NCBI GenBank assembly: GCA_041910055.1 | Contig: JAYRRP010000005.1 | Coordinates: 1 to 50,305 of the forward strand | DNA: 50,305 nucleotides | Reading direction: 5' to 3' | Origin: Candidatus Saccharimonadales bacterium | GTDB taxonomy: Bacteria; Patescibacteriota; Saccharimonadia; Saccharimonadales; JAYRRP01 | Made by a program: the position numbers and the translations under genes | In this document: positions 1-50,305 of the stretch, piece after piece | How the letters are laid out: the number at the start of each line of letters is the position of its first letter | Numbering within the stretch: the stretch's first letter is position 1 | Notes under the pieces: generated by a model | Databases searched by the model: none | Seen by the model: the letters and a program-made list of their open reading frames with translations, nothing else | What the model was told of the DNA's origin: nothing

Positions 1-96
1 AAAGAAAACCTTAGTTCCAACTCAGAAGATGAGCAAGAAAAAGCCGTTGCTGAACTGTTAGCGTTGTATGAGCTGACAAATGTGAGGGGTAAGTAG
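1..96 (+). CDS. 3' end of an upstream CDS cut by the window edge (...ELLALYELTNVRGK*)
   Basis: Frame 1 is open from base 1 to TAG at 94-96. Its last codons (gaggggtaag) also look like the SD for the next gene. Only 31 aa are visible, so no family can be called. Confidence 0.3.
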   Translation, partial: KENLSSNSEDEQEKAVAELLALYELTNVRGK

Positions 97-98
97 CT

Positions 99-467
99 AT
101 GAAGTTATTTGCAGCTATTAAGAATGCCCTGGTCCTACTAGCTGTTGTGCTACTCAACTCGCTGACTTTTGTCGGTCATTCGGCTGCAGTGAGCACGATG
201 TCGCACGAAATGGGCGGTATGAAGCACACGTCAAGCGATGCAACTTCGTGTGCAGCTCTTTGCCGTACAGCAGTTCTTAGTAAAGAAGAGGTTGCTATCA
301 GGAATGATGAGAGTGAAGACGATGATGAGCTGGCGATACCGTTTTACGCACAGAGCCAGCCATTACAACAAGATGAAAAATCCGTTTCGCAACGGCTTTA
401 TGCTGCTGAAATAAAACCGCCGCCGAAGATACCAATTTATATACTCTATGGTGTTTTCAGGGCGTGA
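99..467 (+). CDS. small secreted/anchored protein with a Met/His/Cys-rich segment, function unknown
   Basis: ORF track. It has an N-terminal hydrophobic signal-like helix (ALVLLAVVLLNSLTFVG), then MSHEMGGMKHTSSDATSCAALC, then an acidic stretch. It is the first gene of the metal operon. Confidence 0.5.
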   Translation: MKLFAAIKNALVLLAVVLLNSLTFVGHSAAVSTMSHEMGGMKHTSSDATSCAALCRTAVLSKEEVAIRNDESEDDDELAIPFYAQSQPLQQDEKSVSQRLYAAEIKPPPKIPIYILYGVFRA

Positions 468-516
468 GAATATGTTTGTTCTAGCAAACATTTCTTAAAC
501 GTAACTTGGAGGACCA

Positions 517-1659
517 ATGAGTAAAAAATATCTAAGGCTGACCGGTGGAATAGCGGTCCTGCTTTTAGCGACAGGTGCATTTCTGTTTTACTCTTTCACT
601 GGAGCCACAAATATCGGCGATAAAGTATATGTTGCAGCCGAAGACGCTGGCAGGATTGATGTAATTAGCACTAAATCACGTTCTGTTAAAGCAAAGATAG
701 ATTTGTCACAAAAACAGGGTGATAAGACCTATATGTATATGGCGCATAACGTGCAGGTAGCACCCGATGGCAAAAGTGTATGGGTTACTGCCAACGCTAT
801 GTCTGACGAACACACGAGCTTTCGCACAAAGGTACAAAATATATTGTCACCTACTGCATATGCCGACAATGGACACGAAGAAAGCACAGCTAATGACCAG
901 CTAATTGTAATTGACCCATTCACGGACAAAATTACAAAGCGGATAGATATTGGCTCAAACCTGCATCTCGCCCACGTTGTACTGACGCCTGACAGTAAAT
1001 ATGCCGTGGCTGTGGCACAGGAAAAAGGCGAAATATATAAAGTAGATGCAAATAACTACCAGATAGTGAGTACCATACCAACCAGGCAGAATGCAGAACC
1101 TCACGGGCTGAGGATGACATCGGATGGAAGAAATGTATATATAGCGATGATGGGCGATAAAAGCATTGGTCAGTTGAATTTGGAAACAGCTAGCCTGACG
1201 TATATTCCGCTAAGTGGTAAGCCAGTACAGACTGGCGTAAGTGCAGACGGTAAGTATGCACTGGCAACAGTTTTTGATACTAGGAGCGTGGCTGTCTATA
1301 ACATTCCGCAAAAACAACTTAACTACATTGACCTACCTAAAGAAGCAAAAGGACCACTTCAACTTTACCCAACACCCGATGCAAAGTACGCCTTTGTTGC
1401 CGACCAGGGTAATTACTTCGGGCAACCGGATGGAGATAAAGTCTATAAGGTTGACCTACAACAACTAAAAGTCGTTGAGACAATTAAGGTTGGTACTGCA
1501 CCACACGGCGTTGTTGTTTCGCCTGATGGTAAAACCGTATATGTCACCAACCTTGTCAGTAATGACGTATCCATAGTTGATACAGCTACCAATAAGGAAG
1601 TGGGTAGGGTCTCAACGGGTGCGAAGCCGAACGGCATAAGCTATTGGGTTAAGAAGTAA
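517..1659 (+). CDS. YVTN-type beta-propeller repeat protein, N-terminally anchored
   Basis: An N-terminal TM helix is followed by repeated PDGK..Y/V..N/A blades (VAPDGKSVWVTAN, LTPDSKYAVAVAQ, VSPDGKTVYVTNLVSNDVSIVDTATNKEV), typical of the YVTN/YncE-like propeller family. An SD-like ggagg lies upstream of the ATG. Confidence 0.75.
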   Translation: MSKKYLRLTGGIAVLLLATGAFLFYSFTGATNIGDKVYVAAEDAGRIDVISTKSRSVKAKIDLSQKQGDKTYMYMAHNVQVAPDGKSVWVTANAMSDEHTSFRTKVQNILSPTAYADNGHEESTANDQLIVIDPFTDKITKRIDIGSNLHLAHVVLTPDSKYAVAVAQEKGEIYKVDANNYQIVSTIPTRQNAEPHGLRMTSDGRNVYIAMMGDKSIGQLNLETASLTYIPLSGKPVQTGVSADGKYALATVFDTRSVAVYNIPQKQLNYIDLPKEAKGPLQLYPTPDAKYAFVADQGNYFGQPDGDKVYKVDLQQLKVVETIKVGTAPHGVVVSPDGKTVYVTNLVSNDVSIVDTATNKEVGRVSTGAKPNGISYWVKK

Positions 1660-1691
1660 GCATAAATAGAATTGTAATAAGGAGTTATGTG

Positions 1692-2129
1692 ATGAAGAAA
1701 GAAACCATAATCACAGGGTTACTAGGACTGTTAATCGGTGTAATAATAGCTGGATTTGCGGCAGGACAGGCTGTAAACAATAGCAATACGGGAATGATGC
1801 GTATGATGGGTATGCATACCGACACCTCAGAACCGCAAGCCGCTACAAACCACGACGAAATGTCTATGAGTGAAATGACCGAACAACTAAAAAACAAAAC
1901 AGGAGATGACTTTGATAAAGCCTTCGTAGAGATGATGATTAGCCATCACGAGGGAGCAGTAGCTATGGCTGAGCTTATTCCTTCTCGTGCAAAACACGAT
2001 GAAGTTAAGAAGCTAGGTGAAGCCATCATTTCTGCCCAGACTAAAGAGATTGCTGATATGCAGCAATGGCAAAAGGACTGGGGCTACTCTACTGATGAAA
2101 GTATGCAAATGATGCACGGGAGCCATTAA
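1692..2129 (+). CDS. DUF305-family protein (four-helix, metal-associated), secreted/anchored
   Basis: The motif DFDKAFVEMMISHHEGAVAMAE matches the DUF305 signature as I remember it. The ORF track starts at GTG 1689, but ATG 1692 sits 7 nt after the SD aaggag (1679-1684) and is preferred. Confidence 0.8.
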   Translation: MKKETIITGLLGLLIGVIIAGFAAGQAVNNSNTGMMRMMGMHTDTSEPQAATNHDEMSMSEMTEQLKNKTGDDFDKAFVEMMISHHEGAVAMAELIPSRAKHDEVKKLGEAIISAQTKEIADMQQWQKDWGYSTDESMQMMHGSH

Positions 2130-2130
2130 G

Positions 2131-2235
2131 ATGAATGATAAACACCCTATATACCAAAGAGTGCTGTACTGGGCGTGCTGGATTATCCTAGCGTGCATCA
2201 TAGCGTTTGCAGCGATAAAACTGATAGGAGGTTAG
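2131..2235 (+). CDS. 34-aa single-TM mini-protein (MNDKHPIYQRVLYWACWIILACIIAFAAIKLIGG)
   Basis: Hand-translated and below the ORF-track cutoff. The ATG is 2 nt after the DUF305 stop. Its last codons (ataggaggt) form the SD of the next gene. Confidence 0.35.
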   Translation: MNDKHPIYQRVLYWACWIILACIIAFAAIKLIGG

Positions 2236-2239
2236 CAGA

Positions 2240-2443
2240 ATGTCTCACACAAGCAATAAGGGAAAGCTAGTCAGTGCAAAGTACGGTGAGTGGCAAGCGT
2301 CGTTATTTGGGGCTTGCTTTATTGCCTTTGGGCTTGGTGTTCTACTACATCGCTTTATCGGTAATTTTGCTTGGCTGATAATCGTCCTAGGCGTGTTACT
2401 ACACAGCTGGGGTATGAAAAAGACATATGAAAGGAACAAATAG
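2240..2443 (+). CDS. 67-aa two-TM membrane protein
   Basis: ORF track. Two hydrophobic helices are visible, and the SD aggagg lies 8 nt upstream (2226-2231). Confidence 0.5.
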   Translation: MSHTSNKGKLVSAKYGEWQASLFGACFIAFGLGVLLHRFIGNFAWLIIVLGVLLHSWGMKKTYERNK

Positions 2444-2445
2444 AC

Positions 2446-3294
2446 GTGGAAAAAGACGTAAATGACGATAAAAAAGGACCACAAGAGAAAAGTGGCAAAT
2501 CACTGAGGTTTAACAAAAAGGTCGCAATTTACATTGCATCTTTTATTGCAGCGGTTGTGGTACTTGCTGGCGGGGTATATGGCTACATATACGCCTCAAC
2601 GCCCGAACATATCAGGAAGCCAACCTATCAGCACTATCATTTTCGTACCCAGATACTTGTAAATGGTAAAGCTGTGGACTTTTCAAAAGAAGAGTTTCAA
2701 AAAGAAACAGCAGCATCTACAACCTGTAGTGCAGCTGTAGGCGGCGTGCCTATAGACTTTCACGACAAGATGGACCAATTAACGCACGTTCACTGGAGCG
2801 GTATGACTGGCGGCGAGTTTCTCAAGGACTTTGGCTGGAACTTCATTGGGGGCAGTGATGAGCTGTTGGGGCGGCGTTATGATGCAGGTGTAAAGCCTCA
2901 ACCAGTAAAGATATATGGTAAATTGTTGCCTGCGATACCTGACAATACTAACTACTTTGTTTATGTGGGTGACAAAAACAGCTACCAACAAAAGAGTTGG
3001 AATGATTTTCTAAACCAGGACCTTGAAACGTTTTTTGGCAAGAAAAGTAACATTGGTCATAGTGAGGAGGTTTCATTTAACACTGTTGTGAACTGGCTGT
3101 TTCCAAAAGCCTATGCACACGGCGAGGTGATGGACGAGCACCCATCTGGCAAGTCAGAGGAGGAGCTAACACGCATTAACAATGTAATAGGTAATGTGGT
3201 CATATTCACACAAGAAAAAGAGCCTACCAAAGAACAAATAAAAGCACGATTTGACAACTTAGTACCGCTGCACGACAGCACTTGCGGAGATTAA
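2446..3294 (+). CDS. N-terminally anchored extracytoplasmic protein with His clusters, function unknown
   Basis: The GTG start is 3 nt after the previous stop. It has one TM helix (VAIYIASFIAAVVVLAGGVYGYIY) and the segments HYHFRTQILVNGKAV and HDKMDQLTHVHWSG. Confidence 0.6.
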   Translation: MEKDVNDDKKGPQEKSGKSLRFNKKVAIYIASFIAAVVVLAGGVYGYIYASTPEHIRKPTYQHYHFRTQILVNGKAVDFSKEEFQKETAASTTCSAAVGGVPIDFHDKMDQLTHVHWSGMTGGEFLKDFGWNFIGGSDELLGRRYDAGVKPQPVKIYGKLLPAIPDNTNYFVYVGDKNSYQQKSWNDFLNQDLETFFGKKSNIGHSEEVSFNTVVNWLFPKAYAHGEVMDEHPSGKSEEELTRINNVIGNVVIFTQEKEPTKEQIKARFDNLVPLHDSTCGD

Positions 3295-3295
3295 A

Positions 3296-5320
3296 ATGGA
3301 ACACACGCACCACGCACACCAACACGATGAACACCAGGAACACGATAAACACGCTGGTCATTCGGTGGCTATGTTTAGGGATAAGTTTTGGTTATCGCTA
3401 ATTTTGACTATACCTGTACTTGCATATAGCGAAATGATACAGCACTGGCTGAACTTTACGCCGCCAGCCTTTCCAGGCTCGCAATATGTGCCATTTGTGT
3501 TTAGCACCATCATCTTTTTCTATGGTGGTCTAGTGTTCATAAAGGGTGCGTGGGGTGAGCTAAAAGCCAAATTGCCAGGTATGATGACGCTTATCAGCCT
3601 GGCAATAATCACGGCTTATGTGTATAGCGTAGCAACGCAGTTTTGGCTATCTGGCGAGGGTTTCTTTTGGGAATTGGCAACCTTGATAACCATTATGCTG
3701 CTGGGGCATTGGCTAGAAATGGCGTCTATTGCCAAAGCCGAGAACGCCCTTGATGCAATATCCAAGCTCCTACCTGATAAGGCTGAAAAGCTAGTCAATG
3801 GGAAACCAAAACAAGTGCTAGTAAGCGAGCTGAAAGTTGGCGACCTGGTACTGATACGACCTGGCTCAAATATCCCTGTAGATGGAACAATCACAAATGG
3901 AAGTTCATCTGTAAATGAAGCTGCAATAACAGGAGAAAGTAAGCCAACAAGTAAAGCTGTTGGCGATGAGGTTGTTGCGGGTACGATTAACCAAGATGGC
4001 TCATTGACAGTTAAAGTTATGAAACTTGGCGAAGATACAACACTGGCTGGCATTATGCGTTTGGTTGCTGATGCTCAAAGTTCCAAGTCCAACGTACAGG
4101 TATTAGCAGACAAGGCAGCATTTGCACTTACTATCATTGCGATAGCAACGAGCATTATTACTTTTATCTACTGGCTCGTTACAAAGGATGCGGCATTTGC
4201 ACTAGAACGCTCAGTAACTGTGCTGATTATCGCTTGCCCTCACGCTCTTGGTTTGGCAGTTCCATTGGTCGTTTCTATATCCACTACAATCTCAGCACGC
4301 AATGGTTTACTGGTTCGTAAGCGTTTAGCACTGGAAGCTGCCCGTATGTTAGATTGGGTGCTCTTTGATAAAACAGGCACACTTACCAAAGGCGAACACG
4401 GCGTAACGGATATTTGGGCAACAAAGGGTTATACCAAAGAAGATATTTTGCATCTTACGGCGAGCCTTGAGCAGAATAGCGAGCATATTGTCGGTAAGGG
4501 TATTGTGAGCGAGGCTCAAAAGAAGCACGTCCACTTGGATAAGGTTGAAGATTTTTCTGCCATACCTGGGTTAGGCGTTAAAGGAAAGCTACACGGTCAC
4601 GATAACTTCGTAGCTGCAAGTTACCGCTACATCAAAGAGAATAAGCTCAAAGTACCTGCTGATATTGAGCGATATTCAAAGCAAGCCGCTAAAGACGGCA
4701 AGACCGAGGTGTACCTAATCAAGGATGGCAAAGTAGTGATTGGTGCAATCGCCCTAGCCGATGTAGTTCGTGAGCAGTCCAAACAAACTATTGCCGCACT
4801 CAAAGCTGAGGGTATAAAGACCGCTATGGTTACTGGGGATAGCCAGGACGTTGCGGCATACGTGGCAAAGCAGTTAGGTTTAGACCAGTATTTTGCCGAG
4901 GTACGACCAGAAGATAAAGCTAATAAAGTTAAAGAACTACAGAAAACTGGCAGCAAAGTAGCCTTTGTTGGCGATGGTATTAACGACGCACCTGCATTGA
5001 CTACTGCTGACATTGGAATGGCAATTGGAGCTGGTACGGACGTGGCTATTAAGTCGGCTGATATTATCTTAGTTAAGAGCGACCCACGAGATGTAATAAA
5101 GGTCATACACTTGTCTAAAGCAACTTATCGCAAGATGACACAGAACCTAATCTGGGCTACTGGGTACAATGTCGTTGCCATTCCTCTAGCTGCTGGTGTG
5201 CTGTACTCGTCTGGCATTTTGCTATCGCCAGCAGTAGGTGCTGTCTTGATGTCGCTTTCAACTGTAATTGTAGCTATAAACGCTCAGTTATTAAGACGAG
5301 TAAATCTAAAGGGGGTGTAA
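3296..5320 (+). CDS. copB: P1B-type heavy-metal (copper) translocating ATPase, CopB-like
   Basis: It has a His-rich N-terminus ([22 protein letters not shown]) instead of a CxxC domain. Other motifs are the CPH transmembrane motif ([13 protein letters not shown]), TGES, the DKTGTLT phosphorylation site and the GDGINDAP hinge. Confidence 0.95.
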
Positions 5321-5475
5321 TGAACGAGCAGAAATATCAATGTTCTGAATGTGGGCTACACTATGAAGATAAAGAAATAGCTGAAAAGTGCGAAAAATGG
5401 TGTAGTGAAACTCAAAGCTGCAACCTAGAAATAACACAATACTCTATTGAAAGTAAAAACTCGCATAAAAAATAG
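5320..5475 (+). CDS. 51-aa Cys-rich protein ([51 protein letters not shown])
   Basis: Hand-translated and below the ORF-track cutoff. Its ATG overlaps the copB stop (gtTAATGaac). Cys spacing is C-x2-C-x12-C-x3-C-x5-C. Confidence 0.5.
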   Translation: MNEQKYQCSECGLHYEDKEIAEKCEKWCSETQSCNLEITQYSIESKNSHKK

Positions 5476-5632
5476 GCATTGCTGCCTAGAGGTTTGAAAA
5501 TCTGAACCGACTTATATCAAATTGTCGGCAAGTTGGAATTGTTCAGCTAGGTGCTTTAGCTTATAATCCTCTTGAGCAAGCGTAGCTGCCGTTTGAAATG
5601 CGTCAACTATGTTGCACCATACGAGTAAAATC

Positions 5633-5654
5633 AGACGCTTCGGCGTCTTTTTTG
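5633..5654. terminator. bidirectional intrinsic terminator
   Basis: The hairpin agacgc-ttcg-gcgtct is followed by TTTTTT on the + strand and preceded by an A-run. It could end both the + metal operon and the - strand tRNA pair. Confidence 0.6.
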
Positions 5655-5704
5655 TTTGACATTCTCAGTTTAAGCAATCCTACTAATACTTTTGCAAGAA
5701 AGTG

Positions 5705-5792
5705 TGGTGGGCGAGGAGGGACTCGAACCCTCAAGGCTTATTCAGCCAACGGATTTTAAGTCCGTCGCGTATACCAGTTCCGCCACTCGCCC
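5705..5792 (-). tRNA. tRNA-Leu (anticodon UAA), class II long variable arm, CCA encoded
   Basis: The reverse complement folds by hand. Acceptor is GGGCGAG/CTCGCCC, the anticodon arm is ACGGA-CTTAAAA-TCCGT, the variable arm is GGCT-GAATA-AGCC, the T arm is GAGGG-TTCGAGT-CCCTC, and the 3' end is ACCA. Confidence 0.9.
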
Positions 5793-5836
5793 AGAATAAG
5801 GGTTCCCTCAGCGAGAGGATTCGCTGAAGGGTGTTC

Positions 5837-5910
5837 TGGAGGCGCGTACCGGAGTCGCACCGGTGTACAGGGTTTTGCAGACCCTTGCCTAACTCCTCGG
5901 CCAACGCGCC
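5837..5910 (-). tRNA. tRNA-Cys (anticodon GCA), CCA encoded
   Basis: In the reverse complement the acceptor is GGCGCGT/ACGCGCC, the anticodon arm is AGGGT-CTGCAAA-ACCCT, and the T arm is ACCGG-TGCGACT-CCGGT. The discriminator is U73 (a Cys identity element), followed by CCA. Confidence 0.85.
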
Positions 5911-6016
5911 GCGCGGAAGACTTTATTATCTTAACAAAACTACTCAGTAACTCCCACACTGTTTGAGATAAATCTAAACTGATCCGATTCAATTGTAGGA
6001 GCGCTTATGTATAAGT

Positions 6017-6022
6017 TATAAT
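6017..6022 (+). promoter_or_regulatory. -10-like TATAAT box 6 nt upstream of the GTG of the giant gene
   Basis: The sequence is gttTATAATaaacggGTG with no SD, so the transcript may be leaderless. Confidence 0.3.
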
Positions 6023-6028
6023 AAACGG

Positions 6029-9000
6029 GTGAAACAAAGGTGCAGTGCCATCCGGCACAAGGCTGGTGTTTACTCTGTTGTTGCTATTTTCAGCGTTGCC
6101 AGTCTTCTCGGACTCGTTACTTTCCTGATACATAAAGCTTCTGCTTCTTCGCTACCGAATCTCTTGGTTGGAAGCTATCAGTGTAATGCTAGTAATATTT
6201 GTACTTCCTATGACGCGGTTGGGACGACCATCGGTACTGGCGGTTCAGCAGGTATTATTCCGCTACCAACCGGTTTTGGTACACCCCAGGCAGTGATGGC
6301 GAACCAGGCCAATGTCAGTACCACAGGCACCTTTACGACGCCTTTTTTGCGCATTGCTGGTATGGGCGCTAATAAATCTAAAGGCTTGATTGACAGTGGT
6401 TCCACTCTCTCTACTACTTCAGTTTTGAGCTTTAGCACTGATAGCTTTACTGTCGGGTCAAATCTTTACACTAATGGCGTGCGCTATGGTTTTGTGGCAC
6501 TCCGGGCGGCTGGCGGGTTAACCTCTGACGACAACTTCGCCTATGGCACCTACACTGGTAACGGTTTAGATGACCGCGATATCTCCATCAATGCCAGTTG
6601 GGCACCGGACCTAGTCCTGATCGTCCGCGATGGCGGCGGGTCGGCTTCTCCGGTTTGGCGAAATAATAGCGCTGCTCACAGTGGAGATTCGACAGCATAC
6701 TTTAATACCGCCGCTAATGTCACCGGACGCATAAAGAGTCTTGATCCGACCGGATCGGGCGGTTATTTTCGGGTCGGCACTGGTGCCGAGGTCAATTCCA
6801 GCGCTGCCAGCTCGAACTACTATTGGATTGCTCTCAAAAATCTAACAGGTTCTATCTACACCAGCAGTTACGCTGGTGATGGTACCGACAACCGGAATAT
6901 TGTGGCAGGCGACACTTTTACGCCGGATTATGCCTGGACGAAGCACACTGGTGCCAACCAAGGCGTCAATCGCTATTCGCATCAGACGGGTGACTTATCA
7001 CAGACTTTTCAAGGAACGGGTACAGTCAACATCATCCAAGCCTTAAATTCGACTGGTTTCCAGGTGGGTAGTCACGCCTATGTCAATACAAATGGTAGCG
7101 GCACGCAAAACTATGGCTATTTAAACCTTAAAAGCCGTACGACCCTTGCCGCAACGAACTCGACTTTCACGCAATCAGCTTACCGCTGGATGACCAATAA
7201 TAACGCCACCACTGTCGGCGCAGCACTAGCCAATCAAGACACTGCCATGACCGCACCGTCGCAGGGGAATCCGTTCCGTTTGCGTATGTTGATGCACGTG
7301 GCTACCGATACTTACTATCAAGACACCACGAGTTTCAAACTTCAAGTGGCGGCTCGGGGCGTTGATAATTCATGCGATACCAGTTTCTCAGGCGAGACTT
7401 ACAGTGATGTCACACAAGGCTCTGGCGTGATTCGCTATTACAATAATTCCACTCCGGTCGATAATGCAGCTCTGACCACCAACGGCAGCGACCCGACCCA
7501 CAGTGGCCACACTGTGGTGGCGCAGAGCTATGAGGAGAGCAATACCTTCGCTAATACTGTGGCCCAAATCCCCAGTGGGCAGGACGGGGAGTGGGATTTC
7601 TCTCTGGTCGATAATTCAGCTGCTAATGATACGACATATTGTTTTAGGGCGGTTAAAAGCGACGGCAGCCTGCTCGATACTTATTCAGTTATACCGGAGC
7701 TGACCACTGCGCCCAGCGGCAGCATTACAATTAGCAGCCCATCGGACTACCAATTACTGCAACGTAATGGTTCCAACCAGGCCAATATTGCTATCTCAGG
7801 CACCTATACCGGCTCACCGACCTCGATTGAAGCCCGCTTTAATGGTGGCAGCTGGAGCACTATTGTCGCTTCGCCTTCCAGCGGAAGTTATAGCGGCACC
7901 TTGAGCAGCCAGTCGGCTGGCCAGGGTAGTGTCGAAGTCCGTTTTAGTAATGCCACTTCGATTACCACCAGCAAGTCTTATGTCGGCATTGGCGATCTCT
8001 TTGTGATTGCCGGTGATAGTAACGGCGTCGGCCAGGGTACTAGTAATCAAAGCTACTCACATGCTAGTCTCAAGGCCAGTCTTTTCAAAAATAATGACAG
8101 TTGGGGCGAACTAGTTGATCCGACTGACAGCAACACTGGCCAGAGTGGTTCGCGAGCTAGTTATGATACCAGCATCGGGGGCTCTTTCTGGCCACTTTTA
8201 GCGACTAAATACATGGCCGATCGCGGTATTCCGGTCGGTTTTATTGCCGCAGCGAAGAATGGCTCGGCTATCAGCGGTGCAGCCAGCTCTACGTCTTGGC
8301 AGCGCAAGACGGCTAGCCCGACCGACACCACAACGCTCTATGGAGATATGTATACCAAGATCACGGCTGCCGGCGGTAGCGTCAAGGCCGTACTTTTCTT
8401 CGAGGGGGCGAATGATCTGAGAATAGTTACGCCGAGTAATTATTCTCTTTATCAGACTTACGTTAATACCTTTGTGAATGATGTGATGAGCGACTTCGGT
8501 GTTAAAACGATGCACAGCATCGTCGGTGACTGTATTCCCGCTTACTTTGCTGACTGCGGACCATTGAGCGATATCCACTACTCGCGACAGGTAATTTATG
8601 ACGTCTGGGGCACAAACAGTAATATCTTCCCAGGCCCGACGCTGTATGACATCAACAAAGATAGTCCGGACGGTGATGGCATACATTATCGCTCGAATTC
8701 TGTGCTGCAAACGGTGGCTGATCGCACCTGGCTGGCGATTCGCAAGCAATTTTATGACAGTAGTACTGACGCTCGAGGGCCGCAACTGACTTCGGCCCAA
8801 TACAATGCTGCTAAAACCAAAGTCTATCTAAAATTTACTGACGATAGCTTGCCGATATTACCGACTTCGAGTGCTGGCGGCATCGTCGTTTATGACAACG
8901 GCTCGCCGATGACGATTAGCTCAACTACGCGGACCGCCAATGATACCATGCTGGTTAATCTCTCGGGTGCCGCCAGTGGGACGATGACGGTTTCGATTTG

Positions 9001-12000
9001 TGATGCCCGTGATTGTAGCTCACCAACGGCGGTTATTCATGATAGTAGTAGTTACAGCTTACCGGTTGAAATGGCGTACAACCAATCAACTTCACTTTTG
9101 AGTGATACCACCGCACCAACTGGGAGTGTAAGCATCAATGGAGGGGCAGCCAGCACGACTTCGCGCAGTACCACTTTGACCATTGCCGCAACTGACGACA
9201 TTGACGATACTTCGACGATGCAGATGCAGGTTAGCAATGACTCCGGCTTTAGTGGTGCAGTTTGGGAAGCCTACGCTACCAGCAAAGCCTGGACACTCAC
9301 AAATGGTACGGGTACTAAGACGGTCTACGTCCGCTTCAAAGATTCAGCTGGCAACACCTCGACCGGTTATTCAGATACTATTACGCTTGATGACTCGGCT
9401 GCTCCAACCGGTAGCATTGATGTAAATTCCGGCGCCTCAACAACCAACACCTCAAGCGTCACGCTCACTCTTAGCGCGACCGATGATATTGATAGTACTG
9501 GTAGTCTGCAGATGATGGTTAGTAACGATAGTGGATTCACCGGTGGTGTTTGGGAAGCCTACGCGACTTCCAAAGCCTGGACTTTGTCAGCTGGCACCGG
9601 TAGCCGGACAGTTTATGCCAAGTTCAAGGACAGCACTGGCAATACCAGCGGTAGCTACAATGATGCCATTACAGTAACCGATACTACCGCCCCGACGGGT
9701 AGCATTAGTGTAAACGCTGGTGCCTCGACGACCAATAATCTAAGTGCGACTTTGACTCTAAGTGCGACCGACGACTTTGACTCCGCCGGCAGCCTGCAGA
9801 TGATGGTTAGCAACGACAGTGGATTCACCGGTGGTGTTTGGGAAGCCTACGCCACCAGCAAAGCTTGGACTCTATCGAGCGGCACAGGAGCTAAAACAGT
9901 CTACGTCAAATACAAAGACAGCACCGGCAATACCAGTGGTAGCTACAGCGATGGCATTACGGTAGCTGATGATACTGCCCCAACTGGTAGCGTGAGCATA
10001 AATGCTGGCGCGTCAACAACCAACACCTCAAGCGTTACACTAACTATCTCTGCCACTGATGACTTTGATAGCGCTGGTTCTATACAAATGCAGGTTAGTA
10101 ATGCTTCGGACTTTTCTGGCGCTTCTTGGGAAGCTTATGCCACTAGCAAAGCCTGGACGCTTTCAAGTGGTACTGGCTCACGAACGGCTTACGTCCGCTT
10201 TAAGGACAGCAGTAGTAATACTAGCTCTGGGTATTCCGATGCCATTACCGTGGCTGACAATACTTCCCCGACCGGTAGTATTTCGATTGACTCAGGTGCT
10301 GCGAGCACAACCTCGCGTTCCGTAACTTTGAATTTAGCCGCTACCGATGACTTCGACTCGGGAGGCTCATTACAAATGATGGTTAGCAATGACTCCGGCT
10401 TTAGTGGTGCAAGTTATGAAGCCTTTAGTGCCACGAAGAGTTGGACATTAACCACTGGCACCGGCACCAAAACGGTTTATGTGAAGTATAAAGATTCAAC
10501 CAGTAATGAATCTGGCTCTTATTCGGATACTATTACGCTTAATGACACTAGCGCCCCAACCGGCAGTGTCAGTATTGATAGTGGCGCGGCCAGTACGACC
10601 ACTTTGTCAGTAACGCTAACTATTGCTGCGACCGATGAAATTGATGCCAGCGGTAGTTTACAAATGATGATTAGCAATGACTCTGGCTTCTCTGGCGCCA
10701 GCTATGAAGCTTACAATACCAGCAAAGCCTGGACACTCAGCAATGGCACCGGTACCAAAACGGTTTATGTGAAATTTAAGGATAGCTCGAGTAATGAATC
10801 ATTAGGCTATTCGGACACCATTACTCTTACAGATAATGCTGCGCCGTCTGGCAGCGTCAGCATCAACGCCGGCGCCTCAACAACCAACACCTCAAGCGTC
10901 ACGCTCACTCTTAGCGCGACCGATGATATCGATACCAGCGGTAGTCTGCAGATGATGGTTAGCAACGACAGTGGATTCACCGGTGGTGTTTGGGAAGCCT
11001 ACGCCACCAGCAAAGCTTGGACTTTGTCAGCTGGCACTGGTAGCCGGACAGTTTACGCCAAGTTTAAGGACGCGAGCGGTAATAGCTCAACTGGTTACAA
11101 TGACAGCATCACAGTTGCCGATAACACTGCTCCCACAGGTAGCATCAGTATTGATAGTGGGACGGTTACCACTAACACCACATCAGTAACTTTAACTATC
11201 TCTGCCACTGATGACTTTGAAAGTGCCGGCACATTACAAATGATGATTAGCAACGACTCCGGCTTCTCAGGCGCCAGCTGGGAAGCCTACGCCACCAGCA
11301 AAGCTTGGACTTTGTCGGCCGGCACCGGCACCAAAACAGTCTACATTAAGTTCAAAGATAGCGTTTCAAATACCTCCGGTGCTTACAATGATACGATCCT
11401 CTACACAACTGATACGACAGCCCCAACTGGCAGCGTGAGCATCAACGCCGGCGCCTCAACCACGAATACTTCCGGTGTGACACTGACCTTGAGTGCAACC
11501 GATGATGTTGACTCATCTGGTAGCTTGCAAATGATGATTAGCAATGACTCTGGCTTCTCTGGCGCCAGCTGGGAAGCTTATGCCACTTCTAAGGCCTGGA
11601 CACTGAGCAGCGGTACAGGCACTAGAACGGTATACGCGAAATTTAGAGACGCTTCATTTAACGCGAGCTCGCCTTACAATGACGCTATCACAGTAGTGGA
11701 TAACACTGCCCCAACTGGCAGCGTCAGCATCAACGCTGGTGCCTCAACCACTACAGATATAAATGTAACGCTAACTATAAACGCTTCGGACAATTTTGAT
11801 AGCGCTGGTTCTATACAAATGCAGGTCAGTGATGCTTCAGACTTTACCGGTGCCTCATGGGAAGCCTACGCCACCAGCAAAGCCTGGACTTTGTCGGACA
11901 GTGCAGGTACAAAAACGATGTACGTGCGTTTTAAAGATAGTGCGAGCAACATTTCATCTGGAGTGAGCGACACGATAGAGTATACCCCGCCTGCTAATAA

Positions 12001-12595
12001 TTCAGATATATCATCAGGTGGCCAATCTTCGTCTTCGTCAGGCGGTTCATCTGCCTCTCACTCAAGCGATGGAGGTGCCTCTAAAGCTCCGAAAGAAAGA
12101 GTAATCTTAAATGATTTCCCTGAGTTTTTTGATACACAAGGTGTGAAGCGTGAAATAAAACCAAACGAGGTGTATTACTTTACCCTTAAGTCAGCTACAA
12201 GCCAAACCGAAGAGCATAGTATCACCGTAAAGGAGATTAAAAACGGCCGTGTGACTATCGTGGTAGCTTCTGAACCACAAACCATTACTTTGGGTGAGGG
12301 TGAAACAAAACAGGTTGATGTGGACAGGAACGGACAAGACGACATTGCCGTCACTGCCCAGTCTATTAGCGGCAATACAGCAGTATTGGTTACCCGTTAC
12401 CTTTCAAACACGACTCCACCGTCGACTCCAAACAATAATTCGTCAAACGATACAGGACAAAAAACAAACTCATCTCAGGACTCTAGTAAAAGCGGATTTA
12501 ACTGGTGGCAGGCAGGCATAGCATTAGTGGTTCTCTTGTTGATTGGTGTAGGCGTAATTATCTTGCGCCGTAGTGTACGTCGTCTCGACGTTTAG
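6029..12595 (+). CDS. 2188-aa cell-surface protein: N-terminal anchor/signal, beta-rich domains, SGNH/SASA-like esterase domain, 10 Ig-like repeats, Ser-rich linker, C-terminal TM anchor
   Basis: It is a single uninterrupted ORF. The N-terminal helix is VVAIFSVASLLGLVTFLI. The C-terminus is WWQAGIALVVLLLIGVGVIILRRSVRR, with no LPXTG motif seen. GTG 6029 is the only plausible in-frame start. Confidence 0.9.
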   Translation: MKQRCSAIRHKAGVYSVVAIFSVASLLGLVTFLIHKASASSLPNLLVGSYQCNASNICTSYDAVGTTIGTGGSAGIIPLPTGFGTPQAVMANQANVSTTGTFTTPFLRIAGMGANKSKGLIDSGSTLSTTSVLSFSTDSFTVGSNLYTNGVRYGFVALRAAGGLTSDDNFAYGTYTGNGLDDRDISINASWAPDLVLIVRDGGGSASPVWRNNSAAHSGDSTAYFNTAANVTGRIKSLDPTGSGGYFRVGTGAEVNSSAASSNYYWIALKNLTGSIYTSSYAGDGTDNRNIVAGDTFTPDYAWTKHTGANQGVNRYSHQTGDLSQTFQGTGTVNIIQALNSTGFQVGSHAYVNTNGSGTQNYGYLNLKSRTTLAATNSTFTQSAYRWMTNNNATTVGAALANQDTAMTAPSQGNPFRLRMLMHVATDTYYQDTTSFKLQVAARGVDNSCDTSFSGETYSDVTQGSGVIRYYNNSTPVDNAALTTNGSDPTHSGHTVVAQSYEESNTFANTVAQIPSGQDGEWDFSLVDNSAANDTTYCFRAVKSDGSLLDTYSVIPELTTAPSGSITISSPSDYQLLQRNGSNQANIAISGTYTGSPTSIEARFNGGSWSTIVASPSSGSYSGTLSSQSAGQGSVEVRFSNATSITTSKSYVGIGDLFVIAGDSNGVGQGTSNQSYSHASLKASLFKNNDSWGELVDPTDSNTGQSGSRASYDTSIGGSFWPLLATKYMADRGIPVGFIAAAKNGSAISGAASSTSWQRKTASPTDTTTLYGDMYTKITAAGGSVKAVLFFEGANDLRIVTPSNYSLYQTYVNTFVNDVMSDFGVKTMHSIVGDCIPAYFADCGPLSDIHYSRQVIYDVWGTNSNIFPGPTLYDINKDSPDGDGIHYRSNSVLQTVADRTWLAIRKQFYDSSTDARGPQLTSAQYNAAKTKVYLKFTDDSLPILPTSSAGGIVVYDNGSPMTISSTTRTANDTMLVNLSGAASGTMTVSICDARDCSSPTAVIHDSSSYSLPVEMAYNQSTSLLSDTTAPTGSVSINGGAASTTSRSTTLTIAATDDIDDTSTMQMQVSNDSGFSGAVWEAYATSKAWTLTNGTGTKTVYVRFKDSAGNTSTGYSDTITLDDSAAPTGSIDVNSGASTTNTSSVTLTLSATDDIDSTGSLQMMVSNDSGFTGGVWEAYATSKAWTLSAGTGSRTVYAKFKDSTGNTSGSYNDAITVTDTTAPTGSISVNAGASTTNNLSATLTLSATDDFDSAGSLQMMVSNDSGFTGGVWEAYATSKAWTLSSGTGAKTVYVKYKDSTGNTSGSYSDGITVADDTAPTGSVSINAGASTTNTSSVTLTISATDDFDSAGSIQMQVSNASDFSGASWEAYATSKAWTLSSGTGSRTAYVRFKDSSSNTSSGYSDAITVADNTSPTGSISIDSGAASTTSRSVTLNLAATDDFDSGGSLQMMVSNDSGFSGASYEAFSATKSWTLTTGTGTKTVYVKYKDSTSNESGSYSDTITLNDTSAPTGSVSIDSGAASTTTLSVTLTIAATDEIDASGSLQMMISNDSGFSGASYEAYNTSKAWTLSNGTGTKTVYVKFKDSSSNESLGYSDTITLTDNAAPSGSVSINAGASTTNTSSVTLTLSATDDIDTSGSLQMMVSNDSGFTGGVWEAYATSKAWTLSAGTGSRTVYAKFKDASGNSSTGYNDSITVADNTAPTGSISIDSGTVTTNTTSVTLTISATDDFESAGTLQMMISNDSGFSGASWEAYATSKAWTLSAGTGTKTVYIKFKDSVSNTSGAYNDTILYTTDTTAPTGSVSINAGASTTNTSGVTLTLSATDDVDSSGSLQMMISNDSGFSGASWEAYATSKAWTLSSGTGTRTVYAKFRDASFNASSPYNDAITVVDNTAPTGSVSINAGASTTTDINVTLTINASDNFDSAGSIQMQVSDASDFTGASWEAYATSKAWTLSDSAGTKTMYVRFKDSASNISSGVSDTIEYTPPANNSDISSGGQSSSSSGGSSASHSSDGGASKAPKERVILNDFPEFFDTQGVKREIKPNEVYYFTLKSATSQTEEHSITVKEIKNGRVTIVVASEPQTITLGEGETKQVDVDRNGQDDIAVTAQSISGNTAVLVTRYLSNTTPPSTPNNNSSNDTGQKTNSSQDSSKSGFNWWQAGIALVVLLLIGVGVIILRRSVRRLDV
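7985..8745 (+). other. SGNH-type / sialate-O-acetylesterase (SASA, DUF303)-like domain inside the giant protein
   Basis: Three motifs appear in the order and spacing I remember for SASA-type esterases (GQSNM..G / W.QGE.D / D..H). They are LFVIAGDSNGVGQG, AVLFFEGANDL and DGDGIHYRSN. Confidence 0.55.
9110..11992 (+). repeat. ten in-frame tandem repeats of 288 nt (96 aa; repeat 8 is 97 aa)
   Basis: Each unit reads (T/A)APTGS(V/I)S(I/V)N.GA.TT....VTLT..ATDD.DS.GSLQMM.SNDSGF.GA.WEAY.TSKAWTL..GTG.KTVY.KFKDS.GN.S..Y.D.I. Unit starts were checked at 9110, 9398, 11417 and 11705. Confidence 0.95.
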
Positions 12596-12640
12596 GTATA
12601 TCTAACCACTAAATTGCTTCTATATTTACAGCTCAACGAG

Positions 12641-12649
12641 TGCTATACT
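12641..12649 (+). promoter_or_regulatory. extended -10 box TGCTATACT upstream of lemA
   Basis: TGnTATACT lies 29 nt upstream of ATG 12678, and the SD gggagg is at 12663-12668. Confidence 0.35.
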
Positions 12650-12677
12650 TTTAAGTATAAAAGGGAGGTAGAAAAGT

Positions 12678-13271
12678 ATGCTGATGATTGTGTTAGTAGT
12701 ACTTGGGGTACTCATACTAGCGGGTATCTTTATGTACAACAGCCTGGTACGGGCAAATGTGCGGGTTGACGAAGCATGGAGTGATATAACCGTGCAACTC
12801 AAACGTCGTTATGACCTCATACCAAATCTAGTAAGCACCGTGAAGGGCTATGCAAAACATGAGAAAGAGGTCTTTGAAAAAGTGACTGCTGCCCGTACAA
12901 GTGCACTGAATGCGCAAGGTGTTGCTGAAACTGCCAAAAGCGAGAATGTCTTCCAGGATACGCTGAAAAGCCTGTTTGCAGTTGCTGAGAACTATCCTGA
13001 TTTAAAGGCAAATCAGAACTTTCAGGAGCTACAAGGTGAGCTAGTTGACACAGAAGATAAGATCCAAGCTTCACGCCGGTTCTACAATGGTTCGGCCCGT
13101 GACCTGAACATCAAAATTCAAACATTCCCGACGAGCATCATCGCATCTATGCTTGGTTTTAAGAAACGAGAATTCTTTGAACTGGATGAGGCGCAAACAG
13201 CAGCTGTCCAAAACCCAGTTGAAGTTGACTTTGACGAGACTGAGGAAAAAGCCGAAAAGCCAGCAAAGTAA
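12678..13271 (+). CDS. lemA: LemA family membrane protein
   Basis: It has an N-terminal TM helix and the motifs YNSLVRANVRVDEAWSDITVQLKRRYDLIPNLV, ENYPDLKANQNF and RRFYN, typical of LemA. The partner htpX follows directly. Confidence 0.9.
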   Translation: MLMIVLVVLGVLILAGIFMYNSLVRANVRVDEAWSDITVQLKRRYDLIPNLVSTVKGYAKHEKEVFEKVTAARTSALNAQGVAETAKSENVFQDTLKSLFAVAENYPDLKANQNFQELQGELVDTEDKIQASRRFYNGSARDLNIKIQTFPTSIIASMLGFKKREFFELDEAQTAAVQNPVEVDFDETEEKAEKPAK

Positions 13272-13286
13272 TTAAGCGAAGCGTCA

Positions 13287-14165
13287 ATGTATAAGGAAAT
13301 CGCTGCCAATAAGCGGAAGACAGTATTGATACTGCTTGTCTTTTTACTGCTTATTGCCGGCTTATCGTGGCTCTTCGCGCAATTTACTGGTAGGCCTAGC
13401 ATCACTTTATACGTGCTGATTGGTGCTCTCGTGTATGCATTAATAAGTTATATTGCGGGAAGCCGTATGGCGCTTGCAATCAATGGTGCGCATCCAATAA
13501 GCAAACGGGATAACCCCAGGCTTTATCGAATAGTGGAAAATCTAGCCATTACGGATGGCTTGCCCATGCCGCAGGTCTATATTATTCAGGATCCAGCCCC
13601 GAATGCCTTTGCAACTGGCCGTGATCCTTCGCACGCTTCAGTTGCAGTCACTTCAGGACTGCTAGATATTATGGAGGATACGGAACTTGAGGGAGTGGTG
13701 GCGCATGAACTAGGGCATGTGAAGAATTATGACATTCGGGTTTCTATGATTGCCTTTGCCTTGGTAGCGGCAATTGGTCTGATTGCGGACATTATGATCA
13801 GGATGAGCTGGTTTGGCGGTGGGGATGACGATGAAGGCGGCAACCAGCTGTTTTTTATCTTAGGAATTATAGCTGCGATTTTAGCTCCTTTTATCGCAAT
13901 GCTTATCCAGCTGGCTATCTCTCGAAAACGTGAATACCTGGCTGATGCCACGGGAGCGCTAACTACTCGTTATCCTGAAGGATTAGCAAAAGCACTCGCG
14001 AAAATAGAAAAAACTGGCAGTACTGTCAGACGACAAAATACCTCCACGGCCCACTTGTTTTTTGCCAATCCACTCAAGAAGGGTGGTTTATCAAATTTAT
14101 TTAGCACCCATCCACCGATTGCGGACAGAATTGCTCGTCTTCAGAAAATGGGCGGACAAGCATAA
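13287..14165 (+). CDS. htpX: M48-family zinc metalloprotease HtpX
   Basis: It carries the HEXXH motif (VAHELGHVKNYD), four TM segments, and the C-terminal STHPPIADRIARL typical of HtpX. Confidence 0.9.
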   Translation: MYKEIAANKRKTVLILLVFLLLIAGLSWLFAQFTGRPSITLYVLIGALVYALISYIAGSRMALAINGAHPISKRDNPRLYRIVENLAITDGLPMPQVYIIQDPAPNAFATGRDPSHASVAVTSGLLDIMEDTELEGVVAHELGHVKNYDIRVSMIAFALVAAIGLIADIMIRMSWFGGGDDDEGGNQLFFILGIIAAILAPFIAMLIQLAISRKREYLADATGALTTRYPEGLAKALAKIEKTGSTVRRQNTSTAHLFFANPLKKGGLSNLFSTHPPIADRIARLQKMGGQA

Positions 14166-14184
14166 AGTTTGGAGGTAATGATTC

Positions 14185-17171
<2,987 letters not shown>

Positions 17172-17198
17172 CAGGACAAATACGCTGGGTAGCGCGTA

Positions 17199-17345
17199 TT
17201 GACTAAACGCGTAAAAAAGTTATGCTATAAGTAGTTCGTGCGCACGCGGCGCGTGAAATAAAAAGTTAAAACAAATACCACTCACCTGCCGCAGGTGGGC
17301 GCGCACGAAGATGCCGTCAAGGTTACACTTGGCGGCTTGTTTATA
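17199..17345 (+). promoter_or_regulatory. promoter-like element plus structured leader ending in a terminator-like hairpin (candidate attenuator/riboswitch)
   Basis: TTGACT (17199-17204) is followed by a 16-nt spacer and TATGCT. A long-range stem pairs ttcgtgcgc (17235-17243) with gcgcacgaa (17301-17309). An inner hairpin is cacctg-ccg-caggtg (17283-17297). A 9-bp hairpin gccgtcaag/cttggcggc (17313-17336) is followed by TTGTTTAT, then the SD aggagg and ATG 17365. Confidence 0.35.
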
Positions 17346-17364
17346 ATAAGAGCAGGAGGAAAGT

Positions 17365-17829
17365 ATGGAAGGGAGTCCACCAGAAATCACGGTCCGTGTC
17401 GGTTTTGAGACGACTATCTCCCCGGAGCGTGTGCCTGATTTATTGCAGTTTTTGGGGAGGATCGCTAACCGTCCCTTGACGATGGAGGCGCAGATAGCCA
17501 ACCAGCAACTCGAGATGTTTGAGGTAGGGGTGCGCGACCAGGCAACAGAGGTGGTTACCCAGGGTGCCTTTCGAGACTACTACATGCACAGTTTCGCGGT
17601 GGAAAAGCCGTCATCATTACCGACACGAGTGTTCCACCAGGTTACTCACGAAGTTGACGATGAAGCACTCGTGCGAGATGAAAAAGGCAACACGATAGGC
17701 GTAAAACGGACGGCGTTTGATGATTTCGTAAACCAACAGCGGAGCGGCAGCGAAATAGCAATCACTGGTAAGCAAAGCCGTGCGTTACTATTTGGTGTAA
17801 GCCAACATCTCCCGCCGGTACCTGAGTAG
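17365..17829 (+). CDS. hypothetical cytoplasmic protein, 154 aa
   Basis: ORF track. It has a strong SD (gcaggaggaaagtATG) but no motif I recognise. Confidence 0.55.
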   Translation: MEGSPPEITVRVGFETTISPERVPDLLQFLGRIANRPLTMEAQIANQQLEMFEVGVRDQATEVVTQGAFRDYYMHSFAVEKPSSLPTRVFHQVTHEVDDEALVRDEKGNTIGVKRTAFDDFVNQQRSGSEIAITGKQSRALLFGVSQHLPPVPE

Positions 17830-17850
17830 TGTATACTGGGGTCGTGTTTA

Positions 17851-17927
17851 GGGGCTATAGCTCAGTTGGCTAGAGCGCTTGTATGGCATACAAGAGGTCA
17901 GGAGTTCGAGTCTCCTTAGCTCCACCA
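17851..17927 (+). tRNA. tRNA-Ala (anticodon GGC), CCA encoded
   Basis: The acceptor GGGGCTA/TAGCTCC contains the G3:U70 Ala identity pair. The anticodon arm is CTTGT-ATGGCAT-ACAAG, the T arm is AGGAG-TTCGAGT-CTCCT, and the 3' end is ACCA. Confidence 0.9.
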
Positions 17928-17935
17928 ATTTTTTG

Positions 17936-20002
17936 TTATTTACAAAACCACCAGATGAACCAGTCACAGCGGCCGTAGTCTGAAGTAGATTGGGCGGACT
18001 CTTTGCCTTCAGTGTTTACCGCAGTCACCGTATAGCTATAGCCAGTAAAGGTTTGCGGGTTCGGATCTGTTGCCTTCATAACGGTCTGGTCGCTATTGTT
18101 GAAAATTGCATTTGAGAGCAGCACCCCATTTCTATACACCCGGTAACTGCTGGCATCGGACGAGCGTTTCCACTGAAGGTTCATTGCAACGGTGGTAACG
18201 AAATTGCGCGAAACTACTTGTACTTCTGTGGGAACAGCAGGGACTGCTACTGGCGGGGGCGGAGGAGGAGGGGTAGTTTGGTTATTCACATTTATCAGTA
18301 CGTTCGCACTGGTAGCAACGTTACCAGACATATCTATTGCGACGGCAGTCAGGGTGTGCTGTCCGTTGCTTGTTTGGGAGGTGTTTAAGCTGGCAGAATA
18401 TGGTGCGGCAACATCACTAGATATGACTTTTCCGTCAAGCTGGAAGGAAACTTTGGCTACGCCCACATTATCGTTGGCATTTGCGGTGATTGATACGTTA
18501 TTACCGCTGACAGTCTTGCCATTTTGTGGAGCGGTGATTGATACGGTGGGTGGGGTGATGTCAGCTGGCGGAGGAGAAGTTTCTGTACTTGATTTGGTGG
18601 AAATTAATTTGGGGAAATTACGCGACAGTGCTTGTTTGAGGATGTTTGCCTTATTTTTTAAGTCAGCATTTGGCTGGCTATCAGCTCTCAGTGCGGCTGC
18701 AATCACCGGTTGATGAACTTCTATATACGAAGCATGCAGCTTAGTGGCATTGTCAATCGCAGCAGCATAACTGTCGGAACTTATTTCTGGTCCACCTCCA
18801 CCAAAATCAGTGGCGCCACCAATCATTTGATAACCTAGCACACCACGATTAACCGTACCATCGGTTGGATTAAAGTTTGCTGATACCCACTGTGTCATAC
18901 CGTCGCTTGGTCCGGGCAGGTTTTGTGAAAGCCCATTATACTGCACGAAGAAACCTCGTTTTGTGCCACTGCCACCATTGGCGTAGCTGCCGTACCGTGT
19001 CCGTGCCGTTTCAAACTGTAGTTTGTTTTCTGGATGGCGGGCAGCATCCAACACTGGCTTGGTGCCAACATTGTCACAGAACATCAATCCGCCGGCCATG
19101 GCCATTGGTTGGTTGGGAAAATTATTAGAAAAAGTACTCAGTAGTGAGAAGCCATTACTAGATTGGTAAGACGGGCTACTGTCTGCACCTGTTACAAATT
19201 CATCGTAGGCTGCAGATACATCATTGATATCCGCTTGACTCAGGTTAAAAGCTTTCTTGTAAGCCGTTACCCAGTTGGTCTTGTCAGCATTAGAACAAGA
19301 TGGGATATAGGGCTCTCCGTGAACTTTCCACGGGCCGGTAACTTGCAAAATTATACTAGGGTTATTTTTGTAGTGTGCACCTAGGGTACCTACAAAATCG
19401 GCCCAATCTTGCTGGTAGGTTGCATCCCAGAAGTAGGGGATAAAGTCAAACCCACTGGCATTTTTATTAAAACTAAAATATTCTGCCGCAGGCCGGTTCC
19501 GATGAGTGGTGAATAGCCAAGCTGGCAAGTCATCGTCAGCACTTGTCGAAGCGACGCCGACCCCACTGCCATCTTGGGTGGTACTTTTACCGACCATGAC
19601 CCGGAGCATCAGTGCTTTACCGTTGGCATCAGGCATCAAGTTGTTATCAATTTTCGAGAAATCGTATTTGCCAGGCGTTGGCTCAAGATCCTTCCAATAC
19701 AATCTGGCGCTAATACCTGCTACCATCGGATCTTTAGTGTCAGACTGGACATCCTTACGGTTGTAGTTCTGGGATACCATTATATAGTAACCCTTAAAGT
19801 CGATTGTGGCAGCCCGGCCTGTATATAAGTAATAAAGACCAATGCCTATAAAAACGACTACTGCAACGAGAGCAACTTTAAGATTGAATTTTGACTTAGA
19901 ACGAAATTTCTGCAAATGAGACACTTTACGCTTACTTGTAGAGCGTTTGGTAGAGGCCATTTCGGGGTTCCTTTTTATTTGTTTTTTTGTTTTTTTGGCC
20001 AC
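17936..20002 (-). CDS. anchored/secreted glycoside-hydrolase-like (TIM-barrel) protein with Ig-like and FN3-like C-terminal domains
   Basis: It has a Lys-rich N-terminus plus a TM helix. RLYWKDLEPTPGKYDF resembles the W..hEP..G.yDF motif of GH42/GH35-type enzymes. An Ig-like segment follows (VSITAPQNGKTVSGNNVSITANANDNVGVAKVSFQLDGK), then a TTPPPPPPPV linker and an FN3-like end (SYRVYRNG...YSYTVTAVNTEGKES). Confidence 0.75.
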   Translation of the reverse strand: MAKKTKKQIKRNPEMASTKRSTSKRKVSHLQKFRSKSKFNLKVALVAVVVFIGIGLYYLYTGRAATIDFKGYYIMVSQNYNRKDVQSDTKDPMVAGISARLYWKDLEPTPGKYDFSKIDNNLMPDANGKALMLRVMVGKSTTQDGSGVGVASTSADDDLPAWLFTTHRNRPAAEYFSFNKNASGFDFIPYFWDATYQQDWADFVGTLGAHYKNNPSIILQVTGPWKVHGEPYIPSCSNADKTNWVTAYKKAFNLSQADINDVSAAYDEFVTGADSSPSYQSSNGFSLLSTFSNNFPNQPMAMAGGLMFCDNVGTKPVLDAARHPENKLQFETARTRYGSYANGGSGTKRGFFVQYNGLSQNLPGPSDGMTQWVSANFNPTDGTVNRGVLGYQMIGGATDFGGGGPEISSDSYAAAIDNATKLHASYIEVHQPVIAAALRADSQPNADLKNKANILKQALSRNFPKLISTKSSTETSPPPADITPPTVSITAPQNGKTVSGNNVSITANANDNVGVAKVSFQLDGKVISSDVAAPYSASLNTSQTSNGQHTLTAVAIDMSGNVATSANVLINVNNQTTPPPPPPPVAVPAVPTEVQVVSRNFVTTVAMNLQWKRSSDASSYRVYRNGVLLSNAIFNNSDQTVMKATDPNPQTFTGYSYTVTAVNTEGKESAQSTSDYGRCDWFIWWFCK

Positions 20003-20098
20003 AAGACACTGACCTTTTTATAATTGATTATCTCTAAGAGTAGATGAGCTTAATAGTTTTGTCAACCAGAAGGATCGCATACGGTATACTGCTCTACT

Positions 20099-20347
20099 AT
20101 GGTGTCACTCATTTCAGTATCATTCCTAGCTGATTATTCTGACTCATATTATGGGCAGGATGCCTATGGACTCAACGGAGCCAATACGGGCACTGTCAGT
20201 TCATCTCACTCAAGACTGGGGCTCATTATCATTTCTGTCTTTCTTATACTAGCGTCGGGGGCAATAATATATCGGCTAGTCAAACGTCGTCACAACAAAC
20301 GGTATCAAGCTGCTACAGATACTATTGTCTCCCCAGAAGGGCGTTGA
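20099..20347 (+). CDS. 82-aa single-TM protein with an SDSYYGQDAYGLNG N-terminal segment
   Basis: ORF track. The TM helix is LGLIIISVFLILASGAIIY, followed by a basic tail. A TATACT box (20085-20090) lies 8 nt upstream of the ATG and there is no SD. Confidence 0.4.
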   Translation: MVSLISVSFLADYSDSYYGQDAYGLNGANTGTVSSSHSRLGLIIISVFLILASGAIIYRLVKRRHNKRYQAATDTIVSPEGR

Positions 20348-20397
20348 CGGTCAGATTACAGAGATGCTACGATAACCGCAAGCATAAAGGTGAAGGC

Positions 20398-20577
20398 ATG
20401 AAACAATTACAAAAATTACTCATAAAGCCAATGAGTCGACGGGAGTTTCTGGCATATCTTGGAGCACTTGTTTTAGCTGTATCGGGTATTCGTGGCCTGC
20501 TCTCGACAATCCATAATCCACATAAGAATTCTGAGAGTACTGAGGGTTACGGTAATAGCTACTACGGTGGCGAATAA
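20398..20577 (+). CDS. 59-aa protein with a twin-arginine-like signal (MSRREFLAYLGALVLAVSG) and a C-terminal GYGNSYYGGE
   Basis: This is the in-frame ATG inside track ORF 20344..20577, preceded by aaaggtgaagg. The RREFL plus hydrophobic h-region pattern resembles Tat signals. Confidence 0.45.
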   Translation: MKQLQKLLIKPMSRREFLAYLGALVLAVSGIRGLLSTIHNPHKNSESTEGYGNSYYGGE

Positions 20578-20603
20578 TAAGAGAAAGGTAATATATACAA
20601 TAA

Positions 20604-22073
20604 ATGGCACGATTACCTCGACCACATGGTGACAAGAACAGTTGGGGTGACATACTGAATGAGTACTTGCGAGTCGAACACAATGAAGACGGAACACTCA
20701 AGCGTGGCTCACAGATAGATGCGGCGTACACAAAGCCAGTTGGCGGTATCCCGAAGAGTGACCTGGCCTCTGATGTCCAGTATGCACTTGAAGCTGTGGC
20801 GCATACATCAAGTAGTAACTCCAACACTTCACAGAAACTTCTGCCAGCAAAAGCAAGCGGTGTTTCTTTTGCCCCTGTTATAGGTATTAGCGCCACTAAT
20901 GTGCAATCGGCTATTGAAGAGGTTGCCAAAAAGATCCCCTCTAGCACCTCTTCGGAAGGTGTTGCCGACCATGGTGCTTTGACGGGGCTAGATGATGATG
21001 ATCATCATCAATACGCTCTAGCTGACGGCACCAGGGGCAACTTCGCACCACTATCGCATACACATAGTGGGAGAGATTTGATAATTTCCGGTGCAAACAA
21101 CGGAGATTTCTTGCGTTATAGTGCCGGAAATACTGGTTTTCATATGAGTTGCACACCGTTGAAATGGAATGGGACAGATTATAATGAAAGTAATGGTATA
21201 GATAATGGCATAACAATTGTTAGTACAAACAATTCAACTTCTTCAGTCAACGCGGACGATTCCTTTATTGATACGAGTGGCTCATCCAACGTACACGTAG
21301 CACTTGTTGATGCCACTAACGCAGGCGGTGGCCATGCGACCTGGTATTTAGAATATGGCTTACTTACTAATAATAGTGCGACTGAAGATCTTGCAGGCCT
21401 CCAATCATTACTCAACTACATCACCCCAGGCGGTTATGTAGTGCAAAACTTTAAGGCTAATATTTTGACGGCTAACGGTGCAACGAGTAGTTTTACATTT
21501 ACAGGATTAACCGGTTTTACGAACGGTCCGCAAAATGTTTCTGTGATAAGCGGGTATTCACCGTTGTCAATCAATTATATGAGCACAGCAACTTGGGAAG
21601 CCACAGCACTGCCTCCTACGTATAGTTTGACAAATGATGACGTTACCCGGCTTCAAAGCATAACTGACGATGACGTTACCCGGCTTCAAAGCATAACTGA
21701 CGATGATGTTACCTTGTTGCATAATATCAATGAAACTGCCACATTCAGCGCTTCTGGTGTACTGGCAGTGACACTTGGAACGCATTTTTGGTACGCAAAT
21801 CGTGACTATACTATCTTGGGAGTGCGTGCTGCTGTTGGCACAGCCCCATTAGGATCATCATTAATCGTTGATATCAATAAAAACGGCACTACTATATTTA
21901 CTACTCAAAGTAATCGTCCGACAATTGCTATGTCAGCTAACGCTTCAACACTTGCTGAACCGGACGTTACAAGCTTATCTTTGGGTAATTATTTACAAGT
22001 GGATATAGATCAAGTAGGTAATTCTGCTCCTGGCGAAGATCTTACGGTCCAAATATTACTTAAACAGGTATAA
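20604..22073 (+). CDS. phage tail-fibre-like / receptor-binding-like protein
   Basis: The N-terminus WGDILNEYLRVEHNEDGTLK resembles motifs I recall from actinophage minor-tail/tail-fibre proteins. So do ISATNVQSAIEEV, HGALTGLDDDDHHQYAL and PLSHTHSGRDL. There is no signal peptide. Confidence 0.6.
   Translation: MARLPRPHGDKNSWGDILNEYLRVEHNEDGTLKRGSQIDAAYTKPVGGIPKSDLASDVQYALEAVAHTSSSNSNTSQKLLPAKASGVSFAPVIGISATNVQSAIEEVAKKIPSSTSSEGVADHGALTGLDDDDHHQYALADGTRGNFAPLSHTHSGRDLIISGANNGDFLRYSAGNTGFHMSCTPLKWNGTDYNESNGIDNGITIVSTNNSTSSVNADDSFIDTSGSSNVHVALVDATNAGGGHATWYLEYGLLTNNSATEDLAGLQSLLNYITPGGYVVQNFKANILTANGATSSFTFTGLTGFTNGPQNVSVISGYSPLSINYMSTATWEATALPPTYSLTNDDVTRLQSITDDDVTRLQSITDDDVTLLHNINETATFSASGVLAVTLGTHFWYANRDYTILGVRAAVGTAPLGSSLIVDINKNGTTIFTTQSNRPTIAMSANASTLAEPDVTSLSLGNYLQVDIDQVGNSAPGEDLTVQILLKQV
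21633..21731 (+). repeat. 33-nt in-frame tandem repeat, about 3 copies (NDDVTRLQSIT / DDDVTRLQSIT / DDDVTLLHNIN)
   Basis: Segments 21636-21676 and 21669-21709 are identical over about 41 nt at a 33-nt offset. The third copy has diverged. Confidence 0.9.
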
Positions 22074-22079
22074 CGGAAA

Positions 22080-22787
22080 ATGGCCGTACAAATTGTATCG
22101 TATTCTTATACGGAGGCAACTGGTCAGCAAACCGTCACTGCTCCGTTGCCTGCCGGCATGCAATACAACGATTTACTCATTTTTTTGATGGCAGATAATA
22201 GTAATTCTGGCTTTGAAAGTGTCCAACCTTCGCTTAACCAATACCTTGGAGGCGAGAATACGGATTGGGACAATCAGGATACGCATTATCTAGTTAATAA
22301 AGGCGATTTATCATCATCTTTTACCTTACATATGCATGGCGTTGGTAATCCAATGTTTTGTGTCCTGTGTATTCGTGGTGCAGACCCAAACGTGATACCA
22401 GTGACTCATCCATTTCCTCCTGGTACTGGCGGAACTCACAATTATCATACTGACGTGCGCCAAGGGGATTCAATTAACGTTCCATGGGATGATGCCTTGT
22501 TAATAGGTTTCTTTGGCCACGCAAAACAGACTTTTTCTCGCCAGGTTCAGTTTACAAGCGCAAGTGGTATGACACAATATATGGAGACAAACCATGCAAA
22601 TCAAGAGCTCGCTTGGGAGGTTGCTACTGAGCAGCTCGGTCCAGCTGGATTGAGCGGTACGAGGACTGCATACGTAAGGGATATGTCAAACAATCCCGTA
22701 ACAGACGGTAGCGGTACAGTCCAGCTTGTGGCAATAAAACCTGCCTCAACTAATACGGGGTTTACGGGGTGGGGTATACCTTTGTAA
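22080..22787 (+). CDS. hypothetical protein, 235 aa, co-oriented 6 nt downstream of the tail-fibre-like gene
   Basis: ORF track. No signal peptide and no recognisable motif. Confidence 0.55.
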   Translation: MAVQIVSYSYTEATGQQTVTAPLPAGMQYNDLLIFLMADNSNSGFESVQPSLNQYLGGENTDWDNQDTHYLVNKGDLSSSFTLHMHGVGNPMFCVLCIRGADPNVIPVTHPFPPGTGGTHNYHTDVRQGDSINVPWDDALLIGFFGHAKQTFSRQVQFTSASGMTQYMETNHANQELAWEVATEQLGPAGLSGTRTAYVRDMSNNPVTDGSGTVQLVAIKPASTNTGFTGWGIPL

Positions 22788-22821
22788 CCGAAACACACAT
22801 CTAACCTGCTACAATAATCTC

Positions 22822-23736
22822 ATGCCCAAAACCCAAAAGTCTGAGATAGCTAATCCTACCCAAGCAGTCATAAAAACTATCATTACTGTCGCTATCGTTT
22901 TGTTTGTAGTGTTCGGATGGCTCTGGTGGCGGTTTGTGTACACGAGCCCGAAAAATGTATTTTGGGGAATGATCAATAACAATTTGGCAACCTACAGTAT
23001 CACCAAGCAGACTAACTTAAATCAGAATGCTGAATCACTCAACCAAACGACCCAAATTAATTTAGGTGCGCAGGATGCGGTTGAGTCTCGCGTAGTACTC
23101 ACTCAAGATGACGGTCAAAACAAAAGCGAAGTAACTACTGAAAATATTGGTTTTATTGATAGCGATTATAGCCGATATATAAAGATCAATACCAATCAAA
23201 AAAATGCGGCAGGCCAAGCACCGGATTTCTCAAAAGTATTAGGGGTGTGGGGTAAAAGTGGCAATACAAAAGATCAGCAATCTACCCAGTATTTCCGACA
23301 GTCGCTTACCGGTGTTATCCCTATTGCCAACCTTAACCCCGAGCAGCGGGCCCGCATACTTTCACTCATGCATGAGAAAAATGTCTACTCCCCCAATTAC
23401 GGCAAAGTGAAAAAAGAGACGGTTGACGGCCACTCCGCCTACGTATTTGAGGTGGACTTGAACCTTAAGCCCTATGTGGAGGTCCTGCAAGAAGTAGCCA
23501 AGGTGTCGGGCCTGGAGAAGATTGAAGGTCTGGATGCCGAGCAGTATAATGGCGCCCCCCCGGTCAAGTTGACGGTCACGGTTGGCAAGGTGTCACACCA
23601 GCTTATGCAAATAAAGTTTGAAGGCAATGGCCGTGAAGAAAATTACCGTTCATTTGGCTTGGCTCGTCCTATTGAGGTGCCGCAGGGAGCAATTAGCCTG
23701 CCTGAATTGCAACAGCGCGTGCAATCGATCCAGTGA
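22822..23736 (+). CDS. N-terminally anchored extracytoplasmic protein, function unknown
   Basis: The TM helix is IKTIITVAIVLFVVFGWLWW. An extended -10 TGCTACAAT (22807-22815) lies 6 nt upstream of the ATG and there is no SD. Confidence 0.6.
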   Translation: MPKTQKSEIANPTQAVIKTIITVAIVLFVVFGWLWWRFVYTSPKNVFWGMINNNLATYSITKQTNLNQNAESLNQTTQINLGAQDAVESRVVLTQDDGQNKSEVTTENIGFIDSDYSRYIKINTNQKNAAGQAPDFSKVLGVWGKSGNTKDQQSTQYFRQSLTGVIPIANLNPEQRARILSLMHEKNVYSPNYGKVKKETVDGHSAYVFEVDLNLKPYVEVLQEVAKVSGLEKIEGLDAEQYNGAPPVKLTVTVGKVSHQLMQIKFEGNGREENYRSFGLARPIEVPQGAISLPELQQRVQSIQ

Positions 23737-23787
23737 TGTGAAATACTAACTAAATTGGAAATATAAAAAAATAAAAAGGTTTTATTT

Positions 23788-25464
23788 ATGGAAGATGGCA
23801 CAAATCAAACCCCACCAAATTCTTATCCCCCGCAAAGGCCCCTACCCCCAGAGTCTCCCGTTGCTCCTCCGACACCTACAAACAATAACTTTTCCGCCGG
23901 ACCAATGACCCCTGTTGCACCAGCCGTTCCAAATATTCCCGCACCAGTGATAACGCCCACCGCCCCGAAGTGGTGGCAACGGCCACGGGTAAAGCTGATT
24001 GCGATCATTGCCGGCGCCCTATTACTTCTAGGCGGCGGGAGTGCCGCTGCGTACTTTGCGGTCATAGTGCCCAACCAACCGGCCAATGTGCTGAAAAAAT
24101 CTCTCCAAAACACCTTGCAGCAGGATAAAATTACTGCCAAGGGGACAATGGACTTTAGTGGTACGGAAGAAGGGAGCCAGGTGTTCGGTACTGGTGGTAT
24201 GAAAGGAAGCCTTGATTACACACTGCAAGCCGACGGCACCTCAGACAATTCATCCCTGGAAGCCAAACTAAAGTTCAACAATAAAAGTTTTCCGATTGAA
24301 CTGCGTTCGGTCGATAAAACCGCCTATTTAAAACTAGGTGATATTAGCGACTTGCTTGGCGGCCTGAACCTCTCTTCGCCAGAATTTCAACAAATAGTGG
24401 ATACTGTGAGTAAAGCGGTGAGTAACCAGTGGATATCGTTTAAAGACAATGCCGCCAGCAAGACACTAAATTGTTTGGGCACATTCCCGGATGCGAAACA
24501 ATCCAAAGAAGAATTTACTTTTTTGGAGGAGACGTTTAAAAACAACCAGTTTGCAAAAGTAACTTCTACTTCCAAAGAAAAAGTTGACGGCAAAAATGCG
24601 ATAAAATATGTCATCTCCTTTGATAAAGGCAAAAGTAAAGATTTTATGGAACGGGTCAAGGAACGGCCGCGCTACAAGGAACTGCTGAAATGCCTGGGTG
24701 CTGAAGAAGAAAATGCGGTGCGTGCGAACAAGCAAGAGCTGAGTACGGTCCGCAGCCTGGTAGGCCTCAAAGCAGCCTCTGCGAAGAGCCAGCCATCCCG
24801 CGGCGGATCTTCCAGCTCGAGCAATTCTGATGATACCGATATCGGTCTGCAACTGTGGGTAGACAGCTCCAAGAAAGTTATTTCCAAAATTCAGCTCGAC
24901 GCGTCTTCTTCGTCCGGTAAGACTGTAGTCACCACTAAACTGGAGTATGGCCAGACCAAGATTGAAAAACCAGGCAGTAGCAAAACGGTTGAGGAGCTAT
25001 TAAAGGAGATTGGCCCGACCCTCGAGCAAATCGCACCTGGCATTGATTCATGGCTTTCCGGGACACTTTCCAGCCAGCCATCAACGGATGATGGCACGAC
25101 CGGATCAATCTCGGCGCGTACGCGTAATACCGAGAGGCAAACTGACATCAAGGCCATTCATGGCCAGCTTGAAGCTTTCAGTGCACAGAAAGGCTATTAT
25201 CCCACGCTCGCCAACCTCAATGATCCGAACTGGCGCAGCACTAATATGAAGGGGCTTGACCAGGACGCCCTCAAAGACCCAGGTGGGACATCAGCCATCC
25301 TTGTGGCAACACCTGCAAAAAATGCTTATAGTTATCAGGCGAAGAATAGCAAGGGTGGTGTCTGTACGAACCAGGTGGGTAATGAGTGTGATACATATAC
25401 GCTGACTGCGACATATGAGGGTCAGGTGAACGGCCAAAGCACGTTTGTAAAAAATAATTTATAA
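23788..25464 (+). CDS. Pro-rich, single-TM surface protein with a pilin-like globular C-terminal domain
   Basis: A Pro-rich N-terminus of about 60 aa precedes the TM helix LIAIIAGALLLLGGGSAAAYFAV. The C-terminal RNTERQTDIKAIHGQLEAFSAQKGYYPTLANLNDPNW resembles the segment that follows the N-terminal helix in type IV pilin/pseudopilin proteins. Confidence 0.6.
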   Translation: MEDGTNQTPPNSYPPQRPLPPESPVAPPTPTNNNFSAGPMTPVAPAVPNIPAPVITPTAPKWWQRPRVKLIAIIAGALLLLGGGSAAAYFAVIVPNQPANVLKKSLQNTLQQDKITAKGTMDFSGTEEGSQVFGTGGMKGSLDYTLQADGTSDNSSLEAKLKFNNKSFPIELRSVDKTAYLKLGDISDLLGGLNLSSPEFQQIVDTVSKAVSNQWISFKDNAASKTLNCLGTFPDAKQSKEEFTFLEETFKNNQFAKVTSTSKEKVDGKNAIKYVISFDKGKSKDFMERVKERPRYKELLKCLGAEEENAVRANKQELSTVRSLVGLKAASAKSQPSRGGSSSSSNSDDTDIGLQLWVDSSKKVISKIQLDASSSSGKTVVTTKLEYGQTKIEKPGSSKTVEELLKEIGPTLEQIAPGIDSWLSGTLSSQPSTDDGTTGSISARTRNTERQTDIKAIHGQLEAFSAQKGYYPTLANLNDPNWRSTNMKGLDQDALKDPGGTSAILVATPAKNAYSYQAKNSKGGVCTNQVGNECDTYTLTATYEGQVNGQSTFVKNNL

Positions 25465-25509
25465 CCCGTATTTACACAGCAGGAACGAACTGATACTATC
25501 CCCATTGTC

Positions 25510-25579
25510 GTGGGGCACGGGCTTTGCCCACCCGCTTGCGGGCGTAGGTAACCCCTACAGTGCTCCACCATTTATTTTT
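25510..25579 (+). terminator. branched (cloverleaf-like) GC-rich structure followed by a T-tract; probable terminator
   Basis: The closing stem pairs gtggggcac (25510-25518) with gtgctccac (25560-25568), including one G-U pair. It encloses three hairpins: gggc-ttt-gccc, cccg-cttg-cggg and gtagg-taacc-cctac. The sequence caTTTATTTTT follows. Confidence 0.45.
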
Positions 25580-25642
25580 GTATTCTTTATAAAGCATCAT
25601 AAAGCATCGCGTTTTAGCGAGCTTGCAGTAAAATAAAGGTAT

Positions 25643-26917
25643 ATGTTGAACCTCTTTAAAAGACGGCTTTATTTTGGCGGTGCCCGCTACTTTCGCTTCT
25701 GGGCTCGAATAAAACTCCGTCGTTGGGCACCGACCGTTATTGTCGTGACAGGTTCAGCCGGCAAGACGACTCTATTACATCTTATTGAGGCACAACTGGG
25801 CCGGGAGGCAAAATACTCACACCATGCCAATAGCGCCTATGGCATTCCTTTTGACATACTGGGGCTAAAGGGAGTGACTACTTCGCGTTTTAACTGGATT
25901 GGCTTATTTCTAAGAGCACCTTTTACCGTACTTTCAGATGTACCCAAGGCACGGCTTTATATAGCTGAAGCTGATGCAGACAGGCCAGGCGAAGCCCGAT
26001 TTTTAGGCGAGTTATTACATCCGAAAGTTACTCTGTGGGTGAATTCTTTGCACACCCACACCACTGCGTTTGACAGCCTCGTAAGTAGTGGGAAATTTCG
26101 GTCAGTCGAGGAGGCTGTTGCCTATGAATACGGTCACTTACTAGCCGCGACTTCAGATTTGGTAGTAATGGATGGCGATATAGAGCTAATGGTAAAGCAA
26201 AAGTCCAGGACAACGGCAAAGGTGGTTGAAGTGAGGTTGTCTGAATTAAAGGAATATACACTAAAGGTAGATAAAACAAGTTTTCGTTTTGACAAGCGAC
26301 AATATACTTTACCAGCGGCTGTTCCTAAGGCAACTTACTACCAAGTGGCAATGACAGATGCAGTATTGTCATACCTAAATGCGACTCCTGATTTGGTTTA
26401 CGAAAGATTTGAGCTTCCACCGGGCAGGAGCAGTCTCTTTACCGGCCTAAAGGGCACTACGCTCATAGATAGTACTTACAATAATTCCAACATTGACAGC
26501 TTGGGCGCGATAATTGAGATGTTTGATATTTATCCTGCTCACAAAAAGTGGTTGGTTATTGGCGATATGCTTGAGCAGGGCAAAGACGAAGCCCGGGAAC
26601 ACCAAAAAGTGGCTAATATGCTTGCGAGTACTCATTTTGATAAGATTTTATTTGTTGGTAAGCGGGTGCGTGCTCATACATTGCCTGCGCTAAGCGCTTC
26701 CCTAAAGGAACGTACCAAGATCCTTGTATTCAAAAGCCCAACTGAAGTAAAGGAATATTTACAGGCTGAGCTTTCCGGTCAAGAAACGGTCTTATTCAAA
26801 GGTGCTGGATTTTTAGAAGGTGTAGTAGAGTCACTGTTAGTGAATAAAGCTGATGCCGCGAAATTAGTAAGACGTGAGCGAATCTATCAAAAAAAGCGTG
26901 CAGCATGGGGAATGTAA
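25643..26917 (+). CDS. Mur ligase family protein (MurF/MurE-like paralog)
   Basis: It has the P-loop VVTGSAGKTTLLHLI, central and C-terminal Mur-ligase-like layout, and DSTYNNSN (compare the D.YNANP motif). Confidence 0.75.
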   Translation: MLNLFKRRLYFGGARYFRFWARIKLRRWAPTVIVVTGSAGKTTLLHLIEAQLGREAKYSHHANSAYGIPFDILGLKGVTTSRFNWIGLFLRAPFTVLSDVPKARLYIAEADADRPGEARFLGELLHPKVTLWVNSLHTHTTAFDSLVSSGKFRSVEEAVAYEYGHLLAATSDLVVMDGDIELMVKQKSRTTAKVVEVRLSELKEYTLKVDKTSFRFDKRQYTLPAAVPKATYYQVAMTDAVLSYLNATPDLVYERFELPPGRSSLFTGLKGTTLIDSTYNNSNIDSLGAIIEMFDIYPAHKKWLVIGDMLEQGKDEAREHQKVANMLASTHFDKILFVGKRVRAHTLPALSASLKERTKILVFKSPTEVKEYLQAELSGQETVLFKGAGFLEGVVESLLVNKADAAKLVRRERIYQKKRAAWGM

Positions 26918-27609
26918 TGAAAGTCTATATCTTGCATGGCTGGACCTATTCACTTGATAAGTGGGAGGAATTTTGCCAGCAAATGCAAGCAGCCGGTTAC
27001 GAGACTATCCAGTTAAAGGTCCCTGGATTAACGGCACCAAGTTCGAAGGTGTGGACAATAGACCAGTATGTAGAGTGGCTCCACAAAGAGCTTGCCAAAG
27101 AATCTTCGCCGATCGTTATCGGACATTCCAATGGGGGGAGGATTGCGCTTGCCTACGCACAGCGATATCCAGGCAGATTAGGTAAGTTAGTGCTGGTAGA
27201 TAGTGCGGGCATTCCCTTTAAGAATCGTCTGCATGAAGCAAAGCGTCGAACGCTAAGGTGGGCAGCCAAGACTAGCAAGCCACTTGCAAACGTAAAACCG
27301 CTCAGGAAATTGGTATACAGAGCTGTCGGCGCTCATGATTACTTGGAGGCACCACCGAACATGAAGCGCACTCTGCAAAATATGCTTGAAGCCGACCAGC
27401 GACTTGATCTTGCAAGTGTCCAGGTGCCCACAACCATTATTTGGGGCAAGGGTGATACCTACACGCCGTTGTCTATGGGAAAAAAAATGAACCGGCTGAT
27501 ATCGGGATCTCATTTATTTGTAATTGCTGGTGCAAAACATGCCCCATTCTATACTCACCCGCATGAGACTATTAAACTGATCCGGCATGAGCTTGAGGAA
27601 AAACCATGA
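26917..27609 (+). CDS. alpha/beta-fold hydrolase
   Basis: The nucleophile elbow is IGHSNGG, and a late His lies in GAKHAPFYTHP. ATG 26917 overlaps the Mur-ligase stop (TAATG). The track ORF begins at the alternative ATG 26905. Confidence 0.8.
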   Translation: MKVYILHGWTYSLDKWEEFCQQMQAAGYETIQLKVPGLTAPSSKVWTIDQYVEWLHKELAKESSPIVIGHSNGGRIALAYAQRYPGRLGKLVLVDSAGIPFKNRLHEAKRRTLRWAAKTSKPLANVKPLRKLVYRAVGAHDYLEAPPNMKRTLQNMLEADQRLDLASVQVPTTIIWGKGDTYTPLSMGKKMNRLISGSHLFVIAGAKHAPFYTHPHETIKLIRHELEEKP

Positions 27610-28796
27610 GTGTATTTAATTCTTTAGGCTCAAATTATTCTAATTCCTTTACGCGGCGGGCCAGTTTTGGCTGGACGCCCCGCAGGGCCGCAAACTTATT
27701 GCGCGAGCGACTAATTAATCAGTTTGGCGCACAGGTTATCTACCTTACCTTTAAAGGTCGCGAAGCGCTAGCTCTTATTTTGCGTGAATTAGACTTACCA
27801 AAAGACAGCGTGGTGGCAATTACGGGGTATACTTGTTACGCAGTGTATGCTGCTGTAAGAGCAGCCGGACATGAGGTCCATTATCTTGATATTGAACAGA
27901 ATGGATTGAATTTCTCGCCGGGAATTTTGCGACAAGGATTAAAAACGAATCCCTCCATAAAAGCAGTGATTATCCAAAACACGTTCGGTTTTCCGGCAGA
28001 AATAGAAGAAATTGAACGAATTTGTGCCAAAGAAGGAATAATTATCATAGAAGATTTGGCACATTGTGTGGGCATGAATTACGAGGATGGCAGGAAAGCC
28101 GGTACGGTTGGCAGAGGAGCGGCTTTCTCGTTTGGACAAGATAAAATGGTTGATGCTGTTTCTGGTGGTGCCGCAACCTTTCAGTGGCAGGTAGATCCAA
28201 CCAAAGCGCTTGCTTCGGTTCCAATAAAAGATCGGTTTGTTATGCGGATTTATCCAGCCGTAACGTTCTGTATCCGTGCGACAGTCCGCTTTGGCATTGG
28301 AAAAGTACTGCTCAAGGGCTTAAAGTCCTTACGTCTTTTACCAGGACCAATGGCTGGCAGCGCTGAAGTGGTGAGAGAACTTCCTAAGTGGCATTGTAAG
28401 TTAGTGGGGTGGTCACTGGATGATCTTGAAGATTCTATTGTCCACCGACGTAAAATCGCGGAGGTATACAAGAAGATATTACCCGAGCAAAACCTGTTTT
28501 TAGATTCTAAAGATGCAATATATTTACGTTTTCCTGTCAGGGCTGATAACCCGCGAGGACTTATCGAGTATCTCAAACAATATGATGTGTATGTAGGTGA
28601 CCGCTGGTACGATGCGCCGGTGGCGCCGGCTAGTTATTTATCCAGAACAGACTACAAAACGGGTCAATGTCCAAATGCTGAACAGACGGCCAGAGAAATG
28701 GTGAATTTACCTACTCACCGCTACGTAACTGAAATGAAGGCAAAATTTATTGCCAGGAGGGTAAGCGAATGGCTGGAATCATCGTCAAAGAAGTAA
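27606..28796 (+). CDS. DegT/DnrJ/EryC1/StrS-family PLP-dependent aminotransferase-like protein
   Basis: The fold-type I layout includes FSFGQDKMVDAVSGG, matching the SF...K.....GEGG Lys motif of the family. There is an ATGA overlap with the upstream gene. Confidence 0.75.
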   Translation: MSVFNSLGSNYSNSFTRRASFGWTPRRAANLLRERLINQFGAQVIYLTFKGREALALILRELDLPKDSVVAITGYTCYAVYAAVRAAGHEVHYLDIEQNGLNFSPGILRQGLKTNPSIKAVIIQNTFGFPAEIEEIERICAKEGIIIIEDLAHCVGMNYEDGRKAGTVGRGAAFSFGQDKMVDAVSGGAATFQWQVDPTKALASVPIKDRFVMRIYPAVTFCIRATVRFGIGKVLLKGLKSLRLLPGPMAGSAEVVRELPKWHCKLVGWSLDDLEDSIVHRRKIAEVYKKILPEQNLFLDSKDAIYLRFPVRADNPRGLIEYLKQYDVYVGDRWYDAPVAPASYLSRTDYKTGQCPNAEQTAREMVNLPTHRYVTEMKAKFIARRVSEWLESSSKK

Positions 28797-29797
28797 CAAA
28801 CCAGGACGAATGGGAAGATTTCTTAGCATTGCATCCTGAGGCTAATTTTTTACATTCTTTTTTATGGGGAATTTTCAACCAAAGAATTGGCAAGCAGGTT
28901 CACTACAGCGGCTTTTATGAAGACGAAAAACTAGCTGGAGTGATGCTTTCGATCATTGAACCGGCCCGACGTGGACGTTACCTTACCGTACCAGGGGGGC
29001 CAATCATTGATTGGTCCAGGAGTGAGATGGTGCAGGCTGTCCGGCAAGAGATGATACGACTAGGCAAAATTGAAAAGTGTGTGTTTGTACGTGTCCGGCC
29101 ACAGCTGCTAAATACAGAGCATAATAGGCAATTGTTTCACACGCTGGGATTCCAGCCAGCACAGATGCACTTGCATGCTGAACTAACTTCCCAACTTGAC
29201 ATCACGGCTGACGAGCCGACGTTACTTCAGCATTTTCGCAAGAATACACGTTATGAGCTTAAACAGGCAAAAAAACGTGGTATTAAAGTAACTTCAACCA
29301 CAGATCCGTCAGCAATCGAAGAATTTTATCAACTCCAACTTGAGACAGCTAAGCGTCATAAATTCGTACCTTACGGAAAGAAGTTCTTGAGGGAGCAGTT
29401 CGCGGTATTTGCTGAAGCCGGTAAAGCGATTTTATATAGTGCGCACACTACAGGTAACAAGTTAATTGCTCAAGCGTTCATCATTTTTTATCTACAAGAA
29501 GCTGCTTATCATTATGGAGCGAGCACTGAACTTGGACGGAGTGAACCGGGTGCGTATGCAATCCAGTGGGAGGCAATCAGAGAGGCCAAACGACGCGGAA
29601 TTAGCCGTTATAACTTTTGGGGTGTAGTGGATCCCTCGCAAACAAATCACCGATTTTGGGGAGTTTCAGTTTTTAAGAGGGGTTTTCGCGGCGAAGATGT
29701 TGAATATTTACATGCCCACGATCTTGTCTTGAAACAGATTAGTTATTTGCCAAACTTAACAATTGAGTACGTCCGAAAACGCCGGCGCCACCTCTAG
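28769..29797 (+). CDS. FemAB-family peptidoglycan aminoacyl-transferase (FemX-like)
   Basis: FLHSFLWG near the N-terminus, KNTRYELKQAKKRG and AYHYGAST are characteristic FemAB motifs. The SD aggagg (28755-28760) lies inside the upstream gene. Confidence 0.8.
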   Translation: MAGIIVKEVTNQDEWEDFLALHPEANFLHSFLWGIFNQRIGKQVHYSGFYEDEKLAGVMLSIIEPARRGRYLTVPGGPIIDWSRSEMVQAVRQEMIRLGKIEKCVFVRVRPQLLNTEHNRQLFHTLGFQPAQMHLHAELTSQLDITADEPTLLQHFRKNTRYELKQAKKRGIKVTSTTDPSAIEEFYQLQLETAKRHKFVPYGKKFLREQFAVFAEAGKAILYSAHTTGNKLIAQAFIIFYLQEAAYHYGASTELGRSEPGAYAIQWEAIREAKRRGISRYNFWGVVDPSQTNHRFWGVSVFKRGFRGEDVEYLHAHDLVLKQISYLPNLTIEYVRKRRRHL

Positions 29798-29837
29798 CGA
29801 TCCTTTCTCTTATTTGATAGTAGGAGTAAAATAAAGG

Positions 29838-30695
29838 GTGCCAATGGGGAGGTATAAGCGCTTGTTAAAACAGTGGCGCTCGCAGGTAGTAGGTGTAGCT
29901 GCGGGTCTGGTGCTAGCTTTTGTACCGATTATCAATGGCAGGGCATTACCGTGGCTTAGTGACGTTGGTAATGACAGCCTATCTTTGAATGAAACTACTG
30001 TAGCAAAAACCCAAGTTGACGTGACACCTGCTAAAGTGCCGGTCTGGCCTGCGTCACAATTGCCAAATCTATTTCCTGCAAAGACAAAAAAGCCAGTTGA
30101 TTGTCAGGCTGAGGCGTGTGTAGCGCTCACTTTTGATGATGGCCCGGATCCTTCGACAACGCCGCATATCATGGCAGCGCTTGAAAAGTATAATGTGCCA
30201 GCAACTTTCTTCGTAATTGGTAATCGAGTTGCTCGGAATGCTAGTTTATTGCACTCGATGTACCAGCAAGGATTAGAAATTGGAAATCATACATGGGGAC
30301 ATGCAAATCTTACAAAGCTTACTCCAGAACAAGTGACTCAGGAGATAAATCAGACCCAGGCGGCGTTTAGTAGTGCCGGATTACCTGTACCCCAACTGTT
30401 TCGTCCGCCTTATGGTAAGCGAGATGAAGTAGTGCGAGAACGTGCAGCCATGCCGCTCATTATGTGGAACGTAGATCCACAAGATTGGCGGGCTACAGAA
30501 CCGGCTCAAGTAGTACAGGCAGTCAATGCACAGGCCAAACCAGGTTCTATTATTCTTATGCACGATACCAAACCAGTAACCGCTGCTGCAGCAGAAGAAG
30601 TAGTGCGTGATTTGCAAAGTCACTACCAGTTAGTGACCGTGTCACAGTTGTTAGATCTTCATTCTTCTTCACGTGGTGAATACTTTAGTCGCTGA
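29838..30695 (+). CDS. NodB-type polysaccharide/peptidoglycan deacetylase, N-terminally anchored
   Basis: NodB motifs are VALTFDDGP, GNHTWGH, FRPPYG and ILMHD. The start is GTG 29838 or ATG 29844. Confidence 0.85.
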   Translation: MPMGRYKRLLKQWRSQVVGVAAGLVLAFVPIINGRALPWLSDVGNDSLSLNETTVAKTQVDVTPAKVPVWPASQLPNLFPAKTKKPVDCQAEACVALTFDDGPDPSTTPHIMAALEKYNVPATFFVIGNRVARNASLLHSMYQQGLEIGNHTWGHANLTKLTPEQVTQEINQTQAAFSSAGLPVPQLFRPPYGKRDEVVRERAAMPLIMWNVDPQDWRATEPAQVVQAVNAQAKPGSIILMHDTKPVTAAAAEEVVRDLQSHYQLVTVSQLLDLHSSSRGEYFSR

Positions 30696-30736
30696 TGTGG
30701 TGACAGGTACAGTTTTTTCTCTTACAATAGCCAGAG

Positions 30737-33700
30737 ATGAGACGATACAATCCGAAGGAGATAGAGCCCAAATGGCAAAAGGTTTGGGCAGAGAAGAAGC
30801 TGTACAAAGCAGTTGATTTCGACGAACGCCCCAAGTTTGTTATGCTCACGGAGTTTCCCTATCCATCAGGTGACGGACTGCATTTAGGGCATGTCCGAGA
30901 ATACACGTTGGGCGACATCATGGCGCGGCGTCAAAGGATGGCTGGTAAGAACGTGCTCTATCCAATGGGCTATGATGCCTTTGGCCTGCCTACCGAGAAT
31001 TACGCGATTAAAAATAAAATTGCCCCACAAATTGCGACTGATCAAAACGTTGGTAATTTTCAGCAACAATTCGATAGTCTTGGATACAGCATTGACTGGG
31101 ATCGTAGCTTTCGTACGAGTGACCCAAGCTACTACAAGTGGACACAGTGGCTTTTTCTTCAGCTCTATAAAGCAGGATTGGCCTATCAGGACGAGATTGC
31201 GATTAACTGGTGCCCGAAGTGCAAAACAGGCCTAGCCAATGAAGAGGTTGTGAATGGCCGTCATGAACGTTGTGACACTCCAGTAGAGAAGAAATTCTTA
31301 AAACAATGGATTCTCAAAATTACCGACTACGCTGATCGTTTGATCGATGGATTGCAAACAGTTGACTATCCTAGCCGGATTGCCGACCAGCAGGCTAATT
31401 GGATTGGCCGCAGTGTGGGTGCCGAAGTAGACTTTGAAGTCGACTCAAAACTTAAGTTTGTAGTGCTTCATGGCTTTATGGCAAGCTCCAAAGATCACTT
31501 TCATCCTTGGCTCAAAGCAGAACTGGAAAAGCGAGGCCATGAGGTTTATATTCCAGACTTGCCGAATACAAATCATCCGGATGCAGAAGAGCAAGCAAAA
31601 TTCGTCTTAGATAACTTTGAACTTGATGAGAACACAGTGCTAATTGGGCATAGTTATGGCACTGTTACTGCACTAAGAATATTGGAACAAGTAAAAGTGC
31701 CAATTTATAAATACATTTCTGTGGTGGGATTTGCTGAGCCAAAATTTTTAGACAAGTTACGTCCTTTCGAAGAAACGACTAACTGGAATTTTGATTTTCC
31801 TAGGATTAAAAATAATGTGCAAGAAATAGTCTTTTTAAGAGCAAGTAACGACTCGGCTGTACCTCAAGAACGGTCAGACTTCTTAATGAAGAATCTACAA
31901 GGCGAAATAGTAGACTTCACTGCTGAAGCGAACCATGTTTGTGGTGAAAAGGAGCCGGTGGTACTTGCAAATGCTTTACAGAAAGTTACAGTTTTCACCA
32001 CGCGGCCGGATACGTTGTTTGGTGCAACTTTTATGGTGCTGGCACCGGAGCATCCTTTAGTAAAAAGCATGACCACACCTGAACAAAGTGAAACCGTGGG
32101 TTCTTATATTAAGATGGCTCAGGCTAAATCAGACATTGAACGCCAAGAGAATAAAGAGAAGACCGGCGTGTTTACGGGTGCCTATGTAGTCAACCCAGTC
32201 AATAACGATAAAATACCGGTCTGGATTGCCGATTATGTATTAACTGGCTACGGCACAGGCGCCATAATGGCTGTACCAGCTCACGATGAGCGGGATTATG
32301 AATTTGCACAGAAATTTGATTTACCAGTTAGGCAGGTTATTGCACCTTACATCACCAATAGCGGCAAGAATGCAGCCAGAGAAAATGTGGAAACTCTAGA
32401 TCGTCAAGTTGTCGATGCCATCATTAAAAATGATAAGGATGAGTATCTACTGCTTGTTGAAGAAGATAATATTCACTTTGTTGGCGGTGGCATAGAACCC
32501 GAGGACAAAGACGAACAAGAGGCGGTTAAACGTGAGATTAAAGAAGAAACTGGTCATACCGACATAGCTGCCATGAGGATTGTGTCACCAGTTGTGCGAA
32601 CATTTGCGTTTCGAATTCCTAAAAATAAGAACCAACGCTGCGACGGCACTTTTTACGAGGTTCTCTTAGCTTCCGACAGGAGGGTGGAAAGCGAAGTAGA
32701 AGAAGGAAAACACCAATTTCGTTGGGTAAAGAAAAGTGAAGTCGAGAAACTAATCACTTGGGAAGGCCACATGTGGGCGTGGCAACAATATCTATCAGGA
32801 AGCTTGTGCTACTCGGGAGAAGGAGTACTTATTAATTCTGGCAAGTATGATGGGATGAGCACGAGTGAGGCACGCGAGAAAATCACTCAAGACTTGGAAG
32901 CTCAGGGCTCCGGCAAAGAGCGAGTGAATTATAAGCTGCGTGACTGGATCTTCAGCCGTCAGCACTACTGGGGCGAACCAATCCCAGTTATTCATTGCGG
33001 CAAAGATGGGGCTGTGCCAGTACCCGATGAACAGCTCCCAGTCGAGTTGCCGTCAGTTGATAATTACGAGCCAACCGATACCGGAGAAAGCCCATTGGCA
33101 GCAATCGAAGATTGGGTTAATGTGGCATGCCCAAAGTGTGGAGGCAAAGCCAAACGTGAAACCGATACGATGCCAAACTGGGCAGGGAGCAGTTGGTATT
33201 ACTTGCGGTATTTTGATGCACACAATGACCAAGCCTTCGCTGATAGAAAGAAACTTGATTACTGGGGTATGGTTGATATGTACTTGGGTGGTATGGAACA
33301 TACTACACTCCACTTGCTGTATTCCCGATTCTGGCACCAGTTCTTTTATGATCAAAAGTTAGTTCCCACGCCAGAGCCATATGCTGCTAGGCGCGGTCAG
33401 GGTATTATTCTGGCCGAAGATGGCACTAAAATGAGCAAAAGCAAAGGGAACGTCATCAACCCCACTGACATTATCAGCCAAGGGTATGGTGCGGATGCGC
33501 TTCGCATTGGTATTGCCTTTTTGGCGCCTTATGACCAAACCACTGCTTGGAAGCCAGACGCGGTGACTGGTGCCTTTCGTTTTCTGCAGAGGTACTGGAC
33601 GCTGGTGCAGGAATATCTAGCAACCGCATCAGAACCGCTGAAAGAAAATTCTCAATTACCGCATGCAGTTCACCGGCTGATTAAGGACGTTTCTATTGAG

Positions 33701-34135
33701 CTAGAGCATATGCGATTCAACACTGCAATTGCTGCTTTAATGGAGTGCTTAAACGAGCTCTATAAGTTCAAAGCGGAATTTGGTTTTGGTGAGCGGGATG
33801 GGTGGCAGTTTGCCTTGATTACCTTCACGCAGTTACTTGCGCCGTTTGCGCCGCACATCACAGAAGAAGTGTGGTCACTTTTGCGTCAAAATGGCTCGGT
33901 TCACAATAACAACTGGCCAGTACACGACGAAAAGTTGGTATTGAGCAAGCAAATCATTGTTGTCGTACAGATCAACGGCAAAGTGAGGGGGCAATTCGAA
34001 GTAGCCGCGGAAATTTCCCAAGATGAACTGATTGCTTTAGTCCAACAGGACCAGAAAGTATCAACTCACCTGGCAAATAAGCAAATCCGCAAAACGATAT
34101 ATGTACCAGGCAGATTGGTTAATTTTGTAGTCTAG
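30737..34135 (+). CDS. leuS: leucyl-tRNA synthetase with two inserted hydrolase-like domains (1132 aa)
   Basis: Canonical motifs are YNPKEIEPKWQKVW, HLGHVREY (HIGH-type), WIGRSVGAEVDF, TTRPDTLFGATF plus AVPAHDERDYEFA (CP1 editing), YKLRDWIFSRQHYWGEPIP and KMSKSKGN. It is one uninterrupted frame. Confidence 0.95.
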   Translation: MRRYNPKEIEPKWQKVWAEKKLYKAVDFDERPKFVMLTEFPYPSGDGLHLGHVREYTLGDIMARRQRMAGKNVLYPMGYDAFGLPTENYAIKNKIAPQIATDQNVGNFQQQFDSLGYSIDWDRSFRTSDPSYYKWTQWLFLQLYKAGLAYQDEIAINWCPKCKTGLANEEVVNGRHERCDTPVEKKFLKQWILKITDYADRLIDGLQTVDYPSRIADQQANWIGRSVGAEVDFEVDSKLKFVVLHGFMASSKDHFHPWLKAELEKRGHEVYIPDLPNTNHPDAEEQAKFVLDNFELDENTVLIGHSYGTVTALRILEQVKVPIYKYISVVGFAEPKFLDKLRPFEETTNWNFDFPRIKNNVQEIVFLRASNDSAVPQERSDFLMKNLQGEIVDFTAEANHVCGEKEPVVLANALQKVTVFTTRPDTLFGATFMVLAPEHPLVKSMTTPEQSETVGSYIKMAQAKSDIERQENKEKTGVFTGAYVVNPVNNDKIPVWIADYVLTGYGTGAIMAVPAHDERDYEFAQKFDLPVRQVIAPYITNSGKNAARENVETLDRQVVDAIIKNDKDEYLLLVEEDNIHFVGGGIEPEDKDEQEAVKREIKEETGHTDIAAMRIVSPVVRTFAFRIPKNKNQRCDGTFYEVLLASDRRVESEVEEGKHQFRWVKKSEVEKLITWEGHMWAWQQYLSGSLCYSGEGVLINSGKYDGMSTSEAREKITQDLEAQGSGKERVNYKLRDWIFSRQHYWGEPIPVIHCGKDGAVPVPDEQLPVELPSVDNYEPTDTGESPLAAIEDWVNVACPKCGGKAKRETDTMPNWAGSSWYYLRYFDAHNDQAFADRKKLDYWGMVDMYLGGMEHTTLHLLYSRFWHQFFYDQKLVPTPEPYAARRGQGIILAEDGTKMSKSKGNVINPTDIISQGYGADALRIGIAFLAPYDQTTAWKPDAVTGAFRFLQRYWTLVQEYLATASEPLKENSQLPHAVHRLIKDVSIELEHMRFNTAIAALMECLNELYKFKAEFGFGERDGWQFALITFTQLLAPFAPHITEEVWSLLRQNGSVHNNNWPVHDEKLVLSKQIIVVVQINGKVRGQFEVAAEISQDELIALVQQDQKVSTHLANKQIRKTIYVPGRLVNFVV
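31441..31985 (+). other. insertion 1 in LeuRS: alpha/beta serine-hydrolase-like domain (about 180 aa)
   Basis: KFVVLHGFMASSKDHFHPWLK and VLIGHSYGT (GxSxG) resemble the YdeN/RBBP9-type small serine hydrolases, from memory. The domain sits between GRS..DFEV and TTRPDT. Confidence 0.6.
32347..32815 (+). other. insertion 2 in LeuRS: Nudix-like domain (about 155 aa)
   Basis: GGGIEPEDKDEQEAVKREIKEETG contains a REUxEExG core, but the upstream Gx5E spacing is off by 2 residues from the canonical Nudix box. The domain sits between AHDERDYEFAQKFDLPVRQVIAP and GVLINSGKYDG. Confidence 0.55.
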
Positions 34136-34146
34136 ATCATTGAGGT

Positions 34147-34344
34147 TTAAAGATTTGTAGGGTCTGAAGGAGTAACTTCTGTTGGCAAAATGGTGACACT
34201 ACTGACAGTATCCCGCCCGTAGGTCAAAATCTCATTAGTTTCTTGAACATACTGGACGCCGCGAAGTACTGCTCGTCCAAGTGCCTGCAAGCTTTCGCGG
34301 CTTTCGCGAACACTTTCATTAAAATCAACGAATTCAGGGTTCAT
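34147..34344 (-). CDS. hypothetical 65-aa protein
   Basis: ORF track only. There is no clear SD. It lies 8 nt downstream of the 131-aa gene on the same strand. Confidence 0.3.
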   Translation of the reverse strand: MNPEFVDFNESVRESRESLQALGRAVLRGVQYVQETNEILTYGRDTVSSVTILPTEVTPSDPTNL

Positions 34345-34352
34345 CTTTGGGA

Positions 34353-34748
34353 TTATTTTGGCTCTTCTTTTGAGTTGTAGTATATCGTCATTGCTTCGCA
34401 GTATGTTTCCTGATCAACAAATATTTCGGACCCATTGGGCCGCGTGACAGGAGCATAGTCTGGTAGTGGCAGTGAAGAAGGGGCATCTTCGTGCTGGAGT
34501 TCTTCCACGCACTTGGCGACTTCACTGTCGAATTGTTTGCGTTCTTTTTCAGACTCAGCAATATTATGAAAAGTATATCCGCCAATAGTCATTATCACAG
34601 CCAGTGCGCCGGCGGCAACACCAACTCTTTTGACGCCGCGCTGCCTAGTCTCTACTGCCGGTTCATCTTCTCGGTTGTTACCAAGTCTTCCGACCGCGTA
34701 GAGTGTACTCTGAAAAATGTTTCTGTCCAATTCACTCATAAGATACAT
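34353..34748 (-). CDS. single-TM membrane protein, function unknown
   Basis: The TM helix is VGVAAGALAVIMTIGGYTF. TGCTATGAT (minus-strand sense, 34749-34757) abuts the first ATG. The second ATG (34739) is 9 nt downstream of the box, so the transcript may be leaderless. Confidence 0.5.
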   Translation of the reverse strand: MYLMSELDRNIFQSTLYAVGRLGNNREDEPAVETRQRGVKRVGVAAGALAVIMTIGGYTFHNIAESEKERKQFDSEVAKCVEELQHEDAPSSLPLPDYAPVTRPNGSEIFVDQETYCEAMTIYYNSKEEPK

Positions 34749-34864
34749 ATCATAGCACTAGTGCTTAATATTGTCAATAGCTTTGCTGCTTGAGTTTTTA
34801 GCAAAAATACGCTAACATTACAATGAAGTTGTCAAAGTAAATAGTAAGGAGGGCTATCGCTCAT

Positions 34865-35014
34865 ATGGGAAAGCCCAAGAAACGTACGACCCCTCGTCGC
34901 ACTGGAATGCGACGGAGCCATCTTCGACTTAAACTAGCAAGGGCCGTTAACGCAAAGTCACCTGTCAAGGTGTATACAACACGGCGCCAAAGCGGAGAAA
35001 CTGCTACAAAATAG
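34865..35014 (+). CDS. rpmF: 50S ribosomal protein L32
   Basis: Hand-translated 49 aa (MGKPKKRTTPRRTGMRRSHLRLKLARAVNAKSPVKVYTTRRQSGETATK), below the ORF-track cutoff. P(K/R)(K/R)RTS..R...RR(S/A)H is the L32 signature. The SD aggagg is about 11 nt upstream. Confidence 0.8.
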   Translation: MGKPKKRTTPRRTGMRRSHLRLKLARAVNAKSPVKVYTTRRQSGETATK

Positions 35015-35065
35015 GCCTTCGGCGTCTTACAATGGGACAACGAGAAGGGAGCATTTTTTAAGAAA

Positions 35066-35554
35066 ATGGCATCAAATCGTCATCTAGGCAGGATTGTTGC
35101 GCTACAGACGCTTTATGAGGAAGATTTTCGCCGTGAGTGTGGTGATGAGGCGTTTGATCTCTCACCAGTACTTACTCGTAATATCCAGCGCTACAGTGAA
35201 TCTTTAGATGACCAGGAGTTTGTCCGCCGATTAGTGGCAGATGTGTCGGCCCAAGCCCAACAGTTAGACGATATTCTTCAGCCACTTGCCCCGGATTGGC
35301 CAATCGACCAGATTGCTAGAATGGACCGAATTGTGCTGAGAATTGGCTTATACGAGCTTCAGAACCCGAATGACGTGCCGCCAAAAGTAGCAATCAATGA
35401 AGCAGTGGAGCTTGCGAAGTCATTTGGAGGTGAGAACAGTTCGAAATTCATTAACGGAGTACTTGGCACGTATTGGCGCCAACATGAAGAAAGTGACCAG
35501 AAAGAGACCGCGAAAGCCACTAAGAAGAAACCACATAAAGCAAAGCAGAAATAA
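35066..35554 (+). CDS. nusB: transcription antitermination factor NusB
   Basis: ALQTLYEEDF, RIVLRIGLYEL and INEAVELAKSFGGENSSKFINGVLG are typical NusB blocks. A basic C-terminal tail follows. Confidence 0.9.
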   Translation: MASNRHLGRIVALQTLYEEDFRRECGDEAFDLSPVLTRNIQRYSESLDDQEFVRRLVADVSAQAQQLDDILQPLAPDWPIDQIARMDRIVLRIGLYELQNPNDVPPKVAINEAVELAKSFGGENSSKFINGVLGTYWRQHEESDQKETAKATKKKPHKAKQK

Positions 35555-35557
35555 TTT

Positions 35558-36058
35558 ATGAAGAGACCGAAACCTATCCAAGGAATACGCAAATTTGTAA
35601 AACGCCGGCGACCAGCTATTAGTGAGGTGGTGCGAGAGCCTACCGCCGGAGGGATCGTATTTAGGCGAAGTTCTAAATCTGGTGGCATTGAGATTTTACT
35701 TATACAAGATGCGAAGAATAGATGGACTATACCAAAAGGCCACATTGAAGATGGTGAAGTGGCCAAACAAACAGCCGAACGCGAGATTCGCGAAGAAACC
35801 GGCCTGAAACAAATGAAGGTGTTAAATTGGCTGGGTAAAATAAACTTCCGTTATCGCCGGTCAACCAGCTTGGTATTAATGACGACGGAGATTTTTTTGG
35901 TGCAGGCACTTGGTAAAACTAATGAGCTTCACCCTGAAGACTGGATGAATGGGATAAAGTGGTTCCCCGCACAGGAAGCGCTCGACAAGATAGAATATGA
36001 TGACATCGGTAAAATAATTCTTTTGGCACTCAAGAAAATTAGGCATGCAGGATTATAG
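35558..36058 (+). CDS. Nudix hydrolase
   Basis: It has a perfect Nudix box, GHIEDGEVAKQTAEREIREETGL (Gx5Ex7REUxEExGU). Confidence 0.85.
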   Translation: MKRPKPIQGIRKFVKRRRPAISEVVREPTAGGIVFRRSSKSGGIEILLIQDAKNRWTIPKGHIEDGEVAKQTAEREIREETGLKQMKVLNWLGKINFRYRRSTSLVLMTTEIFLVQALGKTNELHPEDWMNGIKWFPAQEALDKIEYDDIGKIILLALKKIRHAGL

Positions 36059-36740
36059 TTCATACCAAAAATTTGCTGCAGATCAATTAGGTGCACAGTT
36101 TAATGATGTGACCCTTCTGGTGACAGCGTTCACTCACCGTTCGTATGTCAATGAACATCGAAAGACAACACGAGAGCATAATGAGCGGCTCGAGTTTTTA
36201 GGTGACGCGGTACTGGAACTAGTAGTAACAGAGTATCTTTATGCAAACTTTAGTGAGCCCGAGGGCATTCTGACTAACTGGCGGAGCGCGTTAGTAAGGA
36301 CAGAAAGTATCAGTGCAGCAGCTGGTCGCATTGAACTTGAACCTTTATTGCGGCTAAGCCGAGGTGAACGGCGAGGAACTCCCCGCGCACGAGCACAGAT
36401 ACTGGCGAACACATATGAAGCCGTTATTGGTGCCCTATACTTAGATCAAGGGTATGAGGTAAGCCGTCGGTTTATTCAATCGAGTTTGATAGTGACTTTT
36501 GAGTCTATCCTCAAGGAGGGATCATGGATGGATCCAAAATCTCGCTTACAGGAGGTTGCACAGAGCAAAGAAGGCTTTACCCCCGTATATAAGGTCTTGG
36601 CCGAAGAAGGGCCTGACCATGAGAAAACATTTACTATTGGGGTATATATTAACGGCCGATTAAAGGGCAAAGGCAGCGGGCCAAGTAAACAGATTGGTCA
36701 ACAGGAGGCTGCTCAGGTAGCATTAAAAAGCCTAAGCTGA
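36045..36740 (+). CDS. rnc: ribonuclease III
   Basis: It has the RNase III signature ERLEFLGDAVLELVV and a C-terminal dsRBD (KSRLQE...GPDHEKTFTIGV...G.GPSKQ.GQQEAA). Confidence 0.95.
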   Translation: MQDYSSYQKFAADQLGAQFNDVTLLVTAFTHRSYVNEHRKTTREHNERLEFLGDAVLELVVTEYLYANFSEPEGILTNWRSALVRTESISAAAGRIELEPLLRLSRGERRGTPRARAQILANTYEAVIGALYLDQGYEVSRRFIQSSLIVTFESILKEGSWMDPKSRLQEVAQSKEGFTPVYKVLAEEGPDHEKTFTIGVYINGRLKGKGSGPSKQIGQQEAAQVALKSLS

Positions 36741-36827
36741 CCACAATGGGTTTGACAACAGAGGCGAACATCTGTAAAATGCGCGAGAGTCACAACGGTT
36801 AAAGAAGAGAGAAGAGAACACGTACCT

Positions 36828-37313
36828 ATGCTGACAATTCGCATGCAACGGACAGGCCGAAAGGGTCATGCGCAGTTCCGTATTGTAGTACAAGACACCC
36901 GTCAAGCTCCCGCTAGCGGGAAATTTGTGGCGATGCTTGGTCATTATAACCCTCACACCAAAGACACCACGCTTCTTAAAGATAAAGCTGAGTTCTACTT
37001 AGGACACGGTGCACAGCCATCAACAAGGGTAGCCCGTTTATTGGTGCAGCAAGGTGTGGCATTGCCGAAATGGGTAAAACTATCTGATGAGCGTAACCGT
37101 TCTATTCGCAAGCCAGAAAAACTTCGTAAAAACGCTTCGCAAACCAGTTTGACTAAAAGTGAGGATAAATCAACTGAGGAAGAGGCTGTACAGTCTCAGG
37201 AACCAGTTGAACCACCCAAGCCGGAGGACGCCCCCCCTGTCCAGGCAACTAATGATGAAGTAGACAAGAGCCAATCTGAGGCTACAGAGGCTGGCGAAAA
37301 AGCTGCGAAGTAG
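36828..37313 (+). CDS. rpsP: 30S ribosomal protein S16 with a long charged C-terminal extension
   Basis: The N-terminus MLTIRMQRTGRKGHAQFRIVVQD...GHYNP is canonical S16. About 75 extra residues rich in K, E, S and P follow. Confidence 0.95.
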   Translation: MLTIRMQRTGRKGHAQFRIVVQDTRQAPASGKFVAMLGHYNPHTKDTTLLKDKAEFYLGHGAQPSTRVARLLVQQGVALPKWVKLSDERNRSIRKPEKLRKNASQTSLTKSEDKSTEEEAVQSQEPVEPPKPEDAPPVQATNDEVDKSQSEATEAGEKAAK

Positions 37314-37331
37314 CTTTACTTTTGTCCCAAC

Positions 37332-37361
37332 TTCAAAACCTATCGAAATCTTTGCTATAAT
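37332..37361 (+). promoter_or_regulatory. promoter-like TTCAAA-18-TATAAT with TG extension (tgcTATAAT)
   Basis: It lies between the rpsP stop and the KH gene. The SD ccggag is at 37375-37380. Confidence 0.35.
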
Positions 37362-37390
37362 TATATATACATAACCGGAGACTTCTCGTA

Positions 37391-37861
37391 ATGAGCAGTA
37401 TTGACCAACAATTTGTTGAATTTATCGTAAAATCCCTTGTCGGCAACCCGGACGCAGTCAAGATAGAGCGGCGCATCGATGAAAAAGGTGTGCTTCTAGA
37501 GTTGACAGTGGATCCTGAAGACCTGGGGCGAATTATAGGTAAAAGAGGGGCAACGGCCCAAAGCCTCAGAACGTTACTACGGGCCTTAGGCACCAAAAAT
37601 GATGCCCGATATAACCTTAAAATAGTCGACAACAGTCCACCAGGAGCTGGTCCGAGCCGGACAAATCGGGATGATGATGAAGAGTCGGAAGTGGCTGATA
37701 CAGAACTAGCTACTAATGAAGATGAAGAAAGTTCAGATGTTTCAGACTCAGAAGAGCCCGAGAGCAAGGAAGAGACAGATGAAGCAATTGAGGAAGATCA
37801 CGATAGCGTGATCAGTAAGACACGCAAAGAGCTCGAAGAGCTAGACGACCTCGACGTATAA
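37391..37861 (+). CDS. khpA: KH-domain RNA-binding protein (KhpA/YlqC-like) with a long acidic tail
   Basis: IVKSLVGNPDAVKIE....GVLLELTVDPEDLGRIIGKRGATAQSLRTLL carries a GxxG KH motif. An acidic C-terminal tail of about 75 aa follows. The position after rpsP is conserved synteny. Confidence 0.8.
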   Translation: MSSIDQQFVEFIVKSLVGNPDAVKIERRIDEKGVLLELTVDPEDLGRIIGKRGATAQSLRTLLRALGTKNDARYNLKIVDNSPPGAGPSRTNRDDDEESEVADTELATNEDEESSDVSDSEEPESKEETDEAIEEDHDSVISKTRKELEELDDLDV

Positions 37862-37881
37862 AAGTAACTTCATAAAAGGGC

Positions 37882-37910
37882 TTGCGTACCTCGGGCAGCG
37901 TATGTATACT
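37882..37910 (+). promoter_or_regulatory. near-consensus sigma70-type promoter TTGCGT-17 nt-TATACT
   Basis: The spacing was counted by hand as 17 nt. It lies just after the KH-gene stop. Confidence 0.45.
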
Positions 37911-37916
37911 ACGGCG

Positions 37917-38039
37917 GAGTCTTTTAATAGACCACCTTAAAAAACAAAAAGAGATGAAGCTCATTGCGAGCCACCCTGTAAAAAGGCTGGGAGCTTTATG
38001 TGAATAAAATAACCGCCCTTTTGAGGCGGTATTTTATTT
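37917..38039 (+). ncRNA. candidate ~120-nt transcript (small RNA or 17-aa mini-ORF MKLIASHPVKRLGALCE, 37954-38007)
   Basis: It is bounded by the promoter at 37882-37910 and the terminator at 38011-38039. An internal stem pairs agctc...gagct with an inner agcc/ggct. No match to a known RNA family was recognised. Confidence 0.3.
38011..38039 (+). terminator. intrinsic terminator
   Basis: The hairpin aaccgcc-cttttga-ggcggt is followed by ATTTTATTT and preceded by an A-run. Confidence 0.7.
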
Positions 38040-38193
38040 AACTTTTTTGTAGTTATTATTTAGTGGTTATTTTTACGAATAAATTCATCAGTTGAAATTT
38101 GATTGACACACTGCGGTCTTTCCTCACTCAATTATTATACGGTTGTATAAACATACTGTAGGAGATCCAGCAATAATATGTAAAAATTACATT

Positions 38194-38850
38194 ATGAAGA
38201 TACAAATTATCAGCTTATTTCCAGAAATGTTCGAGCCTGTCTTGAATACGAGCATGCTTTATAAAGCTCAAGCGAAGAAAATTGTTTCATATGAGACAGT
38301 TAATCTGCGAGATTTCGGACTAGGCGCTCGCAGGACTGTCGACGATACTCCTTATGGCGGTGGTGATGGGATGCTGCTCAGGCCCGAACCGTTATTTGCC
38401 GCCGTGGAGCACTGTAAAGCCCATGACACCAAGGCAGAAGTATTATTAATGACACCACGAGGGGAAACGTTCACCCAAGCGACAGCTCGACAGCTTGCTA
38501 AGGATGGGCGTGGCAAAATAATTATTTGTGCCCGGTACGAAGGCTATGATGAGCGGATTACGGCTCTGGTTGATAGGCAAATTAGTATCGGTAACTATGT
38601 GCTAACCGGTGGGGAGATACCCGCTATGACAGTGTTAGATGTCGTGACACGTTTGTTGCCTGGGGTGCTGGGTGGAGAAAATTCAGCCATAGAAGAAAGC
38701 TTTAGCGAAGAAAATATCGTTGAATACCCCCAATATACCCGACCTGAAAAATTCCGAGACATGGAAGTGCCAGAGGTGGTTAAAAGCGGCAACCACGCTG
38801 CAATTGCAAAGTGGAGAAAGCAGCACAGCAAACCTGCACCTAAGCCTTAA
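38194..38850 (+). CDS. trmD: tRNA (guanine37-N1)-methyltransferase
   Basis: MKIQIISLFPEMFEPVL matches the canonical TrmD N-terminus (compare E. coli IGIISLFPEMF). Other blocks are VDDTPYGGGDGM, ICARYEGYDERI and LTGGEIPAM. The track ORF begins at an unlikely TTG (38143). Confidence 0.9.
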   Translation: MKIQIISLFPEMFEPVLNTSMLYKAQAKKIVSYETVNLRDFGLGARRTVDDTPYGGGDGMLLRPEPLFAAVEHCKAHDTKAEVLLMTPRGETFTQATARQLAKDGRGKIIICARYEGYDERITALVDRQISIGNYVLTGGEIPAMTVLDVVTRLLPGVLGGENSAIEESFSEENIVEYPQYTRPEKFRDMEVPEVVKSGNHAAIAKWRKQHSKPAPKP

Positions 38851-39802
38851 CTATTCGTCCGGTGCGCTTCAAAATACGTCGGTAGGGTGGCCACTTTTTT
38901 AACCTTGGTAAATACCGCTTGAATAGCAGGCTGGTTAGCAAGAAAGCGGCTATTGCGTACACAATTCCCAGGATTGCATCAATCGCATAGTGTTCACCTT
39001 GATAGACGGTACCGATGTAAATTGCAAATGGATAGACAAGTGATACGACACCCCATTTTTTGCCGAATAGTTTGGTCACAAAAATGGTGAAGAGTGTCGC
39101 GTAGGCGGCATGGAGAGAAGGTACAGCGGCCACTGGATTTGGTGCGATCTTGTGATATAGAGTCGGAAAATCATGAATGCCTAAAGCTGCCCAAACCTCA
39201 CTGGAGATACGGGTAATTGGTGGGATGAGTCCCTTTTCGGCCGCCATCCACGGTGGCGCCGCGGGGAACAACAAGTAGGTCAGAAACCCAGCAAACGAAA
39301 GGACCACATATGTACACATGTATTGCCAATAGTATTTTTCACGAGTTTTCCAAATAAGTATTGCCAGTCCAAGCGGAAAAACAAAATGTAACATATAAAA
39401 GATGTACATGAAGAAGTCGTACCACTGCACCTGGTTGTGCCATAGCCAATGTTGCAGGGTAATAGTTGGAAGCTCGCCGCCAAATAACCACCGGTCTGCC
39501 GCCGGCATCCAAAGATAGTTCACGTGCGTATTGAGCTGTGCTGCCAACCCTCTGAATGATTCATAGACAAGAAGGAGCAGTACGAACGGAAGAAAGCGTT
39601 TCAGCATCGCTCTGGCCTGGCCAAAGATCATAAAGAAGAAGGTTAGAAAAACAAGGAGCTTGTCTGGGCTTGGGAAGCTGGGGCGTTGAATAAAAATAGC
39701 GGCAAGAACTACCGTGCCGCAGGCGCCAAGAACCTGCCAAACACGATGGTGCGCTAAGTAAAAGTCAATCTGCCGGAAAATAGCTAAAATACGTCGTATC
39801 AT
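38840..39802 (-). CDS. PAP2-superfamily integral membrane protein (Aur1/IPC-synthase-like PAP2_3 type)
   Basis: It is polytopic, with VPSLHAAYA and GEHYAIDAILG corresponding to the PAP2 C2 (S.H) and C3 (H...D) motifs. Its start overlaps the permease stop (ATGA). Confidence 0.65.
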   Translation of the reverse strand: MIRRILAIFRQIDFYLAHHRVWQVLGACGTVVLAAIFIQRPSFPSPDKLLVFLTFFFMIFGQARAMLKRFLPFVLLLLVYESFRGLAAQLNTHVNYLWMPAADRWLFGGELPTITLQHWLWHNQVQWYDFFMYIFYMLHFVFPLGLAILIWKTREKYYWQYMCTYVVLSFAGFLTYLLFPAAPPWMAAEKGLIPPITRISSEVWAALGIHDFPTLYHKIAPNPVAAVPSLHAAYATLFTIFVTKLFGKKWGVVSLVYPFAIYIGTVYQGEHYAIDAILGIVYAIAAFLLTSLLFKRYLPRLKKWPPYRRILKRTGRIVKA

Positions 39803-40590
39803 GACAAGTCACGACGCCGGAACAAGAATAATCCACCTGCAAAAAACACCGAAGAGAATATGATTAAGAAGAGTAAATGAGCCCAATTGAGGGCCACAAC
39901 TGCAGGATTCGGATTGTTATAGTAATAAAAGACTGATAACTTTTCGATGGGGCGCAATTTTTCTACTGCTGGTGCCAGCGAAGTAGTTATAAAGCAAAAG
40001 AATGCATAAGCGCTAGCAGCACCTATAGCCAGGCTTTTCTTACCGAACCCTAGCCCAACTCCAAATGTCAAACTGCCGAAAGCTGTAATCATTAAGAAAC
40101 AATCAAGAGTGGCAGCTGCCAGGCGGGTGAAGGCGTATGATTCATGAATAAGTAACAGACTTAGCAAAATGCTCAATGCAATAACCAGAGTGGCTGCAAG
40201 TAACAGGCAAAGGCCTGCTAATGCTTTTTGAAGGTATGTTGAGGTACGTGAAATAGGTTGGGCGAGGAGTGTCTGCAGTGTCCCTTTGTCTTCATCGTCG
40301 ACCCCTATACCGACATAAAGAACCATGCCCATAACGACCAAAAAGATCGGGATTTTTAGCCCATAAATTTGTTGGCCGATATAGCCCTGAACTGTTTTAT
40401 ATGATTCGACTGAACCTACTAGTGGCCGCAGTGACTCTGGCAAAGACTTAAAGACATCTTCAAAGCCGGTTTGTTTAAAATTAGGATAAAAAACCATCGT
40501 CAGTATTGTCATTGCAAGCAATCCAGCTGACCAGCCTAAAAGAGACCAGCGTTTTTCATATAAGGTTTTAGAAAACACCGAAGAAAACAT
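39799..40590 (-). CDS. ABC-2-type transporter permease
   Basis: It has six predicted TM segments, and its start overlaps the ATPase stop by 1 nt (TAATG). Confidence 0.7.
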   Translation of the reverse strand: MFSSVFSKTLYEKRWSLLGWSAGLLAMTILTMVFYPNFKQTGFEDVFKSLPESLRPLVGSVESYKTVQGYIGQQIYGLKIPIFLVVMGMVLYVGIGVDDEDKGTLQTLLAQPISRTSTYLQKALAGLCLLLAATLVIALSILLSLLLIHESYAFTRLAAATLDCFLMITAFGSLTFGVGLGFGKKSLAIGAASAYAFFCFITTSLAPAVEKLRPIEKLSVFYYYNNPNPAVVALNWAHLLFLIIFSSVFFAGGLFLFRRRDLS

Positions 40591-41483
40591 TATTGATCTC
40601 CTTCGTAGTAGTGCATGAATAAATCTTCAAGCTGTGGTTCTTCAATTAATACATCACGTGGTTTTAGGTGTGCCAGTGATTGCACTAGCTCTGCCGTGTC
40701 ACCTGTAAAGTGTCCAGAGATGGCCTTCCCGTTGATATTTACTGACTGCATGCCTTTAAGTTTTTTGAGTGATTCGGCATCCCGATTACGCTGCAACAAT
40801 ATTCGAACCTTTCTAAAGCTTTGCTGCAGGAGTTCTTCGAGTGGTTGGACTGCCACGAGTGAGCCATCCTTAATAAATCCTACACGATCACAGATATTCT
40901 GTACTTCACTGAGGATATGCGAGGAAAAGAAGACTGTCTTACCGGATTTGGTAAAATCATGTATCAGCTCATTGAACTGGGCTTGAATAATCGGGTCGAG
41001 TCCGGTAGTGGGTTCATCAAATACCAATAACTCTGGGTCATGCATCAGAGCAATTACGAGTCCGATCTTCTGTTTATTTCCCCTGGAGAGATGCCGGATT
41101 TTTTTATGCAATTCAACATTGAGCAAAGAAGTGTAGTGAGCGATTCGTTTATCCGACACATTCCCGTGGATGTTGGCCATATAGGTTATGTACTGTTTGC
41201 CGGTCAAATGTGGGTCCATTTCGATATCACCGGAAAGGAAGCCAATGCGGCGGTGTAGGTCGACTGACTGCAGACGACTATCCTGCCCAAAGATAATGAT
41301 GTTGCCTGATGAGGGCCGAATCATGTCGAGAATGAGGCGAATAGTGGTAGTCTTACCTGCCCCATTGGGACCTAAGAAACCAAACACTTCGCCACTATGG
41401 ACGTCTAGCGACACCTCTTCGATGCCACGACTGGTGCCGTAGTGTTTCGTAACACGATTGAGCGTAAGGATTGTTTGAGGCAC
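40590..41483 (-). CDS. ABC transporter ATP-binding protein
   Basis: Walker A is GPNGAGKTT, the signature motif is LSRGNKQKIGL, and Walker B is LLVFDEPTTGLD. Confidence 0.9.
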   Translation of the reverse strand: MPQTILTLNRVTKHYGTSRGIEEVSLDVHSGEVFGFLGPNGAGKTTTIRLILDMIRPSSGNIIIFGQDSRLQSVDLHRRIGFLSGDIEMDPHLTGKQYITYMANIHGNVSDKRIAHYTSLLNVELHKKIRHLSRGNKQKIGLVIALMHDPELLVFDEPTTGLDPIIQAQFNELIHDFTKSGKTVFFSSHILSEVQNICDRVGFIKDGSLVAVQPLEELLQQSFRKVRILLQRNRDAESLKKLKGMQSVNINGKAISGHFTGDTAELVQSLAHLKPRDVLIEEPQLEDLFMHYYEGDQ

Positions 41484-41531
41484 TTCGGTAATTATTATAG
41501 CAAGCCATGATGATTTATACGTGAGGGACCG

Positions 41532-41540
41532 TGCTACACT
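41532..41540 (+). promoter_or_regulatory. extended -10 box TGCTACACT upstream of sodB
   Basis: It lies 27 nt upstream of ATG 41568, and the SD-like aaagggga sits in between. Confidence 0.3.
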
Positions 41541-41567
41541 GGAAAAGTAACCATGAAAGGGGAAGGT

Positions 41568-42203
41568 ATGTTCACATTACCAGATTTGCCTTATGCACAA
41601 GATGCGCTGGAACCGTTCATTTCGGCGCGTACACTTAGTTTTCATTATGGCAAGCATCATAAAGCGTATGTCGACAATTTGAATGAGTTAACTAAGCAAA
41701 CTGACTACCAAACTATGTCAGTGGAAGAGATAATACGCCGCAGTGAAGGCAAGTTGTATAACAACGCGGCGCAAGCTTGGAACCATACGTTTTATTGGTA
41801 TTGCATGGCTTCGCCGCAGAATGATGAAGCCAATGAACCAACTGGTGAAATCGCGGCAGCTATTCAGGAAAACTTTGGTGGCTTTACTGAATTTCGAGAT
41901 AAATTTACTGAAGTTGGCAAAACGCACTTTGGCAGTGGCTGGGCATGGCTCGCCTTGACCGAGGGTGATAAATTGGAAATTTTAGGTATGCATGATGCTG
42001 ATACACCTTTGAAGGACGGCCACAGGCCATTGTTGGCATTGGATGTATGGGAGCACGCCTACTACCTTGATTATCAGAATTCTCGTCCAGATTACATTGA
42101 AGCGTTTTGGAAAGTAGTAAATTGGCAATTTGTCGGTGAATGTTTGGCAGGCAAGCACCAGGATCCACTGATGCTGAGTCAGTCAAATAACTCAAGTACG
42201 TAG
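41568..42203 (+). CDS. sodB: Fe-type superoxide dismutase
   Basis: Motifs are FTLPDLPYAQDALEP, HYGKHH, NNAAQAWNHTFYW (Fe-type Gln context, compare E. coli SodB AAQVWNHTFYW) and DVWEHAYYLDYQN.RPDY. The start at MFTL is preferred over track start 41553. Confidence 0.9.
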   Translation: MFTLPDLPYAQDALEPFISARTLSFHYGKHHKAYVDNLNELTKQTDYQTMSVEEIIRRSEGKLYNNAAQAWNHTFYWYCMASPQNDEANEPTGEIAAAIQENFGGFTEFRDKFTEVGKTHFGSGWAWLALTEGDKLEILGMHDADTPLKDGHRPLLALDVWEHAYYLDYQNSRPDYIEAFWKVVNWQFVGECLAGKHQDPLMLSQSNNSST

Positions 42204-42270
42204 AGGTCTAAAAGGAAATATAGAGGCAAATCTTTCATCAGGGGTCTATACTATAAGGGGAGTAGGAGCC

Positions 42271-43164
42271 ATGATAGTTTCCAGGGCACATAGACAACAG
42301 GTGAGAAACGAGTTGATCAGTGCGGGGGTGACTCGTTATGGACTCATGAAAAATGAAGCAAGGTATCTCCCTAATATCATTCATGATGGTGAGCATATTG
42401 AAGGCGTTGCTTATGGGCGATATAAAAATGGGTCGGCCATGCTGGTGGCGACCGACAAGAGGGTGATATTTCTTGATCGCAAAGCTCTCATTACTATTTT
42501 TGACGAGCTTACTTATGAAGTAGTGGCGGGGGTGACCGTTGAGATGCACGGACCATTTGCCAATGTAAATCTGCATACGCGTTTAGGCGATTACGCCGTC
42601 CGATTTGTCAATCAACCATGTGCGACTCGTTTTGTTGATTTTATTGAACGTCGACGTCTGCAGGAAACATCATACGTAGGCCCGGTTGAATCACAGACTG
42701 GCTCAATAATGACTGAATCACCACCTCAAGCCCAGGTTACCATTGAACCCCGAGCCCTCGAGTTTATTCAATCACATGATTTGGGTGTTCTCTCTACTAT
42801 CGATCGGACTGGCAACTTACATGGCGCGGCTGTCTATTACATAGTGAGGGATCAGAAGCTCTTTATTCTTACTAAGGCAGATACTACGAAAGCTCATAAC
42901 GTATTTGCGCACCGGCAGATAGCTTTTACGGTTTTCGATGAGGCGCGCCTCCAAATGGTGCAACTACAGGGAAGTGCGGAAGTTGAACCGGATCAGAATA
43001 TAAAAGCAGATGTATTTGCAAGGATGATGCAGCCACGTCAATATGGTGATGAGACTCGCTTGCCACCGGTGAGTTCGGTGCAGGGTGGCGCGTTTATCGT
43101 GATATGCATTACTCCCACTAGTGCAAAATTCACAGATTTCAAGCAGGGTCCGAGCGGAATTTAG
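42271..43164 (+). CDS. fusion protein: bacterial PH-like (YokE/bPH-type) N-domain plus PNPOx-like FMN-binding split-barrel C-domain
   Basis: The N half has EHIEGVAYGRYKNGSAMLVATDKRVIFLDRK. The C half has GVLSTIDRTGNLHGAAVYY and LFILTKADTTKAHN, typical of the pyridoxamine-5'-phosphate-oxidase-like family. The SD is ggagtaggag. Confidence 0.6.
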   Translation: MIVSRAHRQQVRNELISAGVTRYGLMKNEARYLPNIIHDGEHIEGVAYGRYKNGSAMLVATDKRVIFLDRKALITIFDELTYEVVAGVTVEMHGPFANVNLHTRLGDYAVRFVNQPCATRFVDFIERRRLQETSYVGPVESQTGSIMTESPPQAQVTIEPRALEFIQSHDLGVLSTIDRTGNLHGAAVYYIVRDQKLFILTKADTTKAHNVFAHRQIAFTVFDEARLQMVQLQGSAEVEPDQNIKADVFARMMQPRQYGDETRLPPVSSVQGGAFIVICITPTSAKFTDFKQGPSGI

Positions 43165-44336
43165 CCTGTCAGGAGGGCTGCGCGACGAGCCATCTGTTCC
43201 ATTTCGTCGCACTCTACCACGAGGGCAGTTTTCAGGTTAGGACTATGTGCTACTTGAGTAATACTGGGACTGATTGACTTGGCTTCGCATGGTTTAAGCC
43301 CGAGATAAGAAAGACTATTTAGAATCCTTTTTCTAATAATCTCTGACCTTTCGCCAACGGTACCAGTAAAAATGAGACTATCAAGTCCGTCCAGTGCGGC
43401 CGTCATTTGGCCAACCGCTTTGCAAACGGTATAAACATACATTTTCAGGGCTAAGGAGGCACGATAGTGCCCTGTTTCCTCGAGTTTCAACAACTCACGA
43501 ATATCTGAGGAGACGCCGCTGATGCCGAGAAGTCCGGATTGAGTATTTAAGAGTAACTCAGCCGCTTCATCGTCTAATCCTTCAGCTTCCTGCAGTGCAT
43601 TAACTGCCACAGGATCAACATTACCACTTCGTGTAGCCATGACTACGCCTTCTAAAGGTGAGTAGCCCATGGTGTTATCGATGCTGGTTCCGTTCTTTAC
43701 CGCGCTGACACTGGAGCCACTTCCCAAGTGACAAATCACTAGTTTGCTGTGCAGTAGGCGATGAGAGCGGAGACGGTGGATGGCGGACTCAACCGACAAG
43801 CCGTGATAACCAAAGCGTTTTAGCTCTAACCTGTCAGCTAGATCAAGTGGCAGACCATAATTCCAGGCATAATCTGGTTTATTTTTGTGAAAACCACTAT
43901 CAGATATGCCGATGTAGCGAGCGTCGGGTAAACATTTCTTTAGTCGGTTGTATTCATCAAGCGAGGCGCCAATATGCAGGGGAAAGCGGGCGCGTAAGTG
44001 GGTAAGACGGGAAAGAACGGATGGGTCAAGCAGTCGATCTTCTAGAAAAAAGCCACTTGGTGCGACAATACGCAGGGCTACTTGAGAGATTCGGTCGTGG
44101 GGAGACAAAAGTTCGTGCTGCCTAGCAAGAGGTAACAAAGAGGCAGAAACTTCATCAATGTGAGTATGGGAAGTCGCTACGCGCTCTTTTTTATTGTCCT
44201 TTGTGAGCGTATAAACTATCTGTCCGTTGTCGGTTTCGAAATGTAAACTTGCCAGGCATTTATCGTGACGGTAAAACGCATATTTGCGGGAAGAACTGCC
44301 CGGATTTGCAACTAGTGTGATCTTTTCCACTGCCAT
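43161..44336 (-). CDS. ackA: acetate kinase
   Basis: Motifs are LVANPGSSSRKY (compare N.GSSS.K), RFGYHGLS, CHLGSGSSVSA and FTGTVGERS. Confidence 0.9.
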   Translation of the reverse strand: MAVEKITLVANPGSSSRKYAFYRHDKCLASLHFETDNGQIVYTLTKDNKKERVATSHTHIDEVSASLLPLARQHELLSPHDRISQVALRIVAPSGFFLEDRLLDPSVLSRLTHLRARFPLHIGASLDEYNRLKKCLPDARYIGISDSGFHKNKPDYAWNYGLPLDLADRLELKRFGYHGLSVESAIHRLRSHRLLHSKLVICHLGSGSSVSAVKNGTSIDNTMGYSPLEGVVMATRSGNVDPVAVNALQEAEGLDDEAAELLLNTQSGLLGISGVSSDIRELLKLEETGHYRASLALKMYVYTVCKAVGQMTAALDGLDSLIFTGTVGERSEIIRKRILNSLSYLGLKPCEAKSISPSITQVAHSPNLKTALVVECDEMEQMARRAALLTG

Positions 44337-46654
44337 TCTTCAATTTCCGGCAAGTCGACGCCGTGTTGCTTTATATAACCGGTGTGTTCCGCAAGTTTCT
44401 CGTGGTATTTCGCCAGTAAATGTTCGGCATGGTTTCTTTCAATTTTGCCCTCCATTGAGAGTTTGCTGACGGCATCCATTACCAAGTGGTAGCGATCAGT
44501 TTGATTACGGACATGCATATCAAAAGGAGTAGTTGTCGAGCCGCTCTCAGTATACCCGTGCACTGTGAAGCGGTCGCGTTGCTCACTATAATCAAATAAA
44601 AGCGACTTTAATGTCTGCGGATAGCCATGGAAGTTACAGATAACTGGTTTATCAAGCGTAAAGTAATTTTTAAAGTCCTCATGAGTGAACTCAGTTCCAC
44701 TGTGGCCTAAGCCATTGCAGGATAAAGTGACGATGCTCACAAAACGGACGCGAGTGTCTGGGCTGTCAGTTTTGAGCAAATCAATAGCAGCTAGGGCTTC
44801 TTTGGTCAAATAATCTCCCGCCGCTGCGAAGACAATATCCGGGTCAGTATCACTGGCAAAATCCCACACCATAACACCTTTTTGCACGGCGCGGCGAGCT
44901 AACTCCGGTGTGAGCCAGCGGGGTTCCAAAGTTTTGCCGGCAATGAGAATATTTATCTGTTTTTTTGCTGATAGCATTTGTTCGAGAGCAGCCAGGGTAG
45001 TATTGCCATCTGGTGGCAGATAGACGTTTACGAAGTTACCTTGACGTTGCAGCGCGTCATCTATAAAGCCTGGATTCTGATGCGAAAAGCCGTTATGTTC
45101 CTGGCGCCATCCCGAAGAAGTGAGGATATAGTTGAAGGAAGCAATATCACCCCGCCACGGCACATCAATGGCCTGGCGTAGGAATTTGGCATATTGGTCC
45201 ATCATGCTGGTGATAACCGTAATGAATGCTTCATAGGACGCAAAAACTGCGTGCCGGCCGGTGAGCACATATCCCTGGGCTAAGCCCTGCAGGGAATGCT
45301 CACTGAGTAGCTCCATGACCCGCCCTGTTCGGGACATATCTTTGTCCCACGCTTTAGATGGCCACACCCAGGCGCGTGAAGTGGCAGCGAAGATATCATC
45401 CAGTTTGTTTGAATAGGTTTCATCAGGTGACATCAGCCGGAAATTGGCATGGTCCTGATTGCGGCGGAACACTTCTCCTAAGTAAAGCCCGGCACGCCGC
45501 ATGCTACTGGAGCCAACAGTGCCGGGCGTTTCCGCATCTTCCGAAAATTGCTCAAGTGCGGGTAATTGAAGAGGCTTATAAACTGGCTCGCCACCAAAGG
45601 CGTGCTTATTGAGTCCCATCCTATGCGATTCTGCAGGAAAAATGTCGTGCAAAAAGTCACCAAAACCATGTTCGCGGCTGAAGAGTTCGTTGATTTTGTA
45701 ACTGCGCAACCATTCTTCAAGTAGATGTAACTGGGTATCATCACTGTGCGCTTCGGTCAGGACAACTTGGTGAGCGAGGAAGTTGCCTTCCACTTTCTGA
45801 CCGTTTAGTTCTTTAACACCGGTCCAGCCTTTTGGTGTCCTCAGGATTATCATTGGGAAGCGCGGCGACACAATAGTGTGATGCCTCTGCAACTCTCTAA
45901 TAGTACCGGCTGCCCATTCAAGCGCTGTCTGCATCGAGTGATGGATAGTTTCATGCGAGGTGGCTTGAACAATGCGCGGCTGGTAGCCATAACCCTTAAA
46001 CAAGTCGAGTAATTCTTCATCGGTCATGCGGCCAAAAACCGTCGGGCCGGAAATTTTATAGCCATTGAGGTGGAGAATCGGCAGTACGGCGCCATGGCTG
46101 GCTGGATCCAGCAGTTTATTGAGGTGCCACGCGGCGGCAGTCGGTCCAGTCTCAGCTTCACCGTCACCGACTAAACAAGCGACGATTAGATCTTTGTTAT
46201 CAAGTGCTGCTCCGTATGAGGTCGATAAAGAATATCCCAGCTCTCCTCCCTCCAGAATTACTCCCGGGGTAGCAGGATTGCTGTGGCTGGGAAAGCCATA
46301 TGGCCAACTAAAATTACGACACAAATAAGAGATGCCTTCGTAGCTGTGTACCGCATTCGGATAATACTTTTGGAGTGAGCCTTCTAAAAAGAGGTTGGCT
46401 TGGAGGGCAGGGAATCCGTGGCCTGGCCCCAGCACAAACAACATATTAAGATGATGTGATTTGATGAGCTGGCTTAAGTGCCCATACATCAGGTTGATAC
46501 CAGGCCCTGTTCCCCAATGGCCAAGTAACCGGGGCTTTACATCATTCTTGGTAAGTGACCGTTCCAATAAAAAATTATCTCGTAAAAATATCTGCGCGAC
46601 TGTTAGATAATTGGTAGCCCTGACATATGATTCAATGGCCTGGTAATCACTCAT
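44312..46654 (-). CDS. xfp: xylulose-5-phosphate/fructose-6-phosphate phosphoketolase
   Basis: Motifs are RLLGHWGTGPG, EGGELGYSL and the GDGEAETGP TPP-binding region. The length of 780 aa is typical. Its 3' end overlaps the ackA start by 25 nt. Confidence 0.95.
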   Translation of the reverse strand: MSDYQAIESYVRATNYLTVAQIFLRDNFLLERSLTKNDVKPRLLGHWGTGPGINLMYGHLSQLIKSHHLNMLFVLGPGHGFPALQANLFLEGSLQKYYPNAVHSYEGISYLCRNFSWPYGFPSHSNPATPGVILEGGELGYSLSTSYGAALDNKDLIVACLVGDGEAETGPTAAAWHLNKLLDPASHGAVLPILHLNGYKISGPTVFGRMTDEELLDLFKGYGYQPRIVQATSHETIHHSMQTALEWAAGTIRELQRHHTIVSPRFPMIILRTPKGWTGVKELNGQKVEGNFLAHQVVLTEAHSDDTQLHLLEEWLRSYKINELFSREHGFGDFLHDIFPAESHRMGLNKHAFGGEPVYKPLQLPALEQFSEDAETPGTVGSSSMRRAGLYLGEVFRRNQDHANFRLMSPDETYSNKLDDIFAATSRAWVWPSKAWDKDMSRTGRVMELLSEHSLQGLAQGYVLTGRHAVFASYEAFITVITSMMDQYAKFLRQAIDVPWRGDIASFNYILTSSGWRQEHNGFSHQNPGFIDDALQRQGNFVNVYLPPDGNTTLAALEQMLSAKKQINILIAGKTLEPRWLTPELARRAVQKGVMVWDFASDTDPDIVFAAAGDYLTKEALAAIDLLKTDSPDTRVRFVSIVTLSCNGLGHSGTEFTHEDFKNYFTLDKPVICNFHGYPQTLKSLLFDYSEQRDRFTVHGYTESGSTTTPFDMHVRNQTDRYHLVMDAVSKLSMEGKIERNHAEHLLAKYHEKLAEHTGYIKQHGVDLPEIEEWQWKRSH

Positions 46655-46738
46655 GTGCCCCCCATTTTGTTAGCCTTTATGCTTATTGTAACCCAAGCAT
46701 CATTAGCACTACAACTCCTTATTACTACTGGTAGGATT

Positions 46739-46747
46739 TGCTATAAT
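46739..46747 (+). promoter_or_regulatory. extended -10 box TGCTATAAT
   Basis: It matches TGnTATAAT perfectly, in the divergent region between xfp and the small membrane ORF. Confidence 0.4.
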
Positions 46748-46768
46748 TTTTACAGAAGCAATCACAGA

Positions 46769-46969
46769 ATGGAGGGTATAGTTGTGGCTGAATCGAAAAA
46801 AGTAAATGAGAAAAACGAGGAAAATCGCGGAGCGCTATTCATCCCGGCTGGCATCCTGACAGGCATTGGGGTAGGTTTTGCGCTTAATAATGTTGCTGCC
46901 GGAACTATGATTGGTCTCGGCGTTGGCTTTACCTTGTTCGCTGTTATCAGTGTCGCCACCAAAAAATAA
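46769..46969 (+). CDS. small (about 62-66 aa) two-TM Gly-rich membrane protein
   Basis: The hydrophobic segments are IPAGILTGIGVGFAL and MIGLGVGFTLFAVISV. The start is ATG 46769, or GTG 46784 which has the SD ggaggg 7 nt upstream. The track start at 46655 lies upstream of the promoter-like box and is unlikely. Confidence 0.45.
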   Translation: MEGIVVAESKKVNEKNEENRGALFIPAGILTGIGVGFALNNVAAGTMIGLGVGFTLFAVISVATKK

Positions 46970-47543
46970 TCTGACGGTCGCAAGAGTAGAGAAGGCTTTC
47001 CGTCGGGTACCGCGGCAACCTTTTTTGCCACCATCGTATCAGGAGTTTGCAGGTGTTGATAGGCCACTCCCTATCGGGTTTGAGCAAACAAACAGCCAAC
47101 CGACTACCGTGCGGCTTATGTTGCAATGGTTAGCGGTAAAACCGGGTGATAAGGTGCTGGATATAGGGGCAGGTTCAGGGTGGACAACTGCCTTACTAGG
47201 CTATCTTACAGGTTCGGAGGGTCATGTCTATGCAGTTGAGAGGATTCCCGAACTAGTGAAAACTGGTGAAATAAACTGTCGCCGCGCAGGGTGCACAAAT
47301 GTGAGTTTCCACCAGGCAGGCAAACAACTTGGCTTATCATCTCGTAAACCTTATGATCGTATCTTGGTAAGCGCGGCTGCCAAAGAAGTGCCACAAACCT
47401 TGCTCGACCAACTCGCGCCGGGCGGCTGCTTGGTAATCCCGGTAGAAGACACTATTTATCGTGTGCAAGCTACAAAAAAAGGGTACAACTCAATAGCGTA
47501 CCCCGGGTTTGCCTTTGTTCCGCTAAGGACAGATCCCCTCTAA
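46911..47543 (+). CDS. pcm: protein-L-isoaspartate O-methyltransferase
   Basis: It has the SAM motif VLDIGAGSGWTTALL plus FRRVPRQPFLP, IGFEQTNSQP and DRILVSAAA. The start is uncertain. ATG 46911 overlaps the previous ORF by 59 nt, and no better in-frame start was seen. Confidence 0.8.
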   Translation: MVSALALPCSLLSVSPPKNNLTVARVEKAFRRVPRQPFLPPSYQEFAGVDRPLPIGFEQTNSQPTTVRLMLQWLAVKPGDKVLDIGAGSGWTTALLGYLTGSEGHVYAVERIPELVKTGEINCRRAGCTNVSFHQAGKQLGLSSRKPYDRILVSAAAKEVPQTLLDQLAPGGCLVIPVEDTIYRVQATKKGYNSIAYPGFAFVPLRTDPL

Positions 47544-47716
47544 CGGGGAGCTGGTACCTTATAGTGGTATTTTCGTGCCTTCGAAATACCAACTGCCAAT
47601 GCTTGTTGACGATCATTGACGGGTTTTCCTGATTTACCACTTTTTAACTGTCCTTTTGAAAACTCGTGCATAGTTTTGCCAATCATGTGGCTGGCTTTTG
47701 GACCATACTTATTCAT
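47540..47716 (-). CDS. 58-aa basic mini-protein (MNKYGPKASHMIGKTMHEFSKGQLKSGKSGKPVNDRQQALAVGISKARKYHYKVPAPR), DUF6496-like
   Basis: Hand-translated and missed by the ORF track. The SD aggagg lies 7 nt upstream. The HEFK.G.LKSG.SGK......QA.AI(G/A)LS.AR pattern resembles small proteins annotated DUF6496, from memory. Confidence 0.6.
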   Translation of the reverse strand: MNKYGPKASHMIGKTMHEFSKGQLKSGKSGKPVNDRQQALAVGISKARKYHYKVPAPR

Positions 47717-47795
47717 TCCATCACCTCCTATTTTTTTCTTACATAGGTATCATTTCTATGCAAGTTTACTCAACCGTAATCAGACACCCGTTTCA

Positions 47796-47936
47796 TTAAA
47801 TGTAGTCGTCAGGGGTGTCGTCATCGCCAAATTGAAATTCTTGGTCTTCGTCCCGGCCATCGTCCATTGTGAATTGTTCGGCAAAAAAGTTACGCTGGTC
47901 AGAACTTTTGTTCTGGGTATCGTCACTGTTCCACAT
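47796..47936 (-). CDS. 46-aa highly acidic mini-protein (MWNSDDTQNKSSDQRNFFAEQFTMDDGRDEDQEFQFGDDDTPDDYI)
   Basis: Hand-translated. The SD gggaggg lies 5 nt upstream and the length is 141 nt including the stop. Confidence 0.4.
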   Translation of the reverse strand: MWNSDDTQNKSSDQRNFFAEQFTMDDGRDEDQEFQFGDDDTPDDYI

Positions 47937-47969
47937 AAGTCCCTCCCTCAGTGTGTTTAATTACTTGTT

Positions 47970-48098
47970 TCAATTTGTCACGCCCGTTGAGGGCTGGATT
48001 ATCTCCGGCCGAAAAGGGCTGGCTATGGTGTGGTTTATGTCATAGCGACCTATGCCAAAACCTTCACTGTCCTCGCGTGACATGTGATATTTGTGCAT
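47970..48098 (-). CDS. 42-aa mini-protein (MHKYHMSREDSEGFGIGRYDINHTIASPFRPEIIQPSTGVTN)
   Basis: Hand-translated. The SD gggagga lies 6 nt upstream. Confidence 0.35.
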   Translation of the reverse strand: MHKYHMSREDSEGFGIGRYDINHTIASPFRPEIIQPSTGVTN

Positions 48099-48286
48099 CG
48101 CAATTCCTCCCAAAATTTGCTTTGCTTGTGTCATGGACCTCACCCATGACAGTTCTTATGCTATCGTCTAAAGACACGAGCTGCTATGAAAAATATCACA
48201 AAACGGAAGTGTAATAATTTTCATAGCGGACAGGCCGTTCACTTCGTTATTATGATTCCTGCATATTTAAGCCAAAGGAGGTGTGT

Positions 48287-48421
48287 ATGGCAGGAAATCA
48301 GAACCAGTCGAAGGGGAGAGGTTGGCATGGTGACCCTGAGGGACACGCAAAAGCTGGCAAAAAGGGTGGCTCTCGCCGAAAGGGAAGCAACAGCGACATG
48401 ACCCAAAGTGAGAACCTTTAA
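48287..48421 (+). CDS. 44-aa KGG-motif general-stress-like protein (MAGNQNQSKGRGWHGDPEGHAKAGKKGGSRRKGSNSDMTQSENL)
   Basis: Hand-translated. The SD aggagg lies 5 nt upstream. DPEGHAKAGKKGG closely resembles the DP...SEAGKKGG repeat of YciG/GsiB-type KGG stress proteins. A terminator follows. Confidence 0.65.
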   Translation: MAGNQNQSKGRGWHGDPEGHAKAGKKGGSRRKGSNSDMTQSENL

Positions 48422-48442
48422 ATCGGTACCCGCAAACACTCT

Positions 48443-48471
48443 AAAGGCTCCGCAAAGTGCGGAGCCTTTTT
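48443..48471. terminator. bidirectional intrinsic terminator between convergent genes
   Basis: The hairpin aaaggctccgc-aaagt-gcggagccttt has an 11-bp stem. It is flanked by an A-run and a T-run and overlaps the stop of the AI-2E gene. Confidence 0.8.
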
Positions 48472-49567
48472 AAGTTTGTGCTTTATTACTGGCAGCTGAA
48501 AGCTTTTGTCCGGAGTTTTCCTTTACGTATATCTCTATGGTGGTAGTAATGAATATCATAATGATTGGTCCGTAGACCACACCGAGTAGGCCGAAATAAT
48601 GTACGCCGGCAAAGGCCGCTAAAATAGTCAGGGCGGCCGGCAAACGGATTTCTTTGGCAACCAAACGGGGGCGGAAGTTATCTATGTTCGTCACAACCAA
48701 GAAGTGGTTTAGTAGTATTAATCCTCCTTGCCACCAATGACCAGTAAGCATCACGATGATACCTAAAGGAATAGTGATAATTCCTGCACCAAGCGGTATG
48801 AATGATAAAAAGGTGAATATAATAAACATGAAAATGAATAGTTCCCAGAGACTAAGCACCGCGGCGATAACAAGTGCGCTTGCGAGACCTTGTGCCAGTG
48901 CGATGATCATTTGCCCTTTCACCATTGATTTACACATAAGGCCGATGCGCCGGAAGTATTGGGCAGTCACTTTCTCGTCGAATGGGCTAATGGCACGGAT
49001 ATTAGCCAAGAGCTTATCCTGGCCCACCATGATGCCCGTAAAGACAAACAAATAGAGAATAAACGATGTGATTAAACCAGGAATAGTGCTGACGAGCGAA
49101 ATAATGATATCAGCAAAGGCTTGTGCTAATTTTGGCCCTACCTCTTTCACGAAATCTATGACTGACCCGCTTTTAATGGCGCCCTCTATGCCGGTAATAT
49201 TTTGGATAATTTCATTCAATTTTGTGACTGCGGAAGAGAGAGTTTCGGTTAGGTTCATGTTCGAGAAGCTACCGGCTAGTCCAAGACTGTGAGCGAGGCG
49301 CGTCGCCTGCGAAACTGAAATAAGCAGAATAATTACAATTGGCAATAGTATAAATACCAAACTCAGCACAGTTGTGCAGGCTACTGCCACGCTCTTCTTA
49401 TCTTTGAAACGACGCAGACAACGCTTATAAATTGGGTCAAATAAATAAGCAGCGAGGGCAGCGAGTGCAATGATAGGCAGGAAGGGTTTAAGGAAGATCA
49501 AGGCGAGCAGTAAAACAGCAATGAGAATGAATGTGCGCGTCCGGTGCGGGTTAAGGCTGCCTGCCAT
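48470..49567 (-). CDS. AI-2E family (PerM/UPF0118) transporter
   Basis: It is about 365 aa with about 8 TM segments. The C-terminal HYFGLLGVVYGPIIM matches the G..G...GP motif of the family. Confidence 0.8.
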   Translation of the reverse strand: MAGSLNPHRTRTFILIAVLLLALIFLKPFLPIIALAALAAYLFDPIYKRCLRRFKDKKSVAVACTTVLSLVFILLPIVIILLISVSQATRLAHSLGLAGSFSNMNLTETLSSAVTKLNEIIQNITGIEGAIKSGSVIDFVKEVGPKLAQAFADIIISLVSTIPGLITSFILYLFVFTGIMVGQDKLLANIRAISPFDEKVTAQYFRRIGLMCKSMVKGQMIIALAQGLASALVIAAVLSLWELFIFMFIIFTFLSFIPLGAGIITIPLGIIVMLTGHWWQGGLILLNHFLVVTNIDNFRPRLVAKEIRLPAALTILAAFAGVHYFGLLGVVYGPIIMIFITTTIEIYVKENSGQKLSAASNKAQT

Positions 49568-49593
49568 GCGCCTAGTATAACCTACTAATACAC

Positions 49594-50130
49594 CTAGATG
49601 CTCTGAGCATTCGACAATTGTGCAAGTATTTTTGTAGCGCGTTTTGTAACTGCTTTTGAGTGGTGGGATTGTTGCAGCTGAAGTAATGGGATGAGTATGT
49701 TGGCTTGCAAGTGGTCATTTGCCACAAATTGAGCCAAGGTTTCCATACTATAGCCGGCAACAATCCAGTCAACGCTTGTGTCCTGCAGATTGTGTGTTAA
49801 TAGTTTGATGGCTGCTTCTCTTTCTTTGCCAGTCAAAGTAAGTTCACCGAGCATTTGTGCCAGGTGCCACTGCACAGATGGCTGGTCAATATGAGATACC
49901 TCAGTAAGTAATTGTGGAATAAATGGTTGCAGCCACCCAGGATGCACGCGACAAACTTTTTCGAGCGCGTCGCCGGCACGCATGCGAACAATCTCATCCT
50001 CAGAAAACAAGCAAGTGAATAATTCATCTAAAAGCAGAGGCTTCTTTAGTACTTTCTGAATCACTTCCTCAGTACGGCCCAGTGAGCGCGGGTCTCCCTC
50101 GGAGAGCATTTGATGTAACGAAGTCGGCAT
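49594..50130 (-). CDS. alpha-helical HEAT/ARM-like repeat protein (possibly DNA-alkylation-repair-like)
   Basis: ORF track. The protein is all-helical with repeated L..L.......VR..A..AL segments. There is no SD, and TAAAGT lies 6 nt upstream of the ATG. Confidence 0.5.
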   Translation of the reverse strand: MPTSLHQMLSEGDPRSLGRTEEVIQKVLKKPLLLDELFTCLFSEDEIVRMRAGDALEKVCRVHPGWLQPFIPQLLTEVSHIDQPSVQWHLAQMLGELTLTGKEREAAIKLLTHNLQDTSVDWIVAGYSMETLAQFVANDHLQANILIPLLQLQQSHHSKAVTKRATKILAQLSNAQSI

Positions 50131-50305
50131 GTAGTAACTTTACGATATAACTTGTAATTAAGTATGGCTGCAGTTGTTGAACGAAGCTCGAACCTTGTTC
50201 GAGCGAGATAATTGAATCCCGCCCTGCGGCTCTGCCCGCCGCTAAAGCGGCGGCCCAACCCAAAAGATTTTTCTTCATTATTGTTTTGAATTTCGGCGGG
50301 TGGTT

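What the first reader, a model, noticed from the sequence alone, without database searches (positions are those of the whole stretch)
30737..34135. LeuRS carrying two extra hydrolase-like domains (alpha/beta serine hydrolase and Nudix) flanking its CP1 editing domain
Seen in sequence:
- The leuS ORF is 1132 aa in one frame, whereas bacterial LeuRS is usually about 800-880 aa (E. coli 860, from memory).
- All canonical blocks are present and in order: HLGHVREY, WIGRSVGAEVDF, TTRPDTLFGATF, AVPAHDERDYEFA, LINSGKYDG, YKLRDWIFSRQHYWGEPIP, KMSKS.
- Two segments have no counterpart in the canonical enzyme.
- Segment 1 (31441-31985, about 180 aa) lies between GRS..DFEV and TTRPDT, where E. coli has roughly 10-15 residues. 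It contains KFVVLHGF..S..HFHPWL and the nucleophile elbow IGHSYGT.
- Segment 2 (32347-32815, about 155 aa) lies between AHD..FA..PV and G.L.NSG..DG. It contains GGGIEPEDKDEQEAVKREIKEETG, a Nudix-box core REIKEETG.
- Hand GC counts of 60-nt lines: 19/60 at 31741 and 22/60 at 32401 inside the inserts, against 33/60 at 30901 and 31/60 at 33121 in the core. This fits secondary acquisition of the inserts.

Inference: an esterase fold and a pyrophosphohydrolase fold match the two labile bonds of the aminoacylation cycle, the aa-tRNA ester and the aa-AMP/Ap4A anhydride. The inserts could therefore add proofreading, adenylate or Ap4A turnover, or a moonlighting activity.
Basis: partly seen in the sequence, partly recalled or inferred. 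Interest (0 to 1): 0.8.

Follow-up and report, generated by a model that had tools for sequence, protein, structure and literature searches.

The report
LeuRS with nested hydrolase domains
This leucyl-tRNA synthetase carries two extra, apparently active enzymes (a small serine hydrolase and a Nudix pyrophosphatase) spliced into its proofreading domain, and the same add-ons recur in LeuRS and IleRS of many ultra-small bacteria and archaea, which suggests an undescribed helper activity for these synthetases.

Summary
ORF 30737-34135 encodes a complete 1132-aa bacterial-type LeuRS. HLGH, KMSKS and the CP1 editing motifs are intact.

Two autonomous domains are nested inside CP1:
- A lid-less alpha/beta serine hydrolase of the YdeN/RBBP9 family (res 238-415; Ser306/Asp372/His400) ends 6 residues before the Thr-rich editing motif.
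- A Nudix domain lies at res 537-692.
- Both pass Pfam thresholds and model at pLDDT 95-97. Their catalytic residues are invariant in relatives.

The architecture is not an artefact. Among 120 close relatives (Saccharibacteria), 70 have Nudix only, 12 the hydrolase only, 10 both and 27 neither. The states are patchy on the core tree and there are signs of recombination.

Wider searches added four things:
- The two families occupy at least five LeuRS sites, in up to three copies.
- The hydrolase is nested in LeuRS of many CPR phyla and DPANN archaea, and at the equivalent CP1 site in IleRS of oral Saccharibacteria.
- Free-standing homologues sometimes lie directly beside leuS.
- Other relatives carry Ham1, HAD or DUF559 inserts.

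Best reading: accessory hydrolases functionally coupled to class Ia synthetases, namely an aminoacyl-ester hydrolase plus an ApnA/nucleotide pyrophosphatase. The substrates are untested. Main rival: permissive loops passively carrying unrelated enzymes. No publication was found.

The parts
30737..34135 (+). leuS: complete bacterial-type leucyl-tRNA synthetase gene, 1132 aa plus stop
   Evidence: The ORF is listed. It scores 981 bits against TIGR00396 (cutoff 548). The PDB LeuRS 1h3n matches at E 6e-226. A 99%-identical protein (P0001) is seen on 9 contigs.
30737..31444 (+). N-terminal catalytic (Rossmann) part and the beta-strand that leads into CP1 (res 1-236). HLGH lies at 30881-30892.
   Evidence: This part aligns to T. 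thermophilus LeuRS residues 1-239. The HxGH motif is kept in all 121 sequences.
31448..31981 (+). Insert 1 (res 238-415): a lid-less alpha/beta serine hydrolase of the YdeN/RBBP9 family (Pfam Ser_hydrolase). Predicted triad: Ser306 (31652-31654, in GHSYG), Asp372 (31850-31852) and His400 (31934-31936).
   Evidence: Pfam gives 41.2 bits against a GA of 22. The insert profile hits PDB YdeN at E 5e-28 and RBBP9 at 1e-17. The AF2 model has pLDDT 97.3. Foldseek gives YdeN TM 0.89 and RBBP9 TM 0.85. Ser and His are invariant. Against L018, pN is 0.09 and pS 0.83. GC is 0.391.
31985..32341 (+). Core of the CP1 editing domain (res 417-535). It holds the Thr-rich motif TTRPDT (31997-32014) and GTGAIMAVPAHDERD (32252-32296).
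   Evidence: PF13603 profile positions 18-147 match res 412-542. The region aligns to T. thermophilus residues 242-362. The motifs are intact in all four architectures.
32345..32812 (+). Insert 2 (res 537-692): a Nudix hydrolase domain. The Nudix box lies at 32483-32557 (GGGIEPEDKDEQEAVKREIKEETGH). Key residues are G584, D590, R599, E600, E603 and E604. Family-specific residues are K629, N632, E655 and W663.
   Evidence: Pfam gives 49.0 bits against a GA of 21.1. The AF2 model has pLDDT 94.8. Foldseek gives 2azw TM 0.76/0.81, followed by NudI and Ap4A/Ap6A hydrolases. E600, E603 and E604 are present in 82/82 sequences.
32819..34132 (+). The rest of the enzyme (res 695-1132): the C-terminal end of CP1, the second half of the catalytic domain with the Zn-ribbon CPKCGG (33128-33145) and KMSKS (33428-33442), the anticodon-binding domain and the C-terminal domain.
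   Evidence: This part aligns to T. thermophilus residues 376-876. PF08264 matches res 976-1093. KMSKS is present in 121/121 sequences.

Best explanation
SHOWN
- The gene encodes an intact LeuRS with an intact CP1 editing site.
- Two autonomous, catalytically equipped hydrolase domains have been nested secondarily into CP1 loops.
- One is a YdeN/RBBP9-type serine hydrolase that ends 6 residues before the Thr-rich editing motif.
- The other is a Nudix domain in the loop that follows the conserved AHD(E)RD block.
- The same two families have been joined to class Ia editing synthetases repeatedly and independently. They occur at five or more LeuRS sites and in 1-3 copies.
- The hydrolase occupies the topologically equivalent CP1 site of IleRS.
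- Both families also occur as separate genes that abut or overlap leuS.

INFERRED
- Both domains work on small-molecule or tRNA-end products of the synthetase that carries them.
- The serine hydrolase acts as an alpha-aminoacyl (thio)ester or amide hydrolase, like its only characterised relative RBBP9. RBBP9 needs a free alpha-amine and also cleaves the valyl ester of a nucleoside analogue.
- Sitting beside the CP1 pocket, it would clear non-cognate aminoacyl species that CP1 handles poorly. Candidates are a mischarged tRNA 3' end, released aminoacyl esters, and homocysteine thiolactone, which LeuRS and IleRS generate.
- The Nudix domain would hydrolyse dinucleoside polyphosphates (ApnA) or related nucleotide by-products formed from the enzyme-bound adenylate.
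- Together they would form a by-product clearance or auxiliary proofreading module. It is dispensable enough to be gained, lost and swapped among close relatives.
For: Domain identity and likely catalytic competence
- Pfam, PDB profile searches, AF2 models and Foldseek all agree on the two folds.
- The catalytic Ser is kept in 40/40 LeuRS-nested, 17/17 and 10/10 IleRS-nested, and 23/23 free copies. His and Asp/Glu are kept in nearly all.
- The Nudix E600, E603 and E604 are kept in 82/82 sequences.
- The hydrolase insert is under purifying selection, with pN 0.09 against pS 0.83.

Coupling to the synthetase
- In the best 80 loci of GTDB species representatives, the hydrolase is nested in LeuRS in 40, nested in IleRS in 17, and free-standing in 23.
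- It ends 6 residues before TTRxDT in 31/37 LeuRS. It ends 13 residues before TTTPWT in 17/17 IleRS.
- Nested copies are polyphyletic and interleave with free-standing ones on the domain tree.
- Three of 31 free-standing hydrolase genes examined abut leuS, where chance predicts about 0.06:
  - P0278 ends 6 nt upstream of leuS.
  - P0284 overlaps the leuS stop by 4 nt, in an archaeal locus.
  - L092 has the hydrolase directly upstream of leuS.
- In syntenic Pacearchaeota-type loci (tRNA intron endonuclease | leuS | ... | alaS) the hydrolase is either nested or a separate gene.
- The free-standing Nudix P0141 ends 2 nt before a LeuRS gene. L036 shows the same arrangement.
- Free-standing N and H genes form clusters in L076 and L097.

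Chemistry
- RBBP9 is an aminopeptidase that requires a free alpha-amine (PMC8866121). It is also a valacyclovir-activating enzyme (Shenoy 2020, as cited in PMC7730578).
- aaRSs synthesise Ap3-5N (PMC7705103).
- LeuRS and IleRS edit homocysteine (PMC5370406).
- BPHL, another valacyclovir hydrolase, is a homocysteine thiolactonase (PMC4198189, title).
- The Nudix family consensus has Y/F at +17 from the Nudix box in 74/82 sequences. This is the X-loop position whose Tyr marks ApnA hydrolases (PMC5389931).
- ApnA hydrolases are among the best sequence and structure matches.
Against: - No substrate was tested. The Nudix sequence and fold matches do not discriminate between subfamilies.
- In the window itself the +17 residue is Ala, with Phe at +16 and +18. 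The GX5E spacing also carries a one-residue insertion.
- CP1 motifs are intact in every architecture, so nothing needs replacing.
- The inserts are absent from 27 of 120 close relatives, and near-identical cores differ in architecture. They are therefore not essential.
- Related LeuRS carry Ham1, HAD, DUF559 and unknown domains at the same loops. One IleRS carries an LMWPc phosphatase. An M17 aminopeptidase carries the same Nudix family. All of this fits generic permissive loops.
- Most free-standing homologues are not next to leuS: 28 of 31 for the hydrolase and 3 of 4 for the Nudix in the look-ups.
- The distance and orientation between Ser306 and the CP1 pocket could not be measured, because no model coordinates were available.
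Confidence: 0.45

Rival explanations
1. Passive carrier. Surface loops of CP1 and other parts of class Ia synthetases in CPR bacteria and DPANN archaea tolerate domain insertion. Small housekeeping enzymes (Nudix, YdeN-like, Ham1, HAD, phosphatases) have been nested there for co-expression or through genome streamlining. They act on their ordinary cellular substrates, such as nucleotide-pool sanitation, with no direct link to LeuRS chemistry.
For: - Related LeuRS carry a diversity of unrelated inserts: Ham1 at 201.8 and 31.4 bits, HAD at 63.8 and 44.2 bits, DUF559 at 106.4 bits, and three unidentified domains.
- An IleRS carries an LMWPc phosphatase.
- The same Nudix family is nested, together with GNAT domains, in an M17 aminopeptidase.
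- There are at least five insertion sites and variable copy number.
- Presence and absence are patchy among near-identical cores.
- The inserts evolve much faster than the core. Nudix identity is 20-30% where the core is about 80%.
Against: - Two families dominate overwhelmingly.
- The hydrolase sits at the same place, 6-13 residues before the Thr-rich editing motif, in both LeuRS and IleRS.
- Separate genes abut or overlap leuS far more often than chance allows, in unrelated lineages and in both orientations.
- These nearest free-standing relatives cluster with nested copies on the domain tree.
Confidence: 0.3
2. Inhibitor detoxification. The serine hydrolase and the Nudix domain destroy natural aminoacyl-adenylate or aminoacyl-nucleoside mimics that target LeuRS or IleRS. 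This would be analogous to MccF and MccE acting on processed microcin C. It would give on-site resistance to antibiotics made by hosts such as Actinobacteria or by competitors.
For: - The patchy, rapidly evolving, recombining and copy-number-variable distribution is typical of accessory or arms-race functions.
- Free-standing N and H genes cluster together (L076, L097). That fits sequential attack on a molecule with both an aminoacyl and a nucleotide part.
- NCBIfam already recognises an IleRS with an appended GNAT domain (NF040702, listed).
- RBBP9 cleaves an aminoacyl nucleoside-analogue ester.
- Saccharibacteria live on Actinobacteria, which are prolific producers of nucleoside antibiotics (established knowledge).
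Against: - No known inhibitor is implicated.
- The resistance analogy (MccF/MccE) is recalled from memory and was not tested here.
- The architecture also occurs in groundwater CPR and DPANN lineages whose hosts are unknown.
- The nested Ham1 and HAD inserts do not fit obviously.
Confidence: 0.12
3. The inserts have non-catalytic roles. The domains would serve as structural, tRNA-binding or protein-interaction modules that have lost enzymatic function.
For: - In the window's subgroup the canonical GX5E glutamate position is occupied by Lys and there is a one-residue insertion.
- Four hydrolase inserts lack Asp at the usual column.
Against: - The nucleophile Ser and the His are invariant in about 90 copies.
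- The REx2EE glutamates are invariant in 82/82 sequences.
- An acidic residue, D590, is available one position away in the window.
- The four hydrolase inserts without the usual Asp have an Asp 2-3 residues upstream.
Confidence: 0.05
4. tRNA 3'-end repair. The Nudix would remove a pyrophosphate or nucleotide adduct placed on the CCA end by toxins such as toxSAS-type pyrophosphokinases. The serine hydrolase would remove blocked aminoacyl groups. Together they would restore tRNA-Leu or tRNA-Ile on the synthetase.
For: Both domains sit on CP1, which binds the tRNA 3' end. The distribution looks accessory and defence-like. Otherwise the idea rests only on recalled knowledge of tRNA-targeting toxins.
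Against: - There is no toxin or immunity context in the window.
- RBBP9-type enzymes need a free alpha-amine, which argues against N-blocked substrates.
- The idea is purely speculative.
Confidence: 0.04
5. Assembly chimera or mis-called ORF.
For: None beyond the low GC of insert 1.
Against: - The frame is single and uninterrupted.
- A 99%-identical protein is found on 9 contigs from NCBI and Logan.
- Ten further clusters carry both inserts, and hundreds carry one, from independent projects.
Confidence: 0.01

Closest known systems
Canonical bacterial LeuRS with a CP1 editing domain (T. thermophilus 1H3N/2BYT, E. coli 4AQ7/4ARC)
   Same: All core domains are present in the same order. HIGH, KMSKS, the Thr-rich motif and the conserved editing Asp are all there. 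The PDB match is E 6e-226 and TIGR00396 scores 981 bits.
   Different: Two complete extra enzyme domains, of 178 and 156 aa, are nested inside CP1. The region aligned to the T. thermophilus leucine-specific insertion (about Tt 594-636) is missing.
YdeN (B. subtilis, PDB 1UXO) and human RBBP9 (2QS9, 7OEX), Pfam Ser_hydrolase PF06821
   Same: Same minimal lid-less alpha/beta fold, with TM 0.89 and 0.85. Same Ser-Asp-His triad in the same order. The profile E-values are 5e-28 and 1e-17. Free-standing homologues of 180-190 aa are common in CPR, DPANN and Actinobacteria.
   Different: Here the domain is nested within a synthetase rather than free-standing. The function of YdeN is unknown. The substrates shown for RBBP9 are peptides and a prodrug, not tRNA. 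Whether the RBBP9 residue that binds the amine (Glu108) is conserved could not be settled from sequence.
Nudix (di)nucleoside polyphosphate hydrolases (lupin Ap4A hydrolase 1F3Y, Aquifex 3I7U, T. thermophilus Ndx1 1VC8) and E. faecalis 2AZW
   Same: Same Nudix fold, with TM up to 0.81. The REUXEEXGU core is present. The family consensus has an aromatic residue at the X-loop position +17.
   Different: The domain is nested in a synthetase. The window's subgroup has GX5D-X8-RE spacing and Ala at +17. The family has its own invariant residues (K629, N632, E655, W663). Substrate specificity has not been determined.
Class Ia synthetases with appended accessory enzymes, for example IleRS with a GNAT domain (NCBIfam NF040702)
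   Same: In both cases a class Ia editing synthetase is physically joined to a small enzyme that could act on aminoacyl-nucleotide-like molecules.
   Different: The fold is different (GNAT transferase versus hydrolases). Here the domain is nested next to the editing site rather than added as a separate module. The window protein scores only 67.8 bits against that model, far below its 1999-bit cutoff.
Dedicated editing and deacylase modules (CP1, ProRS INS/YbaK, AlaX, DTD)
   Same: The proposed role is the same: hydrolysis of an aminoacyl ester next to or alongside a synthetase. These modules also occur both fused and free-standing.
   Different: None of them is an alpha/beta serine hydrolase. 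No editing activity has been shown for the YdeN-like insert.

Membership tests
Bacterial-type leucyl-tRNA synthetase (TIGR00396 leuS_bact) | Whole-protein score above the curated cutoff | tested here: met
   981.4 bits against a cutoff of 548.4.
Bacterial-type leucyl-tRNA synthetase (TIGR00396 leuS_bact) | Class I signature motifs HIGH and KMSKS | tested here: met
   HLGH at res 49-52 and KMSKS at res 898-902. KMSKS is present in 121/121 relatives.
Bacterial-type leucyl-tRNA synthetase (TIGR00396 leuS_bact) | CP1 editing site: the Thr-rich motif and the conserved Asp of the GTG...HD block | tested here: met
   TTRPDT at res 421-426 and GTGAIMAVPAHDERD at res 506-520. Both are intact whatever the insert architecture.
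Bacterial-type leucyl-tRNA synthetase (TIGR00396 leuS_bact) | Leucylation and editing activity | not testable with these tools
   This needs enzymology.
Ser_hydrolase / YdeN-RBBP9 family (Pfam PF06821) | Profile score above the gathering threshold | tested here: met
   36.4 bits in the whole protein and 41.2 bits on the isolated segment, against a GA of 22. The insert profile hits YdeN at E 5e-28 and RBBP9 at 1e-17.
Ser_hydrolase / YdeN-RBBP9 family (Pfam PF06821) | Lid-less minimal alpha/beta hydrolase fold | tested here: met
   The AF2 model has pLDDT 97.3. Foldseek gives 1uxo TM 0.89/0.85 with rmsd 2.0, and RBBP9 TM 0.85. The next alpha/beta hydrolases are five orders of magnitude weaker in E-value.
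Ser_hydrolase / YdeN-RBBP9 family (Pfam PF06821) | Catalytic triad: Ser in G-x-S-x-G, plus Asp and His, in family order | tested here: met
   The window has Ser306 (GHSYG), Asp372 and His400. Ser is kept in 90/90 copies, His in 87/90 and Asp/Glu in 88/90.
Ser_hydrolase / YdeN-RBBP9 family (Pfam PF06821) | Hydrolysis of alpha-aminoacyl amide or ester with a free amine, as shown for RBBP9 | not testable with these tools
   The activity is known only for RBBP9 (PMC8866121). Conservation of its amine-binding Glu108 could not be decided, because that loop does not align reliably.
Nudix hydrolase superfamily (Pfam PF00293) | Profile score above the gathering threshold, and the Nudix fold | tested here: met
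   44.6 and 49.0 bits against a GA of 21.1. The AF2 model has pLDDT 94.8. Foldseek gives TM 0.76/0.81 to 2azw, with probability 1.00 for all 50 matches listed.
Nudix hydrolase superfamily (Pfam PF00293) | Nudix box GX5EX7REUXEEXGU | tested here: inconclusive
   R599-E600-I-K-E603-E604-T-G606 is canonical. Upstream, the window and 8 relatives have one extra residue, giving G584-X5-D590-X8-RE, with Lys at the aligned Glu column. The final U position is His. In the family as a whole the box is canonical in most sequences: E591 in 65/82, R599 in 72/82, and E600/E603/E604 in 82/82.
Nudix ApnA (dinucleoside polyphosphate) hydrolase subgroup | Conserved Tyr in the X-loop about 17 residues after the Nudix box (Dunn 1999, as reviewed in PMC5389931) | tested here: inconclusive
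   In the family the +17 column is Tyr in 41 and Phe in 33 of 82 sequences. The window has Phe623, Ala624 and Phe625 at +16, +17 and +18. PDB hits to ApnA hydrolases are not clearly better than hits to other Nudix subfamilies.
aaRS cis-editing domains (functional class) | Hydrolysis of mischarged tRNA or non-cognate adenylate by the domain | not testable with these tools
   Only positional and genomic association were obtained.

The most novel reading that the evidence does not exclude
The YdeN/RBBP9-like serine hydrolase is a previously unrecognised, structurally unrelated class of synthetase-associated aminoacyl hydrolase. It would act as a second editing or by-product-clearing site. LeuRS and IleRS of CPR bacteria and DPANN archaea recruited it independently and repeatedly, as a nested domain beside the CP1 pocket or as a translationally coupled neighbour gene. 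It works together with a dedicated Nudix that removes adenylate-derived dinucleoside polyphosphates. Class Ia synthetases in these ultra-small cells would then be modular quality-control platforms whose accessory hydrolases are exchanged by recombination, including between the bacterial and archaeal domains.
Probability: 0.3. Interest if true: 0.9.

Novelty: new variant of a known kind. Interest (0 to 1): 0.8.

Why it matters
All described proofreading by aminoacyl-tRNA synthetases uses a handful of dedicated folds: CP1, INS/YbaK, the AlaX/N2 type, and DTD. A serine-hydrolase fold and a Nudix fold nested in the editing domain of two class Ia synthetases would add a new layer of translational quality control, or of by-product control involving ApnA alarmones, homocysteine thiolactone or aminoacyl esters. 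These domains are conserved catalytically and were recruited repeatedly across CPR bacteria and DPANN archaea. The organisms concerned have the smallest known genomes.

The finding would also give the uncharacterised YdeN/RBBP9 family its first physiological context. It offers a clean natural example of recurrent nested-domain evolution and of inter-domain gene exchange. It touches cultivable human oral Saccharibacteria too, because Nanosynbacter IleRS carries the same hydrolase, so genetics is possible.

If the passive-carrier reading is right instead, the case is still a striking example of protein-architecture plasticity, but it says little about translation.

Tried and rejected
- **Assembly artefact.** Rejected, because the architecture recurs in independent assemblies.
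- **Origin of insert 2 from the Nudix gene 1.4 kb downstream (35558-36058).** Rejected. Only the Nudix box is similar (BLASTP E 0.017). That gene scores 42.8 bits on the insert HMM, against 151 bits for the insert itself.
- **Origin of insert 1 from the alpha/beta hydrolase gene upstream (26905-27609).** Rejected. It belongs to a different family (Abhydrolase_1) and scores 28.5 bits on the insert HMM.
- **The inserts replace a degenerate CP1.** Rejected, because the editing motifs are intact in all architectures.
- **Single ancient gain followed by losses only.** Not supported. Nested hydrolase copies are polyphyletic. Nudix copies at different sites interleave with free-standing ones. Segment identities are mosaic. 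The trees are NJ without bootstrap support.
- **Assigning the Nudix subfamily.** PDB profile and fold searches do not discriminate between subfamilies.
- **Cluster look-up for organism names.** It returned none.
- **The search for related loci with the 22-sequence hydrolase alignment.** It failed because the alignment has no conserved stretch. I repeated it with 8 window-type sequences, so that survey is biased towards window-type hydrolases and capped at 80 of 176 hits.
- **dN/dS.** It could not be computed because synonymous sites are saturated. Only pN and pS are reported.
- **Literature.** Six searches found no description of these architectures. The library lacks most subscription-journal papers.
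- **Full-length model.** I did not attempt one. Model coordinates are not returned, so distances between active sites could not have been measured.

Full report
**1. The observation**

The window holds a single uninterrupted ORF at 30737..34135 (+), 1132 aa. It is a bacterial-type LeuRS:
- TIGR00396 scores 981 bits against a cutoff of 548.
- The T. thermophilus LeuRS 1h3n matches at E 6e-226.
- HLGH (res 49-52), TTRPDT (421-426), GTGAIMAVPAHDERD (506-520) and KMSKS (898-902) are all present.

The PDB alignment breaks into four pieces and leaves out exactly two segments:
- Res 239-415 replaces Tt residues 240-241.
- Res 536-690 replaces Tt residues ~363-375.

The first segment matches the B. 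subtilis hydrolase YdeN on its own, at E 2e-14. Pfam places Ser_hydrolase PF06821 on res 242-396 (36.4 bits, GA 22) and NUDIX PF00293 on res 556-674 (44.6 bits, GA 21.1). The LeuRS editing-domain model PF13603 is matched in three stretches that bracket both inserts. So the inserts lie inside CP1 rather than beside it.

Insert 1 is unusually AT-rich. Its GC is 0.391 and GC3 is 0.331, and only 0.5% of equal-sized windows are as low. Insert 2, at 0.438, is unremarkable.

**2. The inserts are real, folded and catalytically equipped**

A profile of 22 insert-1 sequences hits YdeN at E 5e-28 and human RBBP9 at 1e-17. The AF2 model has pLDDT 97.3. It superposes on YdeN at TM 0.89 (rmsd 2.0) and on RBBP9 at TM 0.85. 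Ordinary alpha/beta hydrolases score far worse.

The predicted triad in the window is Ser306 (GHSYG), Asp372 and His400. Across about 90 copies from LeuRS, IleRS and free-standing genes:
- Ser is kept in 100%.
- His is kept in 87/90.
- Asp or Glu is kept in 88/90.

Between the window and locus L018, the insert has pN 0.09 against a saturated pS of 0.83. That is as constrained as the LeuRS core.

The insert-2 model has pLDDT 94.8 and is a Nudix fold. Foldseek gives 2azw at TM 0.76/0.81, followed by NudI, T. thermophilus Ap6A hydrolase, Aquifex Ap4A hydrolase and mycobacterial MutT1. In 82 insert-2 sequences, E600, E603, E604 and W663 are invariant. G584, R599, G606, K629, N632 and E655 are nearly invariant.

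The window and eight relatives have one extra residue before the helix, giving GX5D-X8-RE, so the box is slightly non-canonical there.

**3. Distribution among close relatives**

The 120 best LeuRS homologues carry source names such as Candidatus Saccharibacteria, Saccharimonadales and Patescibacteria. They fall into these forms:

| Form | Number |
|---|---|
| Nudix only (~960 aa) | 70 |
| No insert (~810 aa) | 27 |
| Hydrolase only (~985 aa) | 12 |
| Both inserts (1132-1180 aa) | 10 |
| A different 114-aa insert at site 1, plus Nudix (P0022) | 1 |

On a neighbour-joining tree of the 786 core columns the forms are thoroughly interleaved. Very close cores differ in architecture, for example P0005 with both inserts against P0064 with none, and P0012 with the hydrolase against P0044 with none.

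Segment identities are mosaic:
- P0117, P0099, P0112 and P0091 are only 53-58% identical to the window in the catalytic halves, but 59-69% in the hydrolase and 70-77% in CP1.
- P0004 is 93% identical in the N-terminal part but only 37% in the hydrolase.
- P0007 has one of the closest cores (75% identical in the C-terminal part, the highest there apart from P0001) but only 25% identity in the Nudix.

The CP1-plus-insert region is therefore gained, lost and exchanged by recombination. The CP1 motifs, HxGH and KMSKS are intact in every form, so the inserts do not compensate for a dead editing site.

**4. The wider picture: Nudix family**

An exhaustive HMM search with the Nudix-insert profile found 145 cluster representatives at E<=1e-30. 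I classified the best 150 with home-made HMMs. The two families occupy at least five LeuRS positions, given here in window numbering:

| Site | Position | Nested content |
|---|---|---|
| 0 | ~208-217 | Nudix, or two Nudix |
| 1 | 236/417 | Hydrolase, Nudix, or two of either |
| 2 | 536/695 | Nudix, or two Nudix |
| 3 | ~757 | Hydrolase |
| 4 | ~800 | Nudix |

One protein can hold up to three Nudix domains (P0128, P0129).

Other relatives carry different domains at the same loops:
- Ham1/ITPase (201.8 bits at site 5, about res 963, and 31.4 bits at site 1)
- HAD phosphatase (63.8 and 44.2 bits)
- DUF559 (106.4 bits)
- Three unidentified domains

The same Nudix family is nested twice, with two GNAT domains, in an M17 aminopeptidase (P0194). 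Free-standing ~160-aa members of the Nudix family also exist.

By best BLAST hit, nested copies at different sites and free-standing copies interleave. For example, the closest relative of the site-4 copies outside site 4 is the free-standing P0267.

**5. The wider picture: hydrolase family**

The hydrolase profile retrieves mostly free-standing 180-190-aa proteins from CPR lineages such as Wolfebacteria, Peregrinibacteria and Shapirobacteria.

The closest one, P0278, is 41% identical to the window insert. It is encoded 6 nt upstream of an insert-free 809-aa leuS. Another, P0284, overlaps by 4 nt the stop codon of an 826-aa bacterial-type leuS. That locus also holds ribosomal protein S17e, a tRNA intron endonuclease and TFIIE, so it is archaeal. 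Six other free-standing genes examined were not next to leuS.

I then scanned one genome per GTDB species with a window-type hydrolase alignment. This gave 176 relatives, of which the best 80 were kept. They split as follows:

| Setting | Loci | Taxon labels |
|---|---|---|
| Nested in LeuRS | 40 | Saccharibacteria; Kaiser-, Paceibacterota, Levyi-, Magasanikii-, Taylor-, Parcubacteria, Minisyncoccia; Woese-, Pace- and Nanoarchaeota |
| Nested in IleRS | 17 | Saccharibacteria, including Candidatus Nanosynbacter |
| Free-standing | 23 | CPR, DPANN, Nanohaloarchaea, Actinobacteria |

The IleRS identity was confirmed by TIGR00392 at 690-714 bits, above its cutoff of 621. Pfam Ser_hydrolase is present once or twice in these proteins. 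Some also carry a partial NUDIX, and one carries an LMWPc phosphatase.

The position of the hydrolase is strikingly consistent:
- It ends 6 residues before TTRxDT in 31 of 37 LeuRS, and never more than 13.
- It ends 13 residues before TTTPWT in all 17 IleRS.
- In both enzymes this is the same topological spot, immediately upstream of the Thr-rich peptide of the CP1 active site.

Other observations from this survey:
- One further free-standing copy abuts leuS (L092).
- A Nudix gene abuts leuS in L036, and so does the free-standing Nudix P0141.
- Free-standing N and H genes cluster together in L076 and L097.
- A Pacearchaeota locus with the hydrolase nested (L023) has the same synteny as L005, where the hydrolase is a separate gene. 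The order is tRNA intron endonuclease | leuS | ... | alaS.
- On a hydrolase-domain NJ tree the nested copies are polyphyletic and interleave with free-standing ones, including the leuS-adjacent ones.

Three of 31 free-standing hydrolase genes examined abut leuS. Chance would predict about 0.06, if one assumes roughly 1000 genes per genome.

**6. Interpretation**

Firmly established:
- This is an intact LeuRS carrying two secondarily nested hydrolase domains.
- Both domains are under purifying selection and keep their catalytic residues.
- The protein belongs to a large, undescribed population of decorated class Ia synthetases in CPR bacteria and DPANN archaea.

I favour a functional coupling (confidence about 0.45) for four reasons:
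- The repeated independent joining of the same two families to LeuRS and IleRS.
- The constant position of the hydrolase beside the editing pocket in two different enzymes.
- The operon-like adjacency of free-standing copies to leuS.
- The clustering of free-standing N and H genes.

The chemistry proposed is inferred from relatives:
- RBBP9, the only characterised member of PF06821, removes an alpha-aminoacyl group that has a free amine (PMC8866121). It also activates the valyl-ester prodrug valacyclovir (Shenoy 2020, cited in PMC7730578). That is the same kind of bond as in aminoacyl-tRNA.
- LeuRS and IleRS are among the synthetases that misactivate homocysteine and release its thiolactone (PMC5370406).
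- Another valacyclovir hydrolase, BPHL, is a thiolactonase (PMC4198189).
- Synthetases make Ap3-5N from the bound adenylate (PMC7705103).
- The Nudix family has the aromatic X-loop residue at +17 that marks ApnA hydrolases (PMC5389931). In the window itself that residue is Ala, flanked by two Phe.

**7. Rivals**

- **Passive carrier (about 0.3).** The variety of other nested domains (Ham1, HAD, DUF559, LMWPc, GNAT), the many insertion sites, the variable copy number and the dispensability among near-identical cores fit permissive loops that carry housekeeping enzymes.
- **Detoxification of aminoacyl-nucleotide-type inhibitors (about 0.12).** This fits the accessory, fast-evolving pattern and the pairing of N with H, but no inhibitor is known.
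- **Non-catalytic roles, tRNA-end repair and artefact.** All three are unlikely.

**8. Novelty**

Six full-text searches found no description of LeuRS or IleRS with Nudix or serine-hydrolase inserts. Public records name these proteins simply as leucine--tRNA ligase or class I tRNA ligase family protein. The sequences are therefore public but apparently uninterpreted. I rate the finding as a new variant of a known kind, namely a synthetase with accessory domains. If the hydrolase proves to be an editing or clearance site of a new fold, it could be categorically new.

**Limits**
- No enzymology was possible.
- No model coordinates were available.
- The trees have no support values.
- The genome survey is capped at 80 loci and biased towards window-type hydrolases.
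- Organism labels are those written by the depositors. Four are labelled Gammaproteobacteria and are probably mislabelled.
- Whether the window organism has a second leuS could not be checked.

Noticed in passing
L040, L047, L049, L051, L052, L054, L055, L057, L059-L063, L065, L067-L069 (e.g. L055:2465-7054 +): IleRS of Saccharibacteria, including Candidatus Nanosynbacter, is 1200-1760 aa long. It carries one or two YdeN-like serine hydrolases nested around the TTTPWT editing motif. Some copies also have a partial NUDIX, and L047 has an LMWPc phosphatase or arsenate-reductase-like domain.
   Followed up: partly
P0152, P0214, P0170, P0149, P0225, P0193 (LeuRS relatives): Other LeuRS relatives carry Ham1/ITPase, HAD-phosphatase or DUF559 (endonuclease-like) domains nested at the same or further loops. 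These loops correspond to window res ~236, ~800 and ~963.
   Followed up: partly
P0022, P0188 (site 1); P0160, P0168, P0214, P0226, P0228 (site ~757); P0251 (site 1): Three further nested inserts of 115-190 aa have no Pfam match above threshold. One has a GFWNEY motif. One is an ASCH-like ~130-aa domain. One resembles a nucleotidyltransferase weakly.
   Followed up: no
P0194 (1318 aa): An M17 (leucyl) aminopeptidase carries two GNAT domains and two Nudix domains of the same family as insert 2, all nested inside it.
   Followed up: partly
L005-L007, L020, L022, L023, L025, L027, L030, L032, L033, L038, L092: DPANN archaea (Woese-, Pace- and Nanoarchaeota) have bacterial-type LeuRS, with the hydrolase either nested or as an adjacent gene. 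Their inserts are 44-54% identical to the window's, which is closer than many Saccharibacteria copies. This suggests transfer of the gene between CPR bacteria and DPANN archaea.
   Followed up: partly
window 35558-36058 (+); also L018, L019, L056, L058, L064, L093: A free-standing Nudix gene of a different subfamily sits between nusB and rnc, 1.4 kb downstream of leuS. A Nudix ORF at a similar distance from leuS recurs in related Saccharibacteria loci.
   Followed up: partly
window 25643-30695 (+): A cell-wall gene cluster lies directly upstream of leuS. It comprises a Mur ligase, a free-standing alpha/beta hydrolase (26905-27609), a DegT aminotransferase, a FemAB-family gene (28769-29797) and a polysaccharide deacetylase. 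FemAB enzymes are aminoacyl-tRNA-dependent peptidoglycan bridge transferases. FemAB genes also lie near a free-standing YdeN-like gene in L010.
   Followed up: no
window 6029-12595 (+): A giant ORF of 2188 aa has only a SASA carbohydrate-esterase domain recognised (res 656-833). The rest has no annotation.
   Followed up: no
window 5705-5910 (-), 17851-17927 (+): Three tRNA genes are present: tRNA-Leu(UAA), tRNA-Cys(GCA) and tRNA-Ala(GGC). The tRNA-Leu would be a substrate of the decorated LeuRS.
   Followed up: no
window 44312-46654 (-): A complete phosphoketolase (XFP) gene is present. This is consistent with the reduced fermentative metabolism of Saccharibacteria.
   Followed up: no
P0010, P0017 (hydrolase-only LeuRS): Two hydrolase-bearing LeuRS have variant editing motifs, TTAHDT and AVPGED(D/A)RD, and a different sequence after CP1. 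They were the only departures from the standard CP1 motifs among the insert-bearing forms.
   Followed up: no
L013 (P0282 locus): A free-standing YdeN-like gene lies about 300 nt from a gene for a stand-alone B3_4 domain. That domain is the fold of the PheRS beta-subunit editing domain.
   Followed up: no
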